Below, one piece after another: positions 1 to 64,000 of a stretch of DNA of 64,000 nucleotides. This stretch comes from a phage, in NCBI GenBank assembly GCA_015370545.1, contig GCA_015370545.1_3932.1; one strand, given 5' to 3'. Each line of letters starts with the position of its first letter. Positions within the stretch are counted from its first letter, which is position 1. Both the position numbers and the translations under genes were made by a program. Under the pieces are notes generated by a model. That model saw nothing but the letters and a program-made list of their open reading frames with translations. It was not told where the DNA came from and did no database searches.

Positions 1-24
1 CAAGACGTTAAACACGGAGACACA

Positions 25-264
25 GTGATGTACTGTGATGACCGAAGAGGAAGAAGTGCAATCTTGTTTGGAAAAGTTGTATGTAAAATACGCGGTAATT
101 ATGTTGTTTCAGATATGGATGTCAACGTCGCACAAAAGCTCAAAACAATCATGGATAGCAAGATTTCATCATGGCTCTTAAATTGTATGCACGCATCGTC
201 AATCACAAAGGTAAGTGATAAGTTTTACGATATGTGGCAGAATGAGCAAATTTTCAAGATTTAA
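25..264 (+). CDS. hypothetical protein
   Basis: 79-aa ORF ending just upstream of an intrinsic terminator; no recognisable motif. Confidence 0.3.
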   Translation: MMYCDDRRGRSAILFGKVVCKIRGNYVVSDMDVNVAQKLKTIMDSKISSWLLNCMHASSITKVSDKFYDMWQNEQIFKI

Positions 265-268
265 ACTA

Positions 269-293
269 GGGAGCCTCTTCGGAGGCTCTTTTC
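269..293 (+). terminator. intrinsic terminator
   Basis: GAGCCTC-TTCG-GAGGCTC hairpin followed by TTTT. Confidence 0.7.
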
Positions 294-310
294 ATCTGTA
301 GGATTTAAAA

Positions 311-2545
311 ATGATTAAGACAATTAAAAAATCAAACGGTACAGTAGTAAGCTTTGACCCAGAAAGACTGAATAAATGGGCATCATGGGCAGATAAGCGT
401 GGAATTATCTGGTCAGAAGTCACTATGGAAGCTATGAAACGTGTCTATGAAGGTTGCACCACAAAAGAGATGCACCAAGCCATGATTGATGTTTGTGTTG
501 ATAAACAAACTCAAGAGTACTCAGACATGGCTGGACGGCTACTTCTGGGGATTATCTACAAAGAAGCCTTTGGAGGCTTTACTAAGGTTCCTACACTGAT
601 TACCTTCGTTAAAAATATGGAGAGAGCAGGACTTTGGGAGAAGATGGATTATTCACAGGAAGAGCTTGAATACCTGCAAGGTTACATCGTGCACTCAAAA
701 GATATCTCTTACGGTTATGCAGTCTTGAAACAGTTCAGAGACAAGTATGGCATCCGTGATATTAAAACGGGAAGACTTTTTGAGTCACCACAATTTATGT
801 TCATGGGTATGGCTATGAAAGCCTTTGAGAAGCAACCAAAGCACCGTAGACTGCAAGATGTTATCAAGCTGTACACTTACCTATCTGACCTAAAGATTAA
901 CGCTCCTACGCCCTATTTAAACGGTTTAAGAGCAACTAAATCGGGCTATGCGTCATGCTGTTTGATTAAGGCAAATGATACTGCTGAATCACTTGGTATT
1001 GCTGCAAAGGTTGCTTATGATATGACTACAAAGCAAGCTGGTATTGGTATGCTGATGGAGACTCGCACTATTGGTGATGGTATCCGTCAAAATACGATTG
1101 AGCACATGGGTAAGCTACCTTATTACAAGCTTGTACGTTCATCTGTAGAGGCAAATAAACAGAAGAGTCGTGGTGGTTCAGCTAATAACTTCTACACTGC
1201 TCTAGACCCGCAGATTGAAGATTTACTGCGTTTGAAGCACCCTACAACGGTTCCTTCTAAACGTATTAATGAGATGGACTACTCATTCGGTACAAACGAT
1301 TATTTCTGGCAGTGTGTTCAGTATGATACAGATTGGTTGCTATTCTCTTACAAAGATGCACCAAAACTCTATGACATGTTCTACACAGCATCTGCTGATG
1401 AGTTTGCTATGGCAGTTGGTCACGCAGTACATTCAGGAGTTAAGCACAGACGAGTCAAGGCTCGTGAAATTGCTAAGCTGTTTATTCAACAGCGTTATGC
1501 TACAGGTCGTGTGTATCCATTCTTCACTAACAATGCAAACACACATACACCATTTAAAGAACCATTGAAGATGTCAAATCTTTGTATGGAAATTGTATTG
1601 CCAGTGTATGGTTTTGAGAAAGAGACAGACCTTTACAGAGACGATGCTGTGAAAGAGGATGGTGAGGTTGCTCTTTGCTTCCTAGCTAGTTTGGTTGCAG
1701 GGAGAATTTCAGAAGATGAATACGCTGACGTTGCTTATTATGCTCTTGCAATGGTTGACTCCGTTATTGACCTTATGGATTATCCGTATCCGTCGATGCG
1801 TAACCATGTTCAGAAGCGTCGTTCTGTTGGGATTGGCCTTACAAATGTGGCTCACTACCTTGCGAAGAACTACGTGAACTACTCTTCACGAGCAGGTAAA
1901 ACGAAGCTTCATGAGCTTGCTGAAATGCACTCTTACTACTTACACGAAGCTTCTTTAAGACTTGCTAAAGAACGTGGTGTGCCTGAGTATATGCAGTTCA
2001 CTAAGTATCCTGAAGGATGGGTTCCTCCAAAGACAGCTAACAGGAAGATTGATGAGAAGCATGATGCAAAGCTAAGATATGATTGGGATGACTTAGCACA
2101 ACGTATCAAAGAGAACGGTGGAATCCGTAACTCTGTATTAGAGGCTTACATGCCTAATGAGAGTTCTTCTCTGGCGACTAATACAACTAACGGCTTGTAC
2201 CCAATTCGTGACTTTATTTTAACTAAAAAGTCTGCAACTGGTAACGTACTGTTTATTGTTCCAGATTATGAAGAGTTGAAGTATGTATATGAAATTGCTT
2301 GGGATATTGATACCTTTGACCTGATTGATTGTTATGCAATTGTTCAAAAGTTCACTGGTCAAGCTATCTCTTCAGACTTCTATGTTGACTATGCAAAGTC
2401 TAAGAAGGTATCATTGGCTCAAGCTCTGAAGTATATGATTTATGCCAACTCGGTAGGTATGAAAACCATGTACTACCTTAACAGTCGCATCGGTGTAGGT
2501 AAGTCTGCACTGCAAGATGCTTATTGCGAGGGCTGTGGTGTTTAG
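311..2545 (+). CDS. nrdA: ribonucleotide reductase class I large subunit
   Basis: 744 aa; N-terminal ATP-cone-like region, SNLCMEIVLP active-site motif, C-terminal CEGCG redox tail; followed by nrdB. Confidence 0.9.
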   Translation: MIKTIKKSNGTVVSFDPERLNKWASWADKRGIIWSEVTMEAMKRVYEGCTTKEMHQAMIDVCVDKQTQEYSDMAGRLLLGIIYKEAFGGFTKVPTLITFVKNMERAGLWEKMDYSQEELEYLQGYIVHSKDISYGYAVLKQFRDKYGIRDIKTGRLFESPQFMFMGMAMKAFEKQPKHRRLQDVIKLYTYLSDLKINAPTPYLNGLRATKSGYASCCLIKANDTAESLGIAAKVAYDMTTKQAGIGMLMETRTIGDGIRQNTIEHMGKLPYYKLVRSSVEANKQKSRGGSANNFYTALDPQIEDLLRLKHPTTVPSKRINEMDYSFGTNDYFWQCVQYDTDWLLFSYKDAPKLYDMFYTASADEFAMAVGHAVHSGVKHRRVKAREIAKLFIQQRYATGRVYPFFTNNANTHTPFKEPLKMSNLCMEIVLPVYGFEKETDLYRDDAVKEDGEVALCFLASLVAGRISEDEYADVAYYALAMVDSVIDLMDYPYPSMRNHVQKRRSVGIGLTNVAHYLAKNYVNYSSRAGKTKLHELAEMHSYYLHEASLRLAKERGVPEYMQFTKYPEGWVPPKTANRKIDEKHDAKLRYDWDDLAQRIKENGGIRNSVLEAYMPNESSSLATNTTNGLYPIRDFILTKKSATGNVLFIVPDYEELKYVYEIAWDIDTFDLIDCYAIVQKFTGQAISSDFYVDYAKSKKVSLAQALKYMIYANSVGMKTMYYLNSRIGVGKSALQDAYCEGCGV

Positions 2546-2600
2546 TTTTAATAACTATGAGGGTCGTAAAAGACCCTCTAAAATTAACTTTGGAGAGACT

Positions 2601-2858
2601 ATGAAAGACTTAATAGCAAATCACGAGTGGCCTATATACTTGCTCCACAAACCTCGAAAAACGCTGTACTATGTGAGTAGCACAGATATGATGATAAAAC
2701 AAAATGATGACTCATGGGTCGCTGGTGTCTCTTACATCTCTACAGCAGATGGTAAAATCTATGCAAGACCTTATGACATGTTTAATAAAGAAAATTGGGA
2801 AGTTTTAGACAGAAAACAAGCCTTAGAGATGATAAAGAAAGGAGAAATCACATTATGA
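2601..2858 (+). CDS. hypothetical protein
   Basis: ATG at 2601 after hairpin 2559-2578, SD-like GGAGAG; stop overlaps nrdB start (ATGA); the longer 2517 ORF start overlaps nrdA. Confidence 0.4.
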   Translation: MKDLIANHEWPIYLLHKPRKTLYYVSSTDMMIKQNDDSWVAGVSYISTADGKIYARPYDMFNKENWEVLDRKQALEMIKKGEITL

Positions 2859-3928
2859 TTAACCAACACCCAATCTTTTTAGGTGGTGAGAGAAAGACAT
2901 TTGACTCACTTAACAAGCACTACCCAAAAATCTTTGAGCTATATAAACAACAAAAAGCGCAAGACTGGTCAGAAGATGAGTTCCCTTTTGAACAATCACG
3001 TCTTGATTTTGAAAGTGTGCCAGCATCAATGTCAGGTGTAATGCTTGAGATTCTTAAGTGGCAGTGGGAAGCAGATACCCAAGTTGCTAAAAGTTTAGCG
3101 TTTGCTTTTGCACCATTCATCTCTGATGACATTTATGCAACTGCAATTATGAAGCAGTCTGAGATTGAAAACCTACACGCCCTGACTTACTCGGAGATTG
3201 TAAGGCAATGTATTAAAAATCCTGAAACAATCTTAGATGAGATTAACCAGAACATTGCTGTACAAGACCGATTAAAAACTGTGAATCGTGTTCTTGAAGA
3301 ATTGCTGGATGAAGGTATAAACTATCGACTGAGTTATGTCCGTGACTCACTTCTGGACAAAGACCCTTTACACTTCCATAAAGTGATTCTGAAAGGTCTA
3401 TTTGCAGTGACTGCACTGGAAGGTATATCTTTTATGGCATCCTTTGCATGTACTTTTGCACTTGATGCTCAAGATAAATTTCAGGGTATTGCTCAAGCTG
3501 TGCAGAAGATTATGCTTGATGAAATCCTTCACACTAAAATTGATATTGAAGTTTTAAAAGAAACTTTAAGAGATGACGAGTGGCAGAAAGCTTTTCAACA
3601 AATTCTTCCAGAGATTAAAGTAATCTTAGATGAAGTAGTTGAAAGTGAAGAGAAATGGTCGTATTATATCTTCTCTGAAGGACGTGCTGTAGTTGGGTTA
3701 AATACAAAACTTCTTCATGAGTGGGTTTACTATAATGCTGCCCCACTGTATGATATGTTTGGCATTCCCAGAGATTTTGTAGCTCCTAAAGAACCACCTT
3801 TGAAGTACATGATTAAGAAGATGGAAATTGATAAAGAGCAGAATGCTAATCAGGAGCAACAGAACGGTGCGTACCTATTGAATACTGTTGTAGATGATTT
3901 GAATAGTGGATTTTTAGAGGTTCCTTAA
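2855..3928 (+). CDS. nrdB: ribonucleotide reductase class I small subunit
   Basis: ferritin-like diiron protein; start taken at ATG 2855 preceded by AAGGAG. Confidence 0.85.
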   Translation: MINQHPIFLGGERKTFDSLNKHYPKIFELYKQQKAQDWSEDEFPFEQSRLDFESVPASMSGVMLEILKWQWEADTQVAKSLAFAFAPFISDDIYATAIMKQSEIENLHALTYSEIVRQCIKNPETILDEINQNIAVQDRLKTVNRVLEELLDEGINYRLSYVRDSLLDKDPLHFHKVILKGLFAVTALEGISFMASFACTFALDAQDKFQGIAQAVQKIMLDEILHTKIDIEVLKETLRDDEWQKAFQQILPEIKVILDEVVESEEKWSYYIFSEGRAVVGLNTKLLHEWVYYNAAPLYDMFGIPRDFVAPKEPPLKYMIKKMEIDKEQNANQEQQNGAYLLNTVVDDLNSGFLEVP

Positions 3929-4170
3929 TGACTTATGTAATTTACTCCAAAACTGGATGCCCTCAGTGTGAGACCGCAAAGAATTTTGCAAAAGCTCGTG
4001 GTATTGACCATGTTGTGAGAATGTTAGGGTATGACTATGAGCTATCAGACCTGATGGATATTGCACAGATGCCAGTTCGTCAGATGCCATTCATCATGAA
4101 AACTGATGGACAAAACCTAAAACCTGTTGGAACGCTACAGAATTTTATGGCAGAGGTGAATAATGCTTAA
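3928..4170 (+). CDS. glutaredoxin-like redoxin (NrdH/NrdC-like)
   Basis: 80 aa with CPQC active-site motif near N-terminus; start overlaps nrdB stop. Confidence 0.7.
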   Translation: MTYVIYSKTGCPQCETAKNFAKARGIDHVVRMLGYDYELSDLMDIAQMPVRQMPFIMKTDGQNLKPVGTLQNFMAEVNNA

Positions 4171-4369
4171 ACGCCTTTGGGAAGGTTTGGTTGTTGATGC
4201 ACCAGCCATTGTGATTGGTATGCTTGTTGTTAACCTATTTACTGATTTTGAACAAGGTTCATTGTTTGGGGCCATGCTATTATGGGTTATCTTTGAAATA
4301 TTAGAGATACAGCTAGGCATCACTGAAAAACTAAGAAAACTCGTTTCAAAGTTTTCTAAAAAGATTTAA
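4163..4369 (+). CDS. small hydrophobic membrane protein
   Basis: 68 aa, two hydrophobic segments; overlaps upstream stop. Confidence 0.4.
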   Translation: MLKRLWEGLVVDAPAIVIGMLVVNLFTDFEQGSLFGAMLLWVIFEILEIQLGITEKLRKLVSKFSKKI

Positions 4370-4376
4370 AATGAAA

Positions 4377-4398
4377 GGGTCTCTTCGGAGACCTTTTT
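4377..4398 (+). terminator. intrinsic terminator
   Basis: GGTCTC-TTCG-GAGACC hairpin followed by TTTTT. Confidence 0.7.
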
Positions 4399-4417
4399 AG
4401 CATGTAAAGGGGCAATA

Positions 4418-6562
4418 ATGAACAAAGTACAGATTATTAAAAAGAATGGCTCACTTGAAGAACCTGATATCAAAAAAGTTTTAGCAGCAGTAACTAAGTC
4501 AGCTAACAGGGTTGGGTATAAAGAACTTCCACCAGATGTTACCCAAGCTCTTGAGTCAGCATTCATGAGGATTCTGGTGAAGTCCACTAAGCAGAATAAT
4601 TTGCTCATCTCGGTAAATGACATTCACAGTATTGTTGAGGGTGCTTTGGCAGAAGTCAATCACGAGATTTACGAGTCTTACTCAACATATAGAAATTACC
4701 GTAAAGAGGTTGCTCAAAATTGGGATGAGCTTTACCAAAAGACTAGAGACACACTCTTCTTAGGTGACCGTGAAAATGCCAACTTTGACAGCAGTTTAAT
4801 TTCTACAAAAGGTTCAATTATTCGTGGTTATCTGACTAAAGAAATCTTTAAACAATACCATTTAACACCAGAGGAACTTGAAGCCATTGAAAAAGGGTTT
4901 ATCTACATCCATGACTTAAGAGACTTAATTTTTGGTGGTATTAACTGCTGCTTGTTTGACATTGGTAAAGTACTGAAAGGTGGCTTTGAAATGTCTGGCA
5001 TCGAATACTGTGAACCGAAGTCTGTACTGTCAGCCTTACAGGTTATTGGTGACGTAGTACTTTCAGCAACTGCACAGCAATTTGGTGGTTTTACTTTAGC
5101 AGAGATTGATAAGGTACTTGTACCGTATGCTAAGAAGTCTCTACGCTATCATGCTGAGAAAGCATCATCTTATGGTATTCCTAAAGAGCATTACCACAAT
5201 TATGTAATGGAGCAGTTACAAATTGAACTGACTCAGGGTTTTCAGTCACTTGAGATGAAACTAAATACCGTACCTTGTAGCCGTGGTGATTTTGCATTCA
5301 CAACTTTAACATTTGGTTTACTTGACTCAGATATGTCTAATGAGGATAATCGACTCCAATACATGATTGCAAGTACTCTCCTAGATGTTCGTATGAATGG
5401 ACAAGGCAAGAGCAAAAAACCTGTTGTATTCCCTAAACTGGTTTATATTTATGACCAGAAGAGACATGATGAAAATATCTGTCAAGGCCACCTGTACAGT
5501 AAAGCTATCGAGTGTTGCTCTAAAGCGATGTATCCAGATTTCTTAAGTGTGTCTGGTCATGGTGCTGTAGCAGAGGCTTTTGAGCGTTCTGGTAAGGTAA
5601 TTTCACCGATGGGTTGCAGAGCCTTTTTATCTCCATATCTTAATGAGGGTGGAGAAGAGTTCTACGTTGGTCGTGCTAACATTGGTGCTGTATCTTTGAA
5701 CTTACCAATGATTTACCAGTATTCTAAAGAGAATGGTTTAGATTTCTGGAAAGAGCTTGATAAGTACCTAGAGATGATTCGTAGTTTCCATAAGAAACGC
5801 TACGAAATGATTGCTAATATGCCAGCAAGTTCTAACCCTCTTGCATTCACACAAGGTGGTCTGTACAAAGGAACTAAGAAACCTACTGACAAGGTTGGTT
5901 GGGATATTGTGAAGTCCTTCACAGCTTCTTTTGGTGTTACTGCGCTTGATGAGTTGTCTGTTCTTGCTGAAGGTAAACGACTTCATGAAGTTGGAAGCTA
6001 TAGTTTTGCATATGATGTTCTGGCATACATCAACATGAAAACCGAAGAGTTTAAAAATGAAGATGGCTTCTTATATGCCGTCTATGGTACTCCAGCAGAA
6101 TCACTATGTGGGACTCAGCTAAAACAGTTCAGAGATATGTTTGGCGTTATCAAAGGTGTTTCTGACAAGGAATACTTTACAAACAGTTTCCATATGAATG
6201 TTGCAGCAGACATCTCACCATTTGAGAAGCAGGACTTAGAAGAACCATTCTTCCATATCTGTAGAGGCGGTAGAATCCAGTATGTAAGAGTAGCTAACCC
6301 AGAAAACTTATCAGCACTTAAAAGTTGTATTACAAGAGGGATGTTGAAAGGTTTCTATCAGGGACTTAACTTTGACTTAGCAATCTGTGAGCATTGTGGT
6401 AACAGACCAAAGGCTGATGTTGAAGAATGTGAGGTTTGCCATTCACATGATATCTCTGTGATTAACAGGGTGTGTGGGTATCTTGGATGGACTAAGATTA
6501 AAGGTGAATCCCGAATGAACGATGCAAAAATCGCTGAGATTCGTGACAGAGTTTCTATGTAA
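4418..6562 (+). CDS. nrdD: anaerobic ribonucleotide reductase class III
   Basis: 714 aa; C-terminal CxxC...CxxC zinc ribbon and glycyl-radical motif RVCGYLG. Confidence 0.9.
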   Translation: MNKVQIIKKNGSLEEPDIKKVLAAVTKSANRVGYKELPPDVTQALESAFMRILVKSTKQNNLLISVNDIHSIVEGALAEVNHEIYESYSTYRNYRKEVAQNWDELYQKTRDTLFLGDRENANFDSSLISTKGSIIRGYLTKEIFKQYHLTPEELEAIEKGFIYIHDLRDLIFGGINCCLFDIGKVLKGGFEMSGIEYCEPKSVLSALQVIGDVVLSATAQQFGGFTLAEIDKVLVPYAKKSLRYHAEKASSYGIPKEHYHNYVMEQLQIELTQGFQSLEMKLNTVPCSRGDFAFTTLTFGLLDSDMSNEDNRLQYMIASTLLDVRMNGQGKSKKPVVFPKLVYIYDQKRHDENICQGHLYSKAIECCSKAMYPDFLSVSGHGAVAEAFERSGKVISPMGCRAFLSPYLNEGGEEFYVGRANIGAVSLNLPMIYQYSKENGLDFWKELDKYLEMIRSFHKKRYEMIANMPASSNPLAFTQGGLYKGTKKPTDKVGWDIVKSFTASFGVTALDELSVLAEGKRLHEVGSYSFAYDVLAYINMKTEEFKNEDGFLYAVYGTPAESLCGTQLKQFRDMFGVIKGVSDKEYFTNSFHMNVAADISPFEKQDLEEPFFHICRGGRIQYVRVANPENLSALKSCITRGMLKGFYQGLNFDLAICEHCGNRPKADVEECEVCHSHDISVINRVCGYLGWTKIKGESRMNDAKIAEIRDRVSM

Positions 6563-6716
6563 AACTTGACATGGTGGTGTGAGTCTTGATAGGCTTACAT
6601 CACCTTTTTTATTGGATGTTAGATATGGCAGAGAGTATTATTGGGTTGTTCATAGGTTCTGTCTTACTAGGGTTCTTTTTAGGACTCTCTTATTGTGAAT
6701 TAAGAGGCAAGTTAAA

Positions 6717-6917
6717 ATGTTTAAAATATCAAAAGCGTTGATATACATTCTCCACATTCTAATCTTCTTCTTTGGGGTTAGTGTTATGGTATGGGGTTTT
6801 TCAGACCCACAATGGAGTTTCGCATATCAGGGTCAGATGGATTTATGGTCATGCTTCAAACCATTTTTAGGGTTAGTCATAGCATTCAGTGCATTGCCAA
6901 CTAAGGTGAAATTATGA
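6717..6917 (+). CDS. small membrane protein
   Basis: 66 aa, two hydrophobic helices. Confidence 0.35.
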   Translation: MFKISKALIYILHILIFFFGVSVMVWGFSDPQWSFAYQGQMDLWSCFKPFLGLVIAFSALPTKVKL

Positions 6918-7309
6918 TTAAGTTGAACAAAAAACAGTTAGAGTGGATTAAAGATTATGCCTCAGAGTGTGGCTCTTGCGAAAAGAATCACGTAAGATAT
7001 TCAACATTCCATACGACCTTCACATTGTACATCAGCGACAACGTTCTAAGTGATTCCGTAGAAGATGGTGTAGCGTTACCTAATGAATTGCTTGACAAAT
7101 TAGCTGTAGTCTCTGGAACTTGGTCTGAAGAAGACGGTCATGAATTATCTAACGATGTTGTCTTCTACACTCTTGAAAATATTATGAATCCAGAGTACAT
7201 TATGCTAATGACTTGTGCACAAGATTGTGTGCCATTACAAAACTTCATTAAAGAACACTGCGAAGAATTTATTACTAAACAGGTTCCTTGTCAGGTGGTG
7301 TTTGAATGA
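6914..7309 (+). CDS. hypothetical protein
   Basis: 131-aa ORF, start overlaps upstream stop. Confidence 0.4.
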   Translation: MIKLNKKQLEWIKDYASECGSCEKNHVRYSTFHTTFTLYISDNVLSDSVEDGVALPNELLDKLAVVSGTWSEEDGHELSNDVVFYTLENIMNPEYIMLMTCAQDCVPLQNFIKEHCEEFITKQVPCQVVFE

Positions 7310-7605
7310 GTAAAACAATTCGAAGAAAAGGTTTAAAGAACGTTCATGGACTCTATGAGTGGAGAAATGAGGTACGTAACAGAGAAAATGCTTCAGATGT
7401 CTACTTCCATTCTGATATGATGTCCAGAAAAGGTGGCTCTTACGACTTCACAAGCCAGCCTTGTAGAGAGATTAAGAAGGCCACTAAACGTCTTACAAGA
7501 ACACAAATAAGGCAGCTTTCTAAGACATCCTTCTTAGATGAAGATTTTGATATTGATAGCAAGTCTCCAAAGAAAGCCGCTAAGAACACTTATATGTATT
7601 GGTGA
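7306..7605 (+). CDS. hypothetical protein
   Basis: 99-aa ORF, start overlaps upstream stop. Confidence 0.4.
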   Translation: MSKTIRRKGLKNVHGLYEWRNEVRNRENASDVYFHSDMMSRKGGSYDFTSQPCREIKKATKRLTRTQIRQLSKTSFLDEDFDIDSKSPKKAAKNTYMYW

Positions 7606-7614
7606 GGTAACTAG

Positions 7615-8100
7615 ATGAATTACATGGAGATTCGACCATTTGACACAGCTAATGGTGAAGGGGTTCGTGTAAGCCTCTTCGTAGCTGGTTGTAAGCATCA
7701 CTGTGAAGGTTGCTTTAATAAGGAATCTTGGAAGTTTAATGCTGGTAAAGAGTTCACTTATGCAAACCTTTATGGCATCATTAAGTTAATGAATGATAAT
7801 GCCATCAGTGGGCTGTCAATACTTGGTGGAGAACCTCTGGATGATAGAAACATTCAAGAGGTTACCAACATATGCAAACGTATTAAAACCGTTTACCCAG
7901 AAAAATCTATCTGGCTCTGGACAGGTTTTCAGTTACACGAAAAAATTCACCTAGATGTGATGAAATATATTGACGTGGTGATTGATGGTAAGTATGATTC
8001 ATCTAAACCAACAGTTAAACCATATCGTGGTTCTGATAACCAAAACCTCTGGAGAAAAGAGTATGGGTGGCAAGGTGATTGTCAGTGGCGAGCCGAGTAA
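7615..8100 (+). CDS. nrdG: anaerobic RNR activating enzyme (radical SAM)
   Basis: 161 aa; CKHHCEGC radical-SAM cysteine cluster near N-terminus; follows nrdD. Confidence 0.85.
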   Translation: MNYMEIRPFDTANGEGVRVSLFVAGCKHHCEGCFNKESWKFNAGKEFTYANLYGIIKLMNDNAISGLSILGGEPLDDRNIQEVTNICKRIKTVYPEKSIWLWTGFQLHEKIHLDVMKYIDVVIDGKYDSSKPTVKPYRGSDNQNLWRKEYGWQGDCQWRAE

Positions 8101-8224
8101 GTCTCGTCGTAAAGTAGGTTATCGGTAAAGGCCACTTTACAATGTTCTACAGAACAAACTTAACCGTTTTGGTGTCACTGAAGAGCAACTTAAAACCTTT
8201 TGTGAAAAGATTGAGAGATATGAA

Positions 8225-8482
8225 ATGGGACTTTGGAATAGTTTTAAATTAAAAGTAAAAGCAGCACTAGCTTCATTAGGTATGCTCACTGGTGTTGATG
8301 TGACTCATCTTATGCAGAATTTTAAGATGGATGAGAGGCTGGCTAATGAGATTATGGAAAGTATCTATGTAGGCCGTGGCAAAGGTGGTAAGAAACAAGC
8401 CCACCGCCAATCCGGTGCAGCAGCTATTAAACGAGCAGCTAAGAAAGCTCGTAACCGTAAACGTAACAAGAAGGTTAAATAA
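8225..8482 (+). CDS. hypothetical protein (basic C-terminus)
   Basis: 85-aa ORF with Lys/Arg-rich tail. Confidence 0.4.
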   Translation: MGLWNSFKLKVKAALASLGMLTGVDVTHLMQNFKMDERLANEIMESIYVGRGKGGKKQAHRQSGAAAIKRAAKKARNRKRNKKVK

Positions 8483-8484
8483 CC

Positions 8485-8805
8485 ATGAGCAAAGTTTATA
8501 ACACTCGTAAATTACAGATTTTCGTACTGTGCCAGTTTATGGCTAAAGAATACAACTTCTACTATTGTGGTACAGGTTTTATTAGTGATGATGATGGCTC
8601 ATACCTCCCATTCAAAGAGGCTGTAAAACTCTTCAATGAAGAGAAAAGCTCTAAGAAAGATATTGAAAAGGTTAAGCTAACCTACAGCAAGAGAGATAAG
8701 AAGATTATCTGCCTAGATAACTTTGTGAAAGTTACTGGAGAAGCAAAAGAGTTTATGGATGAGAGTGAGATTTCATTCACAAGCATCTTGAAAGTAGCTC
8801 AGTAA
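8485..8805 (+). CDS. hypothetical protein
   Basis: 106-aa ORF immediately after previous stop. Confidence 0.4.
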   Translation: MSKVYNTRKLQIFVLCQFMAKEYNFYYCGTGFISDDDGSYLPFKEAVKLFNEEKSSKKDIEKVKLTYSKRDKKIICLDNFVKVTGEAKEFMDESEISFTSILKVAQ

Positions 8806-8856
8806 ACAGATACTATAAGGGGACTGTAAAGGTTCCCTTTTTATTTTGGAGATAAC

Positions 8857-9372
8857 ATGTATCTGTCAAATCTGAAACGTTCGGCTGCAATGTCAGTTCT
8901 AAGACTCAGCTTTGAGGAACGTCAAGAGTTCATTGACTCCCACCAATACGACCCTTCTAACTCAAATCACATGATTCTCTGGAATCGTGAGAGCACTCGT
9001 GAAAGAGCACTATTCCGCTATTACCCACACTACACTATAGATAATTTGTATGAATGTTTTGTTGTGAAGAACACCATTACAGTTCTCAATAAACTTTGCA
9101 GATACACAGATAGTCAATCCTTCACATTAGGTCACCACAAGCCTGTTACAAAAGGTGGTGAACATCACTGTGCAAACTGGTTTATTCAGACTAAAGCTGA
9201 TAATCAAAAGCAAGGAGATAGCCTTCTAAGCACTCCCAAGATGACCTATGAAGAGCAAGAGAAATATATCAAAAATAATATGCCAGATGTGCTTGACAAC
9301 AACTATACAGATTTGGCAATATCTCTCCTGTTGAAGTTCGAGACAGTTTATAGGGCAACTTACAATGGCTAA
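8857..9372 (+). CDS. putative HNH endonuclease
   Basis: HHKPVTKGGEHHCANW...NQKQ resembles the HNH H-H/GG/N pattern. Confidence 0.55.
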   Translation: MYLSNLKRSAAMSVLRLSFEERQEFIDSHQYDPSNSNHMILWNRESTRERALFRYYPHYTIDNLYECFVVKNTITVLNKLCRYTDSQSFTLGHHKPVTKGGEHHCANWFIQTKADNQKQGDSLLSTPKMTYEEQEKYIKNNMPDVLDNNYTDLAISLLLKFETVYRATYNG

Positions 9373-9643
9373 AGAAAAGTGGGAGATTTTACCACTAGTC
9401 AGTGAGGGTGGTAATGGTTGTGAAATGTACATGATACGTGGTCATGTCCCAGAACCAATTGCACTTGAGATGGTAAACAATTTTACAGATGGCTCTTACA
9501 AAGACTTGGGAGAACCAACTGTCAAGCAACAATGGGTTAAACCTGTACCAGACAGCACAGGTAACTGTAGTGTACTTTATCACGTTGTAGACCCTGCAAA
9601 ATGCAAATCTGCAATGGCAGTAACAAACGTAACTTTTGATTGA
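9365..9643 (+). CDS. hypothetical protein
   Basis: 92-aa ORF overlapping upstream stop. Confidence 0.35.
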   Translation: MAKEKWEILPLVSEGGNGCEMYMIRGHVPEPIALEMVNNFTDGSYKDLGEPTVKQQWVKPVPDSTGNCSVLYHVVDPAKCKSAMAVTNVTFD

Positions 9644-9658
9644 GAGAGAGAGAAAACT

Positions 9659-10123
9659 ATGATTTTTTGCAATTCCCAGAAGCATGTAATAGAGATTCTA
9701 TATAAGGAGTTTGGTACAGAGAACACCTTTGACTCAAATGAAGCAATTGATGTACTAAGAGAAAAAAGCCTCTTTATAAGAGGTCAATCAATTAACAATG
9801 CTCGTGGCTACCTAACAGTGCTAAGGCAATCCGGTGTACTGATAACTGTAGGCCAAATAAAAAGTAAGGGGAGACTAAGCATCAACCAGATTAACCGAGC
9901 TTTTATGGAGAAACACCCACAACTATCACGAATGTTAGATGATGGACATGGGGAGGTAAAGAGCCTTCAAAAAACAACCTCGACCGATGTTAATTCAGTT
10001 GACATACAACCAGATGTTAGGTATTTTATTGAGGATGTGATGTTTAAAACAATGGATGAAGCAGTTGAACACTGTAAAAAACATCTGATTAAAGTTAAAC
10101 GTGCAAAGATTGTTTGGGAATAA
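9659..10123 (+). CDS. hypothetical protein, tandem paralog 1
   Basis: 154 aa; shares ILYKEFGT..FDSNEAI and C-terminal YFI..MF.T..AVE.CKK..IK.KR.KI.WE with 10157-10609. Confidence 0.5.
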   Translation: MIFCNSQKHVIEILYKEFGTENTFDSNEAIDVLREKSLFIRGQSINNARGYLTVLRQSGVLITVGQIKSKGRLSINQINRAFMEKHPQLSRMLDDGHGEVKSLQKTTSTDVNSVDIQPDVRYFIEDVMFKTMDEAVEHCKKHLIKVKRAKIVWE

Positions 10124-10156
10124 TACTTCAAAAACTTCTATTGAGAGAAAAAGAAC

Positions 10157-10609
10157 ATGTTAAGTTCATTTTACATAGCACTGACTGAGATTCTATATAA
10201 AGAATTTGGTACAGATACCATCTTTGACTCTAATGAGGCTATAAAAGCTCTCAGAAGTGGAAGTGACTGCCTAAGTAAAAGCCCTATAGCAAACATTCGG
10301 TATTACTTGACCACAATGCGTAAAATGGGGCTACTGATGGCTGTAAGTCAGGGAACAAAAGACTGTGCTTCTCTATACCTAAACCAACTAAATAAAATGA
10401 TGATAGAGAGCGACCCACAACTATCAAGACTACTTGATAGTGTTGACAAAACTAATAGGAATACAAGAACATCAAAACCAAAAGGTGAGTTCCTCCCTGA
10501 TGCAAAATACTTTATTGATGAACTAATGTTTGATACCATAGAAGATGCAGTTGAGTATTGCAAAAAGAATATTATTAAGTTGAAAAGAAAGAAAATTATT
10601 TGGGAATAA
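10157..10609 (+). CDS. hypothetical protein, tandem paralog 2
   Basis: 150 aa; paralog of 9659-10123. Confidence 0.5.
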   Translation: MLSSFYIALTEILYKEFGTDTIFDSNEAIKALRSGSDCLSKSPIANIRYYLTTMRKMGLLMAVSQGTKDCASLYLNQLNKMMIESDPQLSRLLDSVDKTNRNTRTSKPKGEFLPDAKYFIDELMFDTIEDAVEYCKKNIIKLKRKKIIWE

Positions 10610-10635
10610 AACTACCATTATCGAGAGAGAAAACT

Positions 10636-11517
10636 ATGAAAACATCTATCCGTGTTACAGTTCATTCACCAACTAAAGGAACTCATGAAGAAGAGTTTAA
10701 CATCATCCAATTTCCTTCTGGTGAGATTGGTGGACACTTTTCGCCAGAGTTTGTTGATTTCACTGCTTATGCAGCATCATCCATCAACAATGTGATTATG
10801 ATTGTAAAAGGTTATGATAAGGATACATTGTTTGCTGTGGCACTTGCTAAAGAAGCAATTGATGATTTAATTCCTCATGGTTATGCTTTAAAGACTGTCA
10901 TCTTTTACTACTTACCAAATGCACGTTATGACCGTCACATGTTTAAAGGCGACGCAGCAGCTTTAAAGGTTTTTGCTAAACAGGTAAATGCAATGGGATT
11001 TGGTGCAGTCTGTGCAGTTGACCCTCACAGCTATGTACCAGATAACCTGTTTAACTGCTTCCAGAGTATTCCTCAAAAGGAAATTGCAGTCCACTATGCA
11101 AATGACCCACTGATTGATTACTTAGTAGCCCCAGATGCAGGTGCTGCTAAGAAGATTGCAGAGACTGCTAAAGAGGTGGATAAACCATATATCACAATGT
11201 CTAAAGTACGCAACCTTAAGACTGGTGAAATTACTGGTATGCGAATCCTTGATGATGTTGATTTGACAGATAAAACCGTCATGATTCTGGATGATATCTG
11301 TGATGGTGGTCGAACCTTCATAGAAGCAGCTAAACATCTTCGTGAAGCAGGTGCAAAACGTGTGGAACTCTATGTAACACACGGTATCTTCTCTAAAGAT
11401 GTTGAAAACCTTCTTGACAATGGCATTGACCACATCTACACTACAAACTCTTTAGGGGAAGCTAAAGACCGTGGCTTAACACATTATGGTCAAGTTACTG
11501 TAGCAAACCTTGATTGA
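10636..11517 (+). CDS. Prs-family pyrophosphokinase (PRPP synthetase-like; possibly ADP-ribose diphosphokinase Adps)
   Basis: ILDDICDGGRTFIEAAKHLREAGAKRV matches the Prs PRPP-binding loop; start at ATG 10636. Confidence 0.75.
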   Translation: MKTSIRVTVHSPTKGTHEEEFNIIQFPSGEIGGHFSPEFVDFTAYAASSINNVIMIVKGYDKDTLFAVALAKEAIDDLIPHGYALKTVIFYYLPNARYDRHMFKGDAAALKVFAKQVNAMGFGAVCAVDPHSYVPDNLFNCFQSIPQKEIAVHYANDPLIDYLVAPDAGAAKKIAETAKEVDKPYITMSKVRNLKTGEITGMRILDDVDLTDKTVMILDDICDGGRTFIEAAKHLREAGAKRVELYVTHGIFSKDVENLLDNGIDHIYTTNSLGEAKDRGLTHYGQVTVANLD

Positions 11518-11525
11518 AACTTTAT

Positions 11526-11548
11526 AGGGGCTTAAAAGCCCCATTTTG
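11526..11548 (+). terminator. intrinsic terminator or attenuator
   Basis: GGGGCT-TAAA-AGCCCC hairpin followed by ATTTTG. Confidence 0.55.
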
Positions 11549-11562
11549 AGAGAGATTAAAAG

Positions 11563-13344
11563 ATGACTAAATCACTTTATGCAGTACCAGCAGGTTTAAA
11601 CGCAGATGCTTACAAATCTGGTCATGTTTACCAGTACCCTAGTGCAACAGAGTACTTGATGTTCAACCTGACACCACGTAGTGACAAATGGTTTAACAGC
11701 CCCTTAGCAATTGATGGTGTAGTAGCTTTTGGTATTCAACGTTTCGTTAAAGATTACTTGATAGACCACTGGAACGCCACTTTCTTTGAACGTGATAAAA
11801 AAGAAGCCATTGATGAAATCTTAGAAGTCATGAATGGTGTTCTGGGTAAAGATGCTATCGGTCGAGAGCATTGGGAAGCACTTCACGACTTAGGTTATCT
11901 ACCAGTTGAAGTATACGCTGTAGAAGAAGGTACAGTTGTTCCTATGCGTGTACCAATGATTGTCTTCCAGAACACTGTTTCAGGTTTCCATTGGGTAGCG
12001 GGATATCTGGAAGATGCTTTCTCTGCTGAGATTTGGAAGGCTTGTACCATTGCAACTATTGCATTGCATTATAAACGCATCTGTAAGAAGTGGGCTGACC
12101 TTACTTGCGACAATGACTTACATTTACCTTATCAGTGCCATGACTTTGCTATGCGTGGTATGTCCGGCTTTACTGATGACGCATTTAACGCTGTAGGCCA
12201 CTTAACCAGCTTTAAAGGGACTGATAGCTTCCCTGCTGTATATACAGCTAAACGCATCTACGGACAGTCTTACCAAGTCTCTGATATTGGTGGTTCTGTA
12301 CCAGCCACTGAACACTCTGTAATGTGTGCAAACATTGCTTGGGAAGGTGGTAATGAGTTGGTTGAAGAAGAAAGACGCTTTAAAGGTGAGTTACAAACCT
12401 TCCGTCGTTTCTTAACAGAAACTTACCCAACGGGTATTGCAAGTGTTGTTTCAGATACTTATAACTTCTGGAGAACTGTGTCAGAAATCTTACCAGCACT
12501 CCGTAAAGAAATTATGGAACGTGATGGCAAACTGGTAATTCGTCCTGACTCTGGAGACCCTGTACACATTGTCACAGGTTATAAAACAATCCACTTAGAG
12601 TGTGCTAAAAAGGCTTATTACGAGCACCTAAGTAAGCTGGAAGCCAGTGACGCAATGCTGAATGCTGTTCTGAACATGAAGCTTGAAAACATCAGCTATG
12701 GTATTGCTGGATGGCTACTGTCAGAAGGCTACGAAATGGTTGTTGACAGAGAAGACTTTGAAGTTGCTGATACAGTGCTGTTGAAGAACGCTTATATGGT
12801 TGGCTCTGCAAACGTTGTAACACGCCCTGTAGCAGAGATTGATGGAGCTATTAAGACCTTGTATAACATCTTTGGAGGAACTATCAACTCTAAAGGTTTT
12901 AAGGTACTGGATGAGCACATTGGACTTATCTATGGTGACTCTATCACGTTGGAACGTGCAAACGAAATCCTGAAGCGTCTGTATGAAATGGGGTTTGCAA
13001 GCTCTAACGTGGTGTTTGGTGTAGGCTCTTACACTTACCAGTACATGACTCGTGACACCTTTGCATTTGCTGTCAAAGCAACTCTTGCAAGCATTGGTGG
13101 CAAAGAGATTATGCTTGCAAAAGACCCTAAAACAGATAGTGGTGTTAAGAAATCTGCCTTTGGTGGTGTAGCACCTATGTGGGATGGTGAGAATTTGAAA
13201 GCTGTAGATGGCTACGGATTCCAGAGCTTTGCAGATGCACTTGACCACCCAGCTTGTGCTTTACGTTTAGTCTTTAGCAACTCTGAGCAGTTCGGTTACA
13301 CATCTCTTGGTGATATTCGAAATAATATTGACAAGCAGCTTTAA
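11563..13344 (+). CDS. nicotinamide phosphoribosyltransferase family protein (NAMPT/NadV-like; possibly Namat)
   Basis: 593 aa; N-terminus MTKSLYAVPAGLNADAYKSGHVYQYP recalled as NAMPT-family-like; adjacent to Prs-like gene. Confidence 0.75.
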   Translation: MTKSLYAVPAGLNADAYKSGHVYQYPSATEYLMFNLTPRSDKWFNSPLAIDGVVAFGIQRFVKDYLIDHWNATFFERDKKEAIDEILEVMNGVLGKDAIGREHWEALHDLGYLPVEVYAVEEGTVVPMRVPMIVFQNTVSGFHWVAGYLEDAFSAEIWKACTIATIALHYKRICKKWADLTCDNDLHLPYQCHDFAMRGMSGFTDDAFNAVGHLTSFKGTDSFPAVYTAKRIYGQSYQVSDIGGSVPATEHSVMCANIAWEGGNELVEEERRFKGELQTFRRFLTETYPTGIASVVSDTYNFWRTVSEILPALRKEIMERDGKLVIRPDSGDPVHIVTGYKTIHLECAKKAYYEHLSKLEASDAMLNAVLNMKLENISYGIAGWLLSEGYEMVVDREDFEVADTVLLKNAYMVGSANVVTRPVAEIDGAIKTLYNIFGGTINSKGFKVLDEHIGLIYGDSITLERANEILKRLYEMGFASSNVVFGVGSYTYQYMTRDTFAFAVKATLASIGGKEIMLAKDPKTDSGVKKSAFGGVAPMWDGENLKAVDGYGFQSFADALDHPACALRLVFSNSEQFGYTSLGDIRNNIDKQL

Positions 13345-13358
13345 AAGTATATGATAAG

Positions 13359-13382
13359 AGGCTCCTACGGGAGCCTTTTTAA
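13359..13382 (+). terminator. intrinsic terminator
   Basis: AGGCTCC-TACG-GGAGCCT hairpin followed by TTTT. Confidence 0.7.
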
Positions 13383-13397
13383 TTTCTGGAGAAGATT

Positions 13398-13733
13398 ATG
13401 AAAATCAAAGAGATGAACATCAACATTGTCTTAGAAGAACGTTGGGAGAATATTAAGAAACCTGAAGATGGTAAAAAGCTCCTTAACAAAATTTTAGTAG
13501 CAGCTAAAGAAGAACTGAATGGCAAGATTGCAGCAGCAGTCACAATAAAAGTTTGTGTAAAAGGTCTTCCAGACAACCACCAATTTGCGCTTGACGAGTT
13601 TAAAAAAAGCTTCTACAATCCAAACAAACAGATGCTTGAAAGTAACTTTGCAGTATCTACAAGTATCGTCCATGACAGAAGCTTTATCCTTTACAAAAAT
13701 ATGAGAGGTGAGTCATGCAAGCATATTGGATAG
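13398..13733 (+). CDS. hypothetical protein
   Basis: 111-aa ORF. Confidence 0.4.
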   Translation: MKIKEMNINIVLEERWENIKKPEDGKKLLNKILVAAKEELNGKIAAAVTIKVCVKGLPDNHQFALDEFKKSFYNPNKQMLESNFAVSTSIVHDRSFILYKNMRGESCKHIG

Positions 13734-13891
13734 AAATTTTACTGTCACTTGGTAGCGTAGCAGTGTTTGTTTACCTTCTTTGCAAGTACTTTGCAGAACA
13801 CAAGAAGTGTGACTACTGTAACGGAGAAGGGTATACAAGAGCAGGTTGTTGCCCTATGTGTGGCGGTTCTGGTAAGATGTTTAATAAGTAA
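13715..13891 (+). CDS. small membrane-anchored zinc-finger protein
   Basis: 58-aa ORF not in the supplied track; SD GAGGTG; N-terminal hydrophobic helix then CDYCNGEG...CPMCGGSG (two CxxCxGxG motifs). Confidence 0.45.
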   Translation: MQAYWIEILLSLGSVAVFVYLLCKYFAEHKKCDYCNGEGYTRAGCCPMCGGSGKMFNK

Positions 13892-13919
13892 TTTAACAGT
13901 AAACTAAGAGGAAAGTATT

Positions 13920-16286
13920 ATGCGCATGGTAAATGACCACGCAGAAGTGATTAAGAGTTCGACTTCTTTAGAGACGTCTCAAGCACAGATTACAATGACA
14001 CCTGAGATGTTCAGCCTTTTGAGTTCTGGTGTATATACATTTAAAGAAAGGGCAGTGATTCGTGAACTGTCATGTAACGCAGTAGATGCTCAGAAAGAAG
14101 CTGGAAAAGAGAAAATCCCATTCCATGTGCATTTACCTACTCGTTTTGAGCCTTACTTCGAAGTTCGTGATTTTGGAACTGGATTGACTCATGATAAAGT
14201 TATGAGTTTGTACCTAAACTACGGGGCTTCTACGAAGAATGACTCTAATGACTACATTGGTGCAATGGGTATCGGCTCAAAGTCACCATTTGCAATTGCT
14301 CAGTCATTCACAGTATCTAGCTATGTTGACGGTGTTGTTAATAAGTACTCTGTTTATCTTGAGAATGGTATCCCTCAAGTAACTAAGCTGACAACTAACC
14401 CAACAAAAGAACCTAATGGTTTAGCTGTACGTGTGGCAGTTGCTGACCACCGTATCTCAAAGTTCTTTGAAGAAGCTGGGAATGTGTACTCATACTTCAC
14501 TGTAAAACCAGAAAGTAATATTGAGTACGACGATGTATTAGCAGATATGAACGTCATTGCCCGTGAAGAAGGTGTTTATGATGCCATGATTCATAAGCAA
14601 AGCTGGCGTTCTGGCGCTAACAGAACAGAGTTTAATGTGGTGATGGGTAACATTGCCTACCCTGTTAACATGGAAGCATTACTTGGAGATGATTTCTTCA
14701 AAGTATTGCCAGAATTTTTCCGTAGGAGCGTAGACCTTGTAAACATCTACATGCCTATTGGTTCAGTTGCTATTGCAGCTTCTCGTGAAGCATTGCAGAT
14801 GAATGACACGACAAAAAATGTTATCATCGAGGCTACTAAAAAGATAACTGAAGCAATTACAAAGGATGTTATCAAGAAAGTTAATAGTCAACCTACACTC
14901 ATGGATGCTGCACAGGCTTATGCTGAGTTACGCTTGAACTCACGAGAGATGTTTAATGCTGTGTGTCCAAAGCTAGAGTGGGGAGGCGTTAAGCTTGATT
15001 CTCTGGAAGAAGAATTACTAAACATTCGTCGTGGAATTATCTACGCAGAAGACGGCTCAGTTATTTATGAACGTGATGGTAAAGGTAATATTAAGGTTGA
15101 TAGGAACGGAAACAACATCCCTAAAGTAGATTATCTTTATAATCCAGTTGCTTATGTTAAGTTCAACTCTTTAGAAAGTAAGATTCGTGCAACAGCACTT
15201 TCCTACACTCAAGAGGCAAGTATGTTCAATATCTTTGGCGTAATGCGCAAAAGCCAAATTGAACAGTTTTTGTTTGTTATCAATGACCGTCGCAATAAAA
15301 ATGGTACTGAGAAGACTGTAGGACGCAACCAAATCTTGCGTGGTGCATGTCGAGACTATGCCAGTGAGTCAAGTCTGTTTCACAGATATAATGGTATTGT
15401 CTTTGTATTCCCTAATGAGGAAGAGCTAGATGATTTAATCAATCTGCACAAACTTGATAAAAGCTTGTTAAAGATTGTGAAGATGTCTGATAAGGAACAC
15501 CATTACCAGCGTAAAGAAGCTGTAAGAGGTGTTGTAAAACTCTGGAAAGCTGTTCCAGCAGAAGGTGTAGCTTCCTATAAAGAGGTTTCAGAAGACTTAG
15601 ATACGATTGAAGAGCCTCAACTTTATATTAAGGCAGTAGGTGACACAGTTGATGGCGAATGTTTTTGCTCATCTCCAGAAGATGTAGCTAAGTCAGTTGC
15701 CAATGTCATTGAAAAGACAGTCTATGTTTTCCGAAAAGCAAATTGGAAAAAGATACCAGAAGACTGGATTGAAGTAGATGAGAAGCTCTTGAACGACAGC
15801 TTAACTGATGTTCACTGGATTAATCATAACAGGTATATGACACGTATCTATATGAATGGTGTCCTAGACCTTACAAGCAGTTGGATTATTGCCAGAAACT
15901 TTACGTTCAATAACAGGAAGATTTCTCGCGGTTATTGCTATTCACGAGACACAAACAAAACTATCTTCTTAGAAGGTAATGAAGATGCTGTTGAGGCAAT
16001 GTTTGGTAAAATCCAATACGTTGCTGCACCGTTTGCATACACTTACACTATTAGTCGGTTGCAAACTTTGAAAGAGTGCCTTGACAACGATACAAAGCTG
16101 TACAAGAAAATTAAGAAAGCTGGTGACCGTATGGTCATTAAGGTGACAAACTATCTTTCAAAAAGAAAACAAGAAAACTTCTTGCTTTCTCATTTAGATT
16201 GGAATAAAGTGTCACCCATCGAAGTGAGTAAGTTCTTAGGCTTTGATGTGAAGTGTGTTCCAGAAGGGACTACAATTTACGATTAA
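13920..16286 (+). CDS. rIIA: rIIA-like protein (GHKL ATPase domain)
   Basis: 788 aa; N-terminal VIRELSCNAVDA and FEVRDFGTGLT resemble the Bergerat ATP-binding fold; followed by an rIIB-sized gene. Confidence 0.6.
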   Translation: MRMVNDHAEVIKSSTSLETSQAQITMTPEMFSLLSSGVYTFKERAVIRELSCNAVDAQKEAGKEKIPFHVHLPTRFEPYFEVRDFGTGLTHDKVMSLYLNYGASTKNDSNDYIGAMGIGSKSPFAIAQSFTVSSYVDGVVNKYSVYLENGIPQVTKLTTNPTKEPNGLAVRVAVADHRISKFFEEAGNVYSYFTVKPESNIEYDDVLADMNVIAREEGVYDAMIHKQSWRSGANRTEFNVVMGNIAYPVNMEALLGDDFFKVLPEFFRRSVDLVNIYMPIGSVAIAASREALQMNDTTKNVIIEATKKITEAITKDVIKKVNSQPTLMDAAQAYAELRLNSREMFNAVCPKLEWGGVKLDSLEEELLNIRRGIIYAEDGSVIYERDGKGNIKVDRNGNNIPKVDYLYNPVAYVKFNSLESKIRATALSYTQEASMFNIFGVMRKSQIEQFLFVINDRRNKNGTEKTVGRNQILRGACRDYASESSLFHRYNGIVFVFPNEEELDDLINLHKLDKSLLKIVKMSDKEHHYQRKEAVRGVVKLWKAVPAEGVASYKEVSEDLDTIEEPQLYIKAVGDTVDGECFCSSPEDVAKSVANVIEKTVYVFRKANWKKIPEDWIEVDEKLLNDSLTDVHWINHNRYMTRIYMNGVLDLTSSWIIARNFTFNNRKISRGYCYSRDTNKTIFLEGNEDAVEAMFGKIQYVAAPFAYTYTISRLQTLKECLDNDTKLYKKIKKAGDRMVIKVTNYLSKRKQENFLLSHLDWNKVSPIEVSKFLGFDVKCVPEGTTIYD

Positions 16287-16298
16287 AGTGTTTGACAA

Positions 16299-16316
16299 GG
16301 GGCTTCAAAGCCCCTT
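16299..16316 (+). terminator. possible terminator hairpin
   Basis: GGGGCT-TCAA-AGCCCC hairpin; weak T tract. Confidence 0.35.
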
Positions 16317-16365
16317 AGAATAGCCTCACAAATTGATTGATTAACTAGCAAGAGAGAGTAATAAG

Positions 16366-17475
16366 ATGACTACTAAAACTAAAGCACAGATTGACGCAGA
16401 AATTTACAAACTGGTAAAAGAAGGTAAGCTGACCAAAACAGCTATTGCACAGAAATTTAACACTTCAACCCGTTCAGTTGGTCGTGCTGTAGAGCGTCAT
16501 GAAGCAACCCTAAAAGGGAATAAAAAGGCAACTTCTACACCAGCTACGAAGACTTTGAAACAAGTTGCTAAGACTTTTAAAAAGAAAGCTGGCAAACAAG
16601 TTGAAAAGGTCGTTAAAGACACTGTACAGAAAGCTCCAGTAAATAAACTGCACGAAGCTATGCAGAAAGATGACAAGATTGAGTACATGATTACTGGTGA
16701 TTCTGTAATTATGACTTATGGTTCAGAATCTGAAATTGTTGAGTCTACTCATCCGAACTATCAAGAGATTGTAGTTCATGTTGTGAAAGGTGAGTTCAAG
16801 AAAGCATTTGAACTGATGAACATTCGTAAGTCTATCGAAAACTTCACTCAGGGTGCTATCACAATCAAAGGCGACAAGCTATTCTACGGTGCTGTTGAGA
16901 TGCGTTCTACTCTGGTTGACCGTATTCTTCACATGATGAAAACTGGTGATAAAGGTTTTGAACGACTTGTAATGTTCTTCGAAAAACTGATGGAAAACCC
17001 ATCTAAAGATTCTGTAGAACAACTTTGGGGATTTGTATCTCACCTTGATGTTGAAATTGATGAAGAAGGTTACATCATTGGTTGGAAGAAAGTCTCTACT
17101 CGTGAAGGAAAGCTGGTTGACTCTCACACCTACAAAGTGCCTAATGATTTGGGTAACATTGTAGAAATGCCACGTTGGATGGTTGATAATAACCGTAACG
17201 TAACTTGCTCTCAAGGTCTTCATGTTGGCGCTTGGGATTATGTTCGTTGCTTCTCAGGTGATACCATCCTGAAGGTTCGTGTCCATCCACGAGATGTTGT
17301 ATCCGTACCAACTGATTACAACGATATGAAGATGCGTTCCTCTCGTTATGAAGTTGCAGCAATCGTTGATAATCAACGTAAAGTGCTGGAAGCATGGGAC
17401 GGTAAGACTGAAGCTTTGCATGTCATCGTTGGCACTGCTGGTGAACTCATCTCTCAACGTAAACGTGAAATCTAA
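16366..17475 (+). CDS. rIIB: rIIB-like protein
   Basis: 369 aa directly downstream of the rIIA-like gene; call is by position and size only. Confidence 0.5.
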   Translation: MTTKTKAQIDAEIYKLVKEGKLTKTAIAQKFNTSTRSVGRAVERHEATLKGNKKATSTPATKTLKQVAKTFKKKAGKQVEKVVKDTVQKAPVNKLHEAMQKDDKIEYMITGDSVIMTYGSESEIVESTHPNYQEIVVHVVKGEFKKAFELMNIRKSIENFTQGAITIKGDKLFYGAVEMRSTLVDRILHMMKTGDKGFERLVMFFEKLMENPSKDSVEQLWGFVSHLDVEIDEEGYIIGWKKVSTREGKLVDSHTYKVPNDLGNIVEMPRWMVDNNRNVTCSQGLHVGAWDYVRCFSGDTILKVRVHPRDVVSVPTDYNDMKMRSSRYEVAAIVDNQRKVLEAWDGKTEALHVIVGTAGELISQRKREI

Positions 17476-17490
17476 TAAGTAATTTCTTAA

Positions 17491-17516
17491 AAGGCTGCTT
17501 CGGCGGCCTTTTTTAT
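17491..17516 (+). terminator. intrinsic terminator
   Basis: AAGGCTGC-TTCG-GCGGCCTT hairpin followed by TTTTTATTT. Confidence 0.7.
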
Positions 17517-17575
17517 TTGTATTTTGTGCAGAGTGCTGTATAATTGTTGTCACGATAAACTAAACAGGAGAACCA

Positions 17576-18124
17576 ATGAAGAAATTGATTCTAGGTTTGT
17601 GCTTAATGTTTACAGCACACTTATCTTATGCAGTTGACTGCCCAGAGCTATCAATTAGCCAAAAAGTGAACATGTTAAAAGCTTACCAGTATGGTGAGAA
17701 TAACATGGGTAAAGGTTGGGGTATCACTCTAGCAGCTATAGCCTTACAAGAGTCAGAGTTAGGTCTGAAGGTAGAAAATAAAAAGACCCATGACTATGGT
17801 ATCTTCCAGAATCACTTGAAGACTGTTGTAAAGCGTAACAAAATTAGTCCTAATGTTGCTAAAAAGAAACTCTTAAAAGATTTTGACTATGCCGCAAAAG
17901 AAACACATAAAGAGCTTGAGTTTTGGACGAAGGTACATGGTCAGCCAAAGTCAAAGAAGACTTTACAAAAAGTTTTAGCATCATATAATGCTGGGTATTC
18001 GTACAAAATCCCTAAAGCTAAGAAATACTCTCAAGATGTCTATAACAATATGAAAGTTATCGCTCAATGTGAATTTGCAACAAACATTTCTAAGGTAAAT
18101 CATGAAAAAATTAAGAAAGTCTGA
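17576..18124 (+). CDS. secreted protein with lytic-transglycosylase-like motif
   Basis: N-terminal signal peptide MKKLILGLCLMFTAHLSYA; ALQESELGL...DYGIFQ resembles the SLT catalytic region. Confidence 0.45.
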   Translation: MKKLILGLCLMFTAHLSYAVDCPELSISQKVNMLKAYQYGENNMGKGWGITLAAIALQESELGLKVENKKTHDYGIFQNHLKTVVKRNKISPNVAKKKLLKDFDYAAKETHKELEFWTKVHGQPKSKKTLQKVLASYNAGYSYKIPKAKKYSQDVYNNMKVIAQCEFATNISKVNHEKIKKV

Positions 18125-18797
18125 TGAAGTCCTGTGCCACGCTTATGACTTGCATCCTCATGAGTTAGGTCTTGATTCCTGTGTATGGACTCCAGAACAG
18201 TGCAGGGATTTTGAAGACACTGCAAGAGAAGTTGTATGTTCACTGGAAGAGTTCCACACATCAGAACCAATTGTGAACGTTGTGGACAAAGAGACTGGAC
18301 AAACTATAGGTGTAAGGCGTGATAGTTTAGTCATAGTCAATAAAGACCTTGTAGAAAAAGGTAACCTCATCTTAGCAGATATTGATGGTGTTCTTACAAA
18401 TTTTAATCACGAAGATTGCTCAACGGAATTGACTGATGGGTCATTCTCACAGTACACTAATCTTCTTGACTCTGTAAGAGCAAAACCAACATATGTTTTT
18501 AGTATTATTGATGCAATTGCTAGTCATGCTGCCATTGGACTCTTGACAGCGAGAGGTGAATCTCAGAGAATACCTACTGAGATGTTTTTAAGGCATAACA
18601 TAGAGCATGATTACATGCTTTTTATGCGTGGTTTTGGAACTAACTCTATAAGTGCAGAAAGTTTAAAAGTGAGGATGATTCAGTCTTGCATTCTTCCTTA
18701 TTTTAATATAGTATGCTTTATAGAAGATACAGAGAAGAATGTTCAGAAGGTTAACAGAATCCTTCCACACATTAAAACCATGTTAGTTAAACATTGA
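18102..18797 (+). CDS. HAD-superfamily hydrolase-like protein
   Basis: LADIDGVLTN (HAD motif I-like), GLLTARGE and IEDTEKN; true start uncertain. Confidence 0.4.
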   Translation: MKKLRKSDEVLCHAYDLHPHELGLDSCVWTPEQCRDFEDTAREVVCSLEEFHTSEPIVNVVDKETGQTIGVRRDSLVIVNKDLVEKGNLILADIDGVLTNFNHEDCSTELTDGSFSQYTNLLDSVRAKPTYVFSIIDAIASHAAIGLLTARGESQRIPTEMFLRHNIEHDYMLFMRGFGTNSISAESLKVRMIQSCILPYFNIVCFIEDTEKNVQKVNRILPHIKTMLVKH

Positions 18798-18808
18798 GAG
18801 AAAAACTT

Positions 18809-19273
18809 ATGAACAATATCATTACGGTAGCACTGGACGATACGGCAAACAAATCTGAAGTAGTTCGTAAAATGATTCAAGGTAACTTTGAAGGTAAAAT
18901 TTTCCGTGCTGTTAATGTAAAAGCTGATGGTAGTATTCGTGAATATCGTGCATTGTTGAATGTTAAAAAGCACGTAAAAGGTGCTGGTTCAACGACTGCA
19001 CACAAAGAAAACCTGATGACTATCTATGATATGGGTAAGGCTTCAGAGTTAGGTGCTGAAGGTATCGTTAAAGAAGGTGCTCCGTATCGCTCTTTCAATC
19101 TGGAAACTACTCTTATGCTTTCCTTTACAAGTGGTTCTAAAACAATCACTTATCTCTTTACTGATGCTGCAACGGTATCTGCTATTAAGGATAGCACTGT
19201 CAAAGCTGGCGTAGTTGCTGCTGCAAAAGCTTCTTCGATGGCTGCAAATATCCTTGCTAAAGTCCTCGGTTAA
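18809..19273 (+). CDS. hypothetical protein
   Basis: start set at ATG 18809 after TTGAGAGAAAAACTT leader. Confidence 0.4.
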   Translation: MNNIITVALDDTANKSEVVRKMIQGNFEGKIFRAVNVKADGSIREYRALLNVKKHVKGAGSTTAHKENLMTIYDMGKASELGAEGIVKEGAPYRSFNLETTLMLSFTSGSKTITYLFTDAATVSAIKDSTVKAGVVAAAKASSMAANILAKVLG

Positions 19274-19284
19274 GGTTAAGATAC

Positions 19285-19306
19285 AGGCTCCTTCGGGAGC
19301 CTTTTT
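19285..19306 (+). terminator. intrinsic terminator
   Basis: AGGCTCC-TTCG-GGAGCCT hairpin followed by TTTTT. Confidence 0.7.
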
Positions 19307-19325
19307 CATTTCAGGAGATTGTTAA

Positions 19326-19673
19326 ATGACATTTAAAGAGTTCTGTCAAGCTACTTTCATAATTGTTTTCTTAGTTGGGGCAGGTGTCTGGGGAGGATAC
19401 TCTTACAGAGACTACCAAGTTGCTGAAGCTGAGTTAAGCAATGAGAAACTAATAAGTGTTGCTAAAGATGCTTATCAGGAAGGTTTAGCCACACTCAGCA
19501 CCAATTACAAAAATGATTTGAAAGATGTGCTTGCTAAGAATAAGCATACAAAAGAGGTACTAACATATGAAAAAACTAAGCCAGAGTTTTATAATGTTTG
19601 TGTTACTGATAATTATGTCAGGGTGTTCAACGAACAAAGTGAACAGTACATTCAAAAACTCCCAAGTAAGTGA
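19326..19673 (+). CDS. i-spanin (Rz-like)
   Basis: 115 aa; N-terminal transmembrane helix then charged periplasmic domain; contains an overlapping lipoprotein gene in another frame. Confidence 0.65.
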   Translation: MTFKEFCQATFIIVFLVGAGVWGGYSYRDYQVAEAELSNEKLISVAKDAYQEGLATLSTNYKNDLKDVLAKNKHTKEVLTYEKTKPEFYNVCVTDNYVRVFNEQSEQYIQKLPSK

Positions 19674-19836
19674 GAGTGACAAGTACACTCAAGAAGAGTC
19701 AAGATTCACTGTCAAAGGTAATACTGGTAGTGATGTGGCAGCAGCCCTTGAGTTTTATCGTGATGGTTTTTACCAGTGCACAATCAAAGCTAATAACCTT
19801 ATTGATATGATTTTATTAGGAAACAAACAGCAATGA
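19567..19836 (+). CDS. o-spanin (Rz1-like lipoprotein)
   Basis: starts inside the Rz-like gene in a different frame; signal peptide with lipobox IIMSGC. Confidence 0.65.
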   Translation: MKKLSQSFIMFVLLIIMSGCSTNKVNSTFKNSQVSESDKYTQEESRFTVKGNTGSDVAAALEFYRDGFYQCTIKANNLIDMILLGNKQQ

Positions 19837-20102
19837 CAGAGAATGAAGACACTTTCTATGTAGAAGGGTACTTACTGCTACCACGACCAAAAGAAACTTA
19901 TATGCGGGTTGATTTCTCACCAACCATTATGGATAATGTGATGTGTCATATCTTTATGCAAGGTGTCACAGCACAGCTTAAGCACGTTGGTAAAGAGTGC
20001 AAAATAAAGGTTGACACTCATCCAGAAATCAAAGAGAATCACTACACATGGTTCTTACCAGATTCTAAAGAAATCTTAGCAGTTCTTAAAACGAGGAAAT
20101 GA
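19833..20102 (+). CDS. hypothetical protein
   Basis: 89-aa ORF; ATGA overlap with upstream stop. Confidence 0.4.
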   Translation: MTENEDTFYVEGYLLLPRPKETYMRVDFSPTIMDNVMCHIFMQGVTAQLKHVGKECKIKVDTHPEIKENHYTWFLPDSKEILAVLKTRK

Positions 20103-20413
20103 TTATGCAATTCCAGCCAACCAATCGTGGATTTTCTTATGCAGAATTTAAAGATGCTAAAGGGGAAATTTGTACTTTACAAGAGAGTTCATCATATGAA
20201 CCATGTATTTGGTTAGGTGCTAAAGAGGTCTCTGTTCAGTACCTAGATGGTGGCTGGAAAACACTTGATATCCCAGCATTAGTAGGCAAAGATTTTGTAG
20301 GTAACCAAAGAATGAAACTCAACCAAGAACAGGTGAAAGAGTTATTGCCATACCTTCAGTACTTTGCTGAAAATGGTGAATTACCAACAGAGGAACTTAC
20401 AAATGCAGATTAA
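20099..20413 (+). CDS. hypothetical protein
   Basis: 104-aa ORF; ATGA overlap. Confidence 0.4.
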   Translation: MIMQFQPTNRGFSYAEFKDAKGEICTLQESSSYEPCIWLGAKEVSVQYLDGGWKTLDIPALVGKDFVGNQRMKLNQEQVKELLPYLQYFAENGELPTEELTNAD

Positions 20414-20729
20414 TGGAAGAGACTTTGTAGCCGTTTACTACGAGAAAGATAAAGAAGTTGGCGTAGCACAAGTATCTTATGGTAATGGTAAGTGGTTGTA
20501 TGGGACAATCGCAGTAGTCGGAACAAGAAGTGATACAAAAACTTTTAAAGATTGTGTTGACCTCCTTGAAGAATCCATTCAGAATCATTGGTGTCTGATA
20601 TGGATGACTGACAACGAAGTGATAGAACGCTTCAAAAAGATTGATATCAACATTGATAGTATTGAGCATGTTGATTTATATGAGCTAACTGAGAAGGTAA
20701 ACTATGAGAGTAATTCTAGCCAGAGATAA
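20403..20729 (+). CDS. hypothetical protein
   Basis: start set at ATG 20403 (MQINGRDF) overlapping upstream stop. Confidence 0.4.
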   Translation: MQINGRDFVAVYYEKDKEVGVAQVSYGNGKWLYGTIAVVGTRSDTKTFKDCVDLLEESIQNHWCLIWMTDNEVIERFKKIDINIDSIEHVDLYELTEKVNYESNSSQR

Positions 20730-20931
20730 AAAGACACGGAAACTCATCCGGTCAGCAGTATTCATTGGAAGAAATGAAGTCATCCCGTTTACAGCAAACG
20801 ATGTGATAGCCTACAGGAAAAACTTAGTGTTTAGTGATTGCTTGCGTGGCTTCATCTCCCAACCGTTGGAAGACTTTAAAAGCCGTTGTGGTAAAGGTAT
20901 CATCATTCAAGAGGCAATTATCAATGGCTGA
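20704..20931 (+). CDS. hypothetical protein
   Basis: 75-aa ORF. Confidence 0.35.
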   Translation: MRVILARDKKTRKLIRSAVFIGRNEVIPFTANDVIAYRKNLVFSDCLRGFISQPLEDFKSRCGKGIIIQEAIING

Positions 20932-21124
20932 CTTCTGCAAAGACTGTTCTATCGAAATGTTCGGACGTGATACAGGTGACTTAAAAGGTCTTATCACTGA
21001 AGATGACTTTAAAGCTGGTTATGCAATGCCAGTAATCTGTGAAGGTTGTGGGTGCATCTGGGTAGACCACGAAGGACAACGTGTAAAACCTTCAGAAGAC
21101 AAAGAATCTTGGGAGAGATGTTAA
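20924..21124 (+). CDS. small Cys-rich zinc-ribbon protein
   Basis: 66 aa; CKDC...CEGCGC cysteine pairs; start overlaps upstream stop. Confidence 0.4.
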   Translation: MADFCKDCSIEMFGRDTGDLKGLITEDDFKAGYAMPVICEGCGCIWVDHEGQRVKPSEDKESWERC

Positions 21125-21910
21125 ATGGGTATTGTAAAAATAATTAATGGTGATATCTTTGCCGCATTTGATAAAGGTAAGTTTGACATCATCGGTCACG
21201 GTTGCAACTGTATGAATTTAATGAGTGCAGGTATCGCTGACAAGATTTCTAAACTTTACCCAAAAGCATATGAGACCGATACAGAAGTTTATCTGTATGC
21301 AGGTGGTATAGGACACAAACCCTGTGAAAATTTACTAGGTAATTTCTCTGTAGCACGTTTAAAACAAGGTCGTATAGCTAATCTTTACACTCAGCTTAAG
21401 ACTGGTAAAGATGCCCGATACAGTGCTTTAGAGTCATCTTTGAAACAGCTTAACAGATACTGTGAAGTTAATCAGTTGAAGAAAGTTGGGTTACCTATGA
21501 TTGGTGCAGGTATCGGTGGACTTGACCCTCAAGCCGTTACCGTTATCATTAATCAGGTGATGAAGAGTGTAGATGTGTATCTGTATGTCTACGAAGGAGA
21601 GATGTACCACAAGTTACGCTCAGGTTGGAATAACTACTGCGAACCAGAATACTTTGCAGGTGTAGTAACGTTCACAGACAATGCAGTTACCCTCTTCAGA
21701 CGAAGAAAAGGTAAGATACATCAAAGTAACCCTCCGGTTGAAAAGATGTCTCTAAGTAACGCTCTAGTTACCCACCTGTCGAAGAGCAATCACAGAATTG
21801 CAGTAACATTTGGCAGTGATGCAGACACATATATCTATGCAAGGACTGATGAAGATATCGAGGAGATTTTCTCATCACAAGAAGTTACCTTCTTAGACGC
21901 AAAGAACTAA
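21125..21910 (+). CDS. macro-domain protein (Poa1p-like)
   Basis: 261 aa; N-terminal IIGHGCNCMNLMSAGIA matches the H-x-CNC...G-x-GIA signature recalled from yeast Poa1p. Confidence 0.6.
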   Translation: MGIVKIINGDIFAAFDKGKFDIIGHGCNCMNLMSAGIADKISKLYPKAYETDTEVYLYAGGIGHKPCENLLGNFSVARLKQGRIANLYTQLKTGKDARYSALESSLKQLNRYCEVNQLKKVGLPMIGAGIGGLDPQAVTVIINQVMKSVDVYLYVYEGEMYHKLRSGWNNYCEPEYFAGVVTFTDNAVTLFRRRKGKIHQSNPPVEKMSLSNALVTHLSKSNHRIAVTFGSDADTYIYARTDEDIEEIFSSQEVTFLDAKN

Positions 21911-21940
21911 TAAACTCTGTAGAATATTCACAATAGATTA

Positions 21941-21986
21941 AGCCTTCCTTATCTGGTAAATTTTTCAGGTAAGGAAGGCTTTTTTA
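21941..21986 (+). terminator. intrinsic terminator
   Basis: 10-bp stem GCCTTCCTTA / TAAGGAAGGC followed by TTTTTT. Confidence 0.65.
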
Positions 21987-22170
21987 TTTCAAGATTGTGC
22001 AGGTAGAGTTCTGTAGAGAAATCTGTAGAGAAAATTTTGAACTCCAAAGAGAAAATTCATTTTCAAACTGTGCAGGTAATCTCCAAAGAGCTTTTTCATT
22101 TTCAAAACGTGCAGACCCCGCTCAGGTCGGGCAAGAAAAATCATTTTAGAATTGTGCAGGTAGGTGGATG
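21984..22170. repeat. four tandem direct repeats, core CATTTTCAAA-N-GTGCAGGTA
   Basis: copies at about 21984, 22056, 22095 and 22140; CTCCAAAGAG also repeated twice. Confidence 0.6.
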
Positions 22171-22338
22171 CAGGTGGGGATGTCGCCATTTCTCACAAGG
22201 CTAACACATCTGGAAATAAAAGTCAACAGAAAAATTTGTAGCGGATTGAAAAATAATTCTTGATTGTAGTTCTGTTTTGTGGTAGTCGCGTGCGCCCGTT
22301 TCATTACAATTTTTGCAAAAATATTTTTAAAATTCCTA

Positions 22339-22430
22339 TTGACTCTTTGAGTATGGTTATCTAATATTTGCATCAACGGGGAGGGAATGACCTTCCCCAC
22401 TAAGTAAAGTCCTAAACTGGAGATTCTAAA
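22339..22430 (+). promoter_or_regulatory. type A cassette: promoter + 5' stem-loop + conserved SD
   Basis: TTGACT-17-TAATAT, then hairpin GGGGAGGG-AATGA-CCTTCCCC, then CCTAAACTGGAGATTCTAAA-ATG. Confidence 0.6.
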
Positions 22431-22811
22431 ATGGCATACCGTGCACCTAAATTCATCAACAAAGACAACTTCCGCAACGCACTGGAGAAGTCACTTGATG
22501 AAAAATTTAACGGCAAATTGATTGTTGTTCACGCATTCAATTTTAAGTATGATATTAACGGGAATAAAATCAACCATTACACGGCAACCATGTTAGATGG
22601 TACGCTATCAAGTGAAAAAGCCGTACTGAATGCACTTGCAGGACGTGGTAAAAACCTGATAAGCTGCAATAAGAGACGTTATCAAGGTGGCGCATATGGT
22701 TATGATGATGCTGTTTACCATCTTGAAAATATGGGCTATTCAGTGGAGAAAGCTGGAGCGTCTCAAATAATTGGTAGTGATGGTTATGTGACAATCTTCA
22801 AAATTAAATAA
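22431..22811 (+). CDS. hypothetical small protein (cassette gene 1)
   Basis: 126-aa ORF behind type A element. Confidence 0.5.
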   Translation: MAYRAPKFINKDNFRNALEKSLDEKFNGKLIVVHAFNFKYDINGNKINHYTATMLDGTLSSEKAVLNALAGRGKNLISCNKRRYQGGAYGYDDAVYHLENMGYSVEKAGASQIIGSDGYVTIFKIK

Positions 22812-22815
22812 AAGT

Positions 22816-22897
22816 ACTTTACAAGGGGCTTATAGTTCGATAAAGTAAGCCCCAGATAAAGAGCTTTATCACTCAATCCTAAATTGGAGATTCAAAA
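22816..22897 (+). promoter_or_regulatory. type B cassette: TTTACA + GC hairpin + conserved SD
   Basis: AGTACTTTACA, hairpin GGGGCTTA...TAAGCCCC, AGATAAAGAGCTTTA...CCTAAATTGGAGATTCAAAA-ATG. Confidence 0.55.
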
Positions 22898-23155
22898 ATG
22901 GCTATTATCAAAAACGTTGTAGTTCCTGCAAAAACTCGTGATGACGCTCGCATCATGGCGAAAAAGTTAGGCGGGAAAGTGGTTGACAACGGAAAACAAT
23001 CTGCTGTAAGATGGAGCGTGAAGGCTGATAAGCAACTAACCTTAAAACGCAGTTCAAACAATCTTTTTAAAGGTGTAAAATCACTCGGTAAAGTGAACGT
23101 GTTTACCAAAAAAGGCTATAAAATGCACTTATCATTAACTGGCAATTTAATCTGA
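22898..23155 (+). CDS. hypothetical small protein (cassette gene 2)
   Basis: 85-aa ORF behind type B element. Confidence 0.5.
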   Translation: MAIIKNVVVPAKTRDDARIMAKKLGGKVVDNGKQSAVRWSVKADKQLTLKRSSNNLFKGVKSLGKVNVFTKKGYKMHLSLTGNLI

Positions 23156-23163
23156 TAAAGTAC

Positions 23164-23245
23164 TTTACAGGGGGCTTAAAAGCTGATATCTTAAGCCCCA
23201 GATAAAGAGCTTTACCACTCAATCCTTAAACTAGGAGATTCAAAA
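23164..23245 (+). promoter_or_regulatory. type B cassette
   Basis: same architecture as 22816-22897. Confidence 0.55.
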
Positions 23246-23758
23246 ATGAAAACTGTAGAAGCTACCTTTGAAGTTGTAAAAGAAAAATTTTCCATCATTT
23301 ACGAAGCTGTTAATTGCTTTGAAGCAAGCCATAACCTTGATAATTGGGAGTTTACAGATGACCATCAAGGCGGCGTGACTATTAAAAACCCCAACTGTCA
23401 GCGTAATGATTTTAAATATGCAATCCCTTTACATTACAGCCTTAAACAGCTTTCAAGTGACTATGCAAAACAAGGCCGGGAAAATCCATCAAAAGAGGCT
23501 TACATAAGCTTACAGAAAGAACTAGAAAGAGATTTAGAGGCTTCAGAATACAACCTTGCCGCGAAAGTTGTCGATGCAAATGGTCAAACAATTTTAGATA
23601 GTTTTTATATTGGTTACGCTTTCGATTGGTGCTATAGTGACGGCGATGATTTAGAGGATAGACTAAAAGAAGAGGTGAGCAATTCAGACGCAGAATCTGA
23701 AGTATTAGAACGCTTGGAAGCATTAAAAGATTCAGTGATGAATATCTTTAAGAACTAA
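23246..23758 (+). CDS. hypothetical protein (cassette gene 3)
   Basis: 170-aa ORF behind type B element. Confidence 0.5.
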   Translation: MKTVEATFEVVKEKFSIIYEAVNCFEASHNLDNWEFTDDHQGGVTIKNPNCQRNDFKYAIPLHYSLKQLSSDYAKQGRENPSKEAYISLQKELERDLEASEYNLAAKVVDANGQTILDSFYIGYAFDWCYSDGDDLEDRLKEEVSNSDAESEVLERLEALKDSVMNIFKN

Positions 23759-23767
23759 ATAGATTTC

Positions 23768-23845
23768 TTTACACGGGGCTATCAAGCTGATAAGATAGCC
23801 CCAGATAAAGAGATTTATCAACTATCCTAAACTGGAGATTCAAAA
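23768..23845 (+). promoter_or_regulatory. type B cassette
   Basis: TTTACA, hairpin GGGGCTAT...ATAGCCCC, conserved SD. Confidence 0.55.
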
Positions 23846-24142
23846 ATGAAATTATCAAATAAAGTCCGTGAAAATCTAAGCAAGTTACTCAACAAAATTG
23901 ATTTTATCGAGACATCAAGGAATAGTCATGATGTTATGGAATGGTTACACGGAAAAATCAAAGGCCGTCGTGTAGTGATTTGCTTATGGAATAGTTGCAG
24001 GGAATATAAAAAACCTGTATTACAAGTCAATATCTATGATGATACTTTTAAAAGCCCTGTAAAGTCTAAAAGTGATTTATTAGAATCCTATGAGATAACT
24101 GTAAATGGCAAAGTATCAAGTAAAGAGGAAACACCATGTTAA
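23846..24142 (+). CDS. hypothetical small protein (cassette gene 4)
   Basis: 98-aa ORF behind type B element. Confidence 0.5.
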   Translation: MKLSNKVRENLSKLLNKIDFIETSRNSHDVMEWLHGKIKGRRVVICLWNSCREYKKPVLQVNIYDDTFKSPVKSKSDLLESYEITVNGKVSSKEETPC

Positions 24143-24468
24143 TGACTGGTATCACTGCAATCATTGCCATTTTCGCGCTATATAAGGCATATAAAGCCTA
24201 TAATCTAGCAAATAAGGCAATCACACAGCAGGTTAGCAATAGCCTTGTAGAAAGCTTTCTAGGGCGTCTCAGTGATGAGCAAATAAAGCGGTTAGAAATG
24301 AGCTTCAGATTCAAAGCGAAAACCTATCAGATAAGTGACATCTTCAAGGATGATTTCCAGTTAGTCGATGATTATAATTCTCTGATAAATGCTTTAAATA
24401 TCAGTGACTTAAAAGACTACTACGCTGTAATTGTTCAAGAGTTGAGCAAACGAAAACAAAACTGTTGA
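24136..24468 (+). CDS. hypothetical small protein with N-terminal hydrophobic helix (cassette gene 5)
   Basis: 110 aa; start overlaps upstream stop, no own cassette element. Confidence 0.45.
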   Translation: MLMTGITAIIAIFALYKAYKAYNLANKAITQQVSNSLVESFLGRLSDEQIKRLEMSFRFKAKTYQISDIFKDDFQLVDDYNSLINALNISDLKDYYAVIVQELSKRKQNC

Positions 24469-24557
24469 CACTGATTTTTAGATAGATTAAATTACACATC
24501 AACGGGGAGGGAACAACCTTCCCACTAAATAAAGTCCTTAAACTAGGAGATTCTAAA
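24465..24557 (+). promoter_or_regulatory. type A cassette
   Basis: TTGACA-17-TAAATT, hairpin GGGGAGGG-AACAA-CCTTCCC, conserved SD. Confidence 0.6.
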
Positions 24558-24830
24558 ATGTATACTACTAACAATGGCCTCACTTTGAACGTCACACTAC
24601 GTCACTATGTAGATGGTGTCATGCACTTTGAAGATTTACAAGCTGAACAACATATCTTAGATTGGCAAGTCGCAGGACTCCAAAAAACTGCTACGGGATA
24701 CGGTAAAAAGATTCCAACTAGTTGGAAAGTTCACTATGAAGGACGTTTGCGCAGAATTTATCAAGATGTGCAAAGCAATAGCGCATCGAGTTACATTATA
24801 GTAAAAGGTGAAAAACTGCATTTAGTATAA
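24558..24830 (+). CDS. hypothetical small protein (cassette gene 6)
   Basis: 90-aa ORF behind type A element. Confidence 0.5.
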   Translation: MYTTNNGLTLNVTLRHYVDGVMHFEDLQAEQHILDWQVAGLQKTATGYGKKIPTSWKVHYEGRLRRIYQDVQSNSASSYIIVKGEKLHLV

Positions 24831-24835
24831 AGTAC

Positions 24836-24915
24836 TTTACATGGGGTTTAAAAGTTGGTATCTTAAGCCCCAGATAAAGAGCTTTACCCCTAAATCCTAA
24901 ATTGGAGATTCAAAA
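24836..24915 (+). promoter_or_regulatory. type B cassette
   Basis: TTTACA, hairpin GGGGTTTA...TAAGCCCC, conserved SD. Confidence 0.55.
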
Positions 24916-25320
24916 ATGGCTATTAATAATCGTGAGTTATCAATCTTAAAAGCACGTTTAACCGTTAATCGAATCAATGTTATCACGTCATCAGCACCAG
25001 ACGAGACATTACACAACATTATCGGGAAGATTCAAGGTGTTATCTTAGACGTTGAGAATGTAAAAAACTCATTAGCAGACGTTGCAGCAGGTGTTACACT
25101 AGACGGCGCACAATATGAAATGATTGACATGTTAGGCAAATCAAAGGTTATGAATAAAGAGTTAGACTTAAAAATGTTTCGATTTGCCGTGAAAGTATGG
25201 CTATCTGTCGAGTATGATGCTAATTTTGCAATTGCTGATTTCTTTGCCACTTGGTTGCAACGTAACTTAACAAATCATGATTTTCGTGATATCTGTGATG
25301 CAATTTACGCAGAACTTTAA
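24916..25320 (+). CDS. hypothetical protein (cassette gene 7)
   Basis: 134-aa ORF behind type B element. Confidence 0.5.
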   Translation: MAINNRELSILKARLTVNRINVITSSAPDETLHNIIGKIQGVILDVENVKNSLADVAAGVTLDGAQYEMIDMLGKSKVMNKELDLKMFRFAVKVWLSVEYDANFAIADFFATWLQRNLTNHDFRDICDAIYAEL

Positions 25321-25328
25321 AAATTTTA

Positions 25329-25420
25329 TTGACACTGATTTTTAGATAGACTAAATTACACATCAACGGGGAGGGAACAACCTTCCCACTAAATAAAGTC
25401 CTTAAACTAGGAGATTCAAA
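25329..25420 (+). promoter_or_regulatory. type A cassette
   Basis: near-identical to 24465-24557. Confidence 0.6.
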
Positions 25421-25963
25421 ATGAAATGCTTTCACGGTACTACTCAAGAAAACTTTATCAACCTGATTAATAACGGTGATAAACCATCAGGTGTATGGAA
25501 TTGTTCGGATATGGACGGCAATTTTTACGTGTACCCAGAAAATAAACTCTATGGTGATGATGAGGAAGAGATAGCATCGGAAGGTATCCAGCAAGCTCTA
25601 GGAAATGCCACTATCACGGCAGCTTTTCAGATGAAAACTCAAAATATTGTTATCTTAGAACTTGACATTCCAGAGGATGAGCTAAATGATGATTATTCTT
25701 GTGATAACATGTCAAATATAGCAAGCTTTACAGAGTACTTTGATGTAAATTGGATTAAAAAGGTCTATACAACAGAGTTCAACGCTATGTATTCACCTTT
25801 TTGTCTCCCTTCACTGGATAACCCAAATTTGAATTATCTTGATGAAACATTGGAGCTACTTGCTAAAAGTATCCAACAATCCGACAGTATTCAGGTTTTT
25901 TGTGACATCATGGATACACTGACAGAAAACATTGTAGAGAGTGATTTAAAGGTCTTTTTCTAA
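25421..25963 (+). CDS. hypothetical acidic protein (cassette gene 8)
   Basis: 180-aa ORF behind type A element. Confidence 0.5.
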   Translation: MKCFHGTTQENFINLINNGDKPSGVWNCSDMDGNFYVYPENKLYGDDEEEIASEGIQQALGNATITAAFQMKTQNIVILELDIPEDELNDDYSCDNMSNIASFTEYFDVNWIKKVYTTEFNAMYSPFCLPSLDNPNLNYLDETLELLAKSIQQSDSIQVFCDIMDTLTENIVESDLKVFF

Positions 25964-26029
25964 AAACCTATACATTCACCTTATAAACACTGATTAACCC
26001 CTTACAGGGGCTTTTAGAGGGCTTAAATC

Positions 26030-26263
26030 ATGCTTACAACCATTTATCTCATCCTTTCTATCTGTAACGGTCATTCATGTGACTTTAAAGGGCTTGAAGA
26101 GTTTACAGGAAGTAAAGAAAATGCTATTCAGGTTTGCCAGATAGCAAGACAAGACTATCCCGCCAGTGACGACATTCAATGCTACTTTAAGACAGAAGAT
26201 GAAGACGGCATCTATTTTGACAGCGTTGACGGTCAATATGAAATTATCATTGAAAAAGACTAG
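26030..26263 (+). CDS. hypothetical small protein (cassette gene 9)
   Basis: 77-aa ORF; own SD after short hairpin CCCCTT-ACA-GGGGC. Confidence 0.45.
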   Translation: MLTTIYLILSICNGHSCDFKGLEEFTGSKENAIQVCQIARQDYPASDDIQCYFKTEDEDGIYFDSVDGQYEIIIEKD

Positions 26264-26354
26264 ACAAGCCTGATAAAAGTCTGTAAATTGTCAATCAACG
26301 GGGAGGGAATGACCTTCCCCACTAAATAAAGTCCTTAAACTAGGAGATTCAAAA
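26261..26354 (+). promoter_or_regulatory. type A cassette
   Basis: TAGACA-17-TAAATT, hairpin GGGGAGGG-AATGA-CCTTCCCC, conserved SD. Confidence 0.55.
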
Positions 26355-26696
26355 ATGGCTTATGTAACCGTAATTACCGATAAAGCTGGCTCATCTTGGT
26401 CAACTCAGGTTAGTGATAAGATGTCGCCTATGCAGTGCCTAAAATACTTTGAGCAGTGGAACAAAGGCGAGGATGTAAGCCCCTTTCAAGTGATGCAAAT
26501 CATCCATACAGATAACGAAGGGAATAAAACGACCTTGAACAGTGAATACTACGCAAGCCGTTTTGAAACGAGAAGTAAAACAATGAAGCTTTTACGTGAA
26601 TCCGGCTATTCTCATATTGCCGCGCTAATCTGGGATGACCTGCTAAAAAGCCAGCGTATCAGCTATGTAAAACCTGAAAAAATATTCATCAGTTAA
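26355..26696 (+). CDS. hypothetical protein (cassette gene 10)
   Basis: 113-aa ORF behind type A element. Confidence 0.5.
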   Translation: MAYVTVITDKAGSSWSTQVSDKMSPMQCLKYFEQWNKGEDVSPFQVMQIIHTDNEGNKTTLNSEYYASRFETRSKTMKLLRESGYSHIAALIWDDLLKSQRISYVKPEKIFIS

Positions 26697-26825
26697 TCAA
26701 TAACTTACAAAAAACTTTTAAAAAAGTGTTGACAATACCCCTTGACATTGGTAACTTTGTTCGAGGGGGTTTATCTAAAAGGGATTCACTTAATAGATTC
26801 TTTATAGATAAACTTAAAAAATTGC

Positions 26826-26917
26826 TTGCAAAGGCAAATCAAAACAAGTAAATTACTAATCAACGGGAAGGGATTAACCTTCCCACTAAGTAAAGTCCTT
26901 AAACTAGGAGATTCAAA
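26826..26917 (+). promoter_or_regulatory. type A cassette
   Basis: TTGCAA-17-TAAATT, hairpin GGGAAGGG-ATTAA-CCTTCCC (compensatory change), conserved SD. Confidence 0.55.
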
Positions 26918-27448
26918 ATGAACAAGTTTCAAGCTATCAACTATATTCGCTCATCCAACGTTATGACTAAGCCCGTTAAAGATACCTTCGAATTTCGTTG
27001 CAACGGTGTACACTTTGCAACTATCACTAAATCAGAAAACGGGGCTTATTATATACATCGTCGTAATGCCTCTACTGTTGTAGTCTCTCACTTTATGCAA
27101 GCTGTAGCAGAACTGTTACCGCTATTCTTAGGTATTTACTTAGATGAGTGCAAAAACGTTCGCAACCACGTTAAAGACCTTTTAAATGGTTATAAAATGG
27201 CTTATGAACGTTCTATCAAGAATCTTAACAAGTTCTATAAAGCCCCTGAAAATACTGTTTCAATGGCTTACAGTGTAAGCGGTGAGTTGGTTAGCCTCTT
27301 TGAAGTGGAAGAAATCGCGTTGCATGACTTACGCCCTAGCGGTTACTCTAAGACACTAGAGGAAGGTTTAACGTTCAATATCAAGAACTTAGAAAAAACT
27401 TTAAAAGATATTGAAAAAGATATTGACGAGACAATCAAAAATCTGTAA
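26918..27448 (+). CDS. hypothetical protein (cassette gene 11)
   Basis: 176-aa ORF behind type A element. Confidence 0.5.
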   Translation: MNKFQAINYIRSSNVMTKPVKDTFEFRCNGVHFATITKSENGAYYIHRRNASTVVVSHFMQAVAELLPLFLGIYLDECKNVRNHVKDLLNGYKMAYERSIKNLNKFYKAPENTVSMAYSVSGELVSLFEVEEIALHDLRPSGYSKTLEEGLTFNIKNLEKTLKDIEKDIDETIKNL

Positions 27449-27510
27449 ATTGTCAATCAACGGGGGATAACCTCCCCCACTAAACAAAATCCTAAACTGG
27501 AGTTATCAAG
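27423..27510 (+). promoter_or_regulatory. type A cassette
   Basis: TTGACG-17-TAAATT overlapping the upstream gene's 3' end; hairpin GGGGGA-TAACC-TCCCCC (compensatory variant). Confidence 0.55.
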
Positions 27511-27774
27511 ATGGAAAACGTAGAATTAACCACACTTTTACAAATTGCAACCGACAAAGAAGATGTAGCATTATTCCACCGTATCGAAAGCGATTTGTTC
27601 AATGGTGAAATCATTAAAGAATCTTACGAAGTTGTCGGATTCAAAGATGGTAAAGCATTTGGCTTTTTTGACCTCGACAAAAGCAAAGCGGTTACAATGT
27701 ACGATGTTCTATCTTGTGAAATTCTGACAAAATACAACGAAAAAAGGCTTGCAACCTACGCCAATATGCAGTAA
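27511..27774 (+). CDS. hypothetical small protein (cassette gene 12)
   Basis: 87-aa ORF behind type A element. Confidence 0.5.
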   Translation: MENVELTTLLQIATDKEDVALFHRIESDLFNGEIIKESYEVVGFKDGKAFGFFDLDKSKAVTMYDVLSCEILTKYNEKRLATYANMQ

Positions 27775-27841
27775 ATTACTAATCAACGGGGAGGGAATGA
27801 CCTTCCCACTAAACAAAGTCCTAAACTGGAGAATCTAAATT
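27749..27841 (+). promoter_or_regulatory. type A cassette
   Basis: TTGCAA-17-TAAATT, hairpin GGGGAGGG-AATGA-CCTTCCC, conserved SD. Confidence 0.55.
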
Positions 27842-28090
27842 ATGTCAACTATCCGCGTAACTGTTAATGCTTATGGCTGCCACAAACTTGATGCAAAATT
27901 CGATATCGGTGGAACAGATAACACCTTTGACCTTATCAAAATGCTGATTCAGCAGGTGATACCAGATTATAACCCTACTGATGACTTCTGGAAAGATGCC
28001 GTAAAAGAAGCCATAAACGAGGAATCTCACTACCATTATTGGGGTGACTTGATTGTCTCTCTATACTACAGCAAACAAGGCTACAACTAA
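27842..28090 (+). CDS. hypothetical small protein (cassette gene 13)
   Basis: 82-aa ORF behind type A element. Confidence 0.5.
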   Translation: MSTIRVTVNAYGCHKLDAKFDIGGTDNTFDLIKMLIQQVIPDYNPTDDFWKDAVKEAINEESHYHYWGDLIVSLYYSKQGYN

Positions 28091-28128
28091 TCGACGCAAC
28101 GGGGCTAAATAGCCCCAGATACCTTTAC

Positions 28129-28152
28129 AGCCCCTTAAATGGGGCTTTTTTA
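28129..28152 (+). terminator. intrinsic terminator closing the cassette array
   Basis: AGCCCC-TTAAAT-GGGGCT hairpin followed by TTTTTT. Confidence 0.7.
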
Positions 28153-29756
28153 CGTCTATCGAATCCTTATACAATCCCTTTCCCTTTCCTTTCTAGAATC
28201 TTATCAGACCTTAAAAAGCAATAACTCTATAGTCTACTCTATAACCTCTTATCAAATCAACTTAAATATAAGCCAATAACCCCAGAAAGGGGATGGCCCA
28301 TTAAAACGCTCTATAAAGCTCTATAACAGCCTTATCAACCTAACTTAAGCAATCATATTAACCCACTCTAAAAAGCCCTTTATAGAGCTTCCCAGAGCCT
28401 TAAAAGAATCTTATAAGGGTGAAAGCTTATAGGCTGGCTAGTATCTTGTGAATAACTAAACAATCCCCTTGATAGTCACTAAAAAGCATGTTATAGGGGC
28501 TATAAAGTTACTTCAAAGTAACGTAAAAAAGGCTATAAAGTTACGTAAATGCTAGCCCCCTTAACATTTTCTTAACAATTTCTTAACAATCCCTACATAG
28601 TTATGCTTGTTAGAGACTTGTTAGCCCCTTGTTAAATCTCTGTTACAACCATGTAAAAGCCTTGTAAGAACCTTTGACATAGCCTTAAAAGCCCTGTAAA
28701 GCCCTATAAAGAGCTATCCATACAGTTGGGCTGTAGTTACTAGGGAGAGACTTAAAAGGGGCTATACAGAGCTATAGAGGGCTTTTAAGAGGTATGTTTA
28801 AAGAATCACTAAGAATCAAAGGGAACGATAAGAAAAGAGATAGTGACCATGTTAATAGCTTGTTAAAAAGATTAAACACTTGTTAGAAACTTGTTAATTA
28901 TCCCTACAAAATAACTCTTTAAAATTAACTTGTTAGCTCTTGTTAGTCATCTGTTAAGACTCTGTAAAGACTATTCAGCACTTGTTAGAAAACTGTTAAG
29001 TTCTTGTTAGTTCTGTTAAGAAACTGTTAAGACCTTTGGAGAGTTGTTAAGAGCTTGAGAGAGTTGTTAAGAGATTGTTAAGGATATTTTAAAATTCTGC
29101 AAAGTACTTGTAAGGGAGCTGTTAAGGGCTACCAAGCAGATATACATCTTCTACAGATATTTTTCAGTTCCTTCAAAGACCCTAAAAAATGACTTGATAG
29201 CCCTATTTTATAAAAATTTTAAAATTCTGAATAATTACCTAGACAGTCTTTTAAAAATACAGGTAGAAACAGGCTTATAAGATACCTTGTTAGTACCGTG
29301 TTAGACCTTGTGAGATAAGGTCTGTGAAGATATTCCTGTTAAGTTTGTTAAAACAGTCTATATAGAGGCTTAGTAGTACCTAGTGAACATCTATAGAGGG
29401 TATCATAGCTAACCTAGAGATTAAGAGGTGTATAGGGGCTTCTAAGAGGGTATAGAGAGATGGTTAAGGTGATTGTATAGGTTGTTAAGAAGGATTGTTA
29501 GAAGAGTGTTTAGAGGGCTATTTAGAAGGGTTATACAGAGGGCTATTAAGACCACTAGATAGTTACTAAGATACTATATAGTACTATATAACTATATAGA
29601 GAGTAAGATTAAGAAGGTTGTTAAGAAGGATAGATATCTTATTCACATATGATGGTGACCCAGAGGTTGGGACAACCGATAAAATTTTATAAAAATATAA
29701 ATTTCGTAAATTTTACTCAATAAAAAGCCCCCAATTAAGGAGGCTCTTAAGATATT
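28153..29756. repeat. ORF-free region dense in short direct repeats (iteron-like)
   Basis: no ORF of 60 aa or more in 1.6 kb; roughly 25-30 copies by eye of CTTGTTAG / CTGTTAAG / GTTGTTAAGA, plus GCTATAAAG, CCTTAAAAG and TTTTAAAATTCTG repeats. Confidence 0.7.
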
Positions 29757-30305
29757 TTAAATCAGTGTTTCCAGAACTGTTTTTAGTGATGACTTGGTTG
29801 TCTGATAAAAATGAGTAAAGCCGTTGTTGTTATCAAATACCTGCATCATGATATCATCTCCCTTGATTGGGTACACTCGGATATCATAGTGAAAACCATT
29901 AAAGACACAAGAGCCATTACAGAATGCACTAAAGTCATCCACTGAGATATACTCTTCATGTCCTGTGATTTTTATACAGATACCTTTACTCGGTCTCTTA
30001 GGATTAATATCTTCCATCACAGACATATTCTGTCCGCCAAGAGATACCATAGTGACCACTTTACGGTTCTTCTGTCTAAAGTACATTTTAACTTTCTGCA
30101 AAGTGTCTTCATAGAACGGATAAGACTTCTCTACAAAGATTCCTTCAAGTGGCTCTTTACCATTTTCAACTTCTCTGTTATGCCGTACTGCAAAGATAAT
30201 TTGTTCGAACCAGTCAAGATTTTCTTCGGAGAGTGCTTCTCGAATATCCTTCCAGTCAAGGACTAGATAGTTACCTTCAACTTCTTTTAAGTTATCTTTT
30301 TCCAT
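29757..30305 (-). CDS. hypothetical protein
   Basis: start set at internal Met (MEKDNL) to avoid a 62-nt overlap; alternative start at 30380. Confidence 0.4.
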   Translation of the reverse strand: MEKDNLKEVEGNYLVLDWKDIREALSEENLDWFEQIIFAVRHNREVENGKEPLEGIFVEKSYPFYEDTLQKVKMYFRQKNRKVVTMVSLGGQNMSVMEDINPKRPSKGICIKITGHEEYISVDDFSAFCNGSCVFNGFHYDIRVYPIKGDDIMMQVFDNNNGFTHFYQTTKSSLKTVLETLI

Positions 30306-30318
30306 GTTTATCACACCA

Positions 30319-30783
30319 TTATCGTAAAACTTGATATTCTGGTACTGCGAATTTATTACTGTTGTTCTTGATGAGGTCATCTTCTGAAACTAAAAATGTA
30401 ATCCCACATAAGTGTCTGTAACGACTATCATACTCGAATATCTTAAACAGATATTTACCATCATGATAAACCTGTTGCACTTCACCTTCTGCAACAATCT
30501 CGCCTGTAATAAAATTTTTTAGTTTATACACATTACCAACTTTAGGTACTGTTTTCATCTCAGGCTCTTTTAGTGCTACATCTATTTTTGCATCACTGAG
30601 TAGATGAGAACTCTCAAAAGCTACGTGTTTCATATAAGCTTCTGAACATTCCCAGATAAAACAATGTACAAGAACCTTAGCAGCATGTCTTGAACAGTTC
30701 AACTTATCACAAATTTCTGTGTACATCTCATCTTTAGTTGAGTTGTCAAGCATTGCTTTTCGAACTGTTTCTTTAATTTTCAT
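30319..30783 (-). CDS. hypothetical protein
   Basis: 154-aa ORF. Confidence 0.4.
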   Translation of the reverse strand: MKIKETVRKAMLDNSTKDEMYTEICDKLNCSRHAAKVLVHCFIWECSEAYMKHVAFESSHLLSDAKIDVALKEPEMKTVPKVGNVYKLKNFITGEIVAEGEVQQVYHDGKYLFKIFEYDSRYRHLCGITFLVSEDDLIKNNSNKFAVPEYQVLR

Positions 30784-31195
30784 AAGCTCTCCGAATAACC
30801 CTATTAAGCATCTCTAAAGTCAGCTTTCCAGATTCTAAATGCGGCATAACAAGCTTTAAAGCTTTTTCAACATCATGCACAATATCAATTATACCTTCTT
30901 CATAGGCTTCTACGAGGATATCTTTTACACCAATATAGCCTTCATTGATAAGGATTTGCATATCAAAATCTTCTGATTGCTTGTTTAACTTACCTCTCCA
31001 ATACCCATCAGCATTAAAAGATATCACTTCACACTCTTTAAAATCCATATCATCTGCATGGAATGGAGTAATTATTGTGCATTGGATTGGGTACTCTACA
31101 CCAGTGGTGTCAACATCAAAGACCTTCACAGAAGTAAGTGGTTTCTTTGTTTTAGAGCAGTAAACTGTCAATCTTTTACCAATAAGCTCTTTCAT
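30773..31195 (-). CDS. hypothetical protein
   Basis: 140-aa ORF. Confidence 0.4.
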   Translation of the reverse strand: MKELIGKRLTVYCSKTKKPLTSVKVFDVDTTGVEYPIQCTIITPFHADDMDFKECEVISFNADGYWRGKLNKQSEDFDMQILINEGYIGVKDILVEAYEEGIIDIVHDVEKALKLVMPHLESGKLTLEMLNRVIRRAYEN

Positions 31196-31248
31196 TTCGC
31201 TACCTTCTAAGTTTCTACAAAGGGGCTATCAAGTAACCCCTCAAGTTA

Positions 31249-31473
31249 TTACTCAGACTTTTCAGTCTTCTTGTCGGATTTCTTACTAGTCTTCTTCTCA
31301 GCTTTCTGCTCAGGCTCCTTCTCAGAAGTTGCCTTAATAACCATATCAAGAAGCTCTGATAAGTCACTCTTCAGCAAAGTAACAGGCTGCTCATTGTAGA
31401 AGTTTTTGTCAAGATAAACTTTGAACTCTTCTATAGAAGGAAATCCAAAAATTGGTACAGGTGTCTTAATCAT
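31249..31473 (-). CDS. hypothetical protein with Lys-rich C-terminus
   Basis: 74-aa ORF. Confidence 0.35.
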   Translation of the reverse strand: MIKTPVPIFGFPSIEEFKVYLDKNFYNEQPVTLLKSDLSELLDMVIKATSEKEPEQKAEKKTSKKSDKKTEKSE

Positions 31474-31549
31474 TACTTAGTTTCTCCATAGGCATCTTTC
31501 AAGATTGCCTTGTTAATCATTTCAGCGATTGCAAAACGAACACATACAG

Positions 31550-32083
31550 CTATAATTGTAGGTTGCATTCTTTACTTACCTCTTCAAGTTTAACCTCAGA
31601 ATCCTTAAGTCGCTTCTTATGAACTCTGAATCTTAGTAGTGAGATGATGATACCAACTAAAGGAGCAGCATACAAGTACCAAACATCATATACCTTTGCA
31701 GTAATCTGTGTAATTGTTAAATCTTGAGCTATGTAGCTGATTGCTGATACGGCTAGTAATGTTGCTAAGAAGAAAACCAGTATCATAGCAATATTCAGAC
31801 AACCTCTGGCATGGTATTCATTCTTAATGCACTTATTCTTCTCTTCAACAACTCTGTTGTAGTCATTTGTAAAGTCTCTGTAGAAAGCTTTCAAGTATTC
31901 TTGACTGTAGCCTTCAAAGCAACCTGTACCGTACCAATAATCACCACCGAAATGTGCTATGATACCAGTATCTCCGTTTGGTTTTGTTACTCTTAGGGAG
32001 ACATGATGACCAGTCTTCTGGTAATCTATCTTGTATCTTTCTTCGTAAATCATTTTCCAATCCCTCTCAATCGTTTGTTCCAC
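31550..32083 (-). CDS. membrane protein
   Basis: 177 aa; two hydrophobic helices in the C-terminal half. Confidence 0.4.
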   Translation of the reverse strand: MEQTIERDWKMIYEERYKIDYQKTGHHVSLRVTKPNGDTGIIAHFGGDYWYGTGCFEGYSQEYLKAFYRDFTNDYNRVVEEKNKCIKNEYHARGCLNIAMILVFFLATLLAVSAISYIAQDLTITQITAKVYDVWYLYAAPLVGIIISLLRFRVHKKRLKDSEVKLEEVSKECNLQL

Positions 32084-32268
32084 TCAAGGTCAACAAGTCT
32101 TTGTAGTACTTTGCCTCTAGGTGTTACACCTTTTAAATCTGCATCGTAACAATGGTAAAAGTCACCTTCAGCGTGTTTACCATAGCATTTTCTGATATTC
32201 TGGCTTCTGCGATACTGTTCTAACAAGGACAGTTTGTAGTAATCTTCAACTGTAGTTAGTCTTTTCAT
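32050..32268 (-). CDS. hypothetical protein
   Basis: 72-aa ORF. Confidence 0.3.
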   Translation of the reverse strand: MKRLTTVEDYYKLSLLEQYRRSQNIRKCYGKHAEGDFYHCYDADLKGVTPRGKVLQRLVDLEWNKRLRGIGK

Positions 32269-32351
32269 TCTTTCACCGTAGTGTTTGTCTAGAAACTAAA
32301 AAGGGAACTACCTCTCGATAGCTCCCATCATAATCAATGTTGTATACTCGG

Positions 32352-32933
32352 TCAAGAGTATTTTTTAGGCAGTAATGCACTGCGCTTGTTGCTCTCTTCA
32401 CTCAATAGTGCGATAAATTCATCACCTTTGCCTTTCCACGGGCTAAATGTAGGGATGTGTTCTCTGATAGCCTCAATCACTGTCTTCAGTGCGTTATTCT
32501 TTAACCACCAATCAGATACTGCCGATGCTACAACATAGTAAGCACCATCATCTGTGAAGATTGGCTCAGAGATACATGGTGAAATCATGGTAGTGATGAT
32601 TGAGCCATTATTCATGTAATATGTTCTTTTTTCAACCTTATCAAGAAGCTTATGAAGGTCTGCAAAGAGACTCACCACCTCTTTATGGTCAATATCTTTT
32701 TCAAGATTTGCTCTGTACTTTAATAGTGCAGCATCAACCTCTTTATCATTGAATTTGAAGTACTGGACTTCTTCATTCACACATACACTGATATTGTTGG
32801 TGTTTATCGTCAATTTGCACAGTTTGACTGGAGAATTGATGTTGGTTTGAAAAAGTGCTACACAGCCTTCTACATTTCCGAAATGTTTTACTAATGTAAC
32901 TTCTGGTTGGATATGCTCATGTTCTTCTGACAT
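32352..32933 (-). CDS. hypothetical protein
   Basis: 193-aa ORF. Confidence 0.4.
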   Translation of the reverse strand: MSEEHEHIQPEVTLVKHFGNVEGCVALFQTNINSPVKLCKLTINTNNISVCVNEEVQYFKFNDKEVDAALLKYRANLEKDIDHKEVVSLFADLHKLLDKVEKRTYYMNNGSIITTMISPCISEPIFTDDGAYYVVASAVSDWWLKNNALKTVIEAIREHIPTFSPWKGKGDEFIALLSEESNKRSALLPKKYS

Positions 32934-33277
32934 TACAGTTTCCTCATTAAATACTTTTTAAGTTGTGTGTTAGGTTTCTCAAAAACTTCTATAGAAGATA
33001 TCTTAACAGACTCACCACGCATACCAGTATGTTTGAATATGTAGTACTCTAGCATCCCTATGTACTTTGCTGGTAAGTCATGCTTGACATATACCGTCAC
33101 AGAATCTTCAAACTCAACAACCTTTGTACCATCTTTGTAGTTAAACTCTTTAGGATGGTTGTAGTTGTCTATGTCATACATTAAAAAGAGTCTTTTACGT
33201 TGTAAGTCAAGCTTATTTGTTAAAGACTCTTTGATATCTGAGAAGTTTTTGTATACTGTGACATGGAGCTTACTCAT
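32933..33277 (-). CDS. hypothetical protein
   Basis: 114-aa ORF. Confidence 0.4.
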   Translation of the reverse strand: MSKLHVTVYKNFSDIKESLTNKLDLQRKRLFLMYDIDNYNHPKEFNYKDGTKVVEFEDSVTVYVKHDLPAKYIGMLEYYIFKHTGMRGESVKISSIEVFEKPNTQLKKYLMRKL

Positions 33278-33563
33278 CGTTAAACTCTCTGACGAAGAAA
33301 TAGTTGACTTTGTTATTACCTACCATAAGGTCAAAGCAGGTATTTTCAAAAGGCTTGTTGTAGGCATCATATGAAGTATATGTATCAGCTACTTGTTTAG
33401 TGTTGAGCTTTTTACTTGATGGATTTAAGAGGCCACCATACAGCTTCTTGATAGCCTCTTCTACAACAGACCAGATAATTTCGTCAGTAATTTCTTCGTA
33501 CAGGTCAAGTTCACGCTCTAGTGAGAAGTCACAAATAGGGAAAACAACCTGTACTTTACTCAT
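33270..33563 (-). CDS. hypothetical protein
   Basis: 97-aa ORF. Confidence 0.4.
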   Translation of the reverse strand: MSKVQVVFPICDFSLERELDLYEEITDEIIWSVVEEAIKKLYGGLLNPSSKKLNTKQVADTYTSYDAYNKPFENTCFDLMVGNNKVNYFFVREFNDE

Positions 33564-33961
33564 TAACGGATAACCTGTGAGACTTGAATTGCTTCGGTTA
33601 CTGACAAGTCACCTACTTTCTCTTCTTTGATAAAGGTGAAGGTAAGTTCAACAGGTTCTTGCTTTTCTTGCTCAACTGGAATGCCATTAAGCTCATCACG
33701 GATTGATTGAGTTGTCCAGTCTTCTCCACCATCTGGATAATGGATGGCGTAAAGAGGGAACTCCATATCATACCAGCCAAATACAGGGCAGCCATCTGCA
33801 TCATCTCGCATCCTACGTAGTGTGCTACCTGAGCCTGTAAAACGAAGGCAGATATTACCATTACACTCAAAGATTACTGCATCAGCAAGACCAGCGTCTT
33901 CACGGCCATCATGCCCAAACGTGTCAACTTTTACTTGAATATCTCTAACATCTTTATTCAT
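33563..33961 (-). CDS. hypothetical protein
   Basis: 132-aa ORF. Confidence 0.4.
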   Translation of the reverse strand: MNKDVRDIQVKVDTFGHDGREDAGLADAVIFECNGNICLRFTGSGSTLRRMRDDADGCPVFGWYDMEFPLYAIHYPDGGEDWTTQSIRDELNGIPVEQEKQEPVELTFTFIKEEKVGDLSVTEAIQVSQVIR

Positions 33962-34352
33962 AAAAACCTCTCTCTGCTTGTTCGATTTTTGCTCTTAAAG
34001 TTTCGCAATGCTGTAAATGGTAGTTAGCTTCTTGTTCATGTGTTGCTAACTGCCTTTCAAGAACAGTTTTATAGTAACCTGCAAGTTGCTCTTTTGTCAA
34101 TGGGTGCTCTGAAATAATATCAAGTCCACTTTCACCAAGAGGATTGAATTGTCCATACTCATTGACATTGTAAGTCTCAAACTTGAACATACCATTGTTC
34201 ACAGACTCAATAGGTGACAGTTCAACAAGCTCTACAGTAAACCGTGTATACACCTTGTCGCCTCTTGAAACTACATTGTTTCCAATGATGCGTACAAGCG
34301 AACCATTACGAGTGTATTTAAAAGTCCCAAAATCACTAGCCCAAAGCTTCAT
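33954..34352 (-). CDS. hypothetical protein
   Basis: 132-aa ORF. Confidence 0.4.
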   Translation of the reverse strand: MKLWASDFGTFKYTRNGSLVRIIGNNVVSRGDKVYTRFTVELVELSPIESVNNGMFKFETYNVNEYGQFNPLGESGLDIISEHPLTKEQLAGYYKTVLERQLATHEQEANYHLQHCETLRAKIEQAERGFYE

Positions 34353-34370
34353 AGTTTTCTCCTTAGAAAA

Positions 34371-34394
34371 TAAAAAAGGCTCCCGAAGGAGCCT
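34371..34394 (-). terminator. intrinsic terminator (minus strand)
   Basis: reverse complement reads GGCTCC-TTCG-GGAGCC followed by TTTTTT. Confidence 0.65.
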
Positions 34395-34403
34395 ATGAAG
34401 ATA

Positions 34404-34868
34404 TTACTTTGGATATACACTGTCAAGATAAATGTCAGCTTCCATTCTACGTCTGTTTTTCAGACCGTTTGAAGTGACCTTCTTACCTTTGACTGTAACC
34501 TTGTTCCACCACTGCATAGCTTCTGCACAACCTACCTTATTACCAGCATTGTGGCGCTTGATAAATGTGGAATCCTGCATAGCTGTGATACCGATGTTGT
34601 ATGTTTCACTTACAAGTGCATCGAACTCATTCTGAGTAGTTGGAACCTTGATAGCTTTGTTCACTGCTGCAACAAACTTCTCAACATCCGCGAGAAGATA
34701 CTGTTCAGCTTGTTCAGCGGTGATTTTCATTCCCATCTTAACAGGTTTTCCGTCAATACGGATTGTACCATACCCGATTGTTGGGATTCCGGCAGAGTCT
34801 TCGTAAGCCTCTAACTCCAGACCTTCGAAGAACTTAATAGCTTCTAAACCTTTTCTTGAGAGTTGCAT
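34404..34868 (-). CDS. endolysin, T4-lysozyme-like (GH24)
   Basis: 154 aa; FEGLELEAYEDSAGIPTIGYGT carries the Glu/Asp/Thr triad spacing recalled for T4 lysozyme. Confidence 0.8.
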   Translation of the reverse strand: MQLSRKGLEAIKFFEGLELEAYEDSAGIPTIGYGTIRIDGKPVKMGMKITAEQAEQYLLADVEKFVAAVNKAIKVPTTQNEFDALVSETYNIGITAMQDSTFIKRHNAGNKVGCAEAMQWWNKVTVKGKKVTSNGLKNRRRMEADIYLDSVYPK

Positions 34869-35752
34869 TATGCCTCCCCTGCTGGGTTAACTGTAACTGT
34901 TGCCGCATTAGATGTTACAGAGCCACCTGCACCAGTAACTACACAAGTGTAGCTTCCTGCATCAGAAGCAGTTGCACCTTCTTTGGTGTAAGTTGCAGCA
35001 GTTGCGTCTGGGATGACTTCCTCACCTTTCTTCCACTGATAACCTGTTGCACCAGTTGCAGTCACTGCTAAATTGATGTTTCCACCTTCATTAATGGTCT
35101 GATTAGAAGGTTGCTGTGTAATCACAGGCAGCGCGTTCACAGTAACTGTTGCTGCATCTGAGGTGACACTTGTTCCACCATCTCCAGATACAACACAAGT
35201 GTATGAACCAGCGTCAGAAGGTGCTACGGATTGTTTTGTGTAAGTTGCAGAAGTGGCACTAGAGATGTCCTCACCATCTTTCTTCCACTGATAACCAGTG
35301 GCATTAGATGCAACAACACTCAGAGTAAGAGTTCCACCTTCATTGACTGTTTGGTTTGTTGGTTGCTGAGTGATTGATGGTGGTGTGATGGCATCTTTCA
35401 ACTTAGCATTCAACATTGAGAACGGCTTAACTCTTGCCAACCATTCACAGTAAATTGTGTCAACATCTTTACCGTTGATGATTGCATACTGTAAATCCAT
35501 GAAGAAATCAGCAGTTCTCATCTGTGCACCAACACTGTAAAGGAGTTCATCACTAAAAGGAACTTTGTAGTCTGGTTTGTAGTCAAACTTCTTAACTTCT
35601 GCGATATCAGCTTCAGGCCAATATGAGCTATAGGTGAGTGGTAAAATAGCTTCTTGATATGTTCTAAAATCATATCTCTTACCAGCCTTTACATTTGCGA
35701 TGAAGCCCTTCACAAATTCTTTGAAGTCTGGGTAAGTCTTTGCTTTAATCAT
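34868..35752 (-). CDS. protein with two C-terminal Ig-like domains
   Basis: 294 aa; N-terminal ~130 aa paralogous to 35749-36120; C-terminus has two repeats ITQQP.NQT.NEGG...YQWKK...AGSYTCVV. Confidence 0.55.
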   Translation of the reverse strand: MIKAKTYPDFKEFVKGFIANVKAGKRYDFRTYQEAILPLTYSSYWPEADIAEVKKFDYKPDYKVPFSDELLYSVGAQMRTADFFMDLQYAIINGKDVDTIYCEWLARVKPFSMLNAKLKDAITPPSITQQPTNQTVNEGGTLTLSVVASNATGYQWKKDGEDISSATSATYTKQSVAPSDAGSYTCVVSGDGGTSVTSDAATVTVNALPVITQQPSNQTINEGGNINLAVTATGATGYQWKKGEEVIPDATAATYTKEGATASDAGSYTCVVTGAGGSVTSNAATVTVNPAGEA

Positions 35753-36120
35753 TTCTTTTTAGCCTCTAAACGTGCGTTTAATCTAAAATAGCCTTTATGT
35801 TGTGGAGACACATCACCAACAACGATACCTTCAACTTTATAACCTTTACCGATTACATACTGGATATCCATAAGAAATGTACCAAGTCCTACAATGTGGA
35901 ACATTGGATATAATAACTTATCTGAATCTGGGAGATTAATATCTGGGTTGTAGGTAGGTTGTTTACTAGTAGGTGTAATATCTTCTTCAGGCCATTTACT
36001 TAGTCTCCATGTCAAAGGTGTTGGGATAACATCATTAAGATTGTACCTCCCACCATTCTCCACGGAGCGGATATAGGATTGTAGGAAGCAATAAAAGTCT
36101 TTTGCACTCTTAGCCTTCAT
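35749..36120 (-). CDS. hypothetical protein, paralog of 34868-35752 N-terminal domain
   Basis: 123 aa; shared MKAK..F...Y....GKRY, F.MD.QY.I, LNA.L motifs. Confidence 0.5.
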   Translation of the reverse strand: MKAKSAKDFYCFLQSYIRSVENGGRYNLNDVIPTPLTWRLSKWPEEDITPTSKQPTYNPDINLPDSDKLLYPMFHIVGLGTFLMDIQYVIGKGYKVEGIVVGDVSPQHKGYFRLNARLEAKKK

Positions 36121-36167
36121 TAAATATCCTTATAAATAGATAAAGGGGCGTTAGCCCCTGTTTACAC

Positions 36168-36758
36168 TTAAGCTTTGGTCTTAAGTAGGTTCTTAAGCTT
36201 TTTGAGATTCATGCTCTCATCAAACTTAAAACCAAATCCATTGACATAATCAATGAACTCGGATTTCTTACTAAGTGATAGTGCGTAACTCATATCGAAG
36301 TTATTACTTGTTTCTGCGTCTGGACTAGAGTTCACATCAAATGAAATTTCTGTAGGTTCTTGTTTGCTGCTTCTCATATTATCAATCAATAGACAGGTAT
36401 AGTTTGCCGGATAGAAGTTAACACTCCCATCAACATACCCATACTTATTATTGTGAATGAGGCTGGAAAATACCTTAAGAAATGTTTCTGCGTCGTGGCA
36501 TACAAGTTTGAATTGACTGCATTCACCAAGAGCCACTAAAGAGTAAGGGCTTTCACTATCAATGTCATAATTCGGATTTGATGTTGTAACCGTCACACGC
36601 ATCAGGTTATTGGCGATAGTCTTCTGCTTAAAAGAATTTGGAACATAGTGAAGACCTCTGTCACACTGATTAACTAACTCTTTCAATAGGTCGTTTGCAT
36701 ATGGTGAATTAATTGATACAGAGCCATCACTATTGTAATTAAAACTTACTGTTAACAT
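36168..36758 (-). CDS. hypothetical protein
   Basis: 196-aa ORF. Confidence 0.4.
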   Translation of the reverse strand: MLTVSFNYNSDGSVSINSPYANDLLKELVNQCDRGLHYVPNSFKQKTIANNLMRVTVTTSNPNYDIDSESPYSLVALGECSQFKLVCHDAETFLKVFSSLIHNNKYGYVDGSVNFYPANYTCLLIDNMRSSKQEPTEISFDVNSSPDAETSNNFDMSYALSLSKKSEFIDYVNGFGFKFDESMNLKKLKNLLKTKA

Positions 36759-36985
36759 TTTTCAGTTCTCCTGCGATTTATAATTTTGCTGCAATAGAGA
36801 AACGAAGTAAACTCACTGGAAGAAACCATTAAGTGTTGTTCACTAGATTGAGCCATTGCCCTGAAATACATTCCAGTCAAAGCATCATAGTGACTATTCT
36901 TTCCAATTGAGGTTATATAGCCATGACTCTTTGCAGTTTGATATAAATCTATAATATCTGCGATTTCTAATTGGGAACTACACAT
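36752..36985 (-). CDS. hypothetical protein
   Basis: 77-aa ORF. Confidence 0.3.
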   Translation of the reverse strand: MCSSQLEIADIIDLYQTAKSHGYITSIGKNSHYDALTGMYFRAMAQSSEQHLMVSSSEFTSFLYCSKIINRRRTEKC

Positions 36986-37377
36986 AGATAATCCTCTTGT
37001 CTTCTGTAATTTTGAAAGAACAGGTACAGACCAATTTCAGAGGATGAATAGTAGAGTAACTCTACCCTTTTTGATTCCTTACAGTGATTGGTATTTTTAC
37101 CTTTCTTCGGGTTATTTGATTTTCTCATTAAGTCTCCTTTGTAGAACAAGGCAGACCTACAGCTTTAAGTAAGATGGTACAGTAATCCATACAACAAGTC
37201 AAGAACTATTGCAAGTTAAAAAAGTTGTTGACAAAGTACTTGACAAGGTGTAGGCTTATAAATACTTAGAAGATAACTTAAAAGGTTCCTCTAAAAAGGC
37301 TATTTAAACAGATATCTTTCTGGATATCTATCTTTTATCTTAAAAGCCTTTTAAGAGGTCTTATAAGAGGCATACCA

Positions 37378-44875: not shown

Positions 44876-44910
44876 AGGGGAAACATGGTTAACTATTTGG
44901 AGAAAACATA

Positions 44911-45111
44911 ATGAGCGAGACCGTTTATAAAGAACTTTATGAAGCTAATAAGAAGCTAGAATTTATGCAGAATACTATCATGGCAATTGCAGACAGATTA
45001 TCTGTAGCAACAGGTATTGATATTAAAGAAGCATCTATGGATGCACTTCTTGATGCTGTTGATGCAAAGTTCGAAGTTAAGAAAGAAGAGACTGCTACAG
45101 ACTCTGAATAA
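44911..45111 (+). CDS. hypothetical small protein upstream of terminase
   Basis: 66 aa; SD GGAGAAAAC. Confidence 0.45.
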   Translation: MSETVYKELYEANKKLEFMQNTIMAIADRLSVATGIDIKEASMDALLDAVDAKFEVKKEETATDSE

Positions 45112-45132
45112 TTCTATTTGCGGAGGCGCTTA

Positions 45133-46734
45133 ATGGACTTAAATGCTGTTAAGCAGAAGCGAGTGGAAGATGTTAGGAAAGTCCTAGCTGGAGAGTTGGG
45201 GCTTTCTGATGAAGTAAAAGAAATTATCAAATCATTCAGTAAAGACCCCTCTAAATTCCTTCCAACTCAAATTCTGACTTTATTAAGATACACACCAGAC
45301 CAAGTTAGACTTATCTTCAAATTGATGACTGATAAGAACTATGTAGCCCCTCAGCCGGGTTCTCAAGAGGTCTTTTTAAATACTAATGCTGACTTGGTTC
45401 TCTATGGTGGTGCTGCGGGTGCTGGTAAGACTGCTGCATTGTTAATGGACTCTTTAAGGTTTATTGATGACCCTAATTATAATGCTGTATATTTCCGTCG
45501 AAATACAACACAGCTACAAGGTGGTTTGTGGCCTGCTGCAAAGAAACTATTTGGTAAGTTTGGTGGGGTTCCTCACGAGCAGAAGATGACTATCACATTC
45601 CCTTCTGGGGCAACTATCAAGTTTACCTATCTAGAGCTTGAAAAGCACGCTGAAGGTCATCAGGGTATTGAGTATTCAGCTATTTACTTTGACGAAGGTA
45701 CTCACTTCTCTGCTTCACAGATTTCATACCTACAGACTCGTCTACGTTCTGGGGCTGAAGGTGATTCATACATGAAGATTTCTATGAACCCAGACAGAGA
45801 CCACTTTATTTACGATTGGGTAGAACCATTCTTAGATGAAGAAGGTTACCCAGACCCTGAAAAGTGTGGTCGTATTCGTTGGTATGTAATGAATGATGGT
45901 GTTATGGTTTCTGATTGGGAGAGAGACAAGATTCTTGAAATGTTTCCTCTTGAGATTCCTCAAACATATACATTCATCTCTGGTACGATTGATGATAACC
46001 CAATTCTTGACTTCTTAGAACCTAAATATCGTGGTAAGTTGGAAAACAACACCCCTGTAAACGTTGCAAGACTTCGTTTCGGTAACTGGAAGGCTCGTGC
46101 AGAAGGTTCAAACTATTGGCAAAGACAATGGTGTGAAATTGTTGATTCACTCCCAGAAGATGTATTCGATGTCAGAGCATGGGACTTAGCAGCAACTTTA
46201 CCATCTGAGATTAACCCTAACCCAGACTGGACAGCAGGTGTTAAGATGGGTAAATCTAAAAAAGACGGTTGCTATTATATCATTGATGTAGTAAGATTTA
46301 GAGATAGACCCTCTGGAGTCGAAACACAAATTAATTTGACTGCTGAAAGTGACGGTAAGCGAACTGGTATTTTTATCCCTCAAGACCCAGGCGCTGCTGG
46401 TAAATCCTACGCAACATCCCTCATCAGGAAACTTGCCGAGAAAGGTTATCGAGCAAGAGCTAAACCAACAAATAAAGACAAAGTTACCCGATTTGCGGGG
46501 TTTTCTGCTGCTTCTGAAGCTGGACTTGTAAAAGTCTTGAGAGGTAGTTGGAACGAAGCTTACTTTCAAGAACTTGAAGGCTTTTGTGGTGATGGTAAAA
46601 CTAAAGATGACCAAGTGGATGCTACCAGTGATGCTTTCAACAGTCTTAACGAAGTTAAATTATTCAAGCCACCATCAATGGGTGCTCACACAGACTTAGT
46701 GAGAGGAAACCCATATGAGGGGCTTAGACGTTGA
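45133..46734 (+). CDS. terminase large subunit
   Basis: Walker A-like LYGGAAGAGKTAAL; Walker B-like FDEGTHF; start set at ATG 45133 after GGAGG. Confidence 0.8.
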   Translation: MDLNAVKQKRVEDVRKVLAGELGLSDEVKEIIKSFSKDPSKFLPTQILTLLRYTPDQVRLIFKLMTDKNYVAPQPGSQEVFLNTNADLVLYGGAAGAGKTAALLMDSLRFIDDPNYNAVYFRRNTTQLQGGLWPAAKKLFGKFGGVPHEQKMTITFPSGATIKFTYLELEKHAEGHQGIEYSAIYFDEGTHFSASQISYLQTRLRSGAEGDSYMKISMNPDRDHFIYDWVEPFLDEEGYPDPEKCGRIRWYVMNDGVMVSDWERDKILEMFPLEIPQTYTFISGTIDDNPILDFLEPKYRGKLENNTPVNVARLRFGNWKARAEGSNYWQRQWCEIVDSLPEDVFDVRAWDLAATLPSEINPNPDWTAGVKMGKSKKDGCYYIIDVVRFRDRPSGVETQINLTAESDGKRTGIFIPQDPGAAGKSYATSLIRKLAEKGYRARAKPTNKDKVTRFAGFSAASEAGLVKVLRGSWNEAYFQELEGFCGDGKTKDDQVDATSDAFNSLNEVKLFKPPSMGAHTDLVRGNPYEGLRR

Positions 46735-46750
46735 TAGCTAGGTGAGAAGA

Positions 46751-48217
46751 ATGGCAGATATTACAGAAACACAAGAAAGCTTACCACCATTTAGAATGGG
46801 TGAAGTAGGTTCTTTGGGTCTGAAGGTTAAGAATGGAAGAATCTATGAAGAACCTCGTCAGGCACTAAGGTTCCCTGAAAGTATTAAAACTTTCCAATTA
46901 ATGATGCGTGACCCTGCTGTAGCAGCATCTGTAAATATTATTAAGATGTTTGTCAGAAAAGTCAACTGGAGATTCGTACCTCCAAAGGGAAAAGAGCAAG
47001 ACCCTAAAATGCTTGAAAGAGCAGACTTCTTTAATTCTTTAATGGATGACATGGAGCATGATTGGGCAGATTTTATTAACTCTGTAATGTCATTCTGCAC
47101 TTATGGGTTCTGTGTTAACGAAAAGGTTTATAAGAAACGTCAGGGTAAAAAAGGAAAGTACCAGTCAAAATTTGATGATGGTCTAATTGGGTGGGCTAAA
47201 TTACCAATCAGAAACCAGTCAACGCTTGATAAGTGGTATTTTGACGAAGACTTTAGAAAAGTTACTGGTGTTAGACAGAATCTGAGAAATGTTTCACATA
47301 TTGCTGGAGCAATCAATCTCGGAGAAAGACCACTAACAAGAAAACTTCCACGAGCTAAATTCATGCTGTTTAAGTATGACGATGAATATGGAAATCCAGA
47401 AGGTCGTTCACCATTACTTAATGCTTATGTACCGTGGAAATATAAAGTGCAGATTGAAGAGTATGAAGCTGTTGGTGTTTCAAGAGACTTAGTAGGTATG
47501 CCAAAGATTGGTTTACCACCAGACTATCTGGATGAAAATGCAGAACCTGAAAAGAAAGCTTTCGTACAATACTGCAAAACTGTTGTTAATGATATGATTG
47601 CTAACGATAGAGCAGGTTTAATCTGGCCTAGATATATCGACCCAGATACTAAAGAGGATATCTTTGAGTTCTCATTAGTTTCTAGACAGGGTGCTAAAGC
47701 ATACGATACAGGTTCTATTATTGATAGATATTCCAAGCAGATTATGATGGCATTCATGTCAGATGTTCTTGCTATGGGTCAGTCAAAATATGGTTCATTC
47801 TCTCTTGCAGATTCTAAGACAAGCCTATTAGCAATGTCAGTAGATATTCTGCTGAAGCAAATTAAGAACGTAATTAACCGTGATTTAGTTGCACAGACTT
47901 ATGCTCTTAATATGTGGGATGATGAAGAACACGTACAAATCACATATGATGATATCGAAACTCCAGACCTTGAAGCAATTGGTTCTTATATTCAGAAGAC
48001 TGTTGCAGTAGGTGCTTTGGAAGTTGACAAAGAGCTATCTAACAAACTTAGAGAGCATATTGGTCTTCCTCCTGCTGATGAGTCTCAGCCAGTATCTGAA
48101 AAGCTTTCTCCAAATAGCCAAAGCCGTTCAGGAGATGGTTATAAGACCGCTGGAGAAGGTACTGCAAAGACACCTTCAGCGAAAGACCCAAGCACAGCAA
48201 ATAAGGCAAATAAATAA
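46751..48217 (+). CDS. portal protein (putative)
   Basis: 489 aa immediately after the terminase gene; call is by size and position. Confidence 0.6.
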   Translation: MADITETQESLPPFRMGEVGSLGLKVKNGRIYEEPRQALRFPESIKTFQLMMRDPAVAASVNIIKMFVRKVNWRFVPPKGKEQDPKMLERADFFNSLMDDMEHDWADFINSVMSFCTYGFCVNEKVYKKRQGKKGKYQSKFDDGLIGWAKLPIRNQSTLDKWYFDEDFRKVTGVRQNLRNVSHIAGAINLGERPLTRKLPRAKFMLFKYDDEYGNPEGRSPLLNAYVPWKYKVQIEEYEAVGVSRDLVGMPKIGLPPDYLDENAEPEKKAFVQYCKTVVNDMIANDRAGLIWPRYIDPDTKEDIFEFSLVSRQGAKAYDTGSIIDRYSKQIMMAFMSDVLAMGQSKYGSFSLADSKTSLLAMSVDILLKQIKNVINRDLVAQTYALNMWDDEEHVQITYDDIETPDLEAIGSYIQKTVAVGALEVDKELSNKLREHIGLPPADESQPVSEKLSPNSQSRSGDGYKTAGEGTAKTPSAKDPSTANKANK

Positions 48218-48717
48218 TGGCTGAAGTTATCTCTATTTCAAATGCTACACGAGTGCATTCGTATAGGGGTGTCCTTATCATTACTGATAAGTTATCTGTA
48301 GAGGCTGGCTCAAGGGTCAGCCTTTCAGGTTATGTTAGTGATGGTGGAGTCTCTGACGTTTTCACTATTTGCAGGTTACTTGATGCACCAATGAGTGGTA
48401 AACCGTTTATTTCAGGAAATTGTAGTGAAATTGTTAAAATTCCATTTGACAGTTCATGCCTTTTGTGTGTAAAGTTATATAACTGCGAGAATAAACGTAT
48501 CAATGTTAATAGCATTGAAGCCGCTTTCATTACCCTCGACACTGCATTTCAATCCCCAATGACAGTTAACAAAGAAACAAACAGACTTGAATACATTTTT
48601 TCACAAAATGATTACAAAGTACTTGTCAAAGGTAAAGTATATGATATGATTGTAAATGTGGTAGATGAATCTGGTAACCATTCAACAGTCCTTAAACAAA
48701 AAGTAAGGTTTAATTAA
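48217..48717 (+). CDS. hypothetical head-module protein
   Basis: 166-aa ORF. Confidence 0.4.
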   Translation: MAEVISISNATRVHSYRGVLIITDKLSVEAGSRVSLSGYVSDGGVSDVFTICRLLDAPMSGKPFISGNCSEIVKIPFDSSCLLCVKLYNCENKRINVNSIEAAFITLDTAFQSPMTVNKETNRLEYIFSQNDYKVLVKGKVYDMIVNVVDESGNHSTVLKQKVRFN

Positions 48718-49049
48718 TGGGAACATTAACTATTGATGGTAAGAATAAAATCCTCGCCACGCTAACCCCAACGACTATTATTTTACACAATGTAGACCCA
48801 ACGGCAGACCCTACAGCAAATAAGGTTACTCAGCCAGTGGCTATTTATTTTTCTGAACCGGATAATGGCTTAATTGCCTCAGAAGATACAGTTAATATTA
48901 CTGTTCCAGCTTCTGCAACGGTCTCACACTATAGCTTGTGGGATGCTAACGATAAATGCGTGGCAACTGGTGCTCTTAGCAAACCTCAATTCTTTGCTGA
49001 AGAAGGTATCTATGTTATCTCTTCAGTCTCTGTAGATTTAAACAAATAG
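48717..49049 (+). CDS. hypothetical head-module protein
   Basis: 110-aa ORF. Confidence 0.4.
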   Translation: MGTLTIDGKNKILATLTPTTIILHNVDPTADPTANKVTQPVAIYFSEPDNGLIASEDTVNITVPASATVSHYSLWDANDKCVATGALSKPQFFAEEGIYVISSVSVDLNK

Positions 49050-49060
49050 GGTGAGTAAAA

Positions 49061-50407
49061 ATGAGTTCGAATATCTTCAGACTTGCTGATAGATTATTCA
49101 ACCAACCTTTACTAGCCACTGAATCACTAGCTCACTCAGCAGCAACTTATGTGAATAACAGATTGCTGGGTGATGTCCAAGCAGCAGTAAACTTTGATAA
49201 ACCTAAAGGTGAAGCAAGAAGTCTTTTAAAAGTAAAAGATGATATTGCTATTATCCCTATTATGGGTGGCTTAACCCATCGTATGACATTCATTGATGCA
49301 ATGTGTACAGGCGGTTTAAGCTCTTATGAAGGTTTACGCAGAGGCTTTGACGAAGCTTTAGCAGATGAGTCAATTAAGACTATTGTTCTGCACATTGATT
49401 CTGGTGGTGGTGAAGCTTCAGGTTGCTTTGAATTAGCACGTCACATTATGGCTTCAAGAGGCCAAAAGAAAATTATTGCTTATGTAGATGAGTTCGCTTG
49501 TTCCGCTGCATATGCTCTTGCATCTTCTGCTGAAGAAATTATTGCATCACCAGATGCAGATGTTGGTTCTATCGGTGTAATCATGGTTCATCAGGAATTA
49601 ACTAAGGCATTTGAAAAGAATGGCGTAACAATTAACGTCATCAAAGCTGGTGAGTTTAAAGGTATGGGTTCACCATTCCAAGCACTTTCAGAAGAAAGCA
49701 AAGAAAGACTTCAAAAGAGAATTAATGATACCTACGCAACCTTTACAGGTTTTGTAGCCGAATCTCGTAATCTCTCTGAAGAAGCTGTAAAGAATACTGA
49801 GGCGAATGTTTATTCTGCTCAGGAAGCTCTTGAACTTGGTTTAATTAACTCAATCATGTCTCAAGATGATTTCTTAAATTACTTACAAGGTTCTGAAGAG
49901 GCTCCTGTAAGTTTAAACGTTAACAATTCAGGTGAAGAAATGACTGAACAAGAAAAGCAAGAACTAGAAGCTTTGCGTCTTCAGGTTGCTCAAATGAAAG
50001 CTAAAGAACAGGAAGCTGCTTTGTCAGATTTGACTAATAAGATTTCTGCTTCTGCTGAAGCTTTTGGATTTGATGCAAAAGAAGCTGCAACGACTATTTT
50101 AGGTGCTGGTCTTGACAACCCTCTGAGTGTTCTGTTTATGAATGCTATGGAAGGTGCTAACCAGAAACTTAATGAAACTATCGCGTCCCATGCTTCTGCA
50201 ATGGAAGAAAAAGAATCAGAAATTACCAAGCTGAAAGAAACTGCTGGTGCTGTTCTTGAACATTCCAACGCTATGGAAGAAGTGGGTAATGACGGCGAAG
50301 CTGATTTAGTTGAAGAAGAAAAAGAACCAGCTAAGAATGCTTCCGAAGACACCGCTGAACAACGCAAACTGGCTCTCCAGAATGCTCTAAAATCTCTTAT
50401 CAAATAA
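49061..50407 (+). CDS. prohead protease (S49/ClpP-like) fused to scaffold-like domain
   Basis: IVLHIDSGGGEASG...FACSAAYALAS resembles S49 peptidases; C-terminal half is coiled-coil-like and acidic. Confidence 0.65.
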   Translation: MSSNIFRLADRLFNQPLLATESLAHSAATYVNNRLLGDVQAAVNFDKPKGEARSLLKVKDDIAIIPIMGGLTHRMTFIDAMCTGGLSSYEGLRRGFDEALADESIKTIVLHIDSGGGEASGCFELARHIMASRGQKKIIAYVDEFACSAAYALASSAEEIIASPDADVGSIGVIMVHQELTKAFEKNGVTINVIKAGEFKGMGSPFQALSEESKERLQKRINDTYATFTGFVAESRNLSEEAVKNTEANVYSAQEALELGLINSIMSQDDFLNYLQGSEEAPVSLNVNNSGEEMTEQEKQELEALRLQVAQMKAKEQEAALSDLTNKISASAEAFGFDAKEAATTILGAGLDNPLSVLFMNAMEGANQKLNETIASHASAMEEKESEITKLKETAGAVLEHSNAMEEVGNDGEADLVEEEKEPAKNASEDTAEQRKLALQNALKSLIK

Positions 50408-50418
50408 GGAACACAATA

Positions 50419-50796
50419 ATGGCATATCAAGGTTTTACTAAGTTAGGTAAAAGAGAACCTCTGAATGATATCATTCTTTGGGAACAGGTTACCCCAACAG
50501 GCCACTCTCGTAAAGAGTACACCCCACAGGCATCTACAGAATATCGTGTAGGTGAAGTTCTGAAAGCAGATGGTACTAAAGTTGCAGCAGGGGAAGAAGC
50601 TCAGGCTGATTCTGTATGTATCGTTAACTTTTATGCAGACCTGCAACTGTCTTACCACGGTCAGTTGAAAGTTGTTGGTATTTACCGTGACGCAGAACTG
50701 AAAGACATGCTGACTCTTGAGTCTGGTGTTAATGCCGAGAGCGTCAAGACAGCTCTGGCTGCTAAAGGTATTGATTTCGTACCAACTGGCCTGTAA
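50419..50796 (+). CDS. hypothetical protein (possible head decoration)
   Basis: 125-aa ORF between protease and capsid genes. Confidence 0.35.
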   Translation: MAYQGFTKLGKREPLNDIILWEQVTPTGHSRKEYTPQASTEYRVGEVLKADGTKVAAGEEAQADSVCIVNFYADLQLSYHGQLKVVGIYRDAELKDMLTLESGVNAESVKTALAAKGIDFVPTGL

Positions 50797-50829
50797 TAAC
50801 AATAATAAGACATTCTGGAGAATTTTACA

Positions 50830-51936
50830 ATGTTGACTAATTCTGAAAAAAGCAGATTTTTCCTTGCTGACCTGACTGGTGAAGTCCAGTCTATCCCAAA
50901 TACTTATGGGTATATTTCCAACTTAGGTCTGTTCCGTTCAGCACCAATCACCCAAACTACTTTCCTTATGGACTTGACTGATTGGGATGTTAGCTTGCTT
51001 GATGCGGTAGACCGTGATAGCCGTAAAGCAGAGACTAGCGCACCTGAGCGTGTTCGTCAAATCAGCTTCCCAATGATGTACTTCAAAGAAGTTGAAAGCA
51101 TTACTCCTGATGAAATTCAGGGTGTACGTCAGCCAGGCACTGCAAACGAACTGACTACTGAAGCTGTAGTACGTGCTAAGAAGCTGATGAAGATTCGTAC
51201 CAAGTTCGATATTACTCGTGAGTTCCTATTTATGCAAGCTCTGAAGGGTAAAGTTGTTGATGCTCGTGGTACTCTGTATGCTGACCTGTACAAGCAGTTC
51301 GATGTTGAGAAGAAGACTGTTTACTTCGACCTTGACAACCCTAATGCGGATATCGACGCTTCTATTGAAGAACTGCGTATGCACATGGAAGACGAAGCTA
51401 AGACTGGCACTGTAATCAACGGTGAAGAAATTCACGTAGTTGTTGACCGTGTGTTCTTCAGCAAGCTGACTAAACACCCTAAGATTCGTGATGCCTATCT
51501 TGCACAGCAGACCCCACTGGCTTGGCAACAGATTACTGGTTCTCTAAGAACTGGTGGTACTGACGGCGTTCAGGCTCACATGAACACTTTCTACTACGGT
51601 GGTGTTAAGTTTGTCCAGTACAACGGTAAGTTCAAAGACAAGCGTGGTAAGGTTCATACTCTGGTGAGCATTGATGGTGCTGGTGCAGAGGTTGGTGTAG
51701 GACACGCTTTCCCTAACGTTTCTATGCTGGGTGAAGCAAACAACATCTTCGAAGTGGCTTATGGCCCATGCCCTAAGATGGGTTACGCAAATACACTTGG
51801 TCAGGAACTGTATGTATTCGAATACGAAAAAGACCGTGATGAAGGTATTGACTTCGAAGCTCACTCTTACATGCTGCCATACTGTACTCGTCCTCAGTTG
51901 CTGGTAGACGTTCGTTCTGACGCTAAAGACGAATAA
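50830..51936 (+). CDS. major capsid protein (putative)
   Basis: 368 aa directly after the protease/scaffold gene; assigned by gene order. Confidence 0.6.
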   Translation: MLTNSEKSRFFLADLTGEVQSIPNTYGYISNLGLFRSAPITQTTFLMDLTDWDVSLLDAVDRDSRKAETSAPERVRQISFPMMYFKEVESITPDEIQGVRQPGTANELTTEAVVRAKKLMKIRTKFDITREFLFMQALKGKVVDARGTLYADLYKQFDVEKKTVYFDLDNPNADIDASIEELRMHMEDEAKTGTVINGEEIHVVVDRVFFSKLTKHPKIRDAYLAQQTPLAWQQITGSLRTGGTDGVQAHMNTFYYGGVKFVQYNGKFKDKRGKVHTLVSIDGAGAEVGVGHAFPNVSMLGEANNIFEVAYGPCPKMGYANTLGQELYVFEYEKDRDEGIDFEAHSYMLPYCTRPQLLVDVRSDAKDE

Positions 51937-51957
51937 TATTCTTAAGGAGGGTTATGA

Positions 51958-52407
51958 ATGTGTTATACAGGCGACCCAGCCAATAACCCTCTTGATAGAG
52001 TAAGAATCCTCTGCACAGACACCAATAATGATGAAATTCTTATTGAACAGTCTGTGCTAGAGTGGTTCTATCTAGAATCTGGAAAGGATGAAAAGAAAGC
52101 AGCCATCAAAGCTCTTAAATATTTACTCTTTCAAGTAGCCAAGATGGGAGATGAGAAGGTTGGTGGTGTTTATTTACGTAACTCTTCCAGATTCAAATCT
52201 CTGAAAGCTGTTTATGATGACCTTGTTAAAAGCTCTGTTTCAGGACTACCCTATGCAGGTGGTATTAACCAGTGCGATATTGATATGCGTCGTCAGAATC
52301 CTTGCTCTGTCAAGAAATACACAGAATATGGTGATGCTGCCAGATACGAAGGCAGAGATTACTGCAACCGTGTTAATGGCGTATTTATTATCGAGCGAGA
52401 TGAATAA
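51958..52407 (+). CDS. head-tail connector / head completion protein (putative)
   Basis: 149-aa ORF in neck position. Confidence 0.35.
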   Translation: MCYTGDPANNPLDRVRILCTDTNNDEILIEQSVLEWFYLESGKDEKKAAIKALKYLLFQVAKMGDEKVGGVYLRNSSRFKSLKAVYDDLVKSSVSGLPYAGGINQCDIDMRRQNPCSVKKYTEYGDAARYEGRDYCNRVNGVFIIERDE

Positions 52408-52889
52408 TGGTTAAAAGGGTTATTCACCCCGCTAGAGCAAAATTAGTCGGGGCTATGAAGAACTTGCAAACGGCTAATGCTCAAGTTGGGTATTTTCAAG
52501 AACAAGGTCAACATAGCTCTGGTTTTTCTTATCCTGCTTTAATGTATTTGCAAGAAGTTATTGGGGTTCCCTCAGCTTCTGGTAAAGTATATCGTAGGTT
52601 GTTTGAAATCACTATGATGCTAAACAGACAGACCTTGTTAGAGCAGACTAAGAAGAATCTATATAAGCAACTTAGCAGTCTCAACACAGACCCTTCAAAT
52701 ACCCTAGAAGCATTTGCAAAGAATGCTCAAAAGGCAATTAAAAGAGGTTTTGGTAATTCTGCTATCCTCCCTCCTAACGCACCTTCCACAGTCAAGAAAA
52801 AAGGCTTTAATGCACCTCTTGTTGAGACAGGTGACTTAAGGGATAACCTTGCTTATAAAATTTCTACTAAGAAGGGTATTAAGAAATGA
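52407..52889 (+). CDS. neck / head-tail joining protein (putative)
   Basis: 160-aa ORF. Confidence 0.35.
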   Translation: MVKRVIHPARAKLVGAMKNLQTANAQVGYFQEQGQHSSGFSYPALMYLQEVIGVPSASGKVYRRLFEITMMLNRQTLLEQTKKNLYKQLSSLNTDPSNTLEAFAKNAQKAIKRGFGNSAILPPNAPSTVKKKGFNAPLVETGDLRDNLAYKISTKKGIKK

Positions 52890-53287
52890 GACTCTTAAAC
52901 AGACACAGCTTTGTAGTAAAGCGTAAAGTCTCTGAAGACGGTTATTACAATGATGATGGTGATTGGGTAGCTTCACAAGATATTGTAGAGGTTAACTGCA
53001 AAGGTAATATCCAGCCATATATCAAAGGTTCTGTAAAGAACGGTACACAGATTGCTTTACCGGAAGGTATCAGGCTTACCGATACAAGAATCCTGTATAC
53101 TACATATAAACTTAGAACTTCAGATGATGTAGAGTGGAATGAGTCTGACATTGTTATGATTGATGGTCATGAGTATGAAGTATTTATGACTATGGATTGG
53201 TCACAGCAATTAGCCCATACGTCCCATTATGAATATATCATTATTAGAAGGGATAAAATGAATGCAGTTAGAAACAGCAGAACTTGA
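52886..53287 (+). CDS. neck / tail completion protein (putative)
   Basis: 133-aa ORF. Confidence 0.35.
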   Translation: MRLLNRHSFVVKRKVSEDGYYNDDGDWVASQDIVEVNCKGNIQPYIKGSVKNGTQIALPEGIRLTDTRILYTTYKLRTSDDVEWNESDIVMIDGHEYEVFMTMDWSQQLAHTSHYEYIIIRRDKMNAVRNSRT

Positions 53288-53861
53288 AAAAGGTCTAGTT
53301 AGAACCTTAGTGGATGTTATTGGTCACAGACTAGCTCGTGATAAAAATAATAGACCAAATGTAATTAGAGCTTACCCTTCTGATAACTCAAATGACAAAG
53401 GTTTAAAACCTGACCAGCCATTTATTACCGTATATTGTCAAGATGCTGCAACACCTTATGGTTGGGTTCTTGATAAGTTTGTTGAGGATGATGTAGTTTG
53501 CTACAGAATTGCTTTTCAGATTCCAGTATTAATTACGGTAAATGGTAAAGGTGCTCACAGTATTATGCTTGAGCTTAAACAACGATTAGAGATGAGTTCA
53601 GTCAGAGATTTAATTCTTGAAGAGACAGGAGCTACAGTTTTAGACACTGGAGCTATCCCGAATGACTATACCTATCTCAATACAGATTTCGAAAATTCTG
53701 CGCCTCTTGTTGTAACTCTTGTAAAAAATTCAGTCCTGAAAGATGAACGTGGGGGAATTATTGAACGTGTCATTGTTGATGGTGAATTAGTTTACGAAGA
53801 AGGACAAGAGCCACCAGAATATACTATCCATCTAGATGTAGACTCCAAAGGGGTAAAATAA
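53262..53861 (+). CDS. tail completion protein (putative)
   Basis: 199-aa ORF. Confidence 0.35.
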   Translation: MQLETAELEKGLVRTLVDVIGHRLARDKNNRPNVIRAYPSDNSNDKGLKPDQPFITVYCQDAATPYGWVLDKFVEDDVVCYRIAFQIPVLITVNGKGAHSIMLELKQRLEMSSVRDLILEETGATVLDTGAIPNDYTYLNTDFENSAPLVVTLVKNSVLKDERGGIIERVIVDGELVYEEGQEPPEYTIHLDVDSKGVK

Positions 53862-55214
53862 ATGTGGAATCCAATTGTTAATGTAGATATTACATTGAAC
53901 ACCGCAGGAACTACAAGAGAAGGTTTTGGGCTACCACTATTTTTAGCTTCAACAGATAACTTTGAAGAAAGAGTCCGTGGTTACACTTCCTTAACTGAAG
54001 TTGCTGAAGATTTCGATGAAAACTCTGCTGCATATAAGGCTGCTAAACAACTTTGGAGTCAGACTCCTAAAGTAACTCAGCTTTATATTGGTAGACGTGC
54101 TATGCAGTACACTGTATCAATTCCTGATGAGGTTACTGAGAGCACCGACTATTCTTTAACTGTAGCTGTGAGCGGTGGAGTTTCTCAGCCATTCCAGTAC
54201 ACTTCACAGTCAGAAGATACTGCTGAGAAGGTGCTACAGCAGCTTAAAACTCAGATTGAAGCAGAGCCTTCTGTAAAAGACCTTGTTACCGTCAATGTAA
54301 CTGGTGCTGGTGGTTCAGCAACAATGGTAATCACCAAAGCGGGTGACAATGACTTCGTGAAGGTTACCACTACAGCACAAACAGTGTCAATTGCAAGTAC
54401 AACTGCTGACACAGCATCGACTGCTCTGGCAGCTATTGAGGCTTATTCAACTGACTGGTATTTCATTGCAGCAGAAGACAGAACTCAACAGTTTGTCTTA
54501 GCAATGGCTTCTGAGATTCAAGCTCGTAAGAAGATTTTCTTTACAGCTAACTCTGATGTAACAGCCCTACAAGGTACAGAATTATCCAGTGCAAATGATG
54601 TTCCAGCACAACTTGCTAAGAATAAGTACACTCGTACAGTTTGCTTGTGGCATCACACAGCAGCAGAAGATTATCCAGAAATGGCATACATTGCTTATGG
54701 TGCTCCTTATGATGCAGGTTCAATTGCTTGGGGTAACGCACAGTTAACTGGTGTAGCTGCTTCTCTACAGCCATCTAATCAGAGACCTCTGACAAGTATT
54801 CAGAAGTCAGCTTTAGATGCACGTCACTGTAACTTTATTGACCTTGATGGTGGTGTTCCAGTGGTTCGTAGAGGGATTACTTCTGGTGGGGAATGGATTG
54901 ATATCATCCGTGGTGTTGACTGGTTAGAATCAGACCTGAAAACTTCTCTGAGAGACTTGCTAATTAACCAGAAGGGTGGTAAGATTACTTATGATGATAC
55001 TGGTATTACCCGTATTCGTCAAGTCATTGAAACCTCTCTGCAAAGAGCAGTCAACAGAAACTTCCTGTCATCTTACACAGTTAATGTTCCTAAAGCCTCT
55101 CAAGTTGCTTTGGCAGACAAGAAAGCTCGTATCCTGAAAGACGTTACCTTCTCAGGTATCTTAGCAGGGGCTATCTTGGATGTTGACTTGAAAGGTACAG
55201 TGGCTTACGAATAA
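53862..55214 (+). CDS. tail sheath protein (putative)
   Basis: 450 aa, immediately upstream of a tube-sized ORF, chaperones and tape measure. Confidence 0.5.
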   Translation: MWNPIVNVDITLNTAGTTREGFGLPLFLASTDNFEERVRGYTSLTEVAEDFDENSAAYKAAKQLWSQTPKVTQLYIGRRAMQYTVSIPDEVTESTDYSLTVAVSGGVSQPFQYTSQSEDTAEKVLQQLKTQIEAEPSVKDLVTVNVTGAGGSATMVITKAGDNDFVKVTTTAQTVSIASTTADTASTALAAIEAYSTDWYFIAAEDRTQQFVLAMASEIQARKKIFFTANSDVTALQGTELSSANDVPAQLAKNKYTRTVCLWHHTAAEDYPEMAYIAYGAPYDAGSIAWGNAQLTGVAASLQPSNQRPLTSIQKSALDARHCNFIDLDGGVPVVRRGITSGGEWIDIIRGVDWLESDLKTSLRDLLINQKGGKITYDDTGITRIRQVIETSLQRAVNRNFLSSYTVNVPKASQVALADKKARILKDVTFSGILAGAILDVDLKGTVAYE

Positions 55215-55229
55215 TAGAGGTAAATTGGA

Positions 55230-55676
55230 ATGGCTATGTATCAGCAATATTCCCCTAAAGACGTTGTGTGTAGCTGGAATGGTATTGCTATTGAAGGCTT
55301 TGCCCCAGACTCATTCTTACGTCTACAGAGAACATCACCACTTGTGACACCAGTTGTAGGTGCAGGTGGTCAAGTTGCTCTGACAAGAAATGCAGACAAG
55401 ACAGGTACTATTGAGATTGAGCTAATGCAGACTTCTCTCTCTAACCAGATGCTTTCTGCAATTCAAGCTAAACAAGACAACATGGAACTTGAAGAAGATA
55501 TCTCTTCTAACTTCGTAATCTACGACCCATCAGGCTCTGTTCTGGCAACTGGTATTAATGCTTGGTTGCAGGAATTACCACAGATTGAACTTGGTCGTGA
55601 CCAGAACTCTAAGACTTGGATTTTTGGTTGTGAGAAGCTAGACTACACTTCTACAATTCCAGCGTCAAGTGTTTAA
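55230..55676 (+). CDS. tail tube protein (putative)
   Basis: 148 aa after sheath candidate; followed by terminator. Confidence 0.5.
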   Translation: MAMYQQYSPKDVVCSWNGIAIEGFAPDSFLRLQRTSPLVTPVVGAGGQVALTRNADKTGTIEIELMQTSLSNQMLSAIQAKQDNMELEEDISSNFVIYDPSGSVLATGINAWLQELPQIELGRDQNSKTWIFGCEKLDYTSTIPASSV

Positions 55677-55688
55677 TAAATCCTATAA

Positions 55689-55722
55689 GGGGGAGACTTT
55701 AAAAGGTCTTCCCCTTTTTTTG
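55689..55722 (+). terminator. intrinsic terminator
   Basis: GGGGAGAC...GTCTTCCCC hairpin followed by TTTTTTT. Confidence 0.6.
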
Positions 55723-55750
55723 TTTCTTTTAAAAATATTAAGGAATCACA

Positions 55751-56149
55751 ATGAAAACAGAATCTAGAGTAATTAATGGTAAGAAAGTAAATATCGTTCT
55801 GCTTGGGGCAAGAGATGGTATTAAGATGTCTATGAAGTTGGGTAAAATTGTTGTTCCAACCTTTGCACAGATGCTGTCAAGTCTGACTGATAAAGACAAG
55901 AAAGAAGCTCCAATGGTTCCATTTAAAGAACTTGTTGAAGCTTGTTTTGACAGAATTGAAGAAATTAACCTTGAAGAAATGGCTACCTTACTATTTCAAG
56001 GGGCGACTGTTGATGACTTCCCACTAAATATTGATACCTATTTCCAAGCAAACTACGGTGAATTTATTGACTACTTAGCATTTGCGCTGGAGGCAAACTT
56101 CGGAAGTTTTTTCGAAGCAAGCATTTTCAAAAGCCTAACTTCTCAGTAA
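55751..56149 (+). CDS. tail assembly chaperone (putative)
   Basis: 132-aa acidic protein upstream of tape measure. Confidence 0.45.
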   Translation: MKTESRVINGKKVNIVLLGARDGIKMSMKLGKIVVPTFAQMLSSLTDKDKKEAPMVPFKELVEACFDRIEEINLEEMATLLFQGATVDDFPLNIDTYFQANYGEFIDYLAFALEANFGSFFEASIFKSLTSQ

Positions 56150-56151
56150 AC

Positions 56152-56390
56152 ATGGGTAACACTCTACAGACACCACTAACTGATGCTGCTGTAGAGGCAA
56201 CCTATGAAGAAGCAGACGAGATGAAATTTGTGCTTGCTATTTATGGTATGGAAGGGTGTAAAGAAACACTTGACCAACTCTTTGCTATGACATTCTCTGA
56301 TTTATTATCATTGAGACAATTTCTTGAGATTCAGAGGTCGTATAAAGAGGAAATTGCTTACAACGAACTTAGAAGAGCAGGAAAAATGTA

Positions 56391-56391
<1 letters not shown>
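56152..56391 (+). CDS. tail assembly chaperone, second ORF (putative)
   Basis: 79-aa ORF between chaperone and tape measure. Confidence 0.4.
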
Positions 56392-61775
<5,384 letters not shown>

Positions 61776-61776
<1 letters not shown>

Positions 61777-63245
61777 TGGCAGGATTAACTACAACAGGAT
61801 TACAAACTCTAAGATATCAGGAAATTTTTGATAATATCAAATCAAGACTTCTTAGAGATATTTCACCAAACCTTGACGTTTCTGAAGATAGCCAATTAGG
61901 TCTCTTCCTAGCTTCAATTGCAAGGTCTTTAGCAGATACACATGAGATTCTATCAGAAATCTATGACGGCGGGACAATTGACAAGGCTGAAGGGTTTAAC
62001 CTTGATGATATTACAGCTTTGAATGCTGTATACAGATATGTTGCTCAGGCAACAAGAGGTCAAGTAGAGTTTACTGGAACTACTGGTGCTACCATTCCTT
62101 CAACAACAAGATTAAGAAGTACTGCCGGAAACATCTTTTATCCAGTTAATAACATTACCCTTACTCCATCATATTGTGTTGAAGCTACACTTGAAGTTAA
62201 CTCTTTACGAACTGATGCAGATTATGTTATTATTATTGATAACGTCATTTTCTCATATAAACCAACCTCATTAGACACAATCACTACGCTGCTAACAAAA
62301 TTAGCAGAAGCTATTAATGGTGGTATTGTAGCAAAAGCAGAAGTCATTAATGATGGAGCCGCATTAAGAGTCTATAAAGACGAAGGTGATATCATTGCAA
62401 GAACAAACCCTATGGTTGTCACTGCAACAACGTTTCTGACCTTTACAAAGATTACAACTATTTCAGATGTAGTAGCTGAAGAGGTTGGTGCTACCCCTGC
62501 TTTGGCTGGTACGCTTATTGAGATTGAGACAACTGTTGATGGTCTTGACAGTATTTATAACAGGTATGACTTAACAACTGGTAGAAACGAAGAAACTGAC
62601 ACAGAACTTAGACAGAGATATTTAGAATCCTTAGCAGTTACTGGTGTAGGGACTTTGGATGCAATTGTGGCTGCTGTTAAAAGAGTTCAAGGTGTCTCAG
62701 ATGCTTCAGGTGTTGAAAATGATACTGAAGAGACAAACTCAGAAGGTCTTCCACCAAAGTCTTTTAAGATTGTTGTAGTTGGTGGTCAAAATGATAATGT
62801 TGCTCAAGCAATCTGGGATACAAAACCTGCTGGTATCAGGGCTTATGGCTCAATTTTTGGTACAGCCTATGATTTAGGTGGTCTGGCACATAATATCTAT
62901 TTTAGCAGACCAACACCAAAATACGCATTTGTTAAGGTGTCTTACTCATTATATGACGAAGAAAGTTTGACAATCCCTGAAGAAGATATCAGAGATAGTA
63001 TTGTGCAAGGTATTAACGCCTACGGAAGAACTCTTAAGGTTGGTAATGATGTTATCCCTAACAGAATTTATGGGTACATCTATGACGTAATCAAAGGTAT
63101 TGAGATTAATGAGGTGAAAGTAGCATTATCAAACAGCCAATCAGTTCCACCTAGTGACGGACAATATACTACAGCAAGAATTACTGTTGAAGGTGACCAA
63201 TATACTGTTTGGGAAAGTAGCCAGTATACCATCACTAAGGAGTAA
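61776..63245 (+). CDS. baseplate J-like protein (putative)
   Basis: 489 aa following the gp25-like gene. Confidence 0.45.
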
Positions 63246-63247
63246 TA

Positions 63248-64000
63248 ATGTTTGAAAAGATTGATAGTGTTTATTATAAAACACTTGATGAAAGGACTGT
63301 AACACAGTTTAAAGATAAATTTATCTATACAAGTATCTTGAAAGCAATCACTGATGAGCTACAAACACTAGAGGATGTTTGCTGGCAGATGCACACAGAG
63401 AGAAATATCAGGACGTCAGTAGGTCAACAACTTGATAATATTGGCTCACTGATTAAAGTTCCTAGACCTTTAGGTGCTGATGATGAAACATACAGAGCTA
63501 TGCTTTATATCCAAATCTTCCTAAGACGTTCTGATACTACTCCAACATTCTTGCAAAAAGCAATTATGACATTGTATGGTGCAACTTTCTCTCAGATTTT
63601 TGAGCATATCACTCCTAAGACTGGTGGTATCGTTATCCGTATTAATACTAGAAAAAGCGTTCTTGATGCTGCATATACACTGTCAAAGATTTCTGCAACA
63701 ACCACTGGTTCCGCTGTTATCTTAAGAGATGTTACTTTAAATGGGACCGCTTGGACACCTGTAGAGGTTGCTGATTCATCACTTGCTATTGTTGATGATA
63801 AAGAGAACTGGTTTGTAACTGATGCTAACAGAGGTCTGGTAACAAATAACACTGGTGGCTCTCTGGAGTCCAACTTAGTAGGTAGCCTTGCAGATGCTGG
63901 TGTTATTGATGGTTACTTTAAGGTTGACAGAACAGCAAACCCACAGAGCGATGATTATATGACTGTAGATAGGTCTAATAAGAGTGGTTATTTCATCGTT
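63248..64000 (+). CDS. tail/baseplate protein, partial (runs off window end)
   Basis: open frame from ATG 63248 to window end; not in supplied track because no stop in window. Confidence 0.4.

Follow-up and report, generated by a model that had tools for sequence, protein, structure and literature searches.

A two-domain Poa1p-like macro protein encoded apart from NARP1 in a FelixO1-like phage, with candidate roles in ADP-ribose metabolism and counter-defence

Main finding

The last gene of the spanin operon in a FelixO1-like myovirus (Ounavirinae, Felixounavirus) encodes a two-domain protein whose N-terminal macro domain belongs to the same family as the phage enzyme Adpp and T4 Tk.4 (AdfM), in a genome that also encodes the NAD+-rebuilding pathway NARP1. 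The reading that we favour, which we judge to have about an even chance of being right, is an Adpp-type role in which the protein would convert ADP-ribose-1''-phosphate (ADPR-1''-phosphate) to ADPR and so supply the phage's own, unlinked NARP1. The macro gene has already been annotated and its family was recently characterised in two preprints; what is new here is the two-domain, NARP1-unlinked version of this family. The first-pass annotation of the gene is confirmed in what it observed, and its interpretation is supported. All coordinates refer to the window, that is, the whole stretch of 64,000 nucleotides of phage DNA that was analysed (contig GCA_015370545.1_3932.1), and the features are collected in Table 1.

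Gene, operon and distance from NARP1

The open reading frame starts with ATG, encodes 261 aa and is a real gene. It is found in about 260 phage records, the 4-kb region around it has 94–96% identity to many E. coli and Salmonella phages, and its product is 97% identical to its orthologue bas63_0095 of the BASEL phage Bas63 (JohannRWettstein). Existing annotations in relatives are 'phosphatase', 'macro domain-containing protein' and, in one record, 'ymdB O-acetyl-ADP-ribose deacetylase'; the label 'Poa1p_like family' also occurs in their GenBank records.

The gene order of this part of the genome is nrdA/B, nrdD/G, Prs-like, Nampt-like, rIIA, rIIB, PNK-like, Rz, Rz1, four small ORFs, a 66-aa CxxC...CxxC protein and the macro gene. 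From Rz to the macro gene the ORFs overlap (4-bp ATGA) or abut; the upstream TAA and the ATG of the macro gene are contiguous (21122–21127), with a GGAG-like box some 9 nt 5' of this ATG. Because terminator-like hairpins bracket the unit and its ORFs overlap or abut, the translationally coupled operon ending in the macro gene, which had been proposed in the first-pass annotation, is upheld. Its content was also mostly as described, with Rz, Rz1 (the counterparts of both are annotated as i-/o-spanin in Bas63) and the zinc-ribbon protein in place, whereas the five small ORFs counted there are four by our count. Among the ten neighbouring ORFs that were scanned, none matched a Pfam family above threshold, the matches obtained being spanins, a PNK-like family and PHROGs of unknown function, and no DarT was found among these ten proteins.

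The NAD-related genes mentioned at first pass are indeed present, in the form of the Prs-like/Nampt-like pair of NARP1. This segment matches Bas63 with 92.9% nucleotide identity over 89% of the query, covering bas63_0080 and most of bas63_0079, and the NARP1 operon of Bas63 (Adps and Namat) has been characterised (10.1101/2024.02.11.579819). The macro gene lies on the same strand, about 7.8–8 kb and about 15 genes downstream of NARP1, in a separate terminator-bounded unit, and is not within two genes of NARP1, the distance by which NARP1-AP operons are recognised.

Table 1. Features of the window around the macro gene and NARP1
Feature	Coordinates	Strand	Evidence or remark
NARP1 pair: Adps (Prs-like, ends 11517) and Namat (Nampt-like, 11563-13344)	10600..13344	+	nucleotide match to Bas63
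PNK-like gene	18102-18797		about 2.3 kb upstream of the macro gene
Terminator-like hairpin directly 5' of Rz	19285..19302	+	marks the start of the transcription unit
Rz (i-spanin)	19326-19673	+	phrog_1152 Rz-like spanin, 8.9e-42
Rz1 (o-spanin)	19567-19836	+	phrog_456, 7.9e-5; overlaps Rz; lipobox-like ...IMSGC
Four overlapping small ORFs	19833-20102, 20099-20413, 20403-20729, 20704-20931	+	PHROG families without assigned function; same gene calls in relatives
66-aa CxxC...CxxC zinc-ribbon-like protein	20924..21124	+	phrog_2210 covers aa 31-96 of a longer ORF; stop abuts the macro ATG
Whole two-domain gene	21125..21910	+	phrog_335, E 8.2e-111, aa 1-260
Macro domain, aa 1-166	21125..21622	+	Pfam PF01661 at aa 25-141; AF2 model; Foldseek
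H25-G-C27-N28-C29 motif	21197..21211	+	H25, N28 and C29 invariant in 21 homologues
N86-L-Y-T89-Q90 motif	21380..21394	+	N86, L87, T89 and Q90 invariant in 21 homologues
I126-G-A-G-I-G131-G132 diphosphate-binding loop	21500..21520	+	sequence and alignments
Orphan C-terminal domain, aa ~173-261	21641..21907	+	six beta strands and one helix
Intrinsic terminator-like hairpin, 17-bp stem, then T-tract (to 21991)	21940-21981	+	ends the operon

Fold of the macro domain

The assignment of the N-terminal ~150 aa to a macro domain withstood the profile search that had been suggested as a check. Pfam PF01661 (Macro) matches aa 25–141 with an E value of 7.7e-7 and 29.5 bits, above its gathering cut-off of 22 bits. 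The AlphaFold2 model, built from 21 homologues, has a mean pLDDT of 85 and consists of a macro alpha/beta/alpha domain at aa 1–166 (pLDDT mostly 85–96), a low-confidence linker at aa 167–172 and a separate beta-rich domain at aa ~176–258. In the ranking returned by Foldseek against the PDB, Thermus aquaticus DarG (5m3e, E 4.7e-10) is followed by TARG1 (4j5r, 6.7e-10) and Poa1p (6lfq, 9e-9), all with a probability of 1.00, and the TM-scores to DarG and TARG1 are 0.80–0.85 when normalised by target length. Profile comparison gave a different order: the family profile reached the PDB with an E value of 3e-16 and scored 62.8 bits against TARG1, 62.7 against Poa1p, 59.9 against DarG of M. tuberculosis and 51.7 against DarG of T. 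aquaticus, and TARG1/OARD1 (4J5R) was the best PDB match of the single sequence as well (E 4e-5). The best curated profiles were those of DarG, in the macro half only (PADLOC, 1.3e-11; NCBIfam NF048014, 42.7 bits against a cut-off of 250), the NF048014 equivalog being matched below its cut-off at model positions 4–152 of 338. Judging from these scores, the macro domain lies in the Poa1p/TARG1/DarG group and yet is a member of none of the three.

Each of the three relatives resembles the window protein in a different way. DarG (5M3E, 5M3I) is the top structural neighbour and has a similar G-x-G-x-G-G-L-D loop, whereas the identity is 23–24% and the window protein is without the DarT-binding domain of DarG. 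TARG1 has a His at the position of H25 and a G-A-G-I-A loop; unlike the window protein, it has no C-N-C motif. Poa1p shares the macro fold, a near-identical block (H-S-C-N-C...G-G-G-I-A...Y-P-K-A) and the lack of a Lys at the position of TARG1 K84; it differs by its identity of ~26%, by a long stretch inserted ahead of its last glycine loop and by belonging to eukaryotic tRNA splicing. The 'Poa1p-type' label of the first-pass annotation is thus a fair one, given the H-x-C-N-C / G-G-I-A / P-K-A block and the tie of Poa1p with TARG1 as best PDB profile match. Of the signature on which that label had been based, H-x-CNC is found as such (H25–C29), and the G-x-G-I-A part reads S34-A-G36-I-A38 here, with a Gly at 34 in most relatives.

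Catalytic positions

The catalytic residues of TARG1 are those that we take to be numbered K84 and D125, a numbering that reportedly comes from Sharifi et al. in 2013. Position equivalences agree between the HMM alignment and the MAFFT alignment. H25 aligns with H23 of Poa1p, H24 of Adpp and the His of TARG1, DarG having an Asn there, and G131 aligns with D125 of TARG1 and F152 of Poa1p. Q90 stands where DarG (K80) and TARG1 (K84) have their catalytic Lys and Poa1p has a Ser, and the Gln is present in every one of the 26 phage-family sequences that were aligned, Gary Adpp and T4 Tk.4 among them. N28 aligns with N22 of DarG, an active-site residue (PMC13309987), and the catalytic Lys is described as a shared one in PMC8883491. 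The lysine mechanism of TARG1 and DarG cannot apply to the phage protein because a Gln stands at this position, and since the Lys is absent a Poa1p/Adpp type would fit better than a DarG-type glycohydrolase.

Of the three Poa1p residues for which mutant structures are deposited (H23, S30 and F152), only the first is kept, as H25; S30 is replaced by L32 and F152 by G131. These Ser and Phe residues are not what defines the phage enzymes, since the active Gary Adpp also lacks both and has Arg and Ala at their positions. The alignment of catalytic residues that had been called for at first pass therefore gives a divided answer, the His being conserved with respect to Poa1p, whereas the Lys and Asp of TARG1/DarG and S30/F152 of Poa1p are absent. 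For the same reasons (no Lys and Asp, and only the His of the Poa1p trio) the chemistry is not simply transferable from any solved enzyme. Additionally, position 34 in the ADPR-binding loop is a Ser in the window copy and a Gly in at least 90% of homologues.

One phage family with two published roles

The window protein matches the phrog_335 profile over its full length, and tblastn found homologues in 2837 phage records, most family members being stand-alone macros of ~155–185 aa. The Tequatrovirus homologue adjoins the vs gene, and the T4 record carries it as tk.4, 'phosphatase; contains A1pp phosphatase motif'; this annotation explains the name given to phrog_335. T4 Tk.4 is 34–36% identical to the window protein (E 2e-23), falls in the same PHROG and shares with it H-G-C-N-C, N-L-Y-T-Q and I-G-A-G-I-G; it differs by its length of 155 aa and the lack of a C-terminal domain. 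Adpp of Vibrio phage Gary is 27% identical (BLASTP E 8e-13) and other NARP1-linked macros (phiPsa374, VCM, JG004) are 34–36% identical, the Adpp sequence and the NARP1-linked panel having been taken from Table S1 of 10.64898/2026.01.28.702374. Gary and the window phage both encode NARP1, and their proteins have the same macro fold family and motif set; unlike the window protein, with its 261 aa, extra domain and place in a spanin operon ~8 kb off, Gary Adpp is a stand-alone protein of ~158 aa whose gene lies between those of Adps and Namat. Adpp, Tk.4 and the NARP1-linked macros have in common the motifs H-x-[CA]-N-C, N-x-[YH]-x-Q and G-x-G-x-x-G, which read H25-G-C-N-C29, N86-L-Y-T-Q90 and G127-A-G-I-G-G132 in the window. 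Since the same three motifs, the Gln included, are found in all of them and H24 of Adpp aligns with H25, Adpp, T4 AdfM and the window protein form one family. Within it, a neighbour-joining tree gave a bootstrap of 5/100 for the affiliation of the window protein to a subgroup, and sequence by itself does not settle the choice between an Adpp and an AdfM role.

These two roles come from different experiments. Osterman et al. (10.64898/2026.01.28.702374) described aRES, a RES-domain defence that converts NAD+ to nicotinamide and ADPR-1''-phosphate, a product that NARP1 alone cannot use. Adpp, a Poa1p-like macro protein encoded inside some NARP1 operons, converts ADPR-1''-phosphate to ADPR, as observed with the purified Gary protein; inactivating any of the three genes of NARP1-AP (Adps, Adpp and Namat) abolished the anti-aRES activity, and the supplement of that study lists primers for an Adpp H24A mutant (10.64898/2026.01.28.702374). 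On the other hand, tk.4 was the only T4 gene found to be conditionally required on DarTG2; knocking it out cleanly sensitised the phage, and the gene was named adfM, a role assigned genetically in the HIDEN-SEQ preprint, whose authors inferred that Tk.4 removes ADP-ribose from DNA (10.1101/2025.11.20.689424). The other published 'AdfM', gp104 of the chimallivirus PhiKZ, is DarG2-like, with N23 and K78 (PMC13309987). A search with the DarG macrodomain returned 265 phage records, a different set from the phrog_335-type genes, and the matches listed contain neither T4 nor a named Felixounavirus. To our knowledge T4 has no NARP1.

Orphan C-terminal domain and allelic replacement

The C-terminal part, left unassigned at first pass, still has no assignment: its ~95–100 aa gave no Pfam (E<=10), NCBIfam or PADLOC match. 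The same secondary structure is predicted for it in the full-length model and alone, and aa 167–261 are acidic, with a computed pI of 5.5. This orphan module would most likely serve in targeting or in a protein–protein contact and not in catalysis. Only the Felixounavirus-type clade and a few more distant relatives (P0009, P0010 and Hafnia phage Zyzzx) retain it. In another relative, P0016, the macro domain is fused to a cREC domain instead; cREC (PF20274) was tried as an identity for the C-terminal domain and rejected, with an hhalign probability of 0.1% and a predicted beta-rich fold rather than the alternating alpha/beta of a receiver.

Felixounaviruses carry two deep alleles of the macro gene. 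Between the window and the Felixounavirus contig L005, protein identity is 97–100% in Namat, rIIA, rIIB, the PNK-like gene, Rz and the zinc-ribbon gene, and 40% in the macro protein (52% in the macro domain and 22% in the C-terminal domain); the DNA homology ends near 21268 and restarts after the stop codon. The minor allele, at >=95% identity, was found in 13 phage records, such as Salmonella phage FSL SP-107. Such a cassette-like replacement, with the C-terminal domain diverging fastest, is what would be expected of a counter-defence locus, and together with the clade restriction of this domain it marks the locus as a probable arms-race interface.

Candidate roles

In the favoured reading, the N-terminal macro domain, as a member of the Tk.4/Adpp family, would bind ADP-ribose and hydrolyse a substituent at ribose C1''. 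The defence aRES, or another with a RES domain, would phosphorolyse NAD+ to nicotinamide and ADPR-1''-phosphate, the macro enzyme would take off the 1''-phosphate to give linear ADPR, and the phage's NARP1 would turn this ADPR into NAD+ by the action of Adps and then Namat. FelixO1-like phages would thus possess a NARP1-AP pathway whose phosphatase gene lies ~8 kb from NARP1, outside the operon. The substrate and the physiological role are those that we infer from family membership and genome content, and the preference is a modest one, based on a genome with an ADPR-needing pathway and a family member that makes ADPR from a product that NARP1 cannot use; it is also favoured by the occurrence of aRES in E. 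coli, Klebsiella and Enterobacter, which is the host range of such phages. The fit to the NAD genes of the window suggested by the first-pass annotation holds in this respect, since the window carries NARP1. A published survey (10.64898/2026.01.28.702374) found a macro protein within two genes of NARP1 in 15% of NARP1 phages; because it looked +/-2 genes around NARP1 and its Table S1 is without any Escherichia or Salmonella phage, an unlinked copy ~8 kb off would have been missed. If bas63_0095 is such an unlinked Adpp, the 15% figure is too low on account of the +/-2-gene search window, and phages of the kind in which NARP1 was discovered (Bas63 being a Felixounavirus) already have the extended, aRES-defeating pathway. 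Against an Adpp role, the gene stands in its own spanin operon with its own terminators, T4 Tk.4, whose role is anti-DarTG2, is equally close or closer, and the alignments indicate a protein in which Poa1p S30/F152 are unconserved, a Ser stands at 34 and an extra domain absent from Adpp is present.

The main alternative, which is possible though rather less than probable, is that the macro domain acts as T4 AdfM does, removing the ADP-ribose placed by DarT2 on thymidines of phage ssDNA or otherwise neutralising DarT2, in which case the C-terminal domain could add toxin binding and echo the architecture of DarG (a macro domain plus a DarT-binding domain). By pairwise score T4 Tk.4/AdfM, whose deletion sensitises T4 to DarTG2, is the closest studied homologue, and DarG gives both the best curated-profile match and the top Foldseek match; the loop G-A-G-I-G-G-L-D resembles G-x-G-N-G-G-L-D/P of DarG, N22 of DarG is kept as N28, and two deep alleles with a fast-diverging C-terminal domain fit an arms-race interface. 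However, the invariant Gln replaces, family-wide, the catalytic Lys that DarG (K80) and PhiKZ AdfM (K78) have, the T4 assignment is genetic, with de-ADP-ribosylation of DNA by Tk.4 inferred, and the DarG-type phage macros make up the separate record set mentioned above. The C-terminal domain likewise does not match the C-terminal half of DarG and, searched alone, has no DarG match, and its acidic character does not suggest DNA binding. By analogy with DarG, a dual-mode anti-defence protein may also be considered, in which an enzymatic macro domain is joined to a module that binds a host immune protein and the alleles are specificity variants. We regard this as unlikely; the bound protein could be DarT2 or a RES/aRES NADase, and the two deep alleles would be matched to different host toxins.

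Other substrates seem considerably less probable. There is a small chance that the protein hydrolyses other ADPR derivatives, either O-acetyl-ADPR or the Thoeris signal molecules 2'cADPR and 3'cADPR, which are the 1''-2' and 1''-3' glycosidic isomers, and that the ADPR produced could feed NARP1. Many 1''/2''-linked derivatives of ADPR are indeed substrates of macro domains, RyDEP, which is a further accessory enzyme of NARP1, turns cADPR isomers into ADPR for NARP1, and one record bears the YmdB annotation; yet no family member is known to cleave cADPR isomers, and the phage answers to Thoeris signals described in the literature consulted are sponges and RyDEP. MacroD/YmdB enzymes carry the signatures N-x6-G-G-[VLI]-D and G-[VIA]-[YF]-G, whereas the window protein has N28-x6-A-G-I-A, without the Asp, and G-I-G-G, without the aromatic residue. 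Of the roles put forward at first pass, the reversal of ADP-ribosylation-based immunity or the degradation of ADPR-derived signals agrees with the findings on the homologues Gary Adpp and T4 Tk.4/AdfM, and the Thoeris part is without support. A role in RNA repair, in which the protein would clear the ADPR-1''-P (Appr-1''-p) left by a 2'-phosphotransferase of Tpt1/KptA or sirtuin type, as Poa1p does in yeast, is very improbable. It was the original rationale of the 'A1pp phosphatase' annotation of Tk.4 and agrees with the function of Poa1p, the upstream PNK-like gene is a possible link, and phage RNA-repair neighbourhoods with ADPR-processing domains have been described; nevertheless, there was no Tpt1/KptA or sirtuin match among the ten neighbouring proteins scanned, and the PNK-like gene belongs to another transcription unit, with the terminator in front of Rz between the two. 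The slimmest chance of all is given to a non-catalytic ADP-ribose binder or sponge, or to a protein tied mainly to the lysis operon. The missing Lys and Asp of TARG1/DarG and the translational coupling of the gene to the spanin operon would be consistent with these views, but Gary Adpp is catalytically active with the same Gln, the family-wide invariance of His, Asn and Gln argues for catalysis, and nothing links macro domains to lysis.

Adpp and AdfM-like roles are not exclusive; in both reactions a leaving group is released from ribose C1'', which makes the two compatible in chemical terms. A related idea, which we also regard as unlikely, is that the Tk.4/Adpp family does without the Lys and relies on His, Asn and Gln to cleave ADPR-1''-phosphate as well as thymidine-linked ADPR, in which case one enzyme would disarm two unrelated defences. 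Two groups have given different roles (ADPR-1''-phosphate phosphatase and anti-DarTG2 factor) to one family that is without the catalytic lysine of DarG/TARG1, and a phage with both NARP1 and the macro gene is a good system for the question of bifunctionality, bas63_0095 being a readily deletable gene in the tractable E. coli phage Bas63.

Allelic variation within the spanin-macro operon

Within Felixounavirus the macro gene exists as two deep alleles whose proteins share 40% identity, compared with 97–100% for the flanking genes, and the allele boundaries appear as sharp breakpoints in DNA homology. The minor allele is represented by 13 records at 95% identity or more, such as that of Salmonella phage FSL SP-107. 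In the otherwise near-identical Felixounavirus contig L005, one small ORF of the operon is absent and a second, at 25% identity, has either been replaced or diverged strongly; therefore, the macro gene is not the only variable cassette of the operon.

Coordinates of the features discussed
Feature	Window	Other records	Comparison or match
Allele-replacement region	21268-21960	L005 10144-10837; KC139638.1 40381-41154	DNA homology comparison
ORF absent from L005	20099-20413		window 20110-20389 vs L005
ORF replaced or diverged in L005	20704-20931		window 20711-20916 vs L005
Macro gene codon 34	21224-21226
"Polynucleotide kinase" family protein, 231 aa	18102-18797		phrog_3970, E 1.8e-134
TCATTTTnnAAnTGTGCAGGTA, three copies	21983-22162
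Region with ~90-nt cassettes	22380-27850
TGTTAAGA / CTGTTAA-type repeats	28850-29100

The macro protein and an upstream gene

Codon 34 of the window copy, within the ADPR-binding loop, encodes serine. Glycine occupies this position in at least 90% of homologues, among them the Bas63 orthologue (97% identical), and the substitution may alter activity. A metagenomic homologue (P0016, 339 aa) combines the same type of macro domain in one polypeptide with PF20274 (cREC_REC, "cyclic-phosphate processing receiver domain"), a fusion that ties the macro family, in another architecture, to ADPR cyclic or 1''-phosphate processing. The "polynucleotide kinase" family gene belongs to the transcription unit that precedes the spanin operon; its product gave no match in the Pfam search and could be an RNA-end-processing enzyme.

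Repeats downstream of the macro operon

Directly 3' of the macro gene terminator lie the three copies of TCATTTTnnAAnTGTGCAGGTA, spaced by 73 and 84 nt; this 10-mer is not enriched in the rest of the window. Further downstream, a repeated intergenic cassette of ~90 nt precedes every small plus-strand ORF; in it a TTGACA-type box is accompanied by a GGGGAGGGAAnnACCTTCCCCAC hairpin and by a conserved leader with AAACTAGGAGATTCAAAAATG at its end. The region looks like a run of single-gene modules, in contrast to the coupled operon upstream. The short direct repeats of the TGTTAAGA / CTGTTAA type are clustered near the switch in coding strand polarity (~29.7 kb) and may represent iterons or a regulatory region.

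Follow-up and report, generated by a model that had tools for sequence, protein, structure and literature searches.

A conserved array of four direct repeats behind the macro-domain gene of Felixounavirus genomes: a probable protein-docking site and candidate replication element

Introduction

What is the role of four direct repeats that lie in a gene-free gap between two early genes of a lytic phage? The question was raised by a stretch of 64,000 nucleotides (hereafter the window) from a Felixounavirus genome (Ounavirinae), the full genome being about 87 kb. An initial annotation, made from the letters of the window, had reported the repeats and suggested that they form either a binding-site array or a recombination or replication element. 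Literature searches returned no description of this four-repeat array, and no replication, binding or expression data for its locus. The genome descriptions of Felix O1 and wV8 list direct repeats, but these are the promoter and 5'UTR repeats of the downstream cassette genes and not the four copies analyzed here. The main text of the PhageMaP study of Felixounavirus Bas63 does not mention the array locus.

Results

The gene-free gap downstream of the macro-domain gene

The array region matched 227 phage records, nearly all of which were Felix-O1-like myoviruses (Ounavirinae, Felixounavirus). The nearest relative in the region around the array was Escherichia phage vB_EcoM-Ro111lw, with 97.5% identity. 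The left part of the locus and its boundaries are as follows.

21125-21910, + strand: macro-domain gene (Pfam Macro)
21911-22430: gene-free gap of about 520 bp that separates the macro-domain gene from the first small early gene
21940-21987, + strand: intrinsic terminator of the macro-domain gene, a hairpin with a 17-bp stem (21940-21981) plus a T-run
22431-22811, + strand: first small cassette gene, ATG at 22431

The terminator is also annotated in the AYO145A and wV8 records. Its T-run doubles as the A/T tract of the first repeat (R1), and the array thus starts inside the T-run. The four sites are enclosed by a long early transcription unit whose genes all point the same way, and the replication genes lie far off. 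GC skew showed no inflection at the array and tracked the direction of transcription. Over about 23000-28000 of the window, the skew dropped steadily from about +0.12 to about 0 while the genes were still on the + strand, which suggests that the cassette genes and the early genes upstream of them differ in compositional history.

The macro-domain protein has 261 aa, and its closest solved structures are TARG1/OARD1-type macrodomains; a C-terminal extension of about 110 aa gave no family match. TARG1-like macrodomains include DarG, and an anti-DarT role for this protein, by reversal of DNA ADP-ribosylation, may be taken as a lead. In the divergent contig L029, the protein has 148 aa and consists of the macro part alone, yet the array is kept.

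Four diverged copies of a bipartite motif

A regular-expression scan and a repeat finder located four copies, all on the + strand, of the bipartite motif W5-TCATTTT-N6-GTGCA(GGTA).

21984-22005, + strand: R1 core, TTATTTC-AAGATT-GTGCA-GGTA, first half-site degenerate
22010-22033, + strand: two copies of the 12-bp tandem TCTGTAGAGAAA in the long spacer between R1 and R2 (TRF)
22042-22078, + strand: R2 full unit, CTCCAAAGAG + AAAAT + TCATTTT-CAAACT-GTGCA-GGTA, core at 22057-22078
22081-22117, + strand: R3 full unit, CTCCAAAGAG + CTTTT + TCATTTT-CAAAAC-GTGCA-GACC, core at 22096-22117
22126-22162, + strand: R4 full unit, GTCGGGCAAG + AAAAA + TCATTTT-AGAATT-GTGCA-GGTA, core at 22141-22162

The initial annotation had placed four direct repeats just after the terminator of the macro operon, and the + strand core starts at 21984, 22057, 22096 and 22141 confirm it. 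Its spacing of about 45 bp holds for R3 to R4 (45 bp) and not for the array as a whole, in which the cores start 73, 39 and 45 bp apart. The motif that it gave, CATTTTCAAA-N-GTGCAGGTA, is exact in R2, deviates at 2 positions in R4 and at more in R1 and R3; the unit is instead a bipartite core with an A/T tract.

The copies differ in several details. The first half-site of R1 reads TTATTTC in the window phage versus TCATTTC in most relatives, and R3 terminates in GACC where the other three copies end in GGTA. The word CTCCAAAGAG occurs exactly twice, at 22042 and 22081, directly 5' of R2 and R3. The repeat units are 71-82% identical to each other according to the repeat finder. Because the units have diverged, TRF reported no tandem repeat for the four of them, its sole call being the 12-bp duplication at 22010-22033.

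The clustering of the repeats is far beyond chance. With 3 mismatches or fewer allowed, the 21-mer matched twice, compared with 0.00 expected in 100 shuffles, and GTGCAGGTA matched 5 times (three of them inside the array), compared with 0.41 expected. The combination TCATTTT-N6-GTGCA, even with 1 mismatch, was found nowhere outside the array in the 64-kb window, nor in the 24.5 kb by which the genome of the nearest relative goes beyond the coverage of the window.

Conservation of the array across the Ounavirinae

The array was present in all relatives examined, including distant genera; the initial annotation had named its absence from close relatives as the observation that would speak against it. 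Its locus is constant, directly 3' of the macro-domain gene, and holds three to five copies in Felixounavirus, Mooglevirus, the Erwinia phages of Kolesnikvirus and contig L029. The Felixounavirus layout has core distances of 73/39/45 bp, with 73/39/43 in wV8 and three copies at 75/45 in the BPS17L1 type. The layout in Mooglevirus (Michonne and Sf13) is 75/41/45. The Kolesnikvirus phages Roscha1 and BoyaciRG1 carry four copies at 37/37/39, and GTGCATAG replaces GTGCAGGT in them. In L029, an 88-kb contig, about five copies follow directly downstream of the macro-domain gene. The 12-bp TCTGTAGAGAAA tandem is kept within Felixounavirus and is missing from the Erwinia phages, where the spacing is 37 bp. 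Array spacing shifts by 2-6 bp between genera, within an overall range of 37-75 bp, so that the sites do not keep a constant helical phase.

When the gap sequences of eight phages from three genera were aligned, the four copies of (T)TCATTT..-N-GTGCA were the sole elements invariant in all. When the gap was compared to the Erwinia phages by blastn in its distant mode, the alignment within the roughly 521 bp was limited to 22056-22158, that is, R2 to R4. Column by column, positions 21895-22165 were almost invariant. Within Felixounavirus, mean identity to the window was 96.5% for the array, above the values of the macro gene (94.2%) and of the gene that follows the array (92.6%). Between genera, the array is constant, whereas the genes behind it differ.

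Outside this group, the pattern was scanned for in 185,579 reference genomes of bacteria and archaea and matched 18 times, always in unrelated tandem repeats of non-enterobacterial MAGs; the paired motif was absent from the enterobacterial host genomes in the same scan. A metagenome pattern scan returned 59 matches, about 15 of which were Ounavirinae contigs and the remainder unrelated repeats. The 31 viral-contig loci include at least one from an unrelated phage (L021), which has a 50-bp duplication upstream of an Arc-like gene. The four-repeat array is a real, strongly conserved non-coding DNA element, and it was previously undescribed in the searchable literature.

The units are related by duplication of about 40 bp, with extended similarity that includes CTCCAAAGAG and GTCTGGCAAG, as a functionless remnant of a tandem duplication would be. 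It is nevertheless very improbable that the repeats are such a remnant, since the cores are invariant in three genera while the flanking non-coding DNA has diverged beyond alignment, and conservation is higher in the array than in the genes next to it.

Some records annotate a small protein-coding gene over the repeats, namely wV8 gp13 on the + strand and Ro111lw_00140, Michonne gp98 and Roscha1_00126 on the - strand, and open frames of 45-95 codons do exist on both strands. The annotated strand and extent vary between records, however, and several overlapping frames are open simultaneously. The reading frames of the successive cores differ within a genome and between genera (0,1,1,1; 0,1,1,2; 0,0,0; 0,0,2,2; 0,1,2,2). 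No meaningful family match was obtained, the one PHROG match having E = 2e-4 over 19 residues. A coding function is accordingly scarcely credible. In many records, 'hypothetical protein' genes of 50-66 codons are annotated over the repeats at 21989-22189 (-), 21997-22149 (+) and 22037-22204 (+). The small ORFs annotated here are probably spurious, artefacts of repeat composition, and their removal from annotations is probably warranted.

Anatomy of the repeat unit

To describe the unit, 71 distinct copies were pooled; the scan pattern had fixed ATTT and GTG.A, and these positions are therefore not independent information. The base preceding the core was T in 99% of the units. The five bases before that T were practically all A or T, with G at 0 and C at no more than 3% per position. 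A purine-rich stretch lies 5' of this A/T tract, with G at -7 in 86% of the units. The 6-bp spacer between the half-sites is A/T-biased, and the base 3' of GTGCA is G or T. The consensus is thus a purine-rich stretch followed by W5, TCATTTY, N6, GTGCA and K, about 30 bp in all. The two half-sites, TCATTTT and GTGCA, are about one helical turn apart from centre to centre.

Similarity further upstream (GACTCCAAAGRG and GTCTGGCAAG) occupies the entire period of 37-45 bp. The array thus goes back to an old tandem duplication of some 40 bp, of which the core alone has stayed constant.

The W5 tract is A5 in some copies and T5 in others, with a pattern that varies by genus. Because A5 and T5 are equivalent for the shape of duplex DNA only, their interchange suggests that the array acts as duplex DNA and not as RNA. 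It is the strongest internal evidence for a double-stranded DNA function and fits a groove-shape read-out.

Elements between the array and the cassette genes

Several elements lie to the right of R4, and the cassette genes beyond them have promoters of their own.

22166-22217: two-allele segment of 52 bp, found in the alignment of relatives
22218-22338: block B, the second conserved non-coding block, with an A/T-rich right end
22226-22198, - strand: promoter-like site facing the array, TTGACT at 22226-22221, 17 nt with TGn, TAGCCT at 22203-22198
22339-22430, + strand: promoter TTGACT-17-TAATAT of sigma-70 type with a conserved 5'UTR hairpin and a ribosome-binding site ('DR_6' in wV8)
22811-22907, 23157-23253, 24465-24557 and 24829-24925: examples of the cassette repeats
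25329-25421, 26262-26354, 26826-26918 and 27749-27841: further examples of the cassette repeats

The window and AYO145A share one allele of the 52-bp segment, and most relatives, among them Felix O1, wV8 and Mooglevirus, have an unrelated C-rich allele (loci L007, about 1255-1306, which is Felix O1, and L004, L008 and L009). The breakpoints of the allele replacement are the end of R4 and the invariant AAAAGTCAA. On the - strand, the C-rich allele presents four or more G-runs (G6-A-G5-AGTAAGA-G5-AGA-G4), which might fold into a G-quadruplex or promote an R-loop. In the Erwinia phages, too, a C-rich stretch lies to the right of the array.

Block B is conserved between Felixounavirus and Mooglevirus and cannot be aligned in the Erwinia phages. 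The GC content of 22310-22369 is 0.20, and this stretch is the promoter region of the next gene. On the - strand of block B, TTGACT is invariant and is followed 17 nt on by TAnnnN, which is TAGCCT in the window and TAAGAG or TAATAG in Felix O1, wV8 and Mooglevirus. This site could be a weak leftward promoter toward the array, its -10 being weak.

The promoter/UTR families that recur through the cassette region start with the element at 22339-22430. The cassette genes (22431-28090) are each preceded by a 57-97-bp repeat from one of a few families, which contains a sigma-70-type promoter, a G+C-rich 5'UTR hairpin and a ribosome-binding site. In the wV8 annotation, these repeats are DR_1 and DR_6 to DR_9. 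The first cassette promoter (22339-22367) follows the array at a distance of about 175 bp, and in all genera the nearest promoter is about 175-215 bp away. The four-site motif occurs in none of the at least ten promoters of the cassette region.

Weighing of an RNA product

The leftward site in block B would allow the array to work as RNA. A non-coding transcript of about 250 nt, starting near 22192 and running from R4 through R1 into the hairpin, would expose four units that serve a protein as binding sites or decoys, as in a type III antitoxin (ToxI-like) or a sponge RNA. Type III antitoxin repeats are similar in length to the 37-45-nt units seen here. Every unit carries an invariant AAAAUGA on the - strand, the - strand TTGACT and its TAnnnN at 17 nt are kept in both Felixounavirus and Mooglevirus, and the hairpin at 21940-21981 is nearly symmetric. 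However, the swap of A5 and T5 would not be neutral in RNA, and the units are diverged with a period that varies from 39 to 73, whereas ToxI-type arrays are near-identical and of constant period. The putative -10 is without its final T in most relatives (TAAGAG), and in the alignment of the Erwinia phages no equivalent promoter or two-way terminator was found by eye. There was no toxin-like or endoribonuclease toxin gene among the neighbouring proteins. Conservation this deep over different hosts would also be unexpected for a decoy against one defence system. An RNA function of this kind is therefore unlikely.

A structured non-coding RNA was rejected: folding was no better than that of shuffled sequences (z = 0.28 on the + strand, 0.19 on the - strand), and there was nothing meaningful in Rfam, where no known antitoxin RNA family matched at E up to 5 on either strand.

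Weighing of transcription control

The array sits between the macro-operon terminator and the first cassette promoter, starts in the T-run of the former, and has all of its sites oriented with transcription. These features are what would be expected if the sites bound a regulator or a roadblock at the boundary between the macro operon and the cassettes. Such an element could block terminator read-through, act on the first cassette promoter as operator or enhancer, or control the leftward promoter of block B. Independent sites without fixed phasing suit a roadblock or a multi-site operator. The phage encodes at least one XRE-type HTH protein (99 aa, elsewhere in the genome), which could supply a regulator; the sites are asymmetric, unlike the palindromes that XRE proteins usually bind. 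Temporal regulation of transcription in the Felix O1 group has been stated as unknown (PMC3185647).

Other observations argue against this role. The motif is unique to the array, while the at least ten cassette promoters have repeat families of their own without it. The nearest promoter is some 175-215 bp away in every genus. Finally, the genes downstream vary between genera and the array does not. Control of transcription at this boundary is thus a possibility that we consider doubtful. The more specific proposal of the initial annotation, in which the small-gene cluster downstream is controlled by the array, is weak: about 175 bp separate it from the promoter, the cassette genes have their own promoters and 5'UTRs, and the genes behind the array are not conserved.

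Known site classes were also compared to the repeats. A promoter scan found no sigma-70 site in 21984-22165 on either strand, in agreement with the absence of a sigma70 match reported earlier. A phage-specific promoter class was rejected, the core occurring at this locus only in about 87 kb. As a lead, comparison by eye with consensus sequences gave no fit over all four copies for sigma-54, sigma-E, sigma-32, the T4 MotA box or T4 late promoters, for DnaA, IHF, Fis, CRP, OmpR or PhoB sites, or for MarA/Rob, LexA, Fur or EcoKI (AAC-N6-GTGC) sites.

Position of the genome ends

In phages with direct terminal repeats, short repeat arrays can be found close to the genome ends. The partial record LMP34 stops 31 bp past the array, and one Erwinia phage record begins about 390 bp before it. 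These coincidences would suit a packaging or genome-end signal, either a pac site or a terminal-repeat element. Yet the terminal repeat of the close relative UAB_Phi87 maps about 21 kb away: its record has 542 bp identical at both ends, homologous to window 42995-43536. A terminal repeat of 608 bp was mapped in that phage by Bal31 digestion and run-off sequencing (PMC4837284). By this homology, the physical genome ends of the window phage are probably at 42995-43536, in the tRNA region, and a packaging role for the four repeats is extremely unlikely.

Protein docking and a possible origin of replication

The array is unique in the genome and conserved over the subfamily, and its sites are co-oriented, asymmetric and bipartite with an adjoining A/T tract. 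From these features, the four repeats are quite probably docking sites for one sequence-specific DNA-binding protein that forms a single complex per genome. The general idea of the initial annotation, a binding-site array or a replication element, therefore stands as the best-supported reading of the sequence, with its repeat details corrected.

In the following scheme, the binding of a protein, the nature of that protein and a part in replication are all inferred. One protein, encoded by the phage or by the host, would bind the four same-orientation sites through the TCATTTT and GTGCA half-sites. The bound array would nucleate a single-copy nucleoprotein complex, and this complex would be the replication origin of the phage or a component of it. 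The adjacent C/G-run segment could, together with the A/T-rich block B and the promoters on either side, provide both transcriptional activation and unwinding for the T7-gp4-type primase-helicase of the phage.

The replisome is T7-like and includes a primase-helicase with Toprim plus DnaB_C. The T7 origin fires from regions with a promoter and A/T-rich DNA, and iterons are asymmetric co-oriented sites bound by monomeric initiators. The single-copy array, its iteron-like direct repeats, the adjacent G/C-run and A/T-rich DNA with promoters, and the T7-gp4-type primase-helicase led us to rank the origin role first and a transcription boundary or operator second. An iteron-like four-site array of duplex DNA that nucleates a single-copy complex, most likely a replication origin or part of one, is accordingly a tentative proposal, to which we give somewhat less than an even chance.

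Scans of the neighbouring and replication-region proteins against Pfam and PHROGs gave no match to a replication-initiator family, and the neighbouring proteins gave no match to a DNA-binding family. No link to the array was found for the macro protein, the neighbouring proteins or the XRE-type HTH protein. Against an origin stand this lack of a recognisable initiator gene, the spacing without conserved phase, the position inside a co-directional early unit and away from the replication genes, the GC skew without inflection, and a rival region of 1.65 kb further downstream.

The repeat region behind the cassette genes

28091-29756: gene-free repeat region of 1.65 kb, where the + strand early/cassette unit meets a - strand unit

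This region contains YTAACA three times at 28561-28590, followed by dozens of (C)TTGTTAR / CTGTTAAG units. Many of the TGTTAR/YTAACA units are placed at 11-bp intervals, for example at 28927-28971, and units of GGCTATAAAG, CCCTATAAAG and GCTATACAGAG are also present. Direct repeats of TGTTA in 11-bp phasing presumably recall the sites of ArcA-type response regulators. The region is a candidate origin, terminus or protein-sponge region, and as a candidate origin it is equally good as, or better than, the four-site array.

A stretch dense in TGTTAR/YTAACA words lies 5-7.5 kb 3' of the array in Felixounavirus, Mooglevirus-type and Erwinia-type contigs. The array and this dense region thereby flank the variable small-gene cassettes in Felixounavirus, Mooglevirus and the Erwinia phages, and in L029 the YTAACA-rich stretch directly abuts the array. 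Because the two adjoin in L029 and bracket the variable cassette block elsewhere, they might be the halves of one ancestral non-coding control region. The array would then be the boundary or landing pad of a protein-bound platform for the acquisition and expression of cassettes, loosely comparable to an integron platform but here in a lytic phage. We regard such an origin of the two elements as quite improbable.

Discussion

The array was compared to known systems that use direct repeats. With the origin iterons of lambda ori, P1 oriR, F/R6K/pPS10 Rep-iteron systems and T4 oriE, it shares several co-oriented direct repeats at one locus per genome, an asymmetric site of about 20-30 bp over two adjacent major grooves, and A/T-rich DNA and promoters nearby. 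It differs in its spacing, which is 37-75 bp and not phase-conserved, whereas iterons repeat at about 22 bp (21-23 bp or multiples). Among the proteins scanned, no Rep-type initiator gene was adjacent or recognisable. Furthermore, the replisome of this phage is T7-like, and T7 origins are promoter-driven and not of the iteron type. Since regular spacing and a recognisable cognate initiator are both missing, the array was not assigned to the iteron family.

With the Cox boxes of P2, the Xis sites of lambda and the p4 sites of phi29, the array shares co-oriented sites with A/T tracts in a promoter-proximal non-coding gap. By this comparison, the binder would probably be a small phage protein. 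Those sites are 9-15 bp long, follow one another closely at about one helical turn and extend into the promoters that they control, whereas here 37-75 bp separate one repeat from the next and at least 175 bp lie between the array and the nearest promoter.

ToxI, CptI, TenpI and the pseudo-ToxI mimics of phages share with the array head-to-tail units of about 36-45 nt in non-coding DNA of an enterobacterial phage context. The array differs from ToxI, CptI and TenpI in its inconstant period, diverged units and interchangeable A5/T5 tracts, and in having no adjacent toxin gene or Rfam match. The promoter-plus-stem-loop cassettes of T4 type (PeSLs) resemble the promoter/5'UTR modules that the cassette genes carry. 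The four repeats lie outside such modules, have a different sequence without a promoter consensus, and occupy a single locus in the genome. Judged by these analogies, the closest counterparts of the array in function would be origin iterons or the direct-repeat arrays that small phage regulators bind.

Felix O1 and related phages are classic tools for the typing of Salmonella and are now used in phage therapy, in biocontrol (including that of Erwinia) and in genome-engineering screens (Bas63). A unique non-coding array conserved over the subfamily is a testable candidate for one of the missing control points of these phages, be it the replication origin or the timing of expression. It also marks a part of the genome to leave undisturbed, or to exploit, when these phages are engineered.

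Follow-up and report, generated by a model that had tools for sequence, protein, structure and literature searches.

Promoter and stem-loop cassettes of PeSL-like design in the small-gene array of a Felix-O1-like phage

Promoter-early stem-loops (PeSLs) are known from T4-type phages (RB49/phi1, PST/T4 and nt-1/KVP40) (Arbiol 2010, PMC2839356; Comeau 2014, PMC4122927), and no paper in the searchable literature ties them to Felix-O1-like phages. In the RB49 genome, PeSLs read as an A-tract and TTGACA, with a GGGG..CCCC hairpin and, as ribosome site, GGAGAATCAAAATG; the hairpin lies in the promoter spacer, over the -10, or beyond the -10 at a distance of 10 nt. Terminator activity and mini-circle formation have been shown experimentally for the RB49 elements.

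The small-gene array and its cassettes

The region at 22339-28152 of the 64-kb stretch of phage DNA that was analysed (64,000 nt, here called the window) is 99.9% identical to Escherichia phage vB_EcoM-Ro111lw (Felixounavirus). An earlier note on this DNA had described thirteen small genes, eleven of them behind cassettes of two types, and all of these were located: 13 small + strand ORFs (77-180 aa) span 22431-28090, with a type A cassette upstream of seven and a type B cassette upstream of four. As the note had also claimed, the coding sequences are unrelated (pairwise BLASTP among the 13 ORFs, best E-value 0.14). The two ORFs without a cassette are W110, whose start (24136) overlaps the W98 stop codon, and W77 (26030), which is preceded by a 66-nt spacer that includes CCCCTTACAGGGGCTTTT.

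Core patterns of the cassettes gave 6, 5 and 4 matches in the window, where shuffled sequence would be expected to give 0.00-0.08, and none of the matches lay outside the array. Neither a profile search nor a covariance-model search detected extra copies anywhere in the window. A terminator scan found just two intrinsic terminators, one on each flank of the array. In the following list each cassette runs up to the ATG of the first gene named, and the promoters, start sites (TSS) and genes driven are predictions.

21940..21981, + strand: intrinsic terminator (17-pair stem, then T-run), left limit of the array; t13 in the list of the Felix O1 genome paper
22339..22430, + strand: type A cassette A1, driving W126 (22431-22811); -35 TTGACT 22339-22344, -10 TAATAT 22362-22367, TSS ~22374, hairpin 22378-22398, SD 22419-22422
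22809..22897, + strand: type B cassette B1, driving W85 (22898-23155); -35 TTTACA 22818-22823, -10 TAAAGT 22841-22846, TSS ~22853, SD 22886; inner helix 22825-22853, outer 22809-22821 paired with 22857-22869
23155..23245, + strand: type B cassette B2, driving W170 (23246-23758); -35 23164-23169, -10 TATCTT 23187-23192, TSS ~23199, SD 23234; inner helix 23171-23199, outer 23155-23167 paired with 23203-23215
23759..23845, + strand: type B cassette B3, driving the coupled pair W98 (23846-24142) and W110 (24136-24468); -35 23768-23773, -10 TAAGAT 23791-23796, TSS ~23803; differing inner stem GGGGCTATC/GATAGCCCC (three compensated pairs), outer ATAGAT/ATTTAT
24465..24557, + strand: type A cassette A2, driving W90 (24558-24830); -35 TTGACA 24465-24470, -10 TAAATT 24488-24493, TSS ~24500, hairpin 24504-24523, SD 24546
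24827..24915, + strand: type B cassette B4, driving W134 (24916-25320); -35 24836-24841, -10 TATCTT 24859-24864, TSS ~24871; inner stem GGGGTTTAA/TTAAGCCCC, with a U.G pair
25329..25420, + strand: type A cassette A3, 98% identical to A2, driving the two-gene unit W180 (25421-25963) and W77 (26030-26263); TSS ~25364, hairpin 25368-25387
26261..26354, + strand: type A cassette A4, driving W113 (26355-26696); -35 TAGACA over the W77 stop codon, -10 26284-26289, TSS ~26296, hairpin 26300-26320
26826..26917, + strand: type A cassette A5, driving W176 (26918-27448); -35 TTGCAA, -10 26849-26854, TSS ~26861, hairpin 26865-26884 in shifted register
27423..27510, + strand: type A cassette A6, driving W87 (27511-27774); -35 TTGACG within the W176 3' end, TSS ~27458, short hairpin GGGGGA/TCCCCC 27462-27478
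27749..27841, + strand: type A cassette A7, driving W82 (27842-28090); -35 TTGCAA within the W87 3' end, TSS ~27784, hairpin 27788-27807
28129..28152, + strand: intrinsic terminator, right limit of the array; listed as t23 in the same paper on Felix O1

The resemblance to PeSLs put forward in the earlier note was borne out by the layout of the RB49 elements. In both, a stop codon in an AT-rich tract is followed by a sigma70-like promoter (17-bp spacer), a GGGG..CCCC stem-loop, an SD and the ATG. A stem-loop between the -35 and -10 or over the -10 corresponds to type B, and one just past the -10 to type A, the stem-loop of RB49 208/207 likewise starting 10 nt after the -10. Small ORFans make up the arrays in which both occur, indel or replacement junctions between close relatives lie at both, with crossovers within the element, and degraded 'half' elements are found in both. 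The region is probably the accessory-gene ('hyperplastic') end of the early unit in a Felix-O1-like myophage, built of PeSL-type cassettes.

There are also differences. The lineage here is Ounavirinae, whereas PeSLs belong to Straboviridae, and no sequence homology between the two could be established: the type A profile matched one RB49 PeSL (E 1.7e-4), and a BLAST search with that PeSL matched Krischvirus only. Here there are just two discrete, highly conserved families, with identity running through the entire 5' leader. Moreover, the type B hairpin has ~20 bp in three helices round the whole promoter, while the RB49 hairpins that were read are single stems of 6-9 bp.

Promoters and stem-loops of the two types

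Nine of the 11 promoters have 17-bp spacing and agree with the consensus at 9-10 of 12 positions, and it is from this consensus geometry that promoters and start sites are inferred; a weak -35 (TTGCAA) is present in two type A copies. In published RT-PCR data for Felix O1, transcripts of the homologous ORFs 16, 20, 21 and 22 peaked at 5 min, those of ORFs 17, 19 and 23 only at 25 min. Each cassette would be a self-contained expression module between one gene's stop codon and the next ATG, and unmodified host RNA polymerase would fire at all 11 promoters shortly after infection. With all of them firing in a terminator-bounded array of 5.8 kb, many short, strongly translated early mRNAs would be expected. 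The leader is AU-rich, and its GGAG Shine-Dalgarno sequence partly pairs with an upstream UCC(U).

In type A, an A-tract precedes a sigma70-like promoter with 17-bp spacing; a G-run/C-run hairpin comes next, and a GGAG ribosome site follows it. The stem, GGGGAGGG/CCTTCCCC, includes one G.U pair, and owing to such G.U pairs the sense strand folds better. The hairpin always starts 10 nt past the -10, a distance free of indels in all 64 copies, and so lies ~2-4 nt past the predicted start site. Among 61 copies from 11 genomes there were 33 distinct hairpin variants (stems 4-8 bp, loops 4-8 nt), nearly all of -10 to -14 kcal/mol. The compensatory changes reported earlier in two type A copies turned out not to be classical double substitutions: the copy at 26865 has a register shift (GGGAAGG/CCTTCCC) and the one at 27462 a shortened stem (GGGGGA/TCCCCC). 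Although 96% of cells are paired, 94% are still paired when the homopolymeric arms are slid by one base, and double changes affect just two pairs, so that covariation in type A is weak. Bas63 has an uncompensated stem mismatch in three type A copies, and SUSP1 and Mijalis carry a hairpin-less promoter-plus-RBS cassette upstream of the W176 homologue, indicating that the hairpin is dispensable at least there. A stable hairpin near the 5' end is a geometry known to protect E. coli mRNAs, and by analogy with stabilisers such as the ompA 5' UTR, the type A hairpin may act at the mRNA 5' end against 5'-end-dependent decay.

For type B, the earlier description had missed the promoter, and the hairpin is far longer than was described. 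Type B is also a promoter, with TTTACA, 17 bp and then TAAAGT, TATCTT or TAAGAT, which sits within a ~20-bp hairpin (~-26 kcal/mol, loops 10-13 nt) made of three helices that were independently predicted by RNAalifold; the -35, the -10 and the predicted start site are all inside it. The reading of covariation as evidence for a selected structure is well supported here: 92.7% of cells are paired, compared with 31-56% when partners are slid, and double compensatory changes occur in four of nine inner pairs and in one outer pair. The -10 TA...T is invariant in 48 copies (Erwinia phages included), whereas other bases of the same hairpin loop vary. The large hairpin ends ~30 nt upstream of the SD, which is contacted only by a distinct UCC(U)/(A)GGA pairing of 3-4 bp.

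The full type B hairpin would form solely in read-through transcripts from upstream, locally started transcripts lacking it, and in read-through RNA it may act as an intercistronic barrier, a processing site or a 3' stabiliser. A late promoter embedded in a hairpin is likewise present at the T4 genes e and soc, where read-through and local transcripts fold differently. The T4 hairpin, however, sequesters the RBS, which the large type B hairpin does not reach.

Alternative roles of the stem-loops

In the original PeSL model the stem-loops attenuate or terminate transcription arriving from upstream and so insulate each cassette, with the promoter restarting each gene. A stem-loop from RB49 had terminator activity in lacZ fusions (Arbiol et al., PMC2839356), both hairpin types here would be present in read-through RNA since they are sited past the upstream stop codon and ahead of the next RBS, and the type B hairpin is strong. 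On the other hand, a T-run follows none of the 11 hairpins, and terminator-like sites were found solely at the array flanks. Lacking a U-tract, the cassette stem-loops are not intrinsic terminators, and the sequence gives no support to the 'terminator' part of what defines a PeSL. In addition, the type A hairpin is downstream of its own promoter, where a strong terminator would abort its own transcript, and insulation does not need a strictly fixed 10-nt distance from the -10. Insulation is a tentative explanation, less likely than the preferred reading.

Somewhat less likely still is that type B serves mainly for intercistronic processing of the RNase III type, its likeness to a promoter being secondary or coincidental. 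RNase III substrates such as the R sites of T7 early mRNA, where cleavage leaves a protective 3' hairpin, fit type B in size and interrupted-helix shape (~20 bp, three coaxial helices, small internal loops, inner and outer covariation). The predicted start site coincides with the 3x3 internal loop on its 3' side, so that 5' ends made by cleavage would resemble those made by local initiation. Processing would not require the TTTACA-17/18-TA...T that is kept in 48 of 48 copies, with TA in an otherwise variable loop, and no matching family for type B was present in Rfam. The likenesses to T7 RNase III sites and to ompA-type stabilisers are regarded as functional analogies only.

The inverted repeats could also work as double-stranded DNA, serving as operators at which a phage protein turns the early promoters off. 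Their positions are classical (the type B repeat overlaps the -10, and that of type A covers +4 to +25) and they are kept across genera. Half-site spacing and arm length vary, however (the loops in both types, the stems in type A), and arms within one genome (GGGGCTTAA versus GGGGCTATC, GGGGAGGG versus GGGGGA) differ beyond what one dimeric protein would accept. Conservation applies to the complementarity of the arms, with G.U pairs included that would be A-C mismatches on the opposite strand, and the type B outer helices join the -35 region to sequence 40 nt away, which is not an operator layout. An operator function is thus improbable.

Gene exchange at the cassettes

Type A cassettes occur in 244 phage records and those of type B in 288. 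Almost all of these records are Ounavirinae (Felixounavirus, Suspvirus, Mooglevirus), and a few stand under other organism names; type B was additionally found in 29 Erwinia phage records. In a comparison with one Erwinia phage, 12 of 15 nucleotide matches were type B cassettes, and the shared proteins were just 31-48% identical.

The earlier note had expected gain or loss of cassettes at element boundaries, and relatives do differ by whole gene-plus-cassette units, in five variable slots that are all at cassettes, rather than sharing a fixed gene set. The main indel hot spot is A3, where a 67-aa or 82-aa ORF is inserted in relatives, and W87 is missing from Felix O1, SPJ41, UAB_Phi87, NBSal004 and Bas63. 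All five junctions inspected fall inside chimeric cassettes, the left portion coming from the left cassette and the right portion from the right, as homologous recombination between cassettes would leave them. Endpoints of synteny breaks lay within cassettes in 31 of 36 cases (cassettes are 17% of the array), an enrichment that is inflated because the intergenic space of the array is nearly all cassette and gene-sparing junctions must fall there. Hairpin and promoter variants are spread as a mosaic over positions and genomes, and the conservation of the cassettes could stem as much from gene conversion among copies as from functional selection.

That the repeats are neutral leftovers of serial intergenic duplication, or selfish REP/MITE-like elements with no role in expression or gene flux, is hardly credible: the Felix O1 genome paper recorded them merely as direct repeats and concerted evolution can hold copies alike without selection, but they always have a single orientation, an adjoining start codon and a properly spaced promoter and SD, they are the best-conserved nucleotides between genera with such divergent proteins, their structure is preserved by compensatory changes, and the junction cassettes are clean chimeras.

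Two other systems of mobile accessory genes are comparable. Lambdoid morons are also single accessory genes with their own promoter, inserted between neighbours, but they carry terminators, have no flanking homology in common and are believed to insert illegitimately, whereas the units here share conserved linkers and their neighbours' orientation and have no internal terminators. Integron attC cassettes similarly combine unrelated small genes, imperfect inverted repeats of 60-100 bp between them and cassette-level gain and loss, an analogy also made by the PeSL authors (Arbiol 2010, PMC2839356). Integron cassettes are, however, promoterless and are moved by an integrase via folded attC, while here there is a promoter per cassette and the junctions look like plain homologous crossovers.

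In the preferred reading, that of PeSL-type cassettes, the comparison of genomes shows the near-identity of 60-95 bp between cassettes to be a portable homology arm, and cassette-cassette recombination to delete, insert or replace gene-plus-cassette units and shuffle promoter and hairpin variants across positions. The cassettes appear to turn on early each of the 11 small genes behind them, and appear to mark the sites at which genes are gained, lost or swapped among related phages. The PeSL design, known from T4-like phages, is found here in another phage lineage.

Organization of the array and its cassettes

Over its whole length (22339-28152) the array was 99.9% identical to Escherichia phage vB_EcoM-Ro111lw (Felixounavirus, Ounavirinae), whose record lists each of the 13 ORFs as hypothetical. 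The ORFs, named here by W and their length in amino acids, encode 77-180 aa, lie without exception on the plus strand and are unrelated to each other in their coding sequences (best pairwise E-value 0.14), as the earlier note had stated. Within 21500-29500, a terminator scan detected intrinsic-terminator-like sites only at 21940-21981 and 28129-28146, which flank the array and correspond to t13 and t23 of the Felix O1 paper.

Repeat finding and alignment recovered the eleven cassettes that had been proposed from the sequence, seven of type A and four of type B. The core cassette patterns gave 6, 5 and 4 matches in 64 kb (0.00-0.08 expected), all within the array, and searching the whole window with a profile and with a covariance model added no extra copies. 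Two of the 13 ORFs have no cassette, namely W110, which overlaps the stop codon of W98, and W77, which follows W180 after a 66-nt spacer. According to gene-order maps, W98 and W110 are always inherited as a pair and W180 and W77 are either both present or both absent, so that one unit may hold one or two genes. The W180/W77 spacer (25964-26029) is devoid of a cassette; it carries a GAGGG ribosome site and a small inverted repeat, opposite in polarity and with a T-run behind it (CCCCTTACAGGGGCTTTT).

All type A copies have an A-tract (AAAAA) directly before the -35 element, which reads TTGACA, TTGACT, TTGACG, TAGACA or TTGCAA and is followed after exactly 17 bp by TAAATT (once TAATAT). Then come 10 nt ending in ATCAAC, the G-run/C-run hairpin, ACTAAATAAAGTCC, (T)TAAACT(A)GGAG and, after 7-9 nt, ATG. 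By standard geometry transcription would start on the CAA of ATCAAC, and the hairpin would therefore begin 2-4 nt from the 5' end of the mRNA. The 10-nt distance between -10 and stem showed no indel in 64 copies from 12 genomes. Among 61 copies of the hairpin there were 33 different sequences, almost all of which fold at -10 to -14 kcal/mol, with the sense strand usually the better folder owing to G.U pairs.

The earlier note had argued from covariation that the hairpins are selected as structures. For type A the structure is indeed kept, but formal covariation is weak: 96% of cells were paired on a model-fitted alignment, 94% were still paired when the partners were slid by one base, and double changes were found at two pairs only. 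Three type A copies of the related phage Bas63 contain an uncompensated stem mismatch, and SUSP1 and Mijalis each have one cassette without the hairpin. RNAalifold gave a simple stem only for type A, and a larger structure around this hairpin was rejected. A mini-ORF starting at the ATG of the AATGA loop (MTFPTK*) was also discarded, being absent from copies with an AACAA or ATAA loop.

Type B had been described as a GGGGCTTA...TAAGCCCC hairpin. The hairpin is present, but the description was incomplete, since the promoter, which a scan finds in all four copies, had been missed. It consists of TTTACA, a spacer of 17 bp (18 in two Erwinia phage copies) and TAAAGT, TATCTT, TAAGAT or a similar hexamer. 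The opening T and A of the -10 were invariant in 48 distinct copies, despite lying in a loop whose other bases vary. The upstream stop codon falls inside a (T/A)AAAGTAC motif, and folding of the read-through RNA showed the invariant flanks ATAAAGTACTTTA and TAAAGAGCTTTAT to be complementary to each other; type B folds at about -26 kcal/mol. RNAalifold, applied independently to the 48 copies, predicted helices of 6, 5 and 9 bp, three in all, with small internal loops (2x2 and 3x3) between them.

For this element the inference from covariation to structure held. Pairing reached 92.7% of cells, compared with 31-56% in slid controls. When the arms were anchored on the flanking invariant motifs and not on structure, double compensatory changes were seen at four of the nine inner pairs, including GC to UA in Erwinia phages, while a fifth pair alternated between C-G and U.G; in the outer helices one pair alternated between G-C and U-A. 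With the -35, the -10 and the predicted start site all inside it, the hairpin can form only in transcripts that arrive from upstream, or in single-stranded DNA. A MotA-box reading of the TGCTTTA found in some copies was rejected by inspection, since this motif lies 19 nt from the -10 and TTTACA-17 fits sigma70 better. In T4 middle promoters the MotA box is about 12 nt from the -10.

The ribosome sites are alike in all eleven cassettes, with GGAG 7-9 nt before ATG and the Shine-Dalgarno sequence partly paired with an upstream UCC(U) to give a small UCC/GGA hairpin that covers it. Among 138 sites from 12 genomes, 82 read CCT-AAAYT-GGAG, 56 read CCTT-AAACT-AGGAG, which has one U-A pair more, and none was mixed, a coupling that is possibly mere linkage because just 7 nt separate the two sites. 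In Erwinia phages this place is taken by CCTT/AAGG or CCTC/GAGG.

Example ribosome sites with the coupled variants
23221-23248 and 22408-22433, ribosome sites

Gene exchange at the cassettes

Phage records containing type A numbered 244 and those containing type B 288, with about five copies each; nearly all were Ounavirinae. Type B also occurred in 29 Erwinia phage records; the 17.5-kb Erwinia phage locus examined contained no copy of type A. Type B cassettes accounted for 12 of the 15 nucleotide matches between the array and this locus, and the proteins in common were only 31-48% identical.

Gene-order maps of 12 genomes, made with start codons chosen according to the Shine-Dalgarno sequence and checked by eye, revealed a conserved backbone (W170-W98-W110-W90-W134 ... 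W113-W176 ... W82) and five variable slots, every one of them at cassettes. The gain and loss at cassette level for which the earlier note had suggested looking thus exists, and there is no fixed gene set. Felix O1 lacks W126, W85, W180, W77 and W87, an additional ORF of 67 or 82 aa precedes W180 in most other relatives, and further small ORFs are found in single genomes.

At five junctions where one genome has a single cassette and another has a variable gene between two, the single cassette was aligned to both of the others. All five were chimeric, following the left cassette up to a point within the common core and the right cassette beyond it, with no filler. Cruder BLAST chaining placed 31 of 36 break endpoints in cassettes, which make up 17% of the array. 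Since there is hardly any intergenic space outside cassettes, part of this enrichment is inevitable, and the clean chimeras carry more weight as evidence.

The versions of promoter and hairpin were mosaically distributed, and different phages had different promoter versions at the same junction. The cassettes flanking W90-W134 were near-identical inside each genome and differed between genomes. Together these patterns point to exchange or conversion among cassette copies. Cassette-level gene exchange would also explain why relatives that are about 90% identical have only 53-66% of the region in common (best BLAST matches).

W113 and W176 are separated by a gap of 221 nt, of which the fifth type A copy fills the last 92 nt. 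The part before it (26697-26826) contains tandem TTGACA motifs, which in phage AYO145A are annotated as a promoter. As NBSal004 and SUSP1 have a small ORF in this slot (48 or 73 aa), it may be what is left of a lost gene.

Relation to promoter-early stem-loops and possible roles of the hairpins

Promoter-early stem-loops (PeSLs) of T4-type phages are defined as elements in which an AT-rich tract holding the stop codon of the upstream gene is combined with a sigma70-like promoter and a GGGG..CCCC stem-loop, for which five positions relative to the promoter are distinguished, and which end in a Shine-Dalgarno sequence with ATG; they are clustered among ORFans at indel junctions (Arbiol 2010, PMC2839356; Comeau 2014, PMC4122927). 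Further PeSL traits are termination or attenuation of transcription by the stem-loop and the release of mini-circles when neighbouring elements recombine, for which Arbiol 2010 used inverse PCR on infected cells. The Felix-type cassettes follow this plan. Nine of the eleven match 9-10 of the 12 promoter consensus positions with a 17-bp spacer and the other two read TTGCAA-17-TAAATT; promoter spacing and TA...T are kept in more than 100 copies from 12 genomes. The AT-rich stretch before the -35 is represented in type A by the AAAAA tract and in type B by the motif that holds the upstream stop codon, and all eleven copies possess the Shine-Dalgarno sequence and start codon. The stem-loop lies between -35 and -10, overlapping the -10, in type B, and downstream of the -10 in type A. 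All copies are gathered in a single 5.8-kb array that is indel-associated, with crossovers inside the elements. Relatedness in sequence and a T4-like genome are lacking, the genome being a Felixounavirus; because PeSL is an architectural class and not a sequence family, this limits homology and not mechanistic likeness.

Direct reading of RB49 intergenic regions revealed the same design, with TTGACA-GGGGATC..GATCCCC-TATAAT, hairpins overlapping TAAGAT and, in one case (208/207), a hairpin 10 nt after the -10, as in type A. The RB49 PeSLs read all end in GGAGAATCAAAATG, which is almost the ribosome module of the Felix-type cassettes, and the two groups have GGAGA(A/T)TC(A/T)AAAATG in common. 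The minus strand of RB49 100000-145000 holds eight PeSL copies ending in GGAGAATCAAA(A)ATG in 45 kb. Modules near that of RB49 occur nine times in the window, always inside the array, and SUSP1 contains a 14-mer identical to it, reflecting either convergence or exchange. The type A and type B profiles gave one marginal match in 45 kb of RB49 (E 1.7e-4), and BLAST of the matched PeSL retrieved Krischvirus only, so that common descent is not demonstrable from these searches.

Given the agreement in architecture and context and the same design in RB49, the likeness to PeSLs proposed in the earlier note is essentially right, and the elements are best classed as PeSL-type cassettes from a new phage lineage. 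Two points are added here: the type B promoter lies in a long covarying hairpin, and the cassettes are crossover points for accessory genes in Ounavirinae. Literature searches found, in the library covered, no paper linking PeSLs with Felix O1 or Felixounavirus, and no transcriptome or start-site data for Felix-O1-like phages. In the Felix O1 paper, type B and the type A promoter are recorded as "direct repeats" of 57 and 39 bp, respectively. The authors of that paper detected the homologous ORFs by RT-PCR at 5 or 25 min, and left transcription past the terminators and its timing unexplained.

The promoters would fire with host polymerase early in infection. The type A hairpin would guard the 5' end of its own mRNA, and that of type B may act on read-through RNA as a barrier, a processing site or a 3' stabiliser. 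RNase III sites of the T7 R-site type are interrupted RNA duplexes of about two turns that lie between cistrons; type B, with its covariation-supported 6+5+9 bp, may be one, and type A is too short for such a site. The stem-loops could instead be operators, i.e. palindromic protein-binding sites. This is disfavoured, as an operator would have half-sites of fixed sequence and spacing, whereas here neither the stems and loops keep their lengths nor the arms their sequence, be it within a genome or from one genome to another, and only the complementarity is retained. Plain terminators would require U-tracts, and none of the eleven cassette hairpins is followed by one, ACTAAATAAAG or AGATAAAGAG standing there instead. 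Neutral repeats are contradicted by the cross-genus conservation and the compensatory changes. Hairpin promoters of the N4 kind for a phage RNA polymerase were set aside, the Felix O1 paper reporting no such enzyme, and an Rfam scan of 21500-29500 returned three sub-threshold chance matches only. Integron cassettes, which go with an integrase gene and attC sites with R/L cores, differ in being promoterless, whereas each cassette here has a promoter.

A wider reading, which is improbable, takes type B as a dual-use element and the linker design as a currency of accessory-gene exchange. The host-type promoter, wholly inside a covarying hairpin of ~20 bp, would be cut in read-through transcripts (e.g. 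by RNase III), processed and locally initiated mRNAs would converge on one 5' end, and the upstream mRNA would retain a protective 3' hairpin. More broadly, linkers of promoter, hairpin and ribosome site, with the GGAGA(A/T)TCAAAATG ribosome module also seen in RB49, would be a general currency that unrelated virulent coliphage lineages converged on or traded.

Cargo genes, flanking sequences and significance

No informative match was obtained with Pfam (all 13 ORFs), PADLOC (10 ORFs) or a PDB sequence search (W180 only), and the 10 ORFs tested against PHROGs all matched families of unknown function only. W180 is the counterpart of Bas63 gp107, reported to be more essential in E. coli S17-1 and to resemble RNA 2'-phosphotransferase faintly. 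Its N-terminus reads MKCFHGT; an ADP-ribosyltransferase-like fold is a lead and not a finding. Four genes (3.5 kb) upstream of W180 there is a macro-domain gene:

21125-21910, 261-aa ORF with a Macro domain (Pfam E 7.7e-07), directly upstream of the array

Proteins with Macro domains act on ADP-ribose, by binding or hydrolysing it, and this one is therefore a possible partner of an ADP-ribosyltransferase-like W180.

Between the upstream terminator and the first cassette there is a non-coding stretch of ~350 bp (21985-22330) with about four copies of a 23-40-nt repeat, CATTTTCAAA(C/T)TGTGCAGGTA, kept in SUSP1 and Mijalis. Part of it (22092-22158) is 78% identical to an Erwinia phage in which almost nothing else aligns. 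This repeat may be a regulatory or origin-like element. After the closing terminator, about 1.6 kb of non-coding sequence (28150-29750) contains dense short repeats with a 10-11 bp period (CTTGTTAG, CTGTTAAG, CTATAAAG). The gap is also present in Felix O1, Bas63, SUSP1 and Mijalis, and the GenBank record of Ro111lw ends within it (at about window position 29167). It may serve as an origin, a packaging site or a terminal repeat. At 39412-44688 there are 26 clustered tRNA genes, as is typical of Felix-O1-like phages.

Felix-O1-like phages are widely used in typing, biocontrol and therapy of Salmonella and E. coli, and the cassettes supply 11 candidate early promoters, as well as natural, tolerated slots with ready-made expression signals that could be used in engineering. 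The 13 ORFans form a mobile accessory set and are candidates for host takeover or counter-defence. With the cassettes recognised, the modular gene-shuffling model of PeSLs is extended past the T4-like phages to a lineage with tractable genetics (Bas63, PhageMaP).

Follow-up and report, generated by a model that had tools for sequence, protein, structure and literature searches.

The gene-free region at positions 28153-29756 of the DNA analysed here (the window, a stretch of 64,000 nt) is, as judged from homology, by which its own termini were also placed, the concatemer junction or chromosome-end region of a Felix O1-like myovirus. The window as a whole is the genome of a Felixounavirus. Within the gene-free region, the direct terminal repeat (DTR) consists mainly of about 30 copies of the 5-bp core TGTTA (consensus YTGTTAAG/YTGTTAG) at a pitch of 11 bp, and the match of these repeats to the binding sites of ArcA, an oxygen-sensing response regulator of the host, appears not to have been reported before. 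The best explanation overall, to which we give somewhat better than an even chance, is that a one-sided protein array on the DTR marks the termini for terminase, the binder being ArcA-P or a phage protein. We propose more tentatively, as a reading that falls somewhat short of an even chance, that the Ounavirinae DTR is formed by some 30 helically phased ArcA-P sites, and that the response regulator coats the chromosome ends and helps to define, cut, protect or regulate them. The features of the region are as follows.

28101-28152, plus strand: hairpin GGGGCTAAATAGCCCC followed by a rho-independent terminator, ending the plus-strand array of small early-type genes
28153-28554, unstranded: conserved non-coding flank to the left of the DTR, about 400 bp
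28555-29133, unstranded: the DTR, about 580 bp, placed by homology to end duplications and to the sequenced DTR of UAB_Phi87
28560-28589, minus strand: inverted triplet of TGTTAAG repeats spaced at 11 bp, facing outward, with its end 5 bp from the left terminus
28606-28711, plus strand: six direct repeats at an exact 11-bp pitch, then repeats at 10-bp pitch
28684-28790, unstranded: central DTR segment with few TGTTA cores and a 28-nt inverted repeat
28849-29126, plus strand: main array, 18 repeats of TGTTA(A)G or TGTAA in direct orientation, all facing the right terminus
29134-29148, unstranded: block AAGCAGATATACATC directly outside the right terminus, invariant in ten aligned phages
29134-29727, unstranded: conserved non-coding flank to the right of the DTR, about 620 bp
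29728-29756, minus strand: terminator of the minus-strand gene block (terminator scan), downstream of the 207-aa gene at 29757-30380

The longest open reading frames in 28153-29756 are of 46, 37, 35 and 30 aa, which bears out the sequence-only reading of this DNA, where the 1.6 kb had been described as free of ORFs at a threshold of 60 aa. The gap is kept in all of the approximately 250 relatives in the phage collection. It had also been described as lying between convergent gene blocks, and a terminator scan does find terminator-like hairpins that end both blocks, at 28129-28146 (plus strand) and 29742-29728 (minus strand). Both border terminators are also annotated in the AYO145A and Moogle records, and the left-hand hairpin and terminator are conserved in three genera. 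The ten neighbouring proteins all belong to families of unknown function by PHROGs and Pfam, with no Pfam domain.

The two flanks differ in composition. The left flank, whose unique sequence comes to lie just within the right end of the chromosome, is pyrimidine-rich on the plus strand, with phased CTCTATA, CTATAAAG and CTTATCA repeats and with nested inverted repeats at 28506-28546. The right flank, likewise unique and lying just within the left end, is purine-rich on the plus strand and 93-100% identical within a genus. It holds additional TGTTA clusters at 29286-29351, 29481-29525 and 29617-29625, TATAGAG repeats at 29361, 29392, 29451 and 29595, and an A+T block at 29204-29240. The TATAGAG/CTCTATA family has 10 copies against about 0.12 expected, and the secondary repeats noted earlier (GCTATAAAGTTAC and TTTTAAAATTCTG, two copies each, and CCTTAAAAG) were found again. 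Between genera the non-coding region is about 80% identical, whereas the adjacent 207-aa protein is just 48-50% identical.

High sequence conservation, above all at 29134-29727, is what might be expected of a noncoding RNA or an overlooked small protein, and the minus strand folds somewhat better than shuffles (z = -2.5). We nevertheless regard this as the least probable of the readings considered. The z-scores from folding both flanks, the other two being -1.2 and -1.6, were unremarkable, and a promoter scan gave 11 sites against 8.3 expected, which is no enrichment. The best four matches in an Rfam scan of 27800-30100 at a permissive E-value scored 13.7-25.6 bits against gathering thresholds of 51-224, with E-values of at least 0.41. 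No ORF exceeds 46 aa, the 11- and 22-bp indels seen among relatives would disrupt reading frames, and the terminators at both borders point inward.

The positions of the chromosome ends come from homologues. In Ro111lw the first 613 nt are identical to the last 613 nt (100% identity), and in Pr103Blw the same is true of 581 nt (100% identity). Both end duplications map to 28555-29133 and share their boundaries, beginning with GCCCCCTTAACA at the left and finishing with TGTTAAGGGCTACC at the right. The 608-bp DTR of UAB_Phi87, determined by Bal31 and run-off sequencing (PMC4837284, Fig. S1), maps to 28563-29135. The left chromosome end is thus at 28555 from the records, or 28563 from run-off sequencing of UAB_Phi87, and the right end at 29133 or 29135, the two estimates differing by 8 nt at the left and by 2 nt at the right. 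The DTRs of UAB_Phi87 (608 bp), Pr103Blw (581 bp) and Ro111lw (613 bp) are homologues with about 90% identity and the same boundaries. The sequence spanning both boundaries does not vary in three genera, and 12 Kolesnikvirus records start no more than 3 nt from the homologous left boundary. A short DTR has fixed, sequence-specific termini, which are seen here in the records and in the run-off sequencing of homologues, and it places the same segment at both ends of the virion DNA, which is seen in the homologues; the window is a collapsed assembly in which the DTR is present once. The definition of the termini leaves out MET-P1-301, which has a terminal duplication of 544 bp with inset boundaries, and KMM2, which has an end overlap of 64 bp, both being judged assembly-dependent. 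Because the DTR and both chromosome ends lie inside it, the region is associated with the terminal repeat and with packaging, and the earlier suggestion to this effect holds. The published accounts of Felix O1-like DTRs that were consulted give only length and sequence; none of them speaks of an array of repeats, of its phasing or of a similarity to the sites of a host regulator.

Within the DTR, the central segment carries its inverted repeat at 28684-28711 and 28762-28789, the two arms being 82% complementary. The invariant block at 29134-29148, of which AAGCAGATATACA is kept even in the Erwinia phage phiEa21-4, is a candidate for the terminase cleavage context.

In 28153-29756 the core TGTTA occurs 28 times on the plus strand and 4 times on the minus strand. 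The plus-strand count compares with 2.6 ± 1.5 in dinucleotide shuffles and with 2.6 per equal length elsewhere in the window. YTGTTAR is found 24 times against 1.0 expected, and TTGTTA is enriched with a Poisson p of 6e-20. Of the spacings between neighbouring plus-strand copies, ten are of 11 bp, four of 20-22 bp and three of 9-10 bp. The initial description of some 25-30 copies, counted by eye, chiefly in one orientation and often 10-11 bp apart, is therefore confirmed in number, orientation and spacing, and the comparison with shuffled sequence that had been called for shows a strong excess.

The order and phase of the repeats are regular. The triple repeat at 28560-28589 does not vary within Felixounavirus and hardly varies in Mooglevirus, Suspvirus and phiEa21-4. 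The six repeats from 28606 run TGTTAG, TGTTAG, TGTTAA, TGTTAC, TGTAAA, TGTAAG, after which come CTTAAAAG, CTGTAAAG and CTATAAAG with a pitch of 10 bp. In the main array the phasing is 10.3 bp (R = 0.83), and the final repeat ends 7 bp from the right terminus. Long-range phasing of the repeats is 10.3-10.4 bp, with R of 0.76-0.83 against a null 99th percentile of 0.58-0.67, and the phase is held over 530 bp, corresponding to one face of the helix for about 50 turns. Because the three left-edge copies are inverted and the remainder are direct, the outermost repeats at both edges point outward, 5-7 bp from the termini. The same architecture is found in phiEa21-4, where 8 boxes lie on the minus strand in the left half of the DTR and 6 on the plus strand in its right half. 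The TGTTA columns are 97% conserved, against 84% for other DTR columns (Mann-Whitney p = 1e-9); position by position across ten phages, the core columns reach 95-96% and the positions flanking the cores 81-87%. All nine DTR indels of at least 3 nt are 11, 22 or 33 bp long. When IMG/VR was scanned for four copies of TGTTA spaced 11 bp apart, extended arrays in which the spacers vary were confined, among the matches listed, to contigs of Ounavirinae size; the other matches listed were plain 11-bp tandem repeats or small unrelated clusters.

Direct repeats in a large non-coding region beside an A+T-rich block (29204-29240) might also be the iterons of a phage replication origin, which was the first candidate named when the sequence was read. 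Gene orientation and GC skew switch at the region, and the DnaA box TTATNCACA is matched at 28447-28455 (minus strand) and 29639-29647 (plus strand), two matches against 0.18 expected. However, iterons of an origin are 17-22 bp long and lie beside an initiator gene, whereas here a core of 5-7 bp recurs every 11 bp, and no initiator (Rep-like) gene is found among the ten neighbouring proteins. The change in GC skew tracks the direction of transcription, the DnaA-box matches (TTATTCACA) are not kept in Mooglevirus, and the limits of the array coincide exactly with the two chromosome ends, to which its repeats are oriented. An iteron origin thus seems highly improbable. Two of the four functions first proposed, terminal-repeat or packaging region and binding-site array, have stood, while the replication origin and the noncoding RNA are unsupported.

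The binding-site array is very probably correct, and its grammar is that of ArcA. Published ArcA sites have a TGTTA core in direct repeats spaced 11 bp from centre to centre, with extra repeats at 11 or 22 bp, and those on the chromosome have 2-5 repeats each. In the phage, TGTTA is likewise the most conserved element, and the repeats are direct with the spacings given above. The 18-bp matrix for ArcA boxes has been published with a cut-off of 9-10 bits and a mean score of about 15 bits. A matrix was rebuilt from the 115 published E. coli ChIP-seq boxes available to us, and reproduces the published scores (r = 0.994). With this matrix the region has 9 ArcA-type boxes of at least 15 bits, where 1000 shuffles gave 0.11 ± 0.33 and the remaining 62 kb of the window has 3, and 18 of at least 10 bits, compared with 1.55 in shuffles; boxes here thus reach the cut-off as well as the mean. 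The triple repeat at the left edge forms two overlapping boxes of 22.8 and 22.6 bits, both higher than the best of those 115 chromosomal boxes (21.4 bits), and the boxes of the main array score 14-18.8 bits. Seven relatives from four genera have 6-8 ArcA-type boxes of at least 15 bits each.

Other members of the OmpR family recognise different cores: TGTTTA for PhoP, GTTACA for OmpR, CTGTTCATAT for TorR, YTTAAK for PmrA and GTAAA for CpxR. These grammars were set aside because the core differs, the comparison being one of core sequences. Searches of 28153-29756 with the IHF and Fis consensus sequences gave no match. A literature search for an earlier account of the array, or of a link between ArcA and Felix O1, found none in the collection of papers searched. 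The sole related item there is a Salmonella transposon screen in which arcB, not arcA, was among the loci for Felix O1 resistance; the effect extended to a T5-like phage, and the authors ascribed it to RpoS.

A G close behind the core is common in the phage repeats and rare in ArcA boxes. It occupies the first or second base after TGTTA in 21 of the 28 copies, while in the 115 ArcA boxes it is found at the first base in 3 and at the second in 9. The ArcA consensus ATGTTAAAAA is A+T-rich after the core, whereas many of the phage spacers are G+C-rich. Both features count against ArcA as the binder, and the preference for G, visible in the phage consensus TGTTAAGA, might mean that the repeats are recognised only by a phage protein, such as a small terminase ring around which the DTR is wrapped, with the likeness to ArcA sites being coincidental. 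A pitch of 10-11 bp would also fit DNA wrapped around an oligomeric ring. Packaging recognition is normally performed by a phage protein, and directly upstream of the large terminase gene lies a conserved 66-aa ORF, of unknown function by PHROGs and Pfam. We consider this reading rather unlikely, since the G is not conserved above the level of the spacers and the TGTTA core alone is. Moreover, the left-half repeats of phiEa21-4 are without the G, and are textbook-like ArcA boxes of 18-20.5 bits that fit the consensus. It is also unlikely that core, orientation and spacing would all agree exactly with those of one host regulator by chance, and no candidate DNA-binding protein has been identified. 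When all phage records were searched by tblastn with the DNA-binding domain of ArcA, Ounavirinae gave no OmpR-family match, and the same domain gave no match in the 64-kb window.

On the preferred explanation, in which the array marks the DTR for terminase, the repeats would be recognised by a winged-helix protein of the OmpR/PhoB type that polymerises in head-to-tail fashion on a single face of the DTR. The leading candidate for the binder is ArcA-P, because the grammar and the matrix scores are those of ArcA-P; the alternative would be a phage protein of the same specificity. The nucleoprotein array would then mark and delimit the single DTR within replicated concatemers, terminase would nick both edges of the array, on opposite strands, and strand-displacement synthesis would duplicate the DTR, as in T7-type packaging. 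It counts against this explanation that no small terminase subunit, nor any DNA-binding protein, has been identified in these phages. It counts against ArcA in particular that Felix O1 grows well under aeration, a condition in which ArcA is for the most part unphosphorylated and not bound to DNA (PMC4173790). The Salmonella screen, which hit arcB without arcA, and the T5 terminal repeat, which has no such array, also speak against ArcA.

The evidence from ArcA grammar and from the matrix applies equally if the array binds ArcA-P for a purpose other than cutting or packaging. It could act as a decoy, with thousands of high-affinity sites that arise during genome replication, titrate ArcA-P and de-repress genes for respiration and the TCA cycle; as a redox switch by which, when oxygen is absent, replication or packaging is slowed or licensed; or as a cap that shields the ends of freshly injected DNA against exonuclease. 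Some 30 repeats per DTR are far above the number at chromosomal ArcA sites, the strongest ArcA-type boxes lie 5 bp from a physical DNA end, and the phage encodes both aerobic and anaerobic ribonucleotide reductases, which suggests a life in changing oxygen. A pure decoy, however, needs neither a location in the DTR nor outward orientation at the edges nor a helical phase held over 530 bp. That arcB mutants of Salmonella become resistant to Felix O1 would be in keeping with a use of ArcA-P, yet the effect is common to a T5-like phage and the T5 terminal repeat is without an array. Taken as a whole, a function of ArcA-P binding apart from packaging seems improbable to us, about as much so as an exclusively phage-encoded binder.

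Felix O1 is a classic diagnostic and biocontrol phage, and phages related to it are in wide use against Salmonella, E. coli and Erwinia. If the array is a recognition platform, it offers a concrete, mutable target for the study of DTR-type packaging in myoviruses, and would aid genome engineering, rebooting and correct annotation, the last because most of the deposited records inspected open at arbitrary points. If ArcA binds, this would be, as far as we know, the first time that a two-component response regulator is seen to serve an architectural purpose at the ends of a phage chromosome. Packaging, or the condition of the DNA ends, would then be coupled to the oxygen or redox status of the host, which predicts an oxygen-dependent performance of the phage of relevance to gut, food and plant applications. 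The ArcA-P protein, a footprinting protocol and the design of a TGTTA-to-TCATA mutation have already been published for ArcA.

Among known systems, the T7 junction resembles this one in having a short DTR (160 bp in T7) within a non-coding junction with flanking arrays of short repeats, including 13 unidirectional copies of CCTAAAG in and beside the terminal repeat. The T7 ends are presumably made by staggered nicks and strand displacement; we know of no established role in packaging for the short repeats. The motif (CCTAAAG against TGTTAAG) and the pitch (13 bp against 11 bp) differ, there is no sequence homology, and a scan of the T7 junction for ArcA-type boxes found none. In addition, transcription by the phage polymerase crosses the T7 junction, whereas here both flanks are terminated. 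The injection-stop region of T5 (annotated at 9140-10149) is likewise a non-coding, repeat-rich segment of about 1 kb within a terminal repeat. The T5 repeat is however 10 kb long, a scan of it found no TGTTA array and no cluster of ArcA-type boxes, and T5 transfers its DNA in two steps, which is not known for Felix O1.

Packaging sites assisted by host factors are found in lambda, with cosB and IHF, and in P1, with clusters of the TGATCA/G hexamer at pac. As is proposed here, short phased protein-binding elements are clustered beside terminase cleavage sites, with a host architectural co-factor. The IHF consensus WATCAANNNNTTR has no match on either strand of 28153-29756, the phage array would have two cleavage sites at its outer edges and not one between clusters, and the candidate host factor is a redox-controlled response regulator. 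ArcA-P sites of E. coli, such as those at icdA, astC, lpdA and rcsD, have in common with the phage array the weaker TGTAA variants and scores in the range of 15-23 bits on the matrix of published boxes. The chromosomal sites overlap sigma-70 promoters, whereas the phage array has about 30 repeats in a promoter-free DTR, with a preference for G after the core and with spacers richer in G+C. Lastly, ArcA is said to be an accessory protein for Xer recombination at psi of pSC101 (a finding attributed to Colloms et al. in 1998), and ArcA-P reportedly binds oriC (attributed to Lee et al. in 2001). Although psi and oriC have one or a few sites in place of some 30 phased ones, and no phage is involved, they are precedents for an architectural role of ArcA beyond transcription, including on a mobile element.

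The 1.7 kb around the region is matched by 257 phage records, 204 of which cover at least 80% of its length. Every one of these records belongs to a Felix O1-like myovirus of Felixounavirus, Mooglevirus or Suspvirus, with a top identity of 90–92%, and the genes of the window (ribonucleotide reductases, rIIA, rIIB, large terminase subunit and portal protein) are consistent with such a phage; there are also 26 tRNA genes. As the sequence-only reading had stated, 28153–29756 contains no ORF of at least 60 aa, and none of the annotated relatives examined has a credible gene in the corresponding 1.6 kb, which is flanked by a plus-strand array of small genes and a minus-strand block. Inward-facing terminator-like hairpins are present at both edges, in agreement with its placement between terminated convergent gene blocks. 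The repeat-packed, ORF-free region is real. The suggestion that it is a source of noncoding RNA finds no support from Rfam, promoter or folding results.

The early gene array contains a repeated intergenic module (22800–22925, 23150–23270, 23750–23870, 24820–24940 and 28095–28152), in which CTTTACA is followed by a hairpin (GGGGCTTA...TAAGCCCC), AGATAAAGAGCTTTAYC, about 25 nt, and GGAGATTCAAAAATG with the gene start. The arrangement suggests a cassette of promoter and stem-loop, and corresponds to the 57-bp direct repeats described for the Felix O1 genome (PMC3185647). In the final copy, at 28111, no gene follows.

Several database records begin or stop within the region. In Ro111lw the last 613 nt are identical to the first 613 nt, and these ends correspond to positions 28555 and 29133 of the window. 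The Pr103Blw record annotates a 581-bp "short direct terminal repeat" that begins and ends at the same points (left boundary GCCCCCTTAACA..., right boundary ...TGTTAAGGGCTACC), and PhageTerm gave a direct terminal repeat of 581 bp for this phage (PMC8303462). In UAB_Phi87 the ends were located with Bal31 and by run-off sequencing; its published repeat of 608 bp (AACATTTTCTTAACAA... to ...ATGTTAAGGGCTACCAA; PMC4837284 Fig. S1) corresponds to window 28563–29135. The window holds one copy of the direct terminal repeat (DTR), as expected of a collapsed assembly. Because homologous DTRs map inside the region and the window holds one collapsed copy, the homology indicates that the region spans the concatemer junction, as follows.

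Features of the concatemer junction
28153–28554, right-end unique flank
28555–29133, DTR, placed from the end duplications in the homologues Ro111lw and Pr103Blw
29134–29756, left-end unique flank

The earlier proposal of a packaging or terminal-repeat-associated region is thus upheld by the DTRs of all three phages. The DTR of Felix O1-like phages is already published, and known biology accounts for the location of the repeats.

The plus strand of the region has 28 copies of TGTTA and the minus strand 4, against 2.6 ± 1.5 in dinucleotide shuffles and 2.6 per equal length in the remaining window, and when all k-mers are ranked by enrichment, TTGTTA (p = 6e-20), CTTGTTA and TGTTAAG are at the top. 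Adjacent copies are spaced by 11 bp (ten cases) or 20–22 bp (four cases), so that the abundance counted by eye, the prevailing orientation and the frequent 10–11-bp spacing of the earlier reading all stand. Interspersed steps of 9 and 20 bp hold the whole set in phase at 10.3–10.4 bp over 530 bp (R = 0.76–0.83, null 99th percentile 0.58–0.67), and the helix therefore carries all sites on one face. At the left edge three copies are inverted, and all others are direct; the outermost copies thus face outward, at distances of 5 bp (left end) and 7 bp (right end) from the termini. A replication origin with iterons, also suggested earlier, is unlikely because of the unit size, the lack of a detected initiator gene and this orientation tied to the termini, even though there are two DnaA-box matches. 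These are perfect matches to TTATNCACA (both TTATTCACA; 28447–28455, minus strand, and 29639–29647, plus strand; about 0.18 expected), one in each DTR flank and facing each other, and they are unconserved in Mooglevirus.

In an alignment of ten phages from three genera, conservation is 97% in TGTTA columns and 84% in the other DTR columns (p = 1e-9), with positions just outside the core conserved like spacer. All nine indels of at least 3 nt inside the DTR are of 11, 22 or 33 bp. Sequence across both DTR boundaries does not vary, and this includes AAGCAGATATACATC, which lies immediately beyond the right end. Between genera the region is about 80% identical, compared with 48–50% for the adjacent 207-aa protein. 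On the evidence of the alignment, the array is under selection and tied to the termini.

The architecture extends to the distant genus Kolesnikvirus. Erwinia phage phiEa21-4 has a syntenic gap (16472–17912) with 17 direct and 8 inverted copies of TGTTAA; its left boundary (GGTTA|GCCACTTTTACATTT) is conserved, and on the right it has the block AAGCAGATATACA. Of the Kolesnikvirus records, twelve begin no more than 3 nt from the left terminus predicted from phiEa21-4 homology, and the Roscha1 record begins exactly there. The predicted DTR has eight minus-strand ArcA-type boxes (described below) in its left half and six plus-strand boxes in its right half, the arrays diverging toward both ends.

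Other repeats are also present. TATAGAG/CTCTATA occurs ten times (about 0.12 expected), with four CTCTATA left of centre (28225–28325) and six TATAGAG right of centre (28381–29601), laid out as a dyad around the DTR. The left flank of phiEa21-4 carries instead 12 CTTCTAA at a pitch of about 11 bp; the flank motif therefore varies between genera, while TGTTA does not. The conserved A+T-rich blocks 29204–29240 and 29680–29700 share TTTTATAAAAAT (inverted repeat I23), and TTTTAAAATTCTG is found at 29086, inside the DTR, and 29217, outside it. Two insert families are seen among the relatives.

Inserts, at window equivalents of alignment positions
28447, 28903, 28930, 22-bp palindromic mini-insert AATTGGTATTGTTACCAATCCC; Ro111lw (loci L005/L006), UAB_Phi87 (L011), Silverhawkium (L012)
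28159, 28463, 29148, insert (AT)GAGATAGRAWTCTATCGAATCC, about 23 bp long and containing an inverted repeat; SUSP1 (L010), Moogle (L009), UAB_Phi87 (L011), Silverhawkium (L012)

The mini-insert differs in position among phages, with up to three copies in Silverhawkium. It brings exactly two 11-bp units and one extra TGTTA core, and so behaves like a small mobile or duplicating cassette. The second family differs in site between genera and is absent from the window.

The E. coli site for phosphorylated ArcA (ArcA-P), a host oxygen-sensing response regulator, consists of direct repeats of the 10-bp element ATGTTAAAAA, with TGTTA most conserved and TGTAA among the weaker variants; repeats are 11 bp apart centre to centre, with further ones at 11 or 22 bp, and chromosomal sites have 2–5 (Park and Kiley; PMC3798270, PMC4173790). 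An 18-bp matrix was rebuilt from 115 published boxes and agrees with published scores (r = 0.994). It finds 18 boxes of at least 10 bits in the region and 9 of at least 15 bits, where 1000 shuffles give means of 1.55 and 0.11 (maximum 2 for the latter); in the remaining 62 kb of the window three boxes reach 15 bits. Two boxes, of 22.8 and 22.6 bits, are formed by the inverted triple repeat at the left terminus, whereas no chromosomal box among the 115 exceeds 21.4. In Felix O1, UAB_Phi87, Mushroom, Moogle, SUSP1, Silverhawkium and phiEa21-4, 6–8 boxes per phage reach 15 bits or more at the corresponding location. Judged by this matrix, the array sites match the ArcA grammar. Among the matches listed from an IMG/VR scan, long variable-spacer arrays occur only in Ounavirinae-size contigs. 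Three unrelated low-G+C viral contigs (loci L087, L128 and L134) have four intergenic TGTTAAG or TGTTACC at 11-bp pitch, a cluster that looks like an operator and not a long array. No description of a TGTTA array or an ArcA link was found in the searchable literature. What is new is the content, a testable variant in which a phage terminal repeat is built as a super-array of phased sites that match those of a host response regulator.

The binder may be ArcA-P itself. No OmpR-family protein was detected by tblastn in Ounavirinae records, and in the same search the ArcA DNA-binding domains of E. coli and Salmonella were 99% identical. A phage protein with ArcA-like specificity is a serious alternative. 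G follows TGTTA at the first or second base in 21 of 28 copies, which is rare in ArcA boxes, and many array spacers are G+C-rich. ArcA is largely unphosphorylated and non-binding under aerobic growth (PMC4173790), and Felix O1 grows well aerobically, which calls for caution on ArcA as the binder. A transposon screen in Salmonella obtained Felix O1 resistance on disrupting arcB, himA, himD (IHF), crp and other loci; arcA was not named, and the arcB hit was common to a T5-like phage and attributed to RpoS (bioRxiv 10.1101/2020.04.27.058388). Despite the himA/himD result, no IHF consensus match was found in the terminal region. Predicted ArcA binding might also serve other uses, namely ArcA-P titration, a redox switch or DNA-end protection.

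Starting from the observed DTR position, the array with its phasing, conservation and orientation relative to the ends, and the match to ArcA grammar, we hypothesise that a winged-helix protein, either ArcA-P or one encoded by the phage, forms a head-to-tail polymer along one face of the DTR. The array would thereby mark the single DTR within concatemers, the terminase would nick opposite strands at its two edges, and strand displacement would then duplicate the repeat, by analogy with T7. The small terminase subunit is unannotated in Felix O1-like phages, and a conserved ORF adjoining the large terminase gene is therefore a positional candidate for it.

Terminase genes
44911–45111, plus strand, conserved 66-aa ORF directly upstream of the large terminase gene (phrog_4397, function unassigned, probably helical)
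45118–46734, large terminase gene

The T7 concatemer junction is the closest analogue in form, with 13 unidirectional copies of CCTAAAG, spaced at 13 bp, within its repeat and next to it, although the two have no common sequence and T7 is without ArcA-type boxes. A box scan found no ArcA-type array in the T7 junction or the T5 terminal repeat. The T5 record (NC_005859, locus L143) has two isolated, very strong ArcA-type boxes in its left terminal repeat, at 5316 (23.7 bits) and 6578 (21.1 bits); the divergent pre-early promoter region (5938–6489) lies some 600 bp from the former. Functional analogues are lambda cosB with IHF and the hexamer clusters of P1 pac; lambda cosB uses IHF, whereas 28153–29756 is without the IHF consensus.

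Follow-up and report, generated by a model that had tools for sequence, protein, structure and literature searches.

Large lytic phages, such as those of the T4 type, contain hyperplastic, or accessory, regions filled with small non-essential ORFs, and lambdoid phages bear morons, i.e., cassettes composed of a promoter, a gene and a terminator. The system closest to the locus studied here is that of Felix O1, in whose genome Whichard et al. (2010, PMC3185647) distinguished four 'transcriptons', including the genes 40-24 transcripton with its three internal terminators.

The DNA analysed (the window, 64,000 nucleotides of contig GCA_015370545.1_3932.1) belongs to a Felixounavirus showing ~93% nucleotide identity to E. 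coli O157 typing phage 1 and wV8, and ~90% to Felix O1. An unbroken run of minus-strand ORFs spans positions 29757–37149 (7.39 kb) and is flanked by plus-strand genes on both sides, so the leftward block noted in the preliminary description is real. Its gene-for-gene homology with Felix O1 gp24–gp40 in the same order and orientation, the matching terminators t29, t35 and t38, and the four-transcripton description (PMC3185647) together identify this block as the already published genes 40-24 transcripton of Felix O1-type phages, i.e., an ordinary, known architecture, an ancestral fixed arm adjoining the genome end. Both phages also possess the divergent 40/41 region, the flanking non-coding gap and the tRNA array. 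They differ in that the window phage has m03, which Felix O1 does not, and lacks Felix O1 gene 29; m02, m09 and m12 are alleles other than those of Felix O1. We estimate at about 0.8 the probability that the block represents the ancestral left-terminal transcription arm in the Felix O1-type (Ounavirinae) chromosome, built of tandem terminator-bounded segments and comprising a conserved core and a plastic zone.

Instead of the 16 leftward genes counted initially, the block holds 18, namely 17 ORFs of 53–294 aa and one 31-aa ORF; the closest RefSeq relative has 19 CDSs annotated here, one gene more than the window. Gene junctions within the block mostly overlap or abut. The endolysin gene was confirmed (m14, 34404–34868, 154 aa, gp35 in Felix O1 and gp123 in Bas63; PF00959, E = 4.5e-41), and apart from its product and the Ig-domain protein, the block proteins matched solely PHROGs of unknown function. 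Protein annotation of the block and its neighbours revealed no integrase, transposase or homing endonuclease. On the right, the block is followed by the genes for a DUF5681 protein and a DUF2828/DUF7788 (Ro60-like) protein and by 26 tRNA genes. The GC-skew check proposed earlier showed negative skew solely over 30–37 kb of the window.

The left boundary is an ORF-poor, repeat-rich gap of 1.67 kb (28091–29756). This gap, previously described as iteron-rich, is strongly enriched in YTGTTAR words: the word occurs 24 times in the forward and twice in the reverse orientation, vs. 28 and 35 times in the other 62 kb, and TTGTTAG occurs nine times vs. once. All relatives whose locus extends across this site have a gap there (truncated in PC79-13), and YTGTTAR is enriched in all these spanning relatives but P778; an Rfam search with the gap gave no match. 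The rightward early arm ends within the gap at an intrinsic terminator on the plus strand (28129–28146; AGCCCC-TTAAAT-GGGGCT followed by TTTTTT), whose sequence is nearly identical to t23 in Table 2 of the Felix O1 paper. Further inside, positions ~28555–29133 correspond to a direct terminal repeat, i.e., to the physical genome ends, as mapped from two related records rather than from the window phage itself: PP892526 and OR498728 begin at one and the same nucleotide, and each has at its two ends a 100% identical sequence, 581 nt long in the former and 591 nt in the latter. The direct terminal repeat has been stated from PhageTerm (PMC11737134), and its edges coincide with the inverted repeat I1. 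Since the repeat sits in the gap that separates the block from the early genes, the insertion of the block between early and late genes, as originally suggested, results from representing the genome as a circle; within virion DNA, the block forms a left-terminal arm transcribed outward. Downstream of the last leftward gene, the scan revealed one more terminator-like hairpin (29728–29742, minus strand) followed by CTTTTTATTG, which is absent from the Felix O1 Table 2.

At the right boundary, the divergent intergenic control region occupies 37129–37377 (249 nt) if the m19 start codon is the ATG at 37128, in line with the annotation of relatives, and 228 nt with the longer TTG ORF; the region of ~230 bp described earlier is thus present, its length depending on the start codon. 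It shows 99–100% nucleotide identity within the genus and 89–93% in Mooglevirus and Suspvirus, exceeding the flanking genes. A candidate leftward promoter, TTGACT-17-TACCAT (37174–37202, minus strand), was found in the scan as a consensus match only, and none of its bases varies among six phages from two genera. Rightward promoter candidates lie on the plus strand at 37228–37264 and include two invariant TTGACA hexamers (37228–37233 and 37240–37245) and TATAAATA at 37257–37264, the candidate −10 being uncertain; at the equivalent site, Whichard et al. placed the Felix O1 P41 (PMC3185647). The near-invariant leader of the DUF5681 gene (37277–37367, plus strand) bears two palindromes and may form a long hairpin (MFE −28.4 kcal/mol, z = −2.65; one covarying pair, CG/UG/UA). 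Its conservation was sought in phiEa21-4 and P778 and was not found.

Within the block, three hairpins on the minus strand correspond to intrinsic terminators. The t29 equivalent (32303–32326, a 10-bp stem followed by TTTTT; Felix O1 Table 2) is nearly invariant in six phages, and its site is also an indel site, where gene 29 of Felix O1 is present in ~80 records and missing from the window. The t35 equivalent follows the endolysin gene (34377–34394, GGCTCC-TTCG-GGAGCC then TTTTTT); it is kept in Felixounavirus and Mooglevirus, and phiEa21-4 has an analogous hairpin. The t38 equivalent (36144–36159, GGGGC-TAAC-GCCCC; Felix O1 Table 2) is separated from the downstream m16 ATG by only ~24 nt, a distance too short to accommodate a promoter for m16, so this segment would need either read-through or a promoter inside m17. 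Sigma-70-like hexamers directly adjoin two of these terminators, both on the minus strand. Abutting t29 is TTGACC-17-TATGAT (32327–32355), a consensus match only, with TTGAC and TATGAT invariant in Felixounavirus and Mooglevirus. Abutting t35 is TTGACA-17-TATCTT (34398–34426), where a TAnnnT hexamer holds its position in three genera with changed sequence (TATCTT, TAGATT, TATAAT). Terminator-like sites are enriched (15 found vs. 7.2 ± 2.5 expected), while promoter-like matches are no commoner than in shuffled sequence (41 vs. 36.8 ± 6.2), so that conservation is the sole basis of each promoter call; for the two internal candidates, whose −35 hexamers lie in coding sequence, conservation has an alternative cause.

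These data bear on whether the block could be one operon with a single promoter, its internal hairpins being attenuators or RNA-stabilizing elements and the adjoining hexamers chance matches. The divergent region is indeed the sole sizeable intergenic region before the block, most gene junctions are tight, promoter-like matches are not enriched over shuffles, m16 directly follows t38 and needs read-through, and the Felix O1 genes mostly peak together in RT-PCR, at 25 min (PMC3185647). Nevertheless, we find the single-operon explanation unlikely: the three strong, conserved U-tract hairpins match the terminators predicted for Felix O1 and annotated in Mijalis, the TAnnnT by t35 keeps its place across three genera while its sequence changes, and the block genes fall into three RT-PCR classes, with genes 30, 36 and 37 assigned to 60 min and gene 31 to 5 min (PMC3185647). 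These classes are coarse and fit the terminator-defined segments imperfectly: the early gene 31 and the late gene 30 belong to a single segment. The independent regulation proposed at the outset is thus supported at the sequence level, the arm having its own divergent control region and terminators, but not for a single unit, as the three conserved internal terminators predict at least four segments.

The segment between t38 and t35 encodes, besides the endolysin, a protein whose closest known systems are the capsid decoration proteins T4 Hoc, T5 pb10, Bas63 Hex-Dec and Sf14 gp20. This is m15 (34868–35752, minus strand, 294 aa, gp36), a homolog of Bas63 gp124 with two Ig domains. It matched chain S of PDB 9ncf with E = 4e-246, the 460-aa chain having the length of Bas63 gp124; in both proteins, a capsid-binding domain is combined with Ig repeats. 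Cryo-EM located the Bas63 Hex-Dec at the capsid hexamer centres (PMC12609058), and gp36 was detected by MS in Felix O1 virions (PMC3185647). In addition, the Ig region of m15 gave matches (E ~1e-11) to two PDB entries, 5lxk and 8zvi, whose chains bear the name 'Decoration protein'. We conclude that m15 is the Hoc-like decoration protein Hex-Dec, and that its label "tail protein" is wrong. The number of Ig repeats varies: four in Bas63, three in Alf5, 35FD and the 372-aa homolog in PDB 9c2d/9c3a (attributed to Sf14), two in m15, and one in Henu11, PC79-13 and phiEa21-4; in T4 Hoc, the domain order is reversed relative to Hex-Dec (PMC12609058). The adjoining m16 (35749–36120, minus strand, 123 aa, gp37) is 36% identical to the N-terminal non-Ig domain of m15 (aa 1–119, E = 2e-16) and matches residues 3–119 of 9ncf_S (E = 1.7e-12). 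The two had been described as Ig-like paralogs; the paralogy stands, though m16 lacks Ig repeats and represents the capsid-binding domain only. The presence of this extra paralog beside m15 is a difference from the known decoration systems compared.

A comparison across relatives showed that the farther a gene lies from the terminal repeat, the more conserved it tends to be (Spearman rho = 0.87, p = 5e-6). At the amino acid level, m14–m19 share 74–92% identity with Mijalis, vs. 47–69% or absence for m01–m13. The promoter-proximal third, which includes three uncharacterised genes, the capsid-binding-domain paralog, Hex-Dec and the endolysin, is conserved, and the core homologs keep their order in phiEa21-4 and P778. 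Endolysin identity amounts to 86–99% across three genera, falling to 56% in P778 and 46% in phiEa21-4. The product of m17 (36168–36758, 196 aa, gp38) is 77–99% identical across three genera and has homologs in phiEa21-4 (gp39, E = 2e-16) and P778 (ORF017, E = 5e-21); a search for PDB relatives found none. The core also contains m18 (36752–36985, 77 aa, gp39, PHROG 5064; 92–100% in three genera) and the first gene of the arm, m19 (36967–37128, 53 aa, gp40, PHROG 8138), which has an AAGGAG RBS upstream of its ATG and weak matches to P778 ORF019 and phiEa21-4 gp41.

The distal two-thirds consist of small, fast-evolving genes (likewise on the minus strand) with single-gene mosaicism, gain and loss, and one cassette relocation. 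From the terminal side, m01 (29757–30305, 182 aa, gp24, PHROG 4330) is 90–98% identical within the genus and 44–54% in Mooglevirus and Suspvirus, and m02 (30319–30783, 154 aa, gp25, PHROG 4713) forms distinct allele classes (76–97% within the genus). The minority accessory gene m03 (30773–31195, 140 aa) is missing from Bas63, Mooglevirus and Suspvirus as well as Felix O1; it is full-length in only ~30 phage records, and ~67 others retain just its 3′ 140 nt. They are followed by m04 (31249–31473, 74 aa, gp26, Bas63 gp114, PHROG 4457), the 31-aa ORF m05 (31473–31568, read from its translation), at whose site a 90–96 nt CDS is annotated in TP1, Bas63, Alf5, Mijalis and PC79-13, the membrane protein gene m06 (31550–32053, 167 aa, gp27, Bas63 gp116; hydrophobic stretch at aa 88–109, homologs annotated as membrane protein in Felix O1 and Mijalis) and m07 (32050–32268, 72 aa, gp28, PHROG 4459). 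Beyond t29 lie m09 (32352–32933, 193 aa, gp30, PHROG 4109; two allele classes within the genus), m10 (32933–33277, 114 aa, gp31, PHROG 4040), m11 (33270–33563, 97 aa, gp32, PHROG 4385; 70% in Alf5 vs. 95–100% in the remaining genus members), the strongly mosaic m12 (33563–33961, 132 aa, gp33; 68–95% within the genus, with adjoining genes at 96–100%) and m13 (33954–34352, 132 aa, gp34, PHROG 4266; two allele classes, 79–83% and 96–97%). Among phages, the allele classes of m02, m09, m11, m12 and m13 are combined independently of one another. Roughly two-thirds of the Bas63 genes received a non-essential score; g114, g116 and g124 were conditionally important, g116 (the m06 equivalent) being conditionally essential and g114 (the m04 equivalent) more essential on E. 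coli S17-1.

The preliminary description regarded the block as a possibly horizontally exchanged unit. In favour of a discrete 7.4-kb module gained or exchanged as a whole, one could cite its own control region and terminators, the non-coding regions that bracket it, its mostly uncharacterised genes, and the very different size and distal content in phiEa21-4 (~3 kb) and P778 (~12 kb, with TerC, TerD and radical-SAM genes). The synteny check argues strongly against this. Collinearity over at least 80% of window positions 28000–39500, both boundaries included, was found for 197 phage records; position and orientation are constant in every relative inspected (the four Ounavirinae genera Felixounavirus, Mooglevirus, Suspvirus and Kolesnikvirus, plus Yersinia phage P778, which is unclassified), and in ten of ten closer relatives all block genes are on the minus strand and all flank genes on the plus strand. 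A block-wide divergence step matching both boundaries was sought across relatives and was not seen; instead, content varies gene by gene, the far half exchanging single genes with independently assorting alleles. GC, GC3, coding-strand skew and codon usage agree with those of the rest of the genome, genes for mobility are lacking in and beside the block, and one of its 'boundaries' is the genome terminus. Exchange as a unit is therefore largely refuted and highly improbable; the block is not mobile as a whole.

The leftward orientation might alternatively result from the inversion of part of a formerly co-directional early arm. The codon usage (r = 0.92) and evolutionary rate of the distal genes are indeed similar to those of early-arm genes, and the m10-m09-terminator cassette is found in the rightward arm of phiEa21-4, in the other orientation, where the homologs are gp10 (E = 1e-10) and, for m09, gp11 (E = 5e-08). 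We consider such a rearrangement quite improbable: relocation is seen for this two-gene cassette only, coding-strand skew is fully equilibrated, and orientation is constant in all sampled lineages, even in P778 with just 53% identity in the anchor protein, so that any inversion would predate the whole group.

An ancestral terminal arm thus accounts best for the block, and its distal two-thirds resemble the plasticity regions of T4-type phages in their small, apparently dispensable ORFs, which turn over rapidly, shuffle alleles and are polymorphic for presence or absence even between closely related phages. Unlike those regions, the zone contains no homing endonucleases and forms the tail of one transcription arm by the terminal repeat, after conserved structural and lysis genes. 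The cassette that occupies different arms in different genera is moron-like, as may be the terminator-bounded segments with their adjoining promoter-like hexamers; the whole block is no such cassette, and the window phage, unlike lambdoid phages, is virulent.

We propose that in virion DNA the arm begins ~0.6 kb inward of the direct terminal repeat at the left end and would be transcribed outward toward that end from the highly conserved bidirectional control region, common with the rightward DUF5681/Ro60-like/tRNA/structural unit. Four intrinsic terminators would split it into tandem segments: (i) m19–m17; (ii) m16, Hex-Dec and endolysin, for capsid decoration and lysis; (iii) m13–m09; and (iv) m07–m01. 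At the two terminators adjoined by hexamers, upstream transcripts would end and downstream segments re-initiate, which would allow segment-specific levels and times of expression. Segments (i) and (ii) constitute the conserved core retained in all relatives, and segments (iii) and (iv) a plastic zone, whose small accessory genes, for the most part apparently dispensable, evolve via single-gene replacement, gain and loss, and relocation of small cassettes.

A megablast search with the region 28000-39500 retrieved 257 phage records, of which 197 were collinear with 80% or more of the query length. The top matches were E. coli O157 typing phage 1 (TP1) and wV8 at ~93% identity. These matches identify the phage as a Felix O1-like one (Ounavirinae, Felixounavirus). 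The ORF listing and a GC skew check confirmed the uninterrupted minus-strand block with plus-strand flanks reported in the preliminary description, which extends over 29757-37149. The number of its genes, given there as 16, had to be raised to 18 (17 of 53-294 aa and a 31-aa ORF at 31473-31568), with start codons chosen to agree with annotated relatives. We number the genes from m01 (29757) to m19 (37128), the first gene of the leftward arm. The right-hand neighbours of the block encode a DUF5681 protein and a DUF2828/DUF7788 (Ro60-like) protein, and the 26-tRNA array starts at 39412. The only Pfam matches within the block were to the endolysin (m14; PF00959) and to two Ig domains of the 294-aa protein m15, while the remaining proteins matched nothing but PHROGs, all of unknown function.

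Comparison with the literature allowed us to recognize this block. The Felix O1 genome has been divided into four "transcriptons" comprising genes 97-131/1-23, 96-80, 40-24 and 41-79, and its divergent 40/41 junction has been remarked on (Whichard et al. 2010, PMC3185647). Of the 17 block proteins tested, 16 matched the Felix O1 locus with 71-100% identity; these matches keep the gene order and lie on the minus strand, and only m03 has no counterpart. Both loci have the divergent junction with the DUF5681/Ro60-like/tRNA unit, and a non-coding gap closes them at the other end. We conclude that the block belongs to the standard make-up of Felix O1-type genomes and was already published in 2010. 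As to its expression, RT-PCR of Felix O1 assigned gene 31 to 5 min, genes 24-26, 28, 29, 32-35 and 38 to 25 min, and genes 30, 36 and 37 to 60 min (PMC3185647); our literature search for Felixounavirus transcriptome papers found none relevant. The idea of an independently regulated unit is correct in outline and known since 2010, but the block is better seen as several terminator-bounded segments.

The block lies at the same place and in the same orientation in Felixounavirus (TP1, Felix O1, Bas63, Alf5, radambza, 35FD, VpaE1_ev108), Mooglevirus (Mijalis, Henu11), PC79-13 (Suspvirus), phiEa21-4 (Kolesnikvirus) and the unclassified Yersinia phage P778, in which the anchor protein is only 53% identical. 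In a tblastn matrix of the ten closer relatives, matches to block genes were all on the minus strand and those to flank genes all on the plus strand. The length varies from ~3 kb with 9 genes in phiEa21-4 (small ORFs, an m17 homolog, the Ig protein, the endolysin and annotated holins) through 7.4-8 kb in the enterobacterial genera to ~12 kb in P778. Shared even with phiEa21-4 and P778 is a proximal core, next to the divergent region, where m19, m17, the capsid-binding domain of the decoration protein Hex-Dec and the endolysin follow one another in the same order; for m17, no relative was found among solved structures. In the distal arm of P778 (PP693300.1, a record whose taxonomy stops at "Viruses") there are a radical-SAM gene, TerC and two TerD-like genes; such genes are unusual in a virulent myophage related to Ounavirinae.

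The left boundary turned out to be the genome end. The 1.67-kb gap at 28091-29756 is ORF-poor and contains 24 forward YTGTTAR words, with TTGTTAG occurring 9 times in the gap vs. once elsewhere; YTGTTAR is also enriched in the corresponding gaps of Felixounavirus, Mooglevirus and phiEa21-4. Two related, independent GenBank records, PP892526 and OR498728, bear an exact repeat (581 and 591 nt, respectively) at both ends and begin at the identical nucleotide, and this terminal repeat maps to the equivalent position 28555-29133 of the window. Direct terminal repeats were indicated by PhageTerm in the announcement of PP892526 (PMC11737134), and short terminal repeats of Felix O1 were deduced by Whichard et al. 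from the genome size (PMC3185647). The left edge of the repeat is marked by three reverse-orientation words, CTTAACA, 11 bp apart, and the right edge by a dense forward YTGTTAR array with a spacing of often 10-11 bp, the two edges coinciding with inverted repeat I1; these words could be terminase or end-binding sites. The PP892526.1 record is assigned to Tequintavirus (Demerecviridae) in its taxonomy line, and its two 3-kb ends are ~88-90% identical to the window over their length, so that it appears to be misclassified.

Since the terminal repeat sits in the gap, the block is the left-terminal arm of the virion DNA, with transcription predicted to run outward. The right-terminal arm consists of the early genes, which adjoin the block only in circular maps; the apparent insertion of the block between early and late genes results from drawing the genome as a circle. 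A genome map that is opened at rIIA obscures this placement of the block and the early arm at the two physical ends of the virion molecule.

When compared to Mijalis, m14-m19 showed 74-92% identity, and m01-m13 were 47-69% identical or absent. The farther a gene of the block lies from the genome end, the better it tends to be conserved (rho = 0.87, p = 5e-6), and there is a step at the boundary between the endolysin and the terminator t35 (named as in Felix O1). The assumption that both terminal arms diverge toward the genome ends was rejected, as the early arm gave rho = 0.18, p = 0.41. Within the genus, the tblastn matrix showed that allele classes of single genes assort independently. For instance, m09 is 99% identical in TP1 and Bas63 and 82-85% in the other members compared; m12 shows 95% identity in TP1, 87% in VpaE1 and 68-72% in the remaining ones; and m13 falls into two groups, four phages with 96-97% identity and three with 79-83%. 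Full-length m03 is present in only ~30 records, and ~67 more retain just its 3′ end; gene 29 of Felix O1 occurs in ~80 records and is missing from the window. In phiEa21-4, homologs of m10 and m09 reside in the rightward early arm, arranged m10-m09 and followed by a terminator. In no relative did the matrix reveal a divergence step matching both block boundaries.

The composition of the block is native in GC (0.37-0.39), GC3 (0.34), coding-strand GC skew (+0.05 to +0.13) and codon usage (r = 0.81-0.92 vs. other gene classes); the distal genes resemble early genes in codon usage (r = 0.92), and the proximal ones late genes (r = 0.88). Pfam/PHROG searches yielded no integrase, transposase or HNH matches in the block, and the repeats on its left side are part of the genome terminus and therefore do not define an insert. 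A horizontally exchanged unit, which had been suggested as a possibility, is not supported, given the invariant position in all relatives examined, the native composition and the lack of mobility genes and insert-bounding repeats. From the divergence pattern and native composition it follows that exchange proceeds by single genes or small cassettes rather than by the block. We conclude that the block is a terminal arm of ancestral origin and fixed place, in which a conserved core for decoration and lysis is joined to a plastic tail of accessory genes.

Within the core, m15 (34868-35752; Felix O1 gp36) combines a capsid-binding domain with two tandem Ig domains, as expected for a Hoc-like Hex-Dec. 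It matches PDB 9ncf chain S (E=4e-246 over residues 1-290), a 460-aa chain with the length of Bas63 gp124, and also 9c2d/9c3a. In the cryo-EM structure of Bas63, the N-terminal domain of Hex-Dec, called Hoc-like, binds capsid hexamer centres, and the number of Ig repeats is variable (PMC12609058); in Felix O1, gp36 was detected in virions by mass spectrometry (PMC3185647). Since cryo-EM places Hex-Dec on the capsid, the label "tail protein" in many records is wrong, and the Ig protein in those records is the capsid decoration protein Hex-Dec. Among close relatives, Hex-Dec is 204-244, 294, 372-377 or 460 aa long, from which 1 to 4 Ig repeats are inferred. The Ig-like paralogs of the preliminary description correspond to m15 and the adjoining gene m16 (35749-36120; gp37). 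Paralogy is supported by 36% identity, but there is a single Ig protein: the 123-aa m16 product is a paralog of the N-terminal non-Ig domain of m15, matching the Hex-Dec capsid-binding domain without Ig repeats. This gene is conserved in Felixounavirus, Mooglevirus and Suspvirus. In Bas63, Hex-Dec is reported on facet-edge hexamers only, with the other hexamers showing no density for it (PMC12609058).

No holin-endolysin lysis cassette is present in the block, since the overlapping i-spanin/o-spanin pair is located at a distance from the endolysin, within the early arm (19326-19836). Homologs of this pair are gp12/gp13 of phiEa21-4 and the o-spanin of P778, whose gene adjoins the endolysin. 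A holin in the block was considered and rejected, because no homologs of the phiEa21-4 holins were found in the window; a clear hydrophobic segment within the block was seen in m06 only. Lack of a lysis cassette in Felix O1 was noted by Whichard et al. (PMC3185647). In this respect the window differs from phiEa21-4 and P778, where holin or o-spanin genes are annotated downstream of the endolysin. PhageMaP analysis of Bas63 classified about two-thirds of genes as non-essential, assigned greater importance on strain S17-1 to g114, g116 and g124, all of them block genes, and pointed to g123 (endolysin) as a candidate defence trigger and to gp130, the Ro60-like neighbour, as a counter-defence protein (10.1101/2024.10.10.617714).

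At the right boundary, which had been described as a divergent promoter region, conservation of the intergenic DNA (99-100% identity across the genus, 89-93% in Mooglevirus and Suspvirus) exceeds that of the flanking coding DNA. The promoters of the block remain candidates, being consensus matches backed by conservation. The putative leftward promoter TTGACT-17-TACCAT (37202-37174, minus strand) is invariant, as is the whole m19 leader, whose fold was not significant vs. shuffles (z = -1.71). On the plus strand there are two invariant TTGACA hexamers and a likewise invariant leader of ~110 nt with two palindromes, AGATATC..GATATCT and CTTAAAAG-C-CTTTTAAG; words of the latter kind also occur in the terminal gap. 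This DUF5681 leader (37265-37377), almost invariant in three genera, can fold into a long hairpin, modestly better than shuffles (z = -2.65), with one covarying pair among highly similar sequences, and its structure is not kept in phiEa21-4 or P778; the leader may represent an RNA hairpin or a protein-binding site. No known RNA families were found in the gap, block or divergent region at E <= 1. A T4-type late promoter was rejected, as no more than 3 copies of TATAAATA are present in the 64 kb. In the early arm, a sequence of ~60-100 nt recurs in many intergenic spaces (22372, 24488, 25352, 26249, 26817, 27771), seen as multiple blastn matches of one relative's intergenic DNA over 22372-27840; it probably corresponds to the Felix O1 intergenic direct repeats between genes 15/16 and 19/20.

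Inside the block, three minus-strand terminator hairpins have the sequences published for Felix O1: t29 (32326-32303), t35 (34394-34377) and t38 (36159-36144). As t38 lies ~24 nt before the m16 start codon, transcription of the m16 segment would have to run through this terminator. The region is enriched in terminator-like sites (15 vs. 7.2 +/- 2.5 expected) but not in promoter-like ones (41 vs. 36.8 +/- 6.2). Directly upstream of the t35 and t29 hairpins there are sigma-70-like hexamers, and at t35 the TAnnnT hexamer is fixed in position and changes in sequence across three genera. We tentatively suggest, with roughly one chance in four, that t35 and t29 together with the abutting hexamers are composite "stop-and-restart" elements. 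Upstream transcripts would terminate at the hairpin, and new ones would begin a few nucleotides past the adjoining -10, in or at the 5′ arm of that hairpin, thereby either escaping termination or acquiring a stabilising 5′ stem. If so, successive segments of the terminal arm would be insulated from one another, and small accessory cassettes would find a permissive landing zone in the distal, repeat-proximal segments.

The finding serves mostly to clarify that it would be wrong to regard the block as a mobile module or an insertion. Its distal half, next to the terminal repeat, is a natural place to seek dispensable or host-specific accessory genes and a candidate site for payload insertion when engineering these therapeutic and diagnostic phages.
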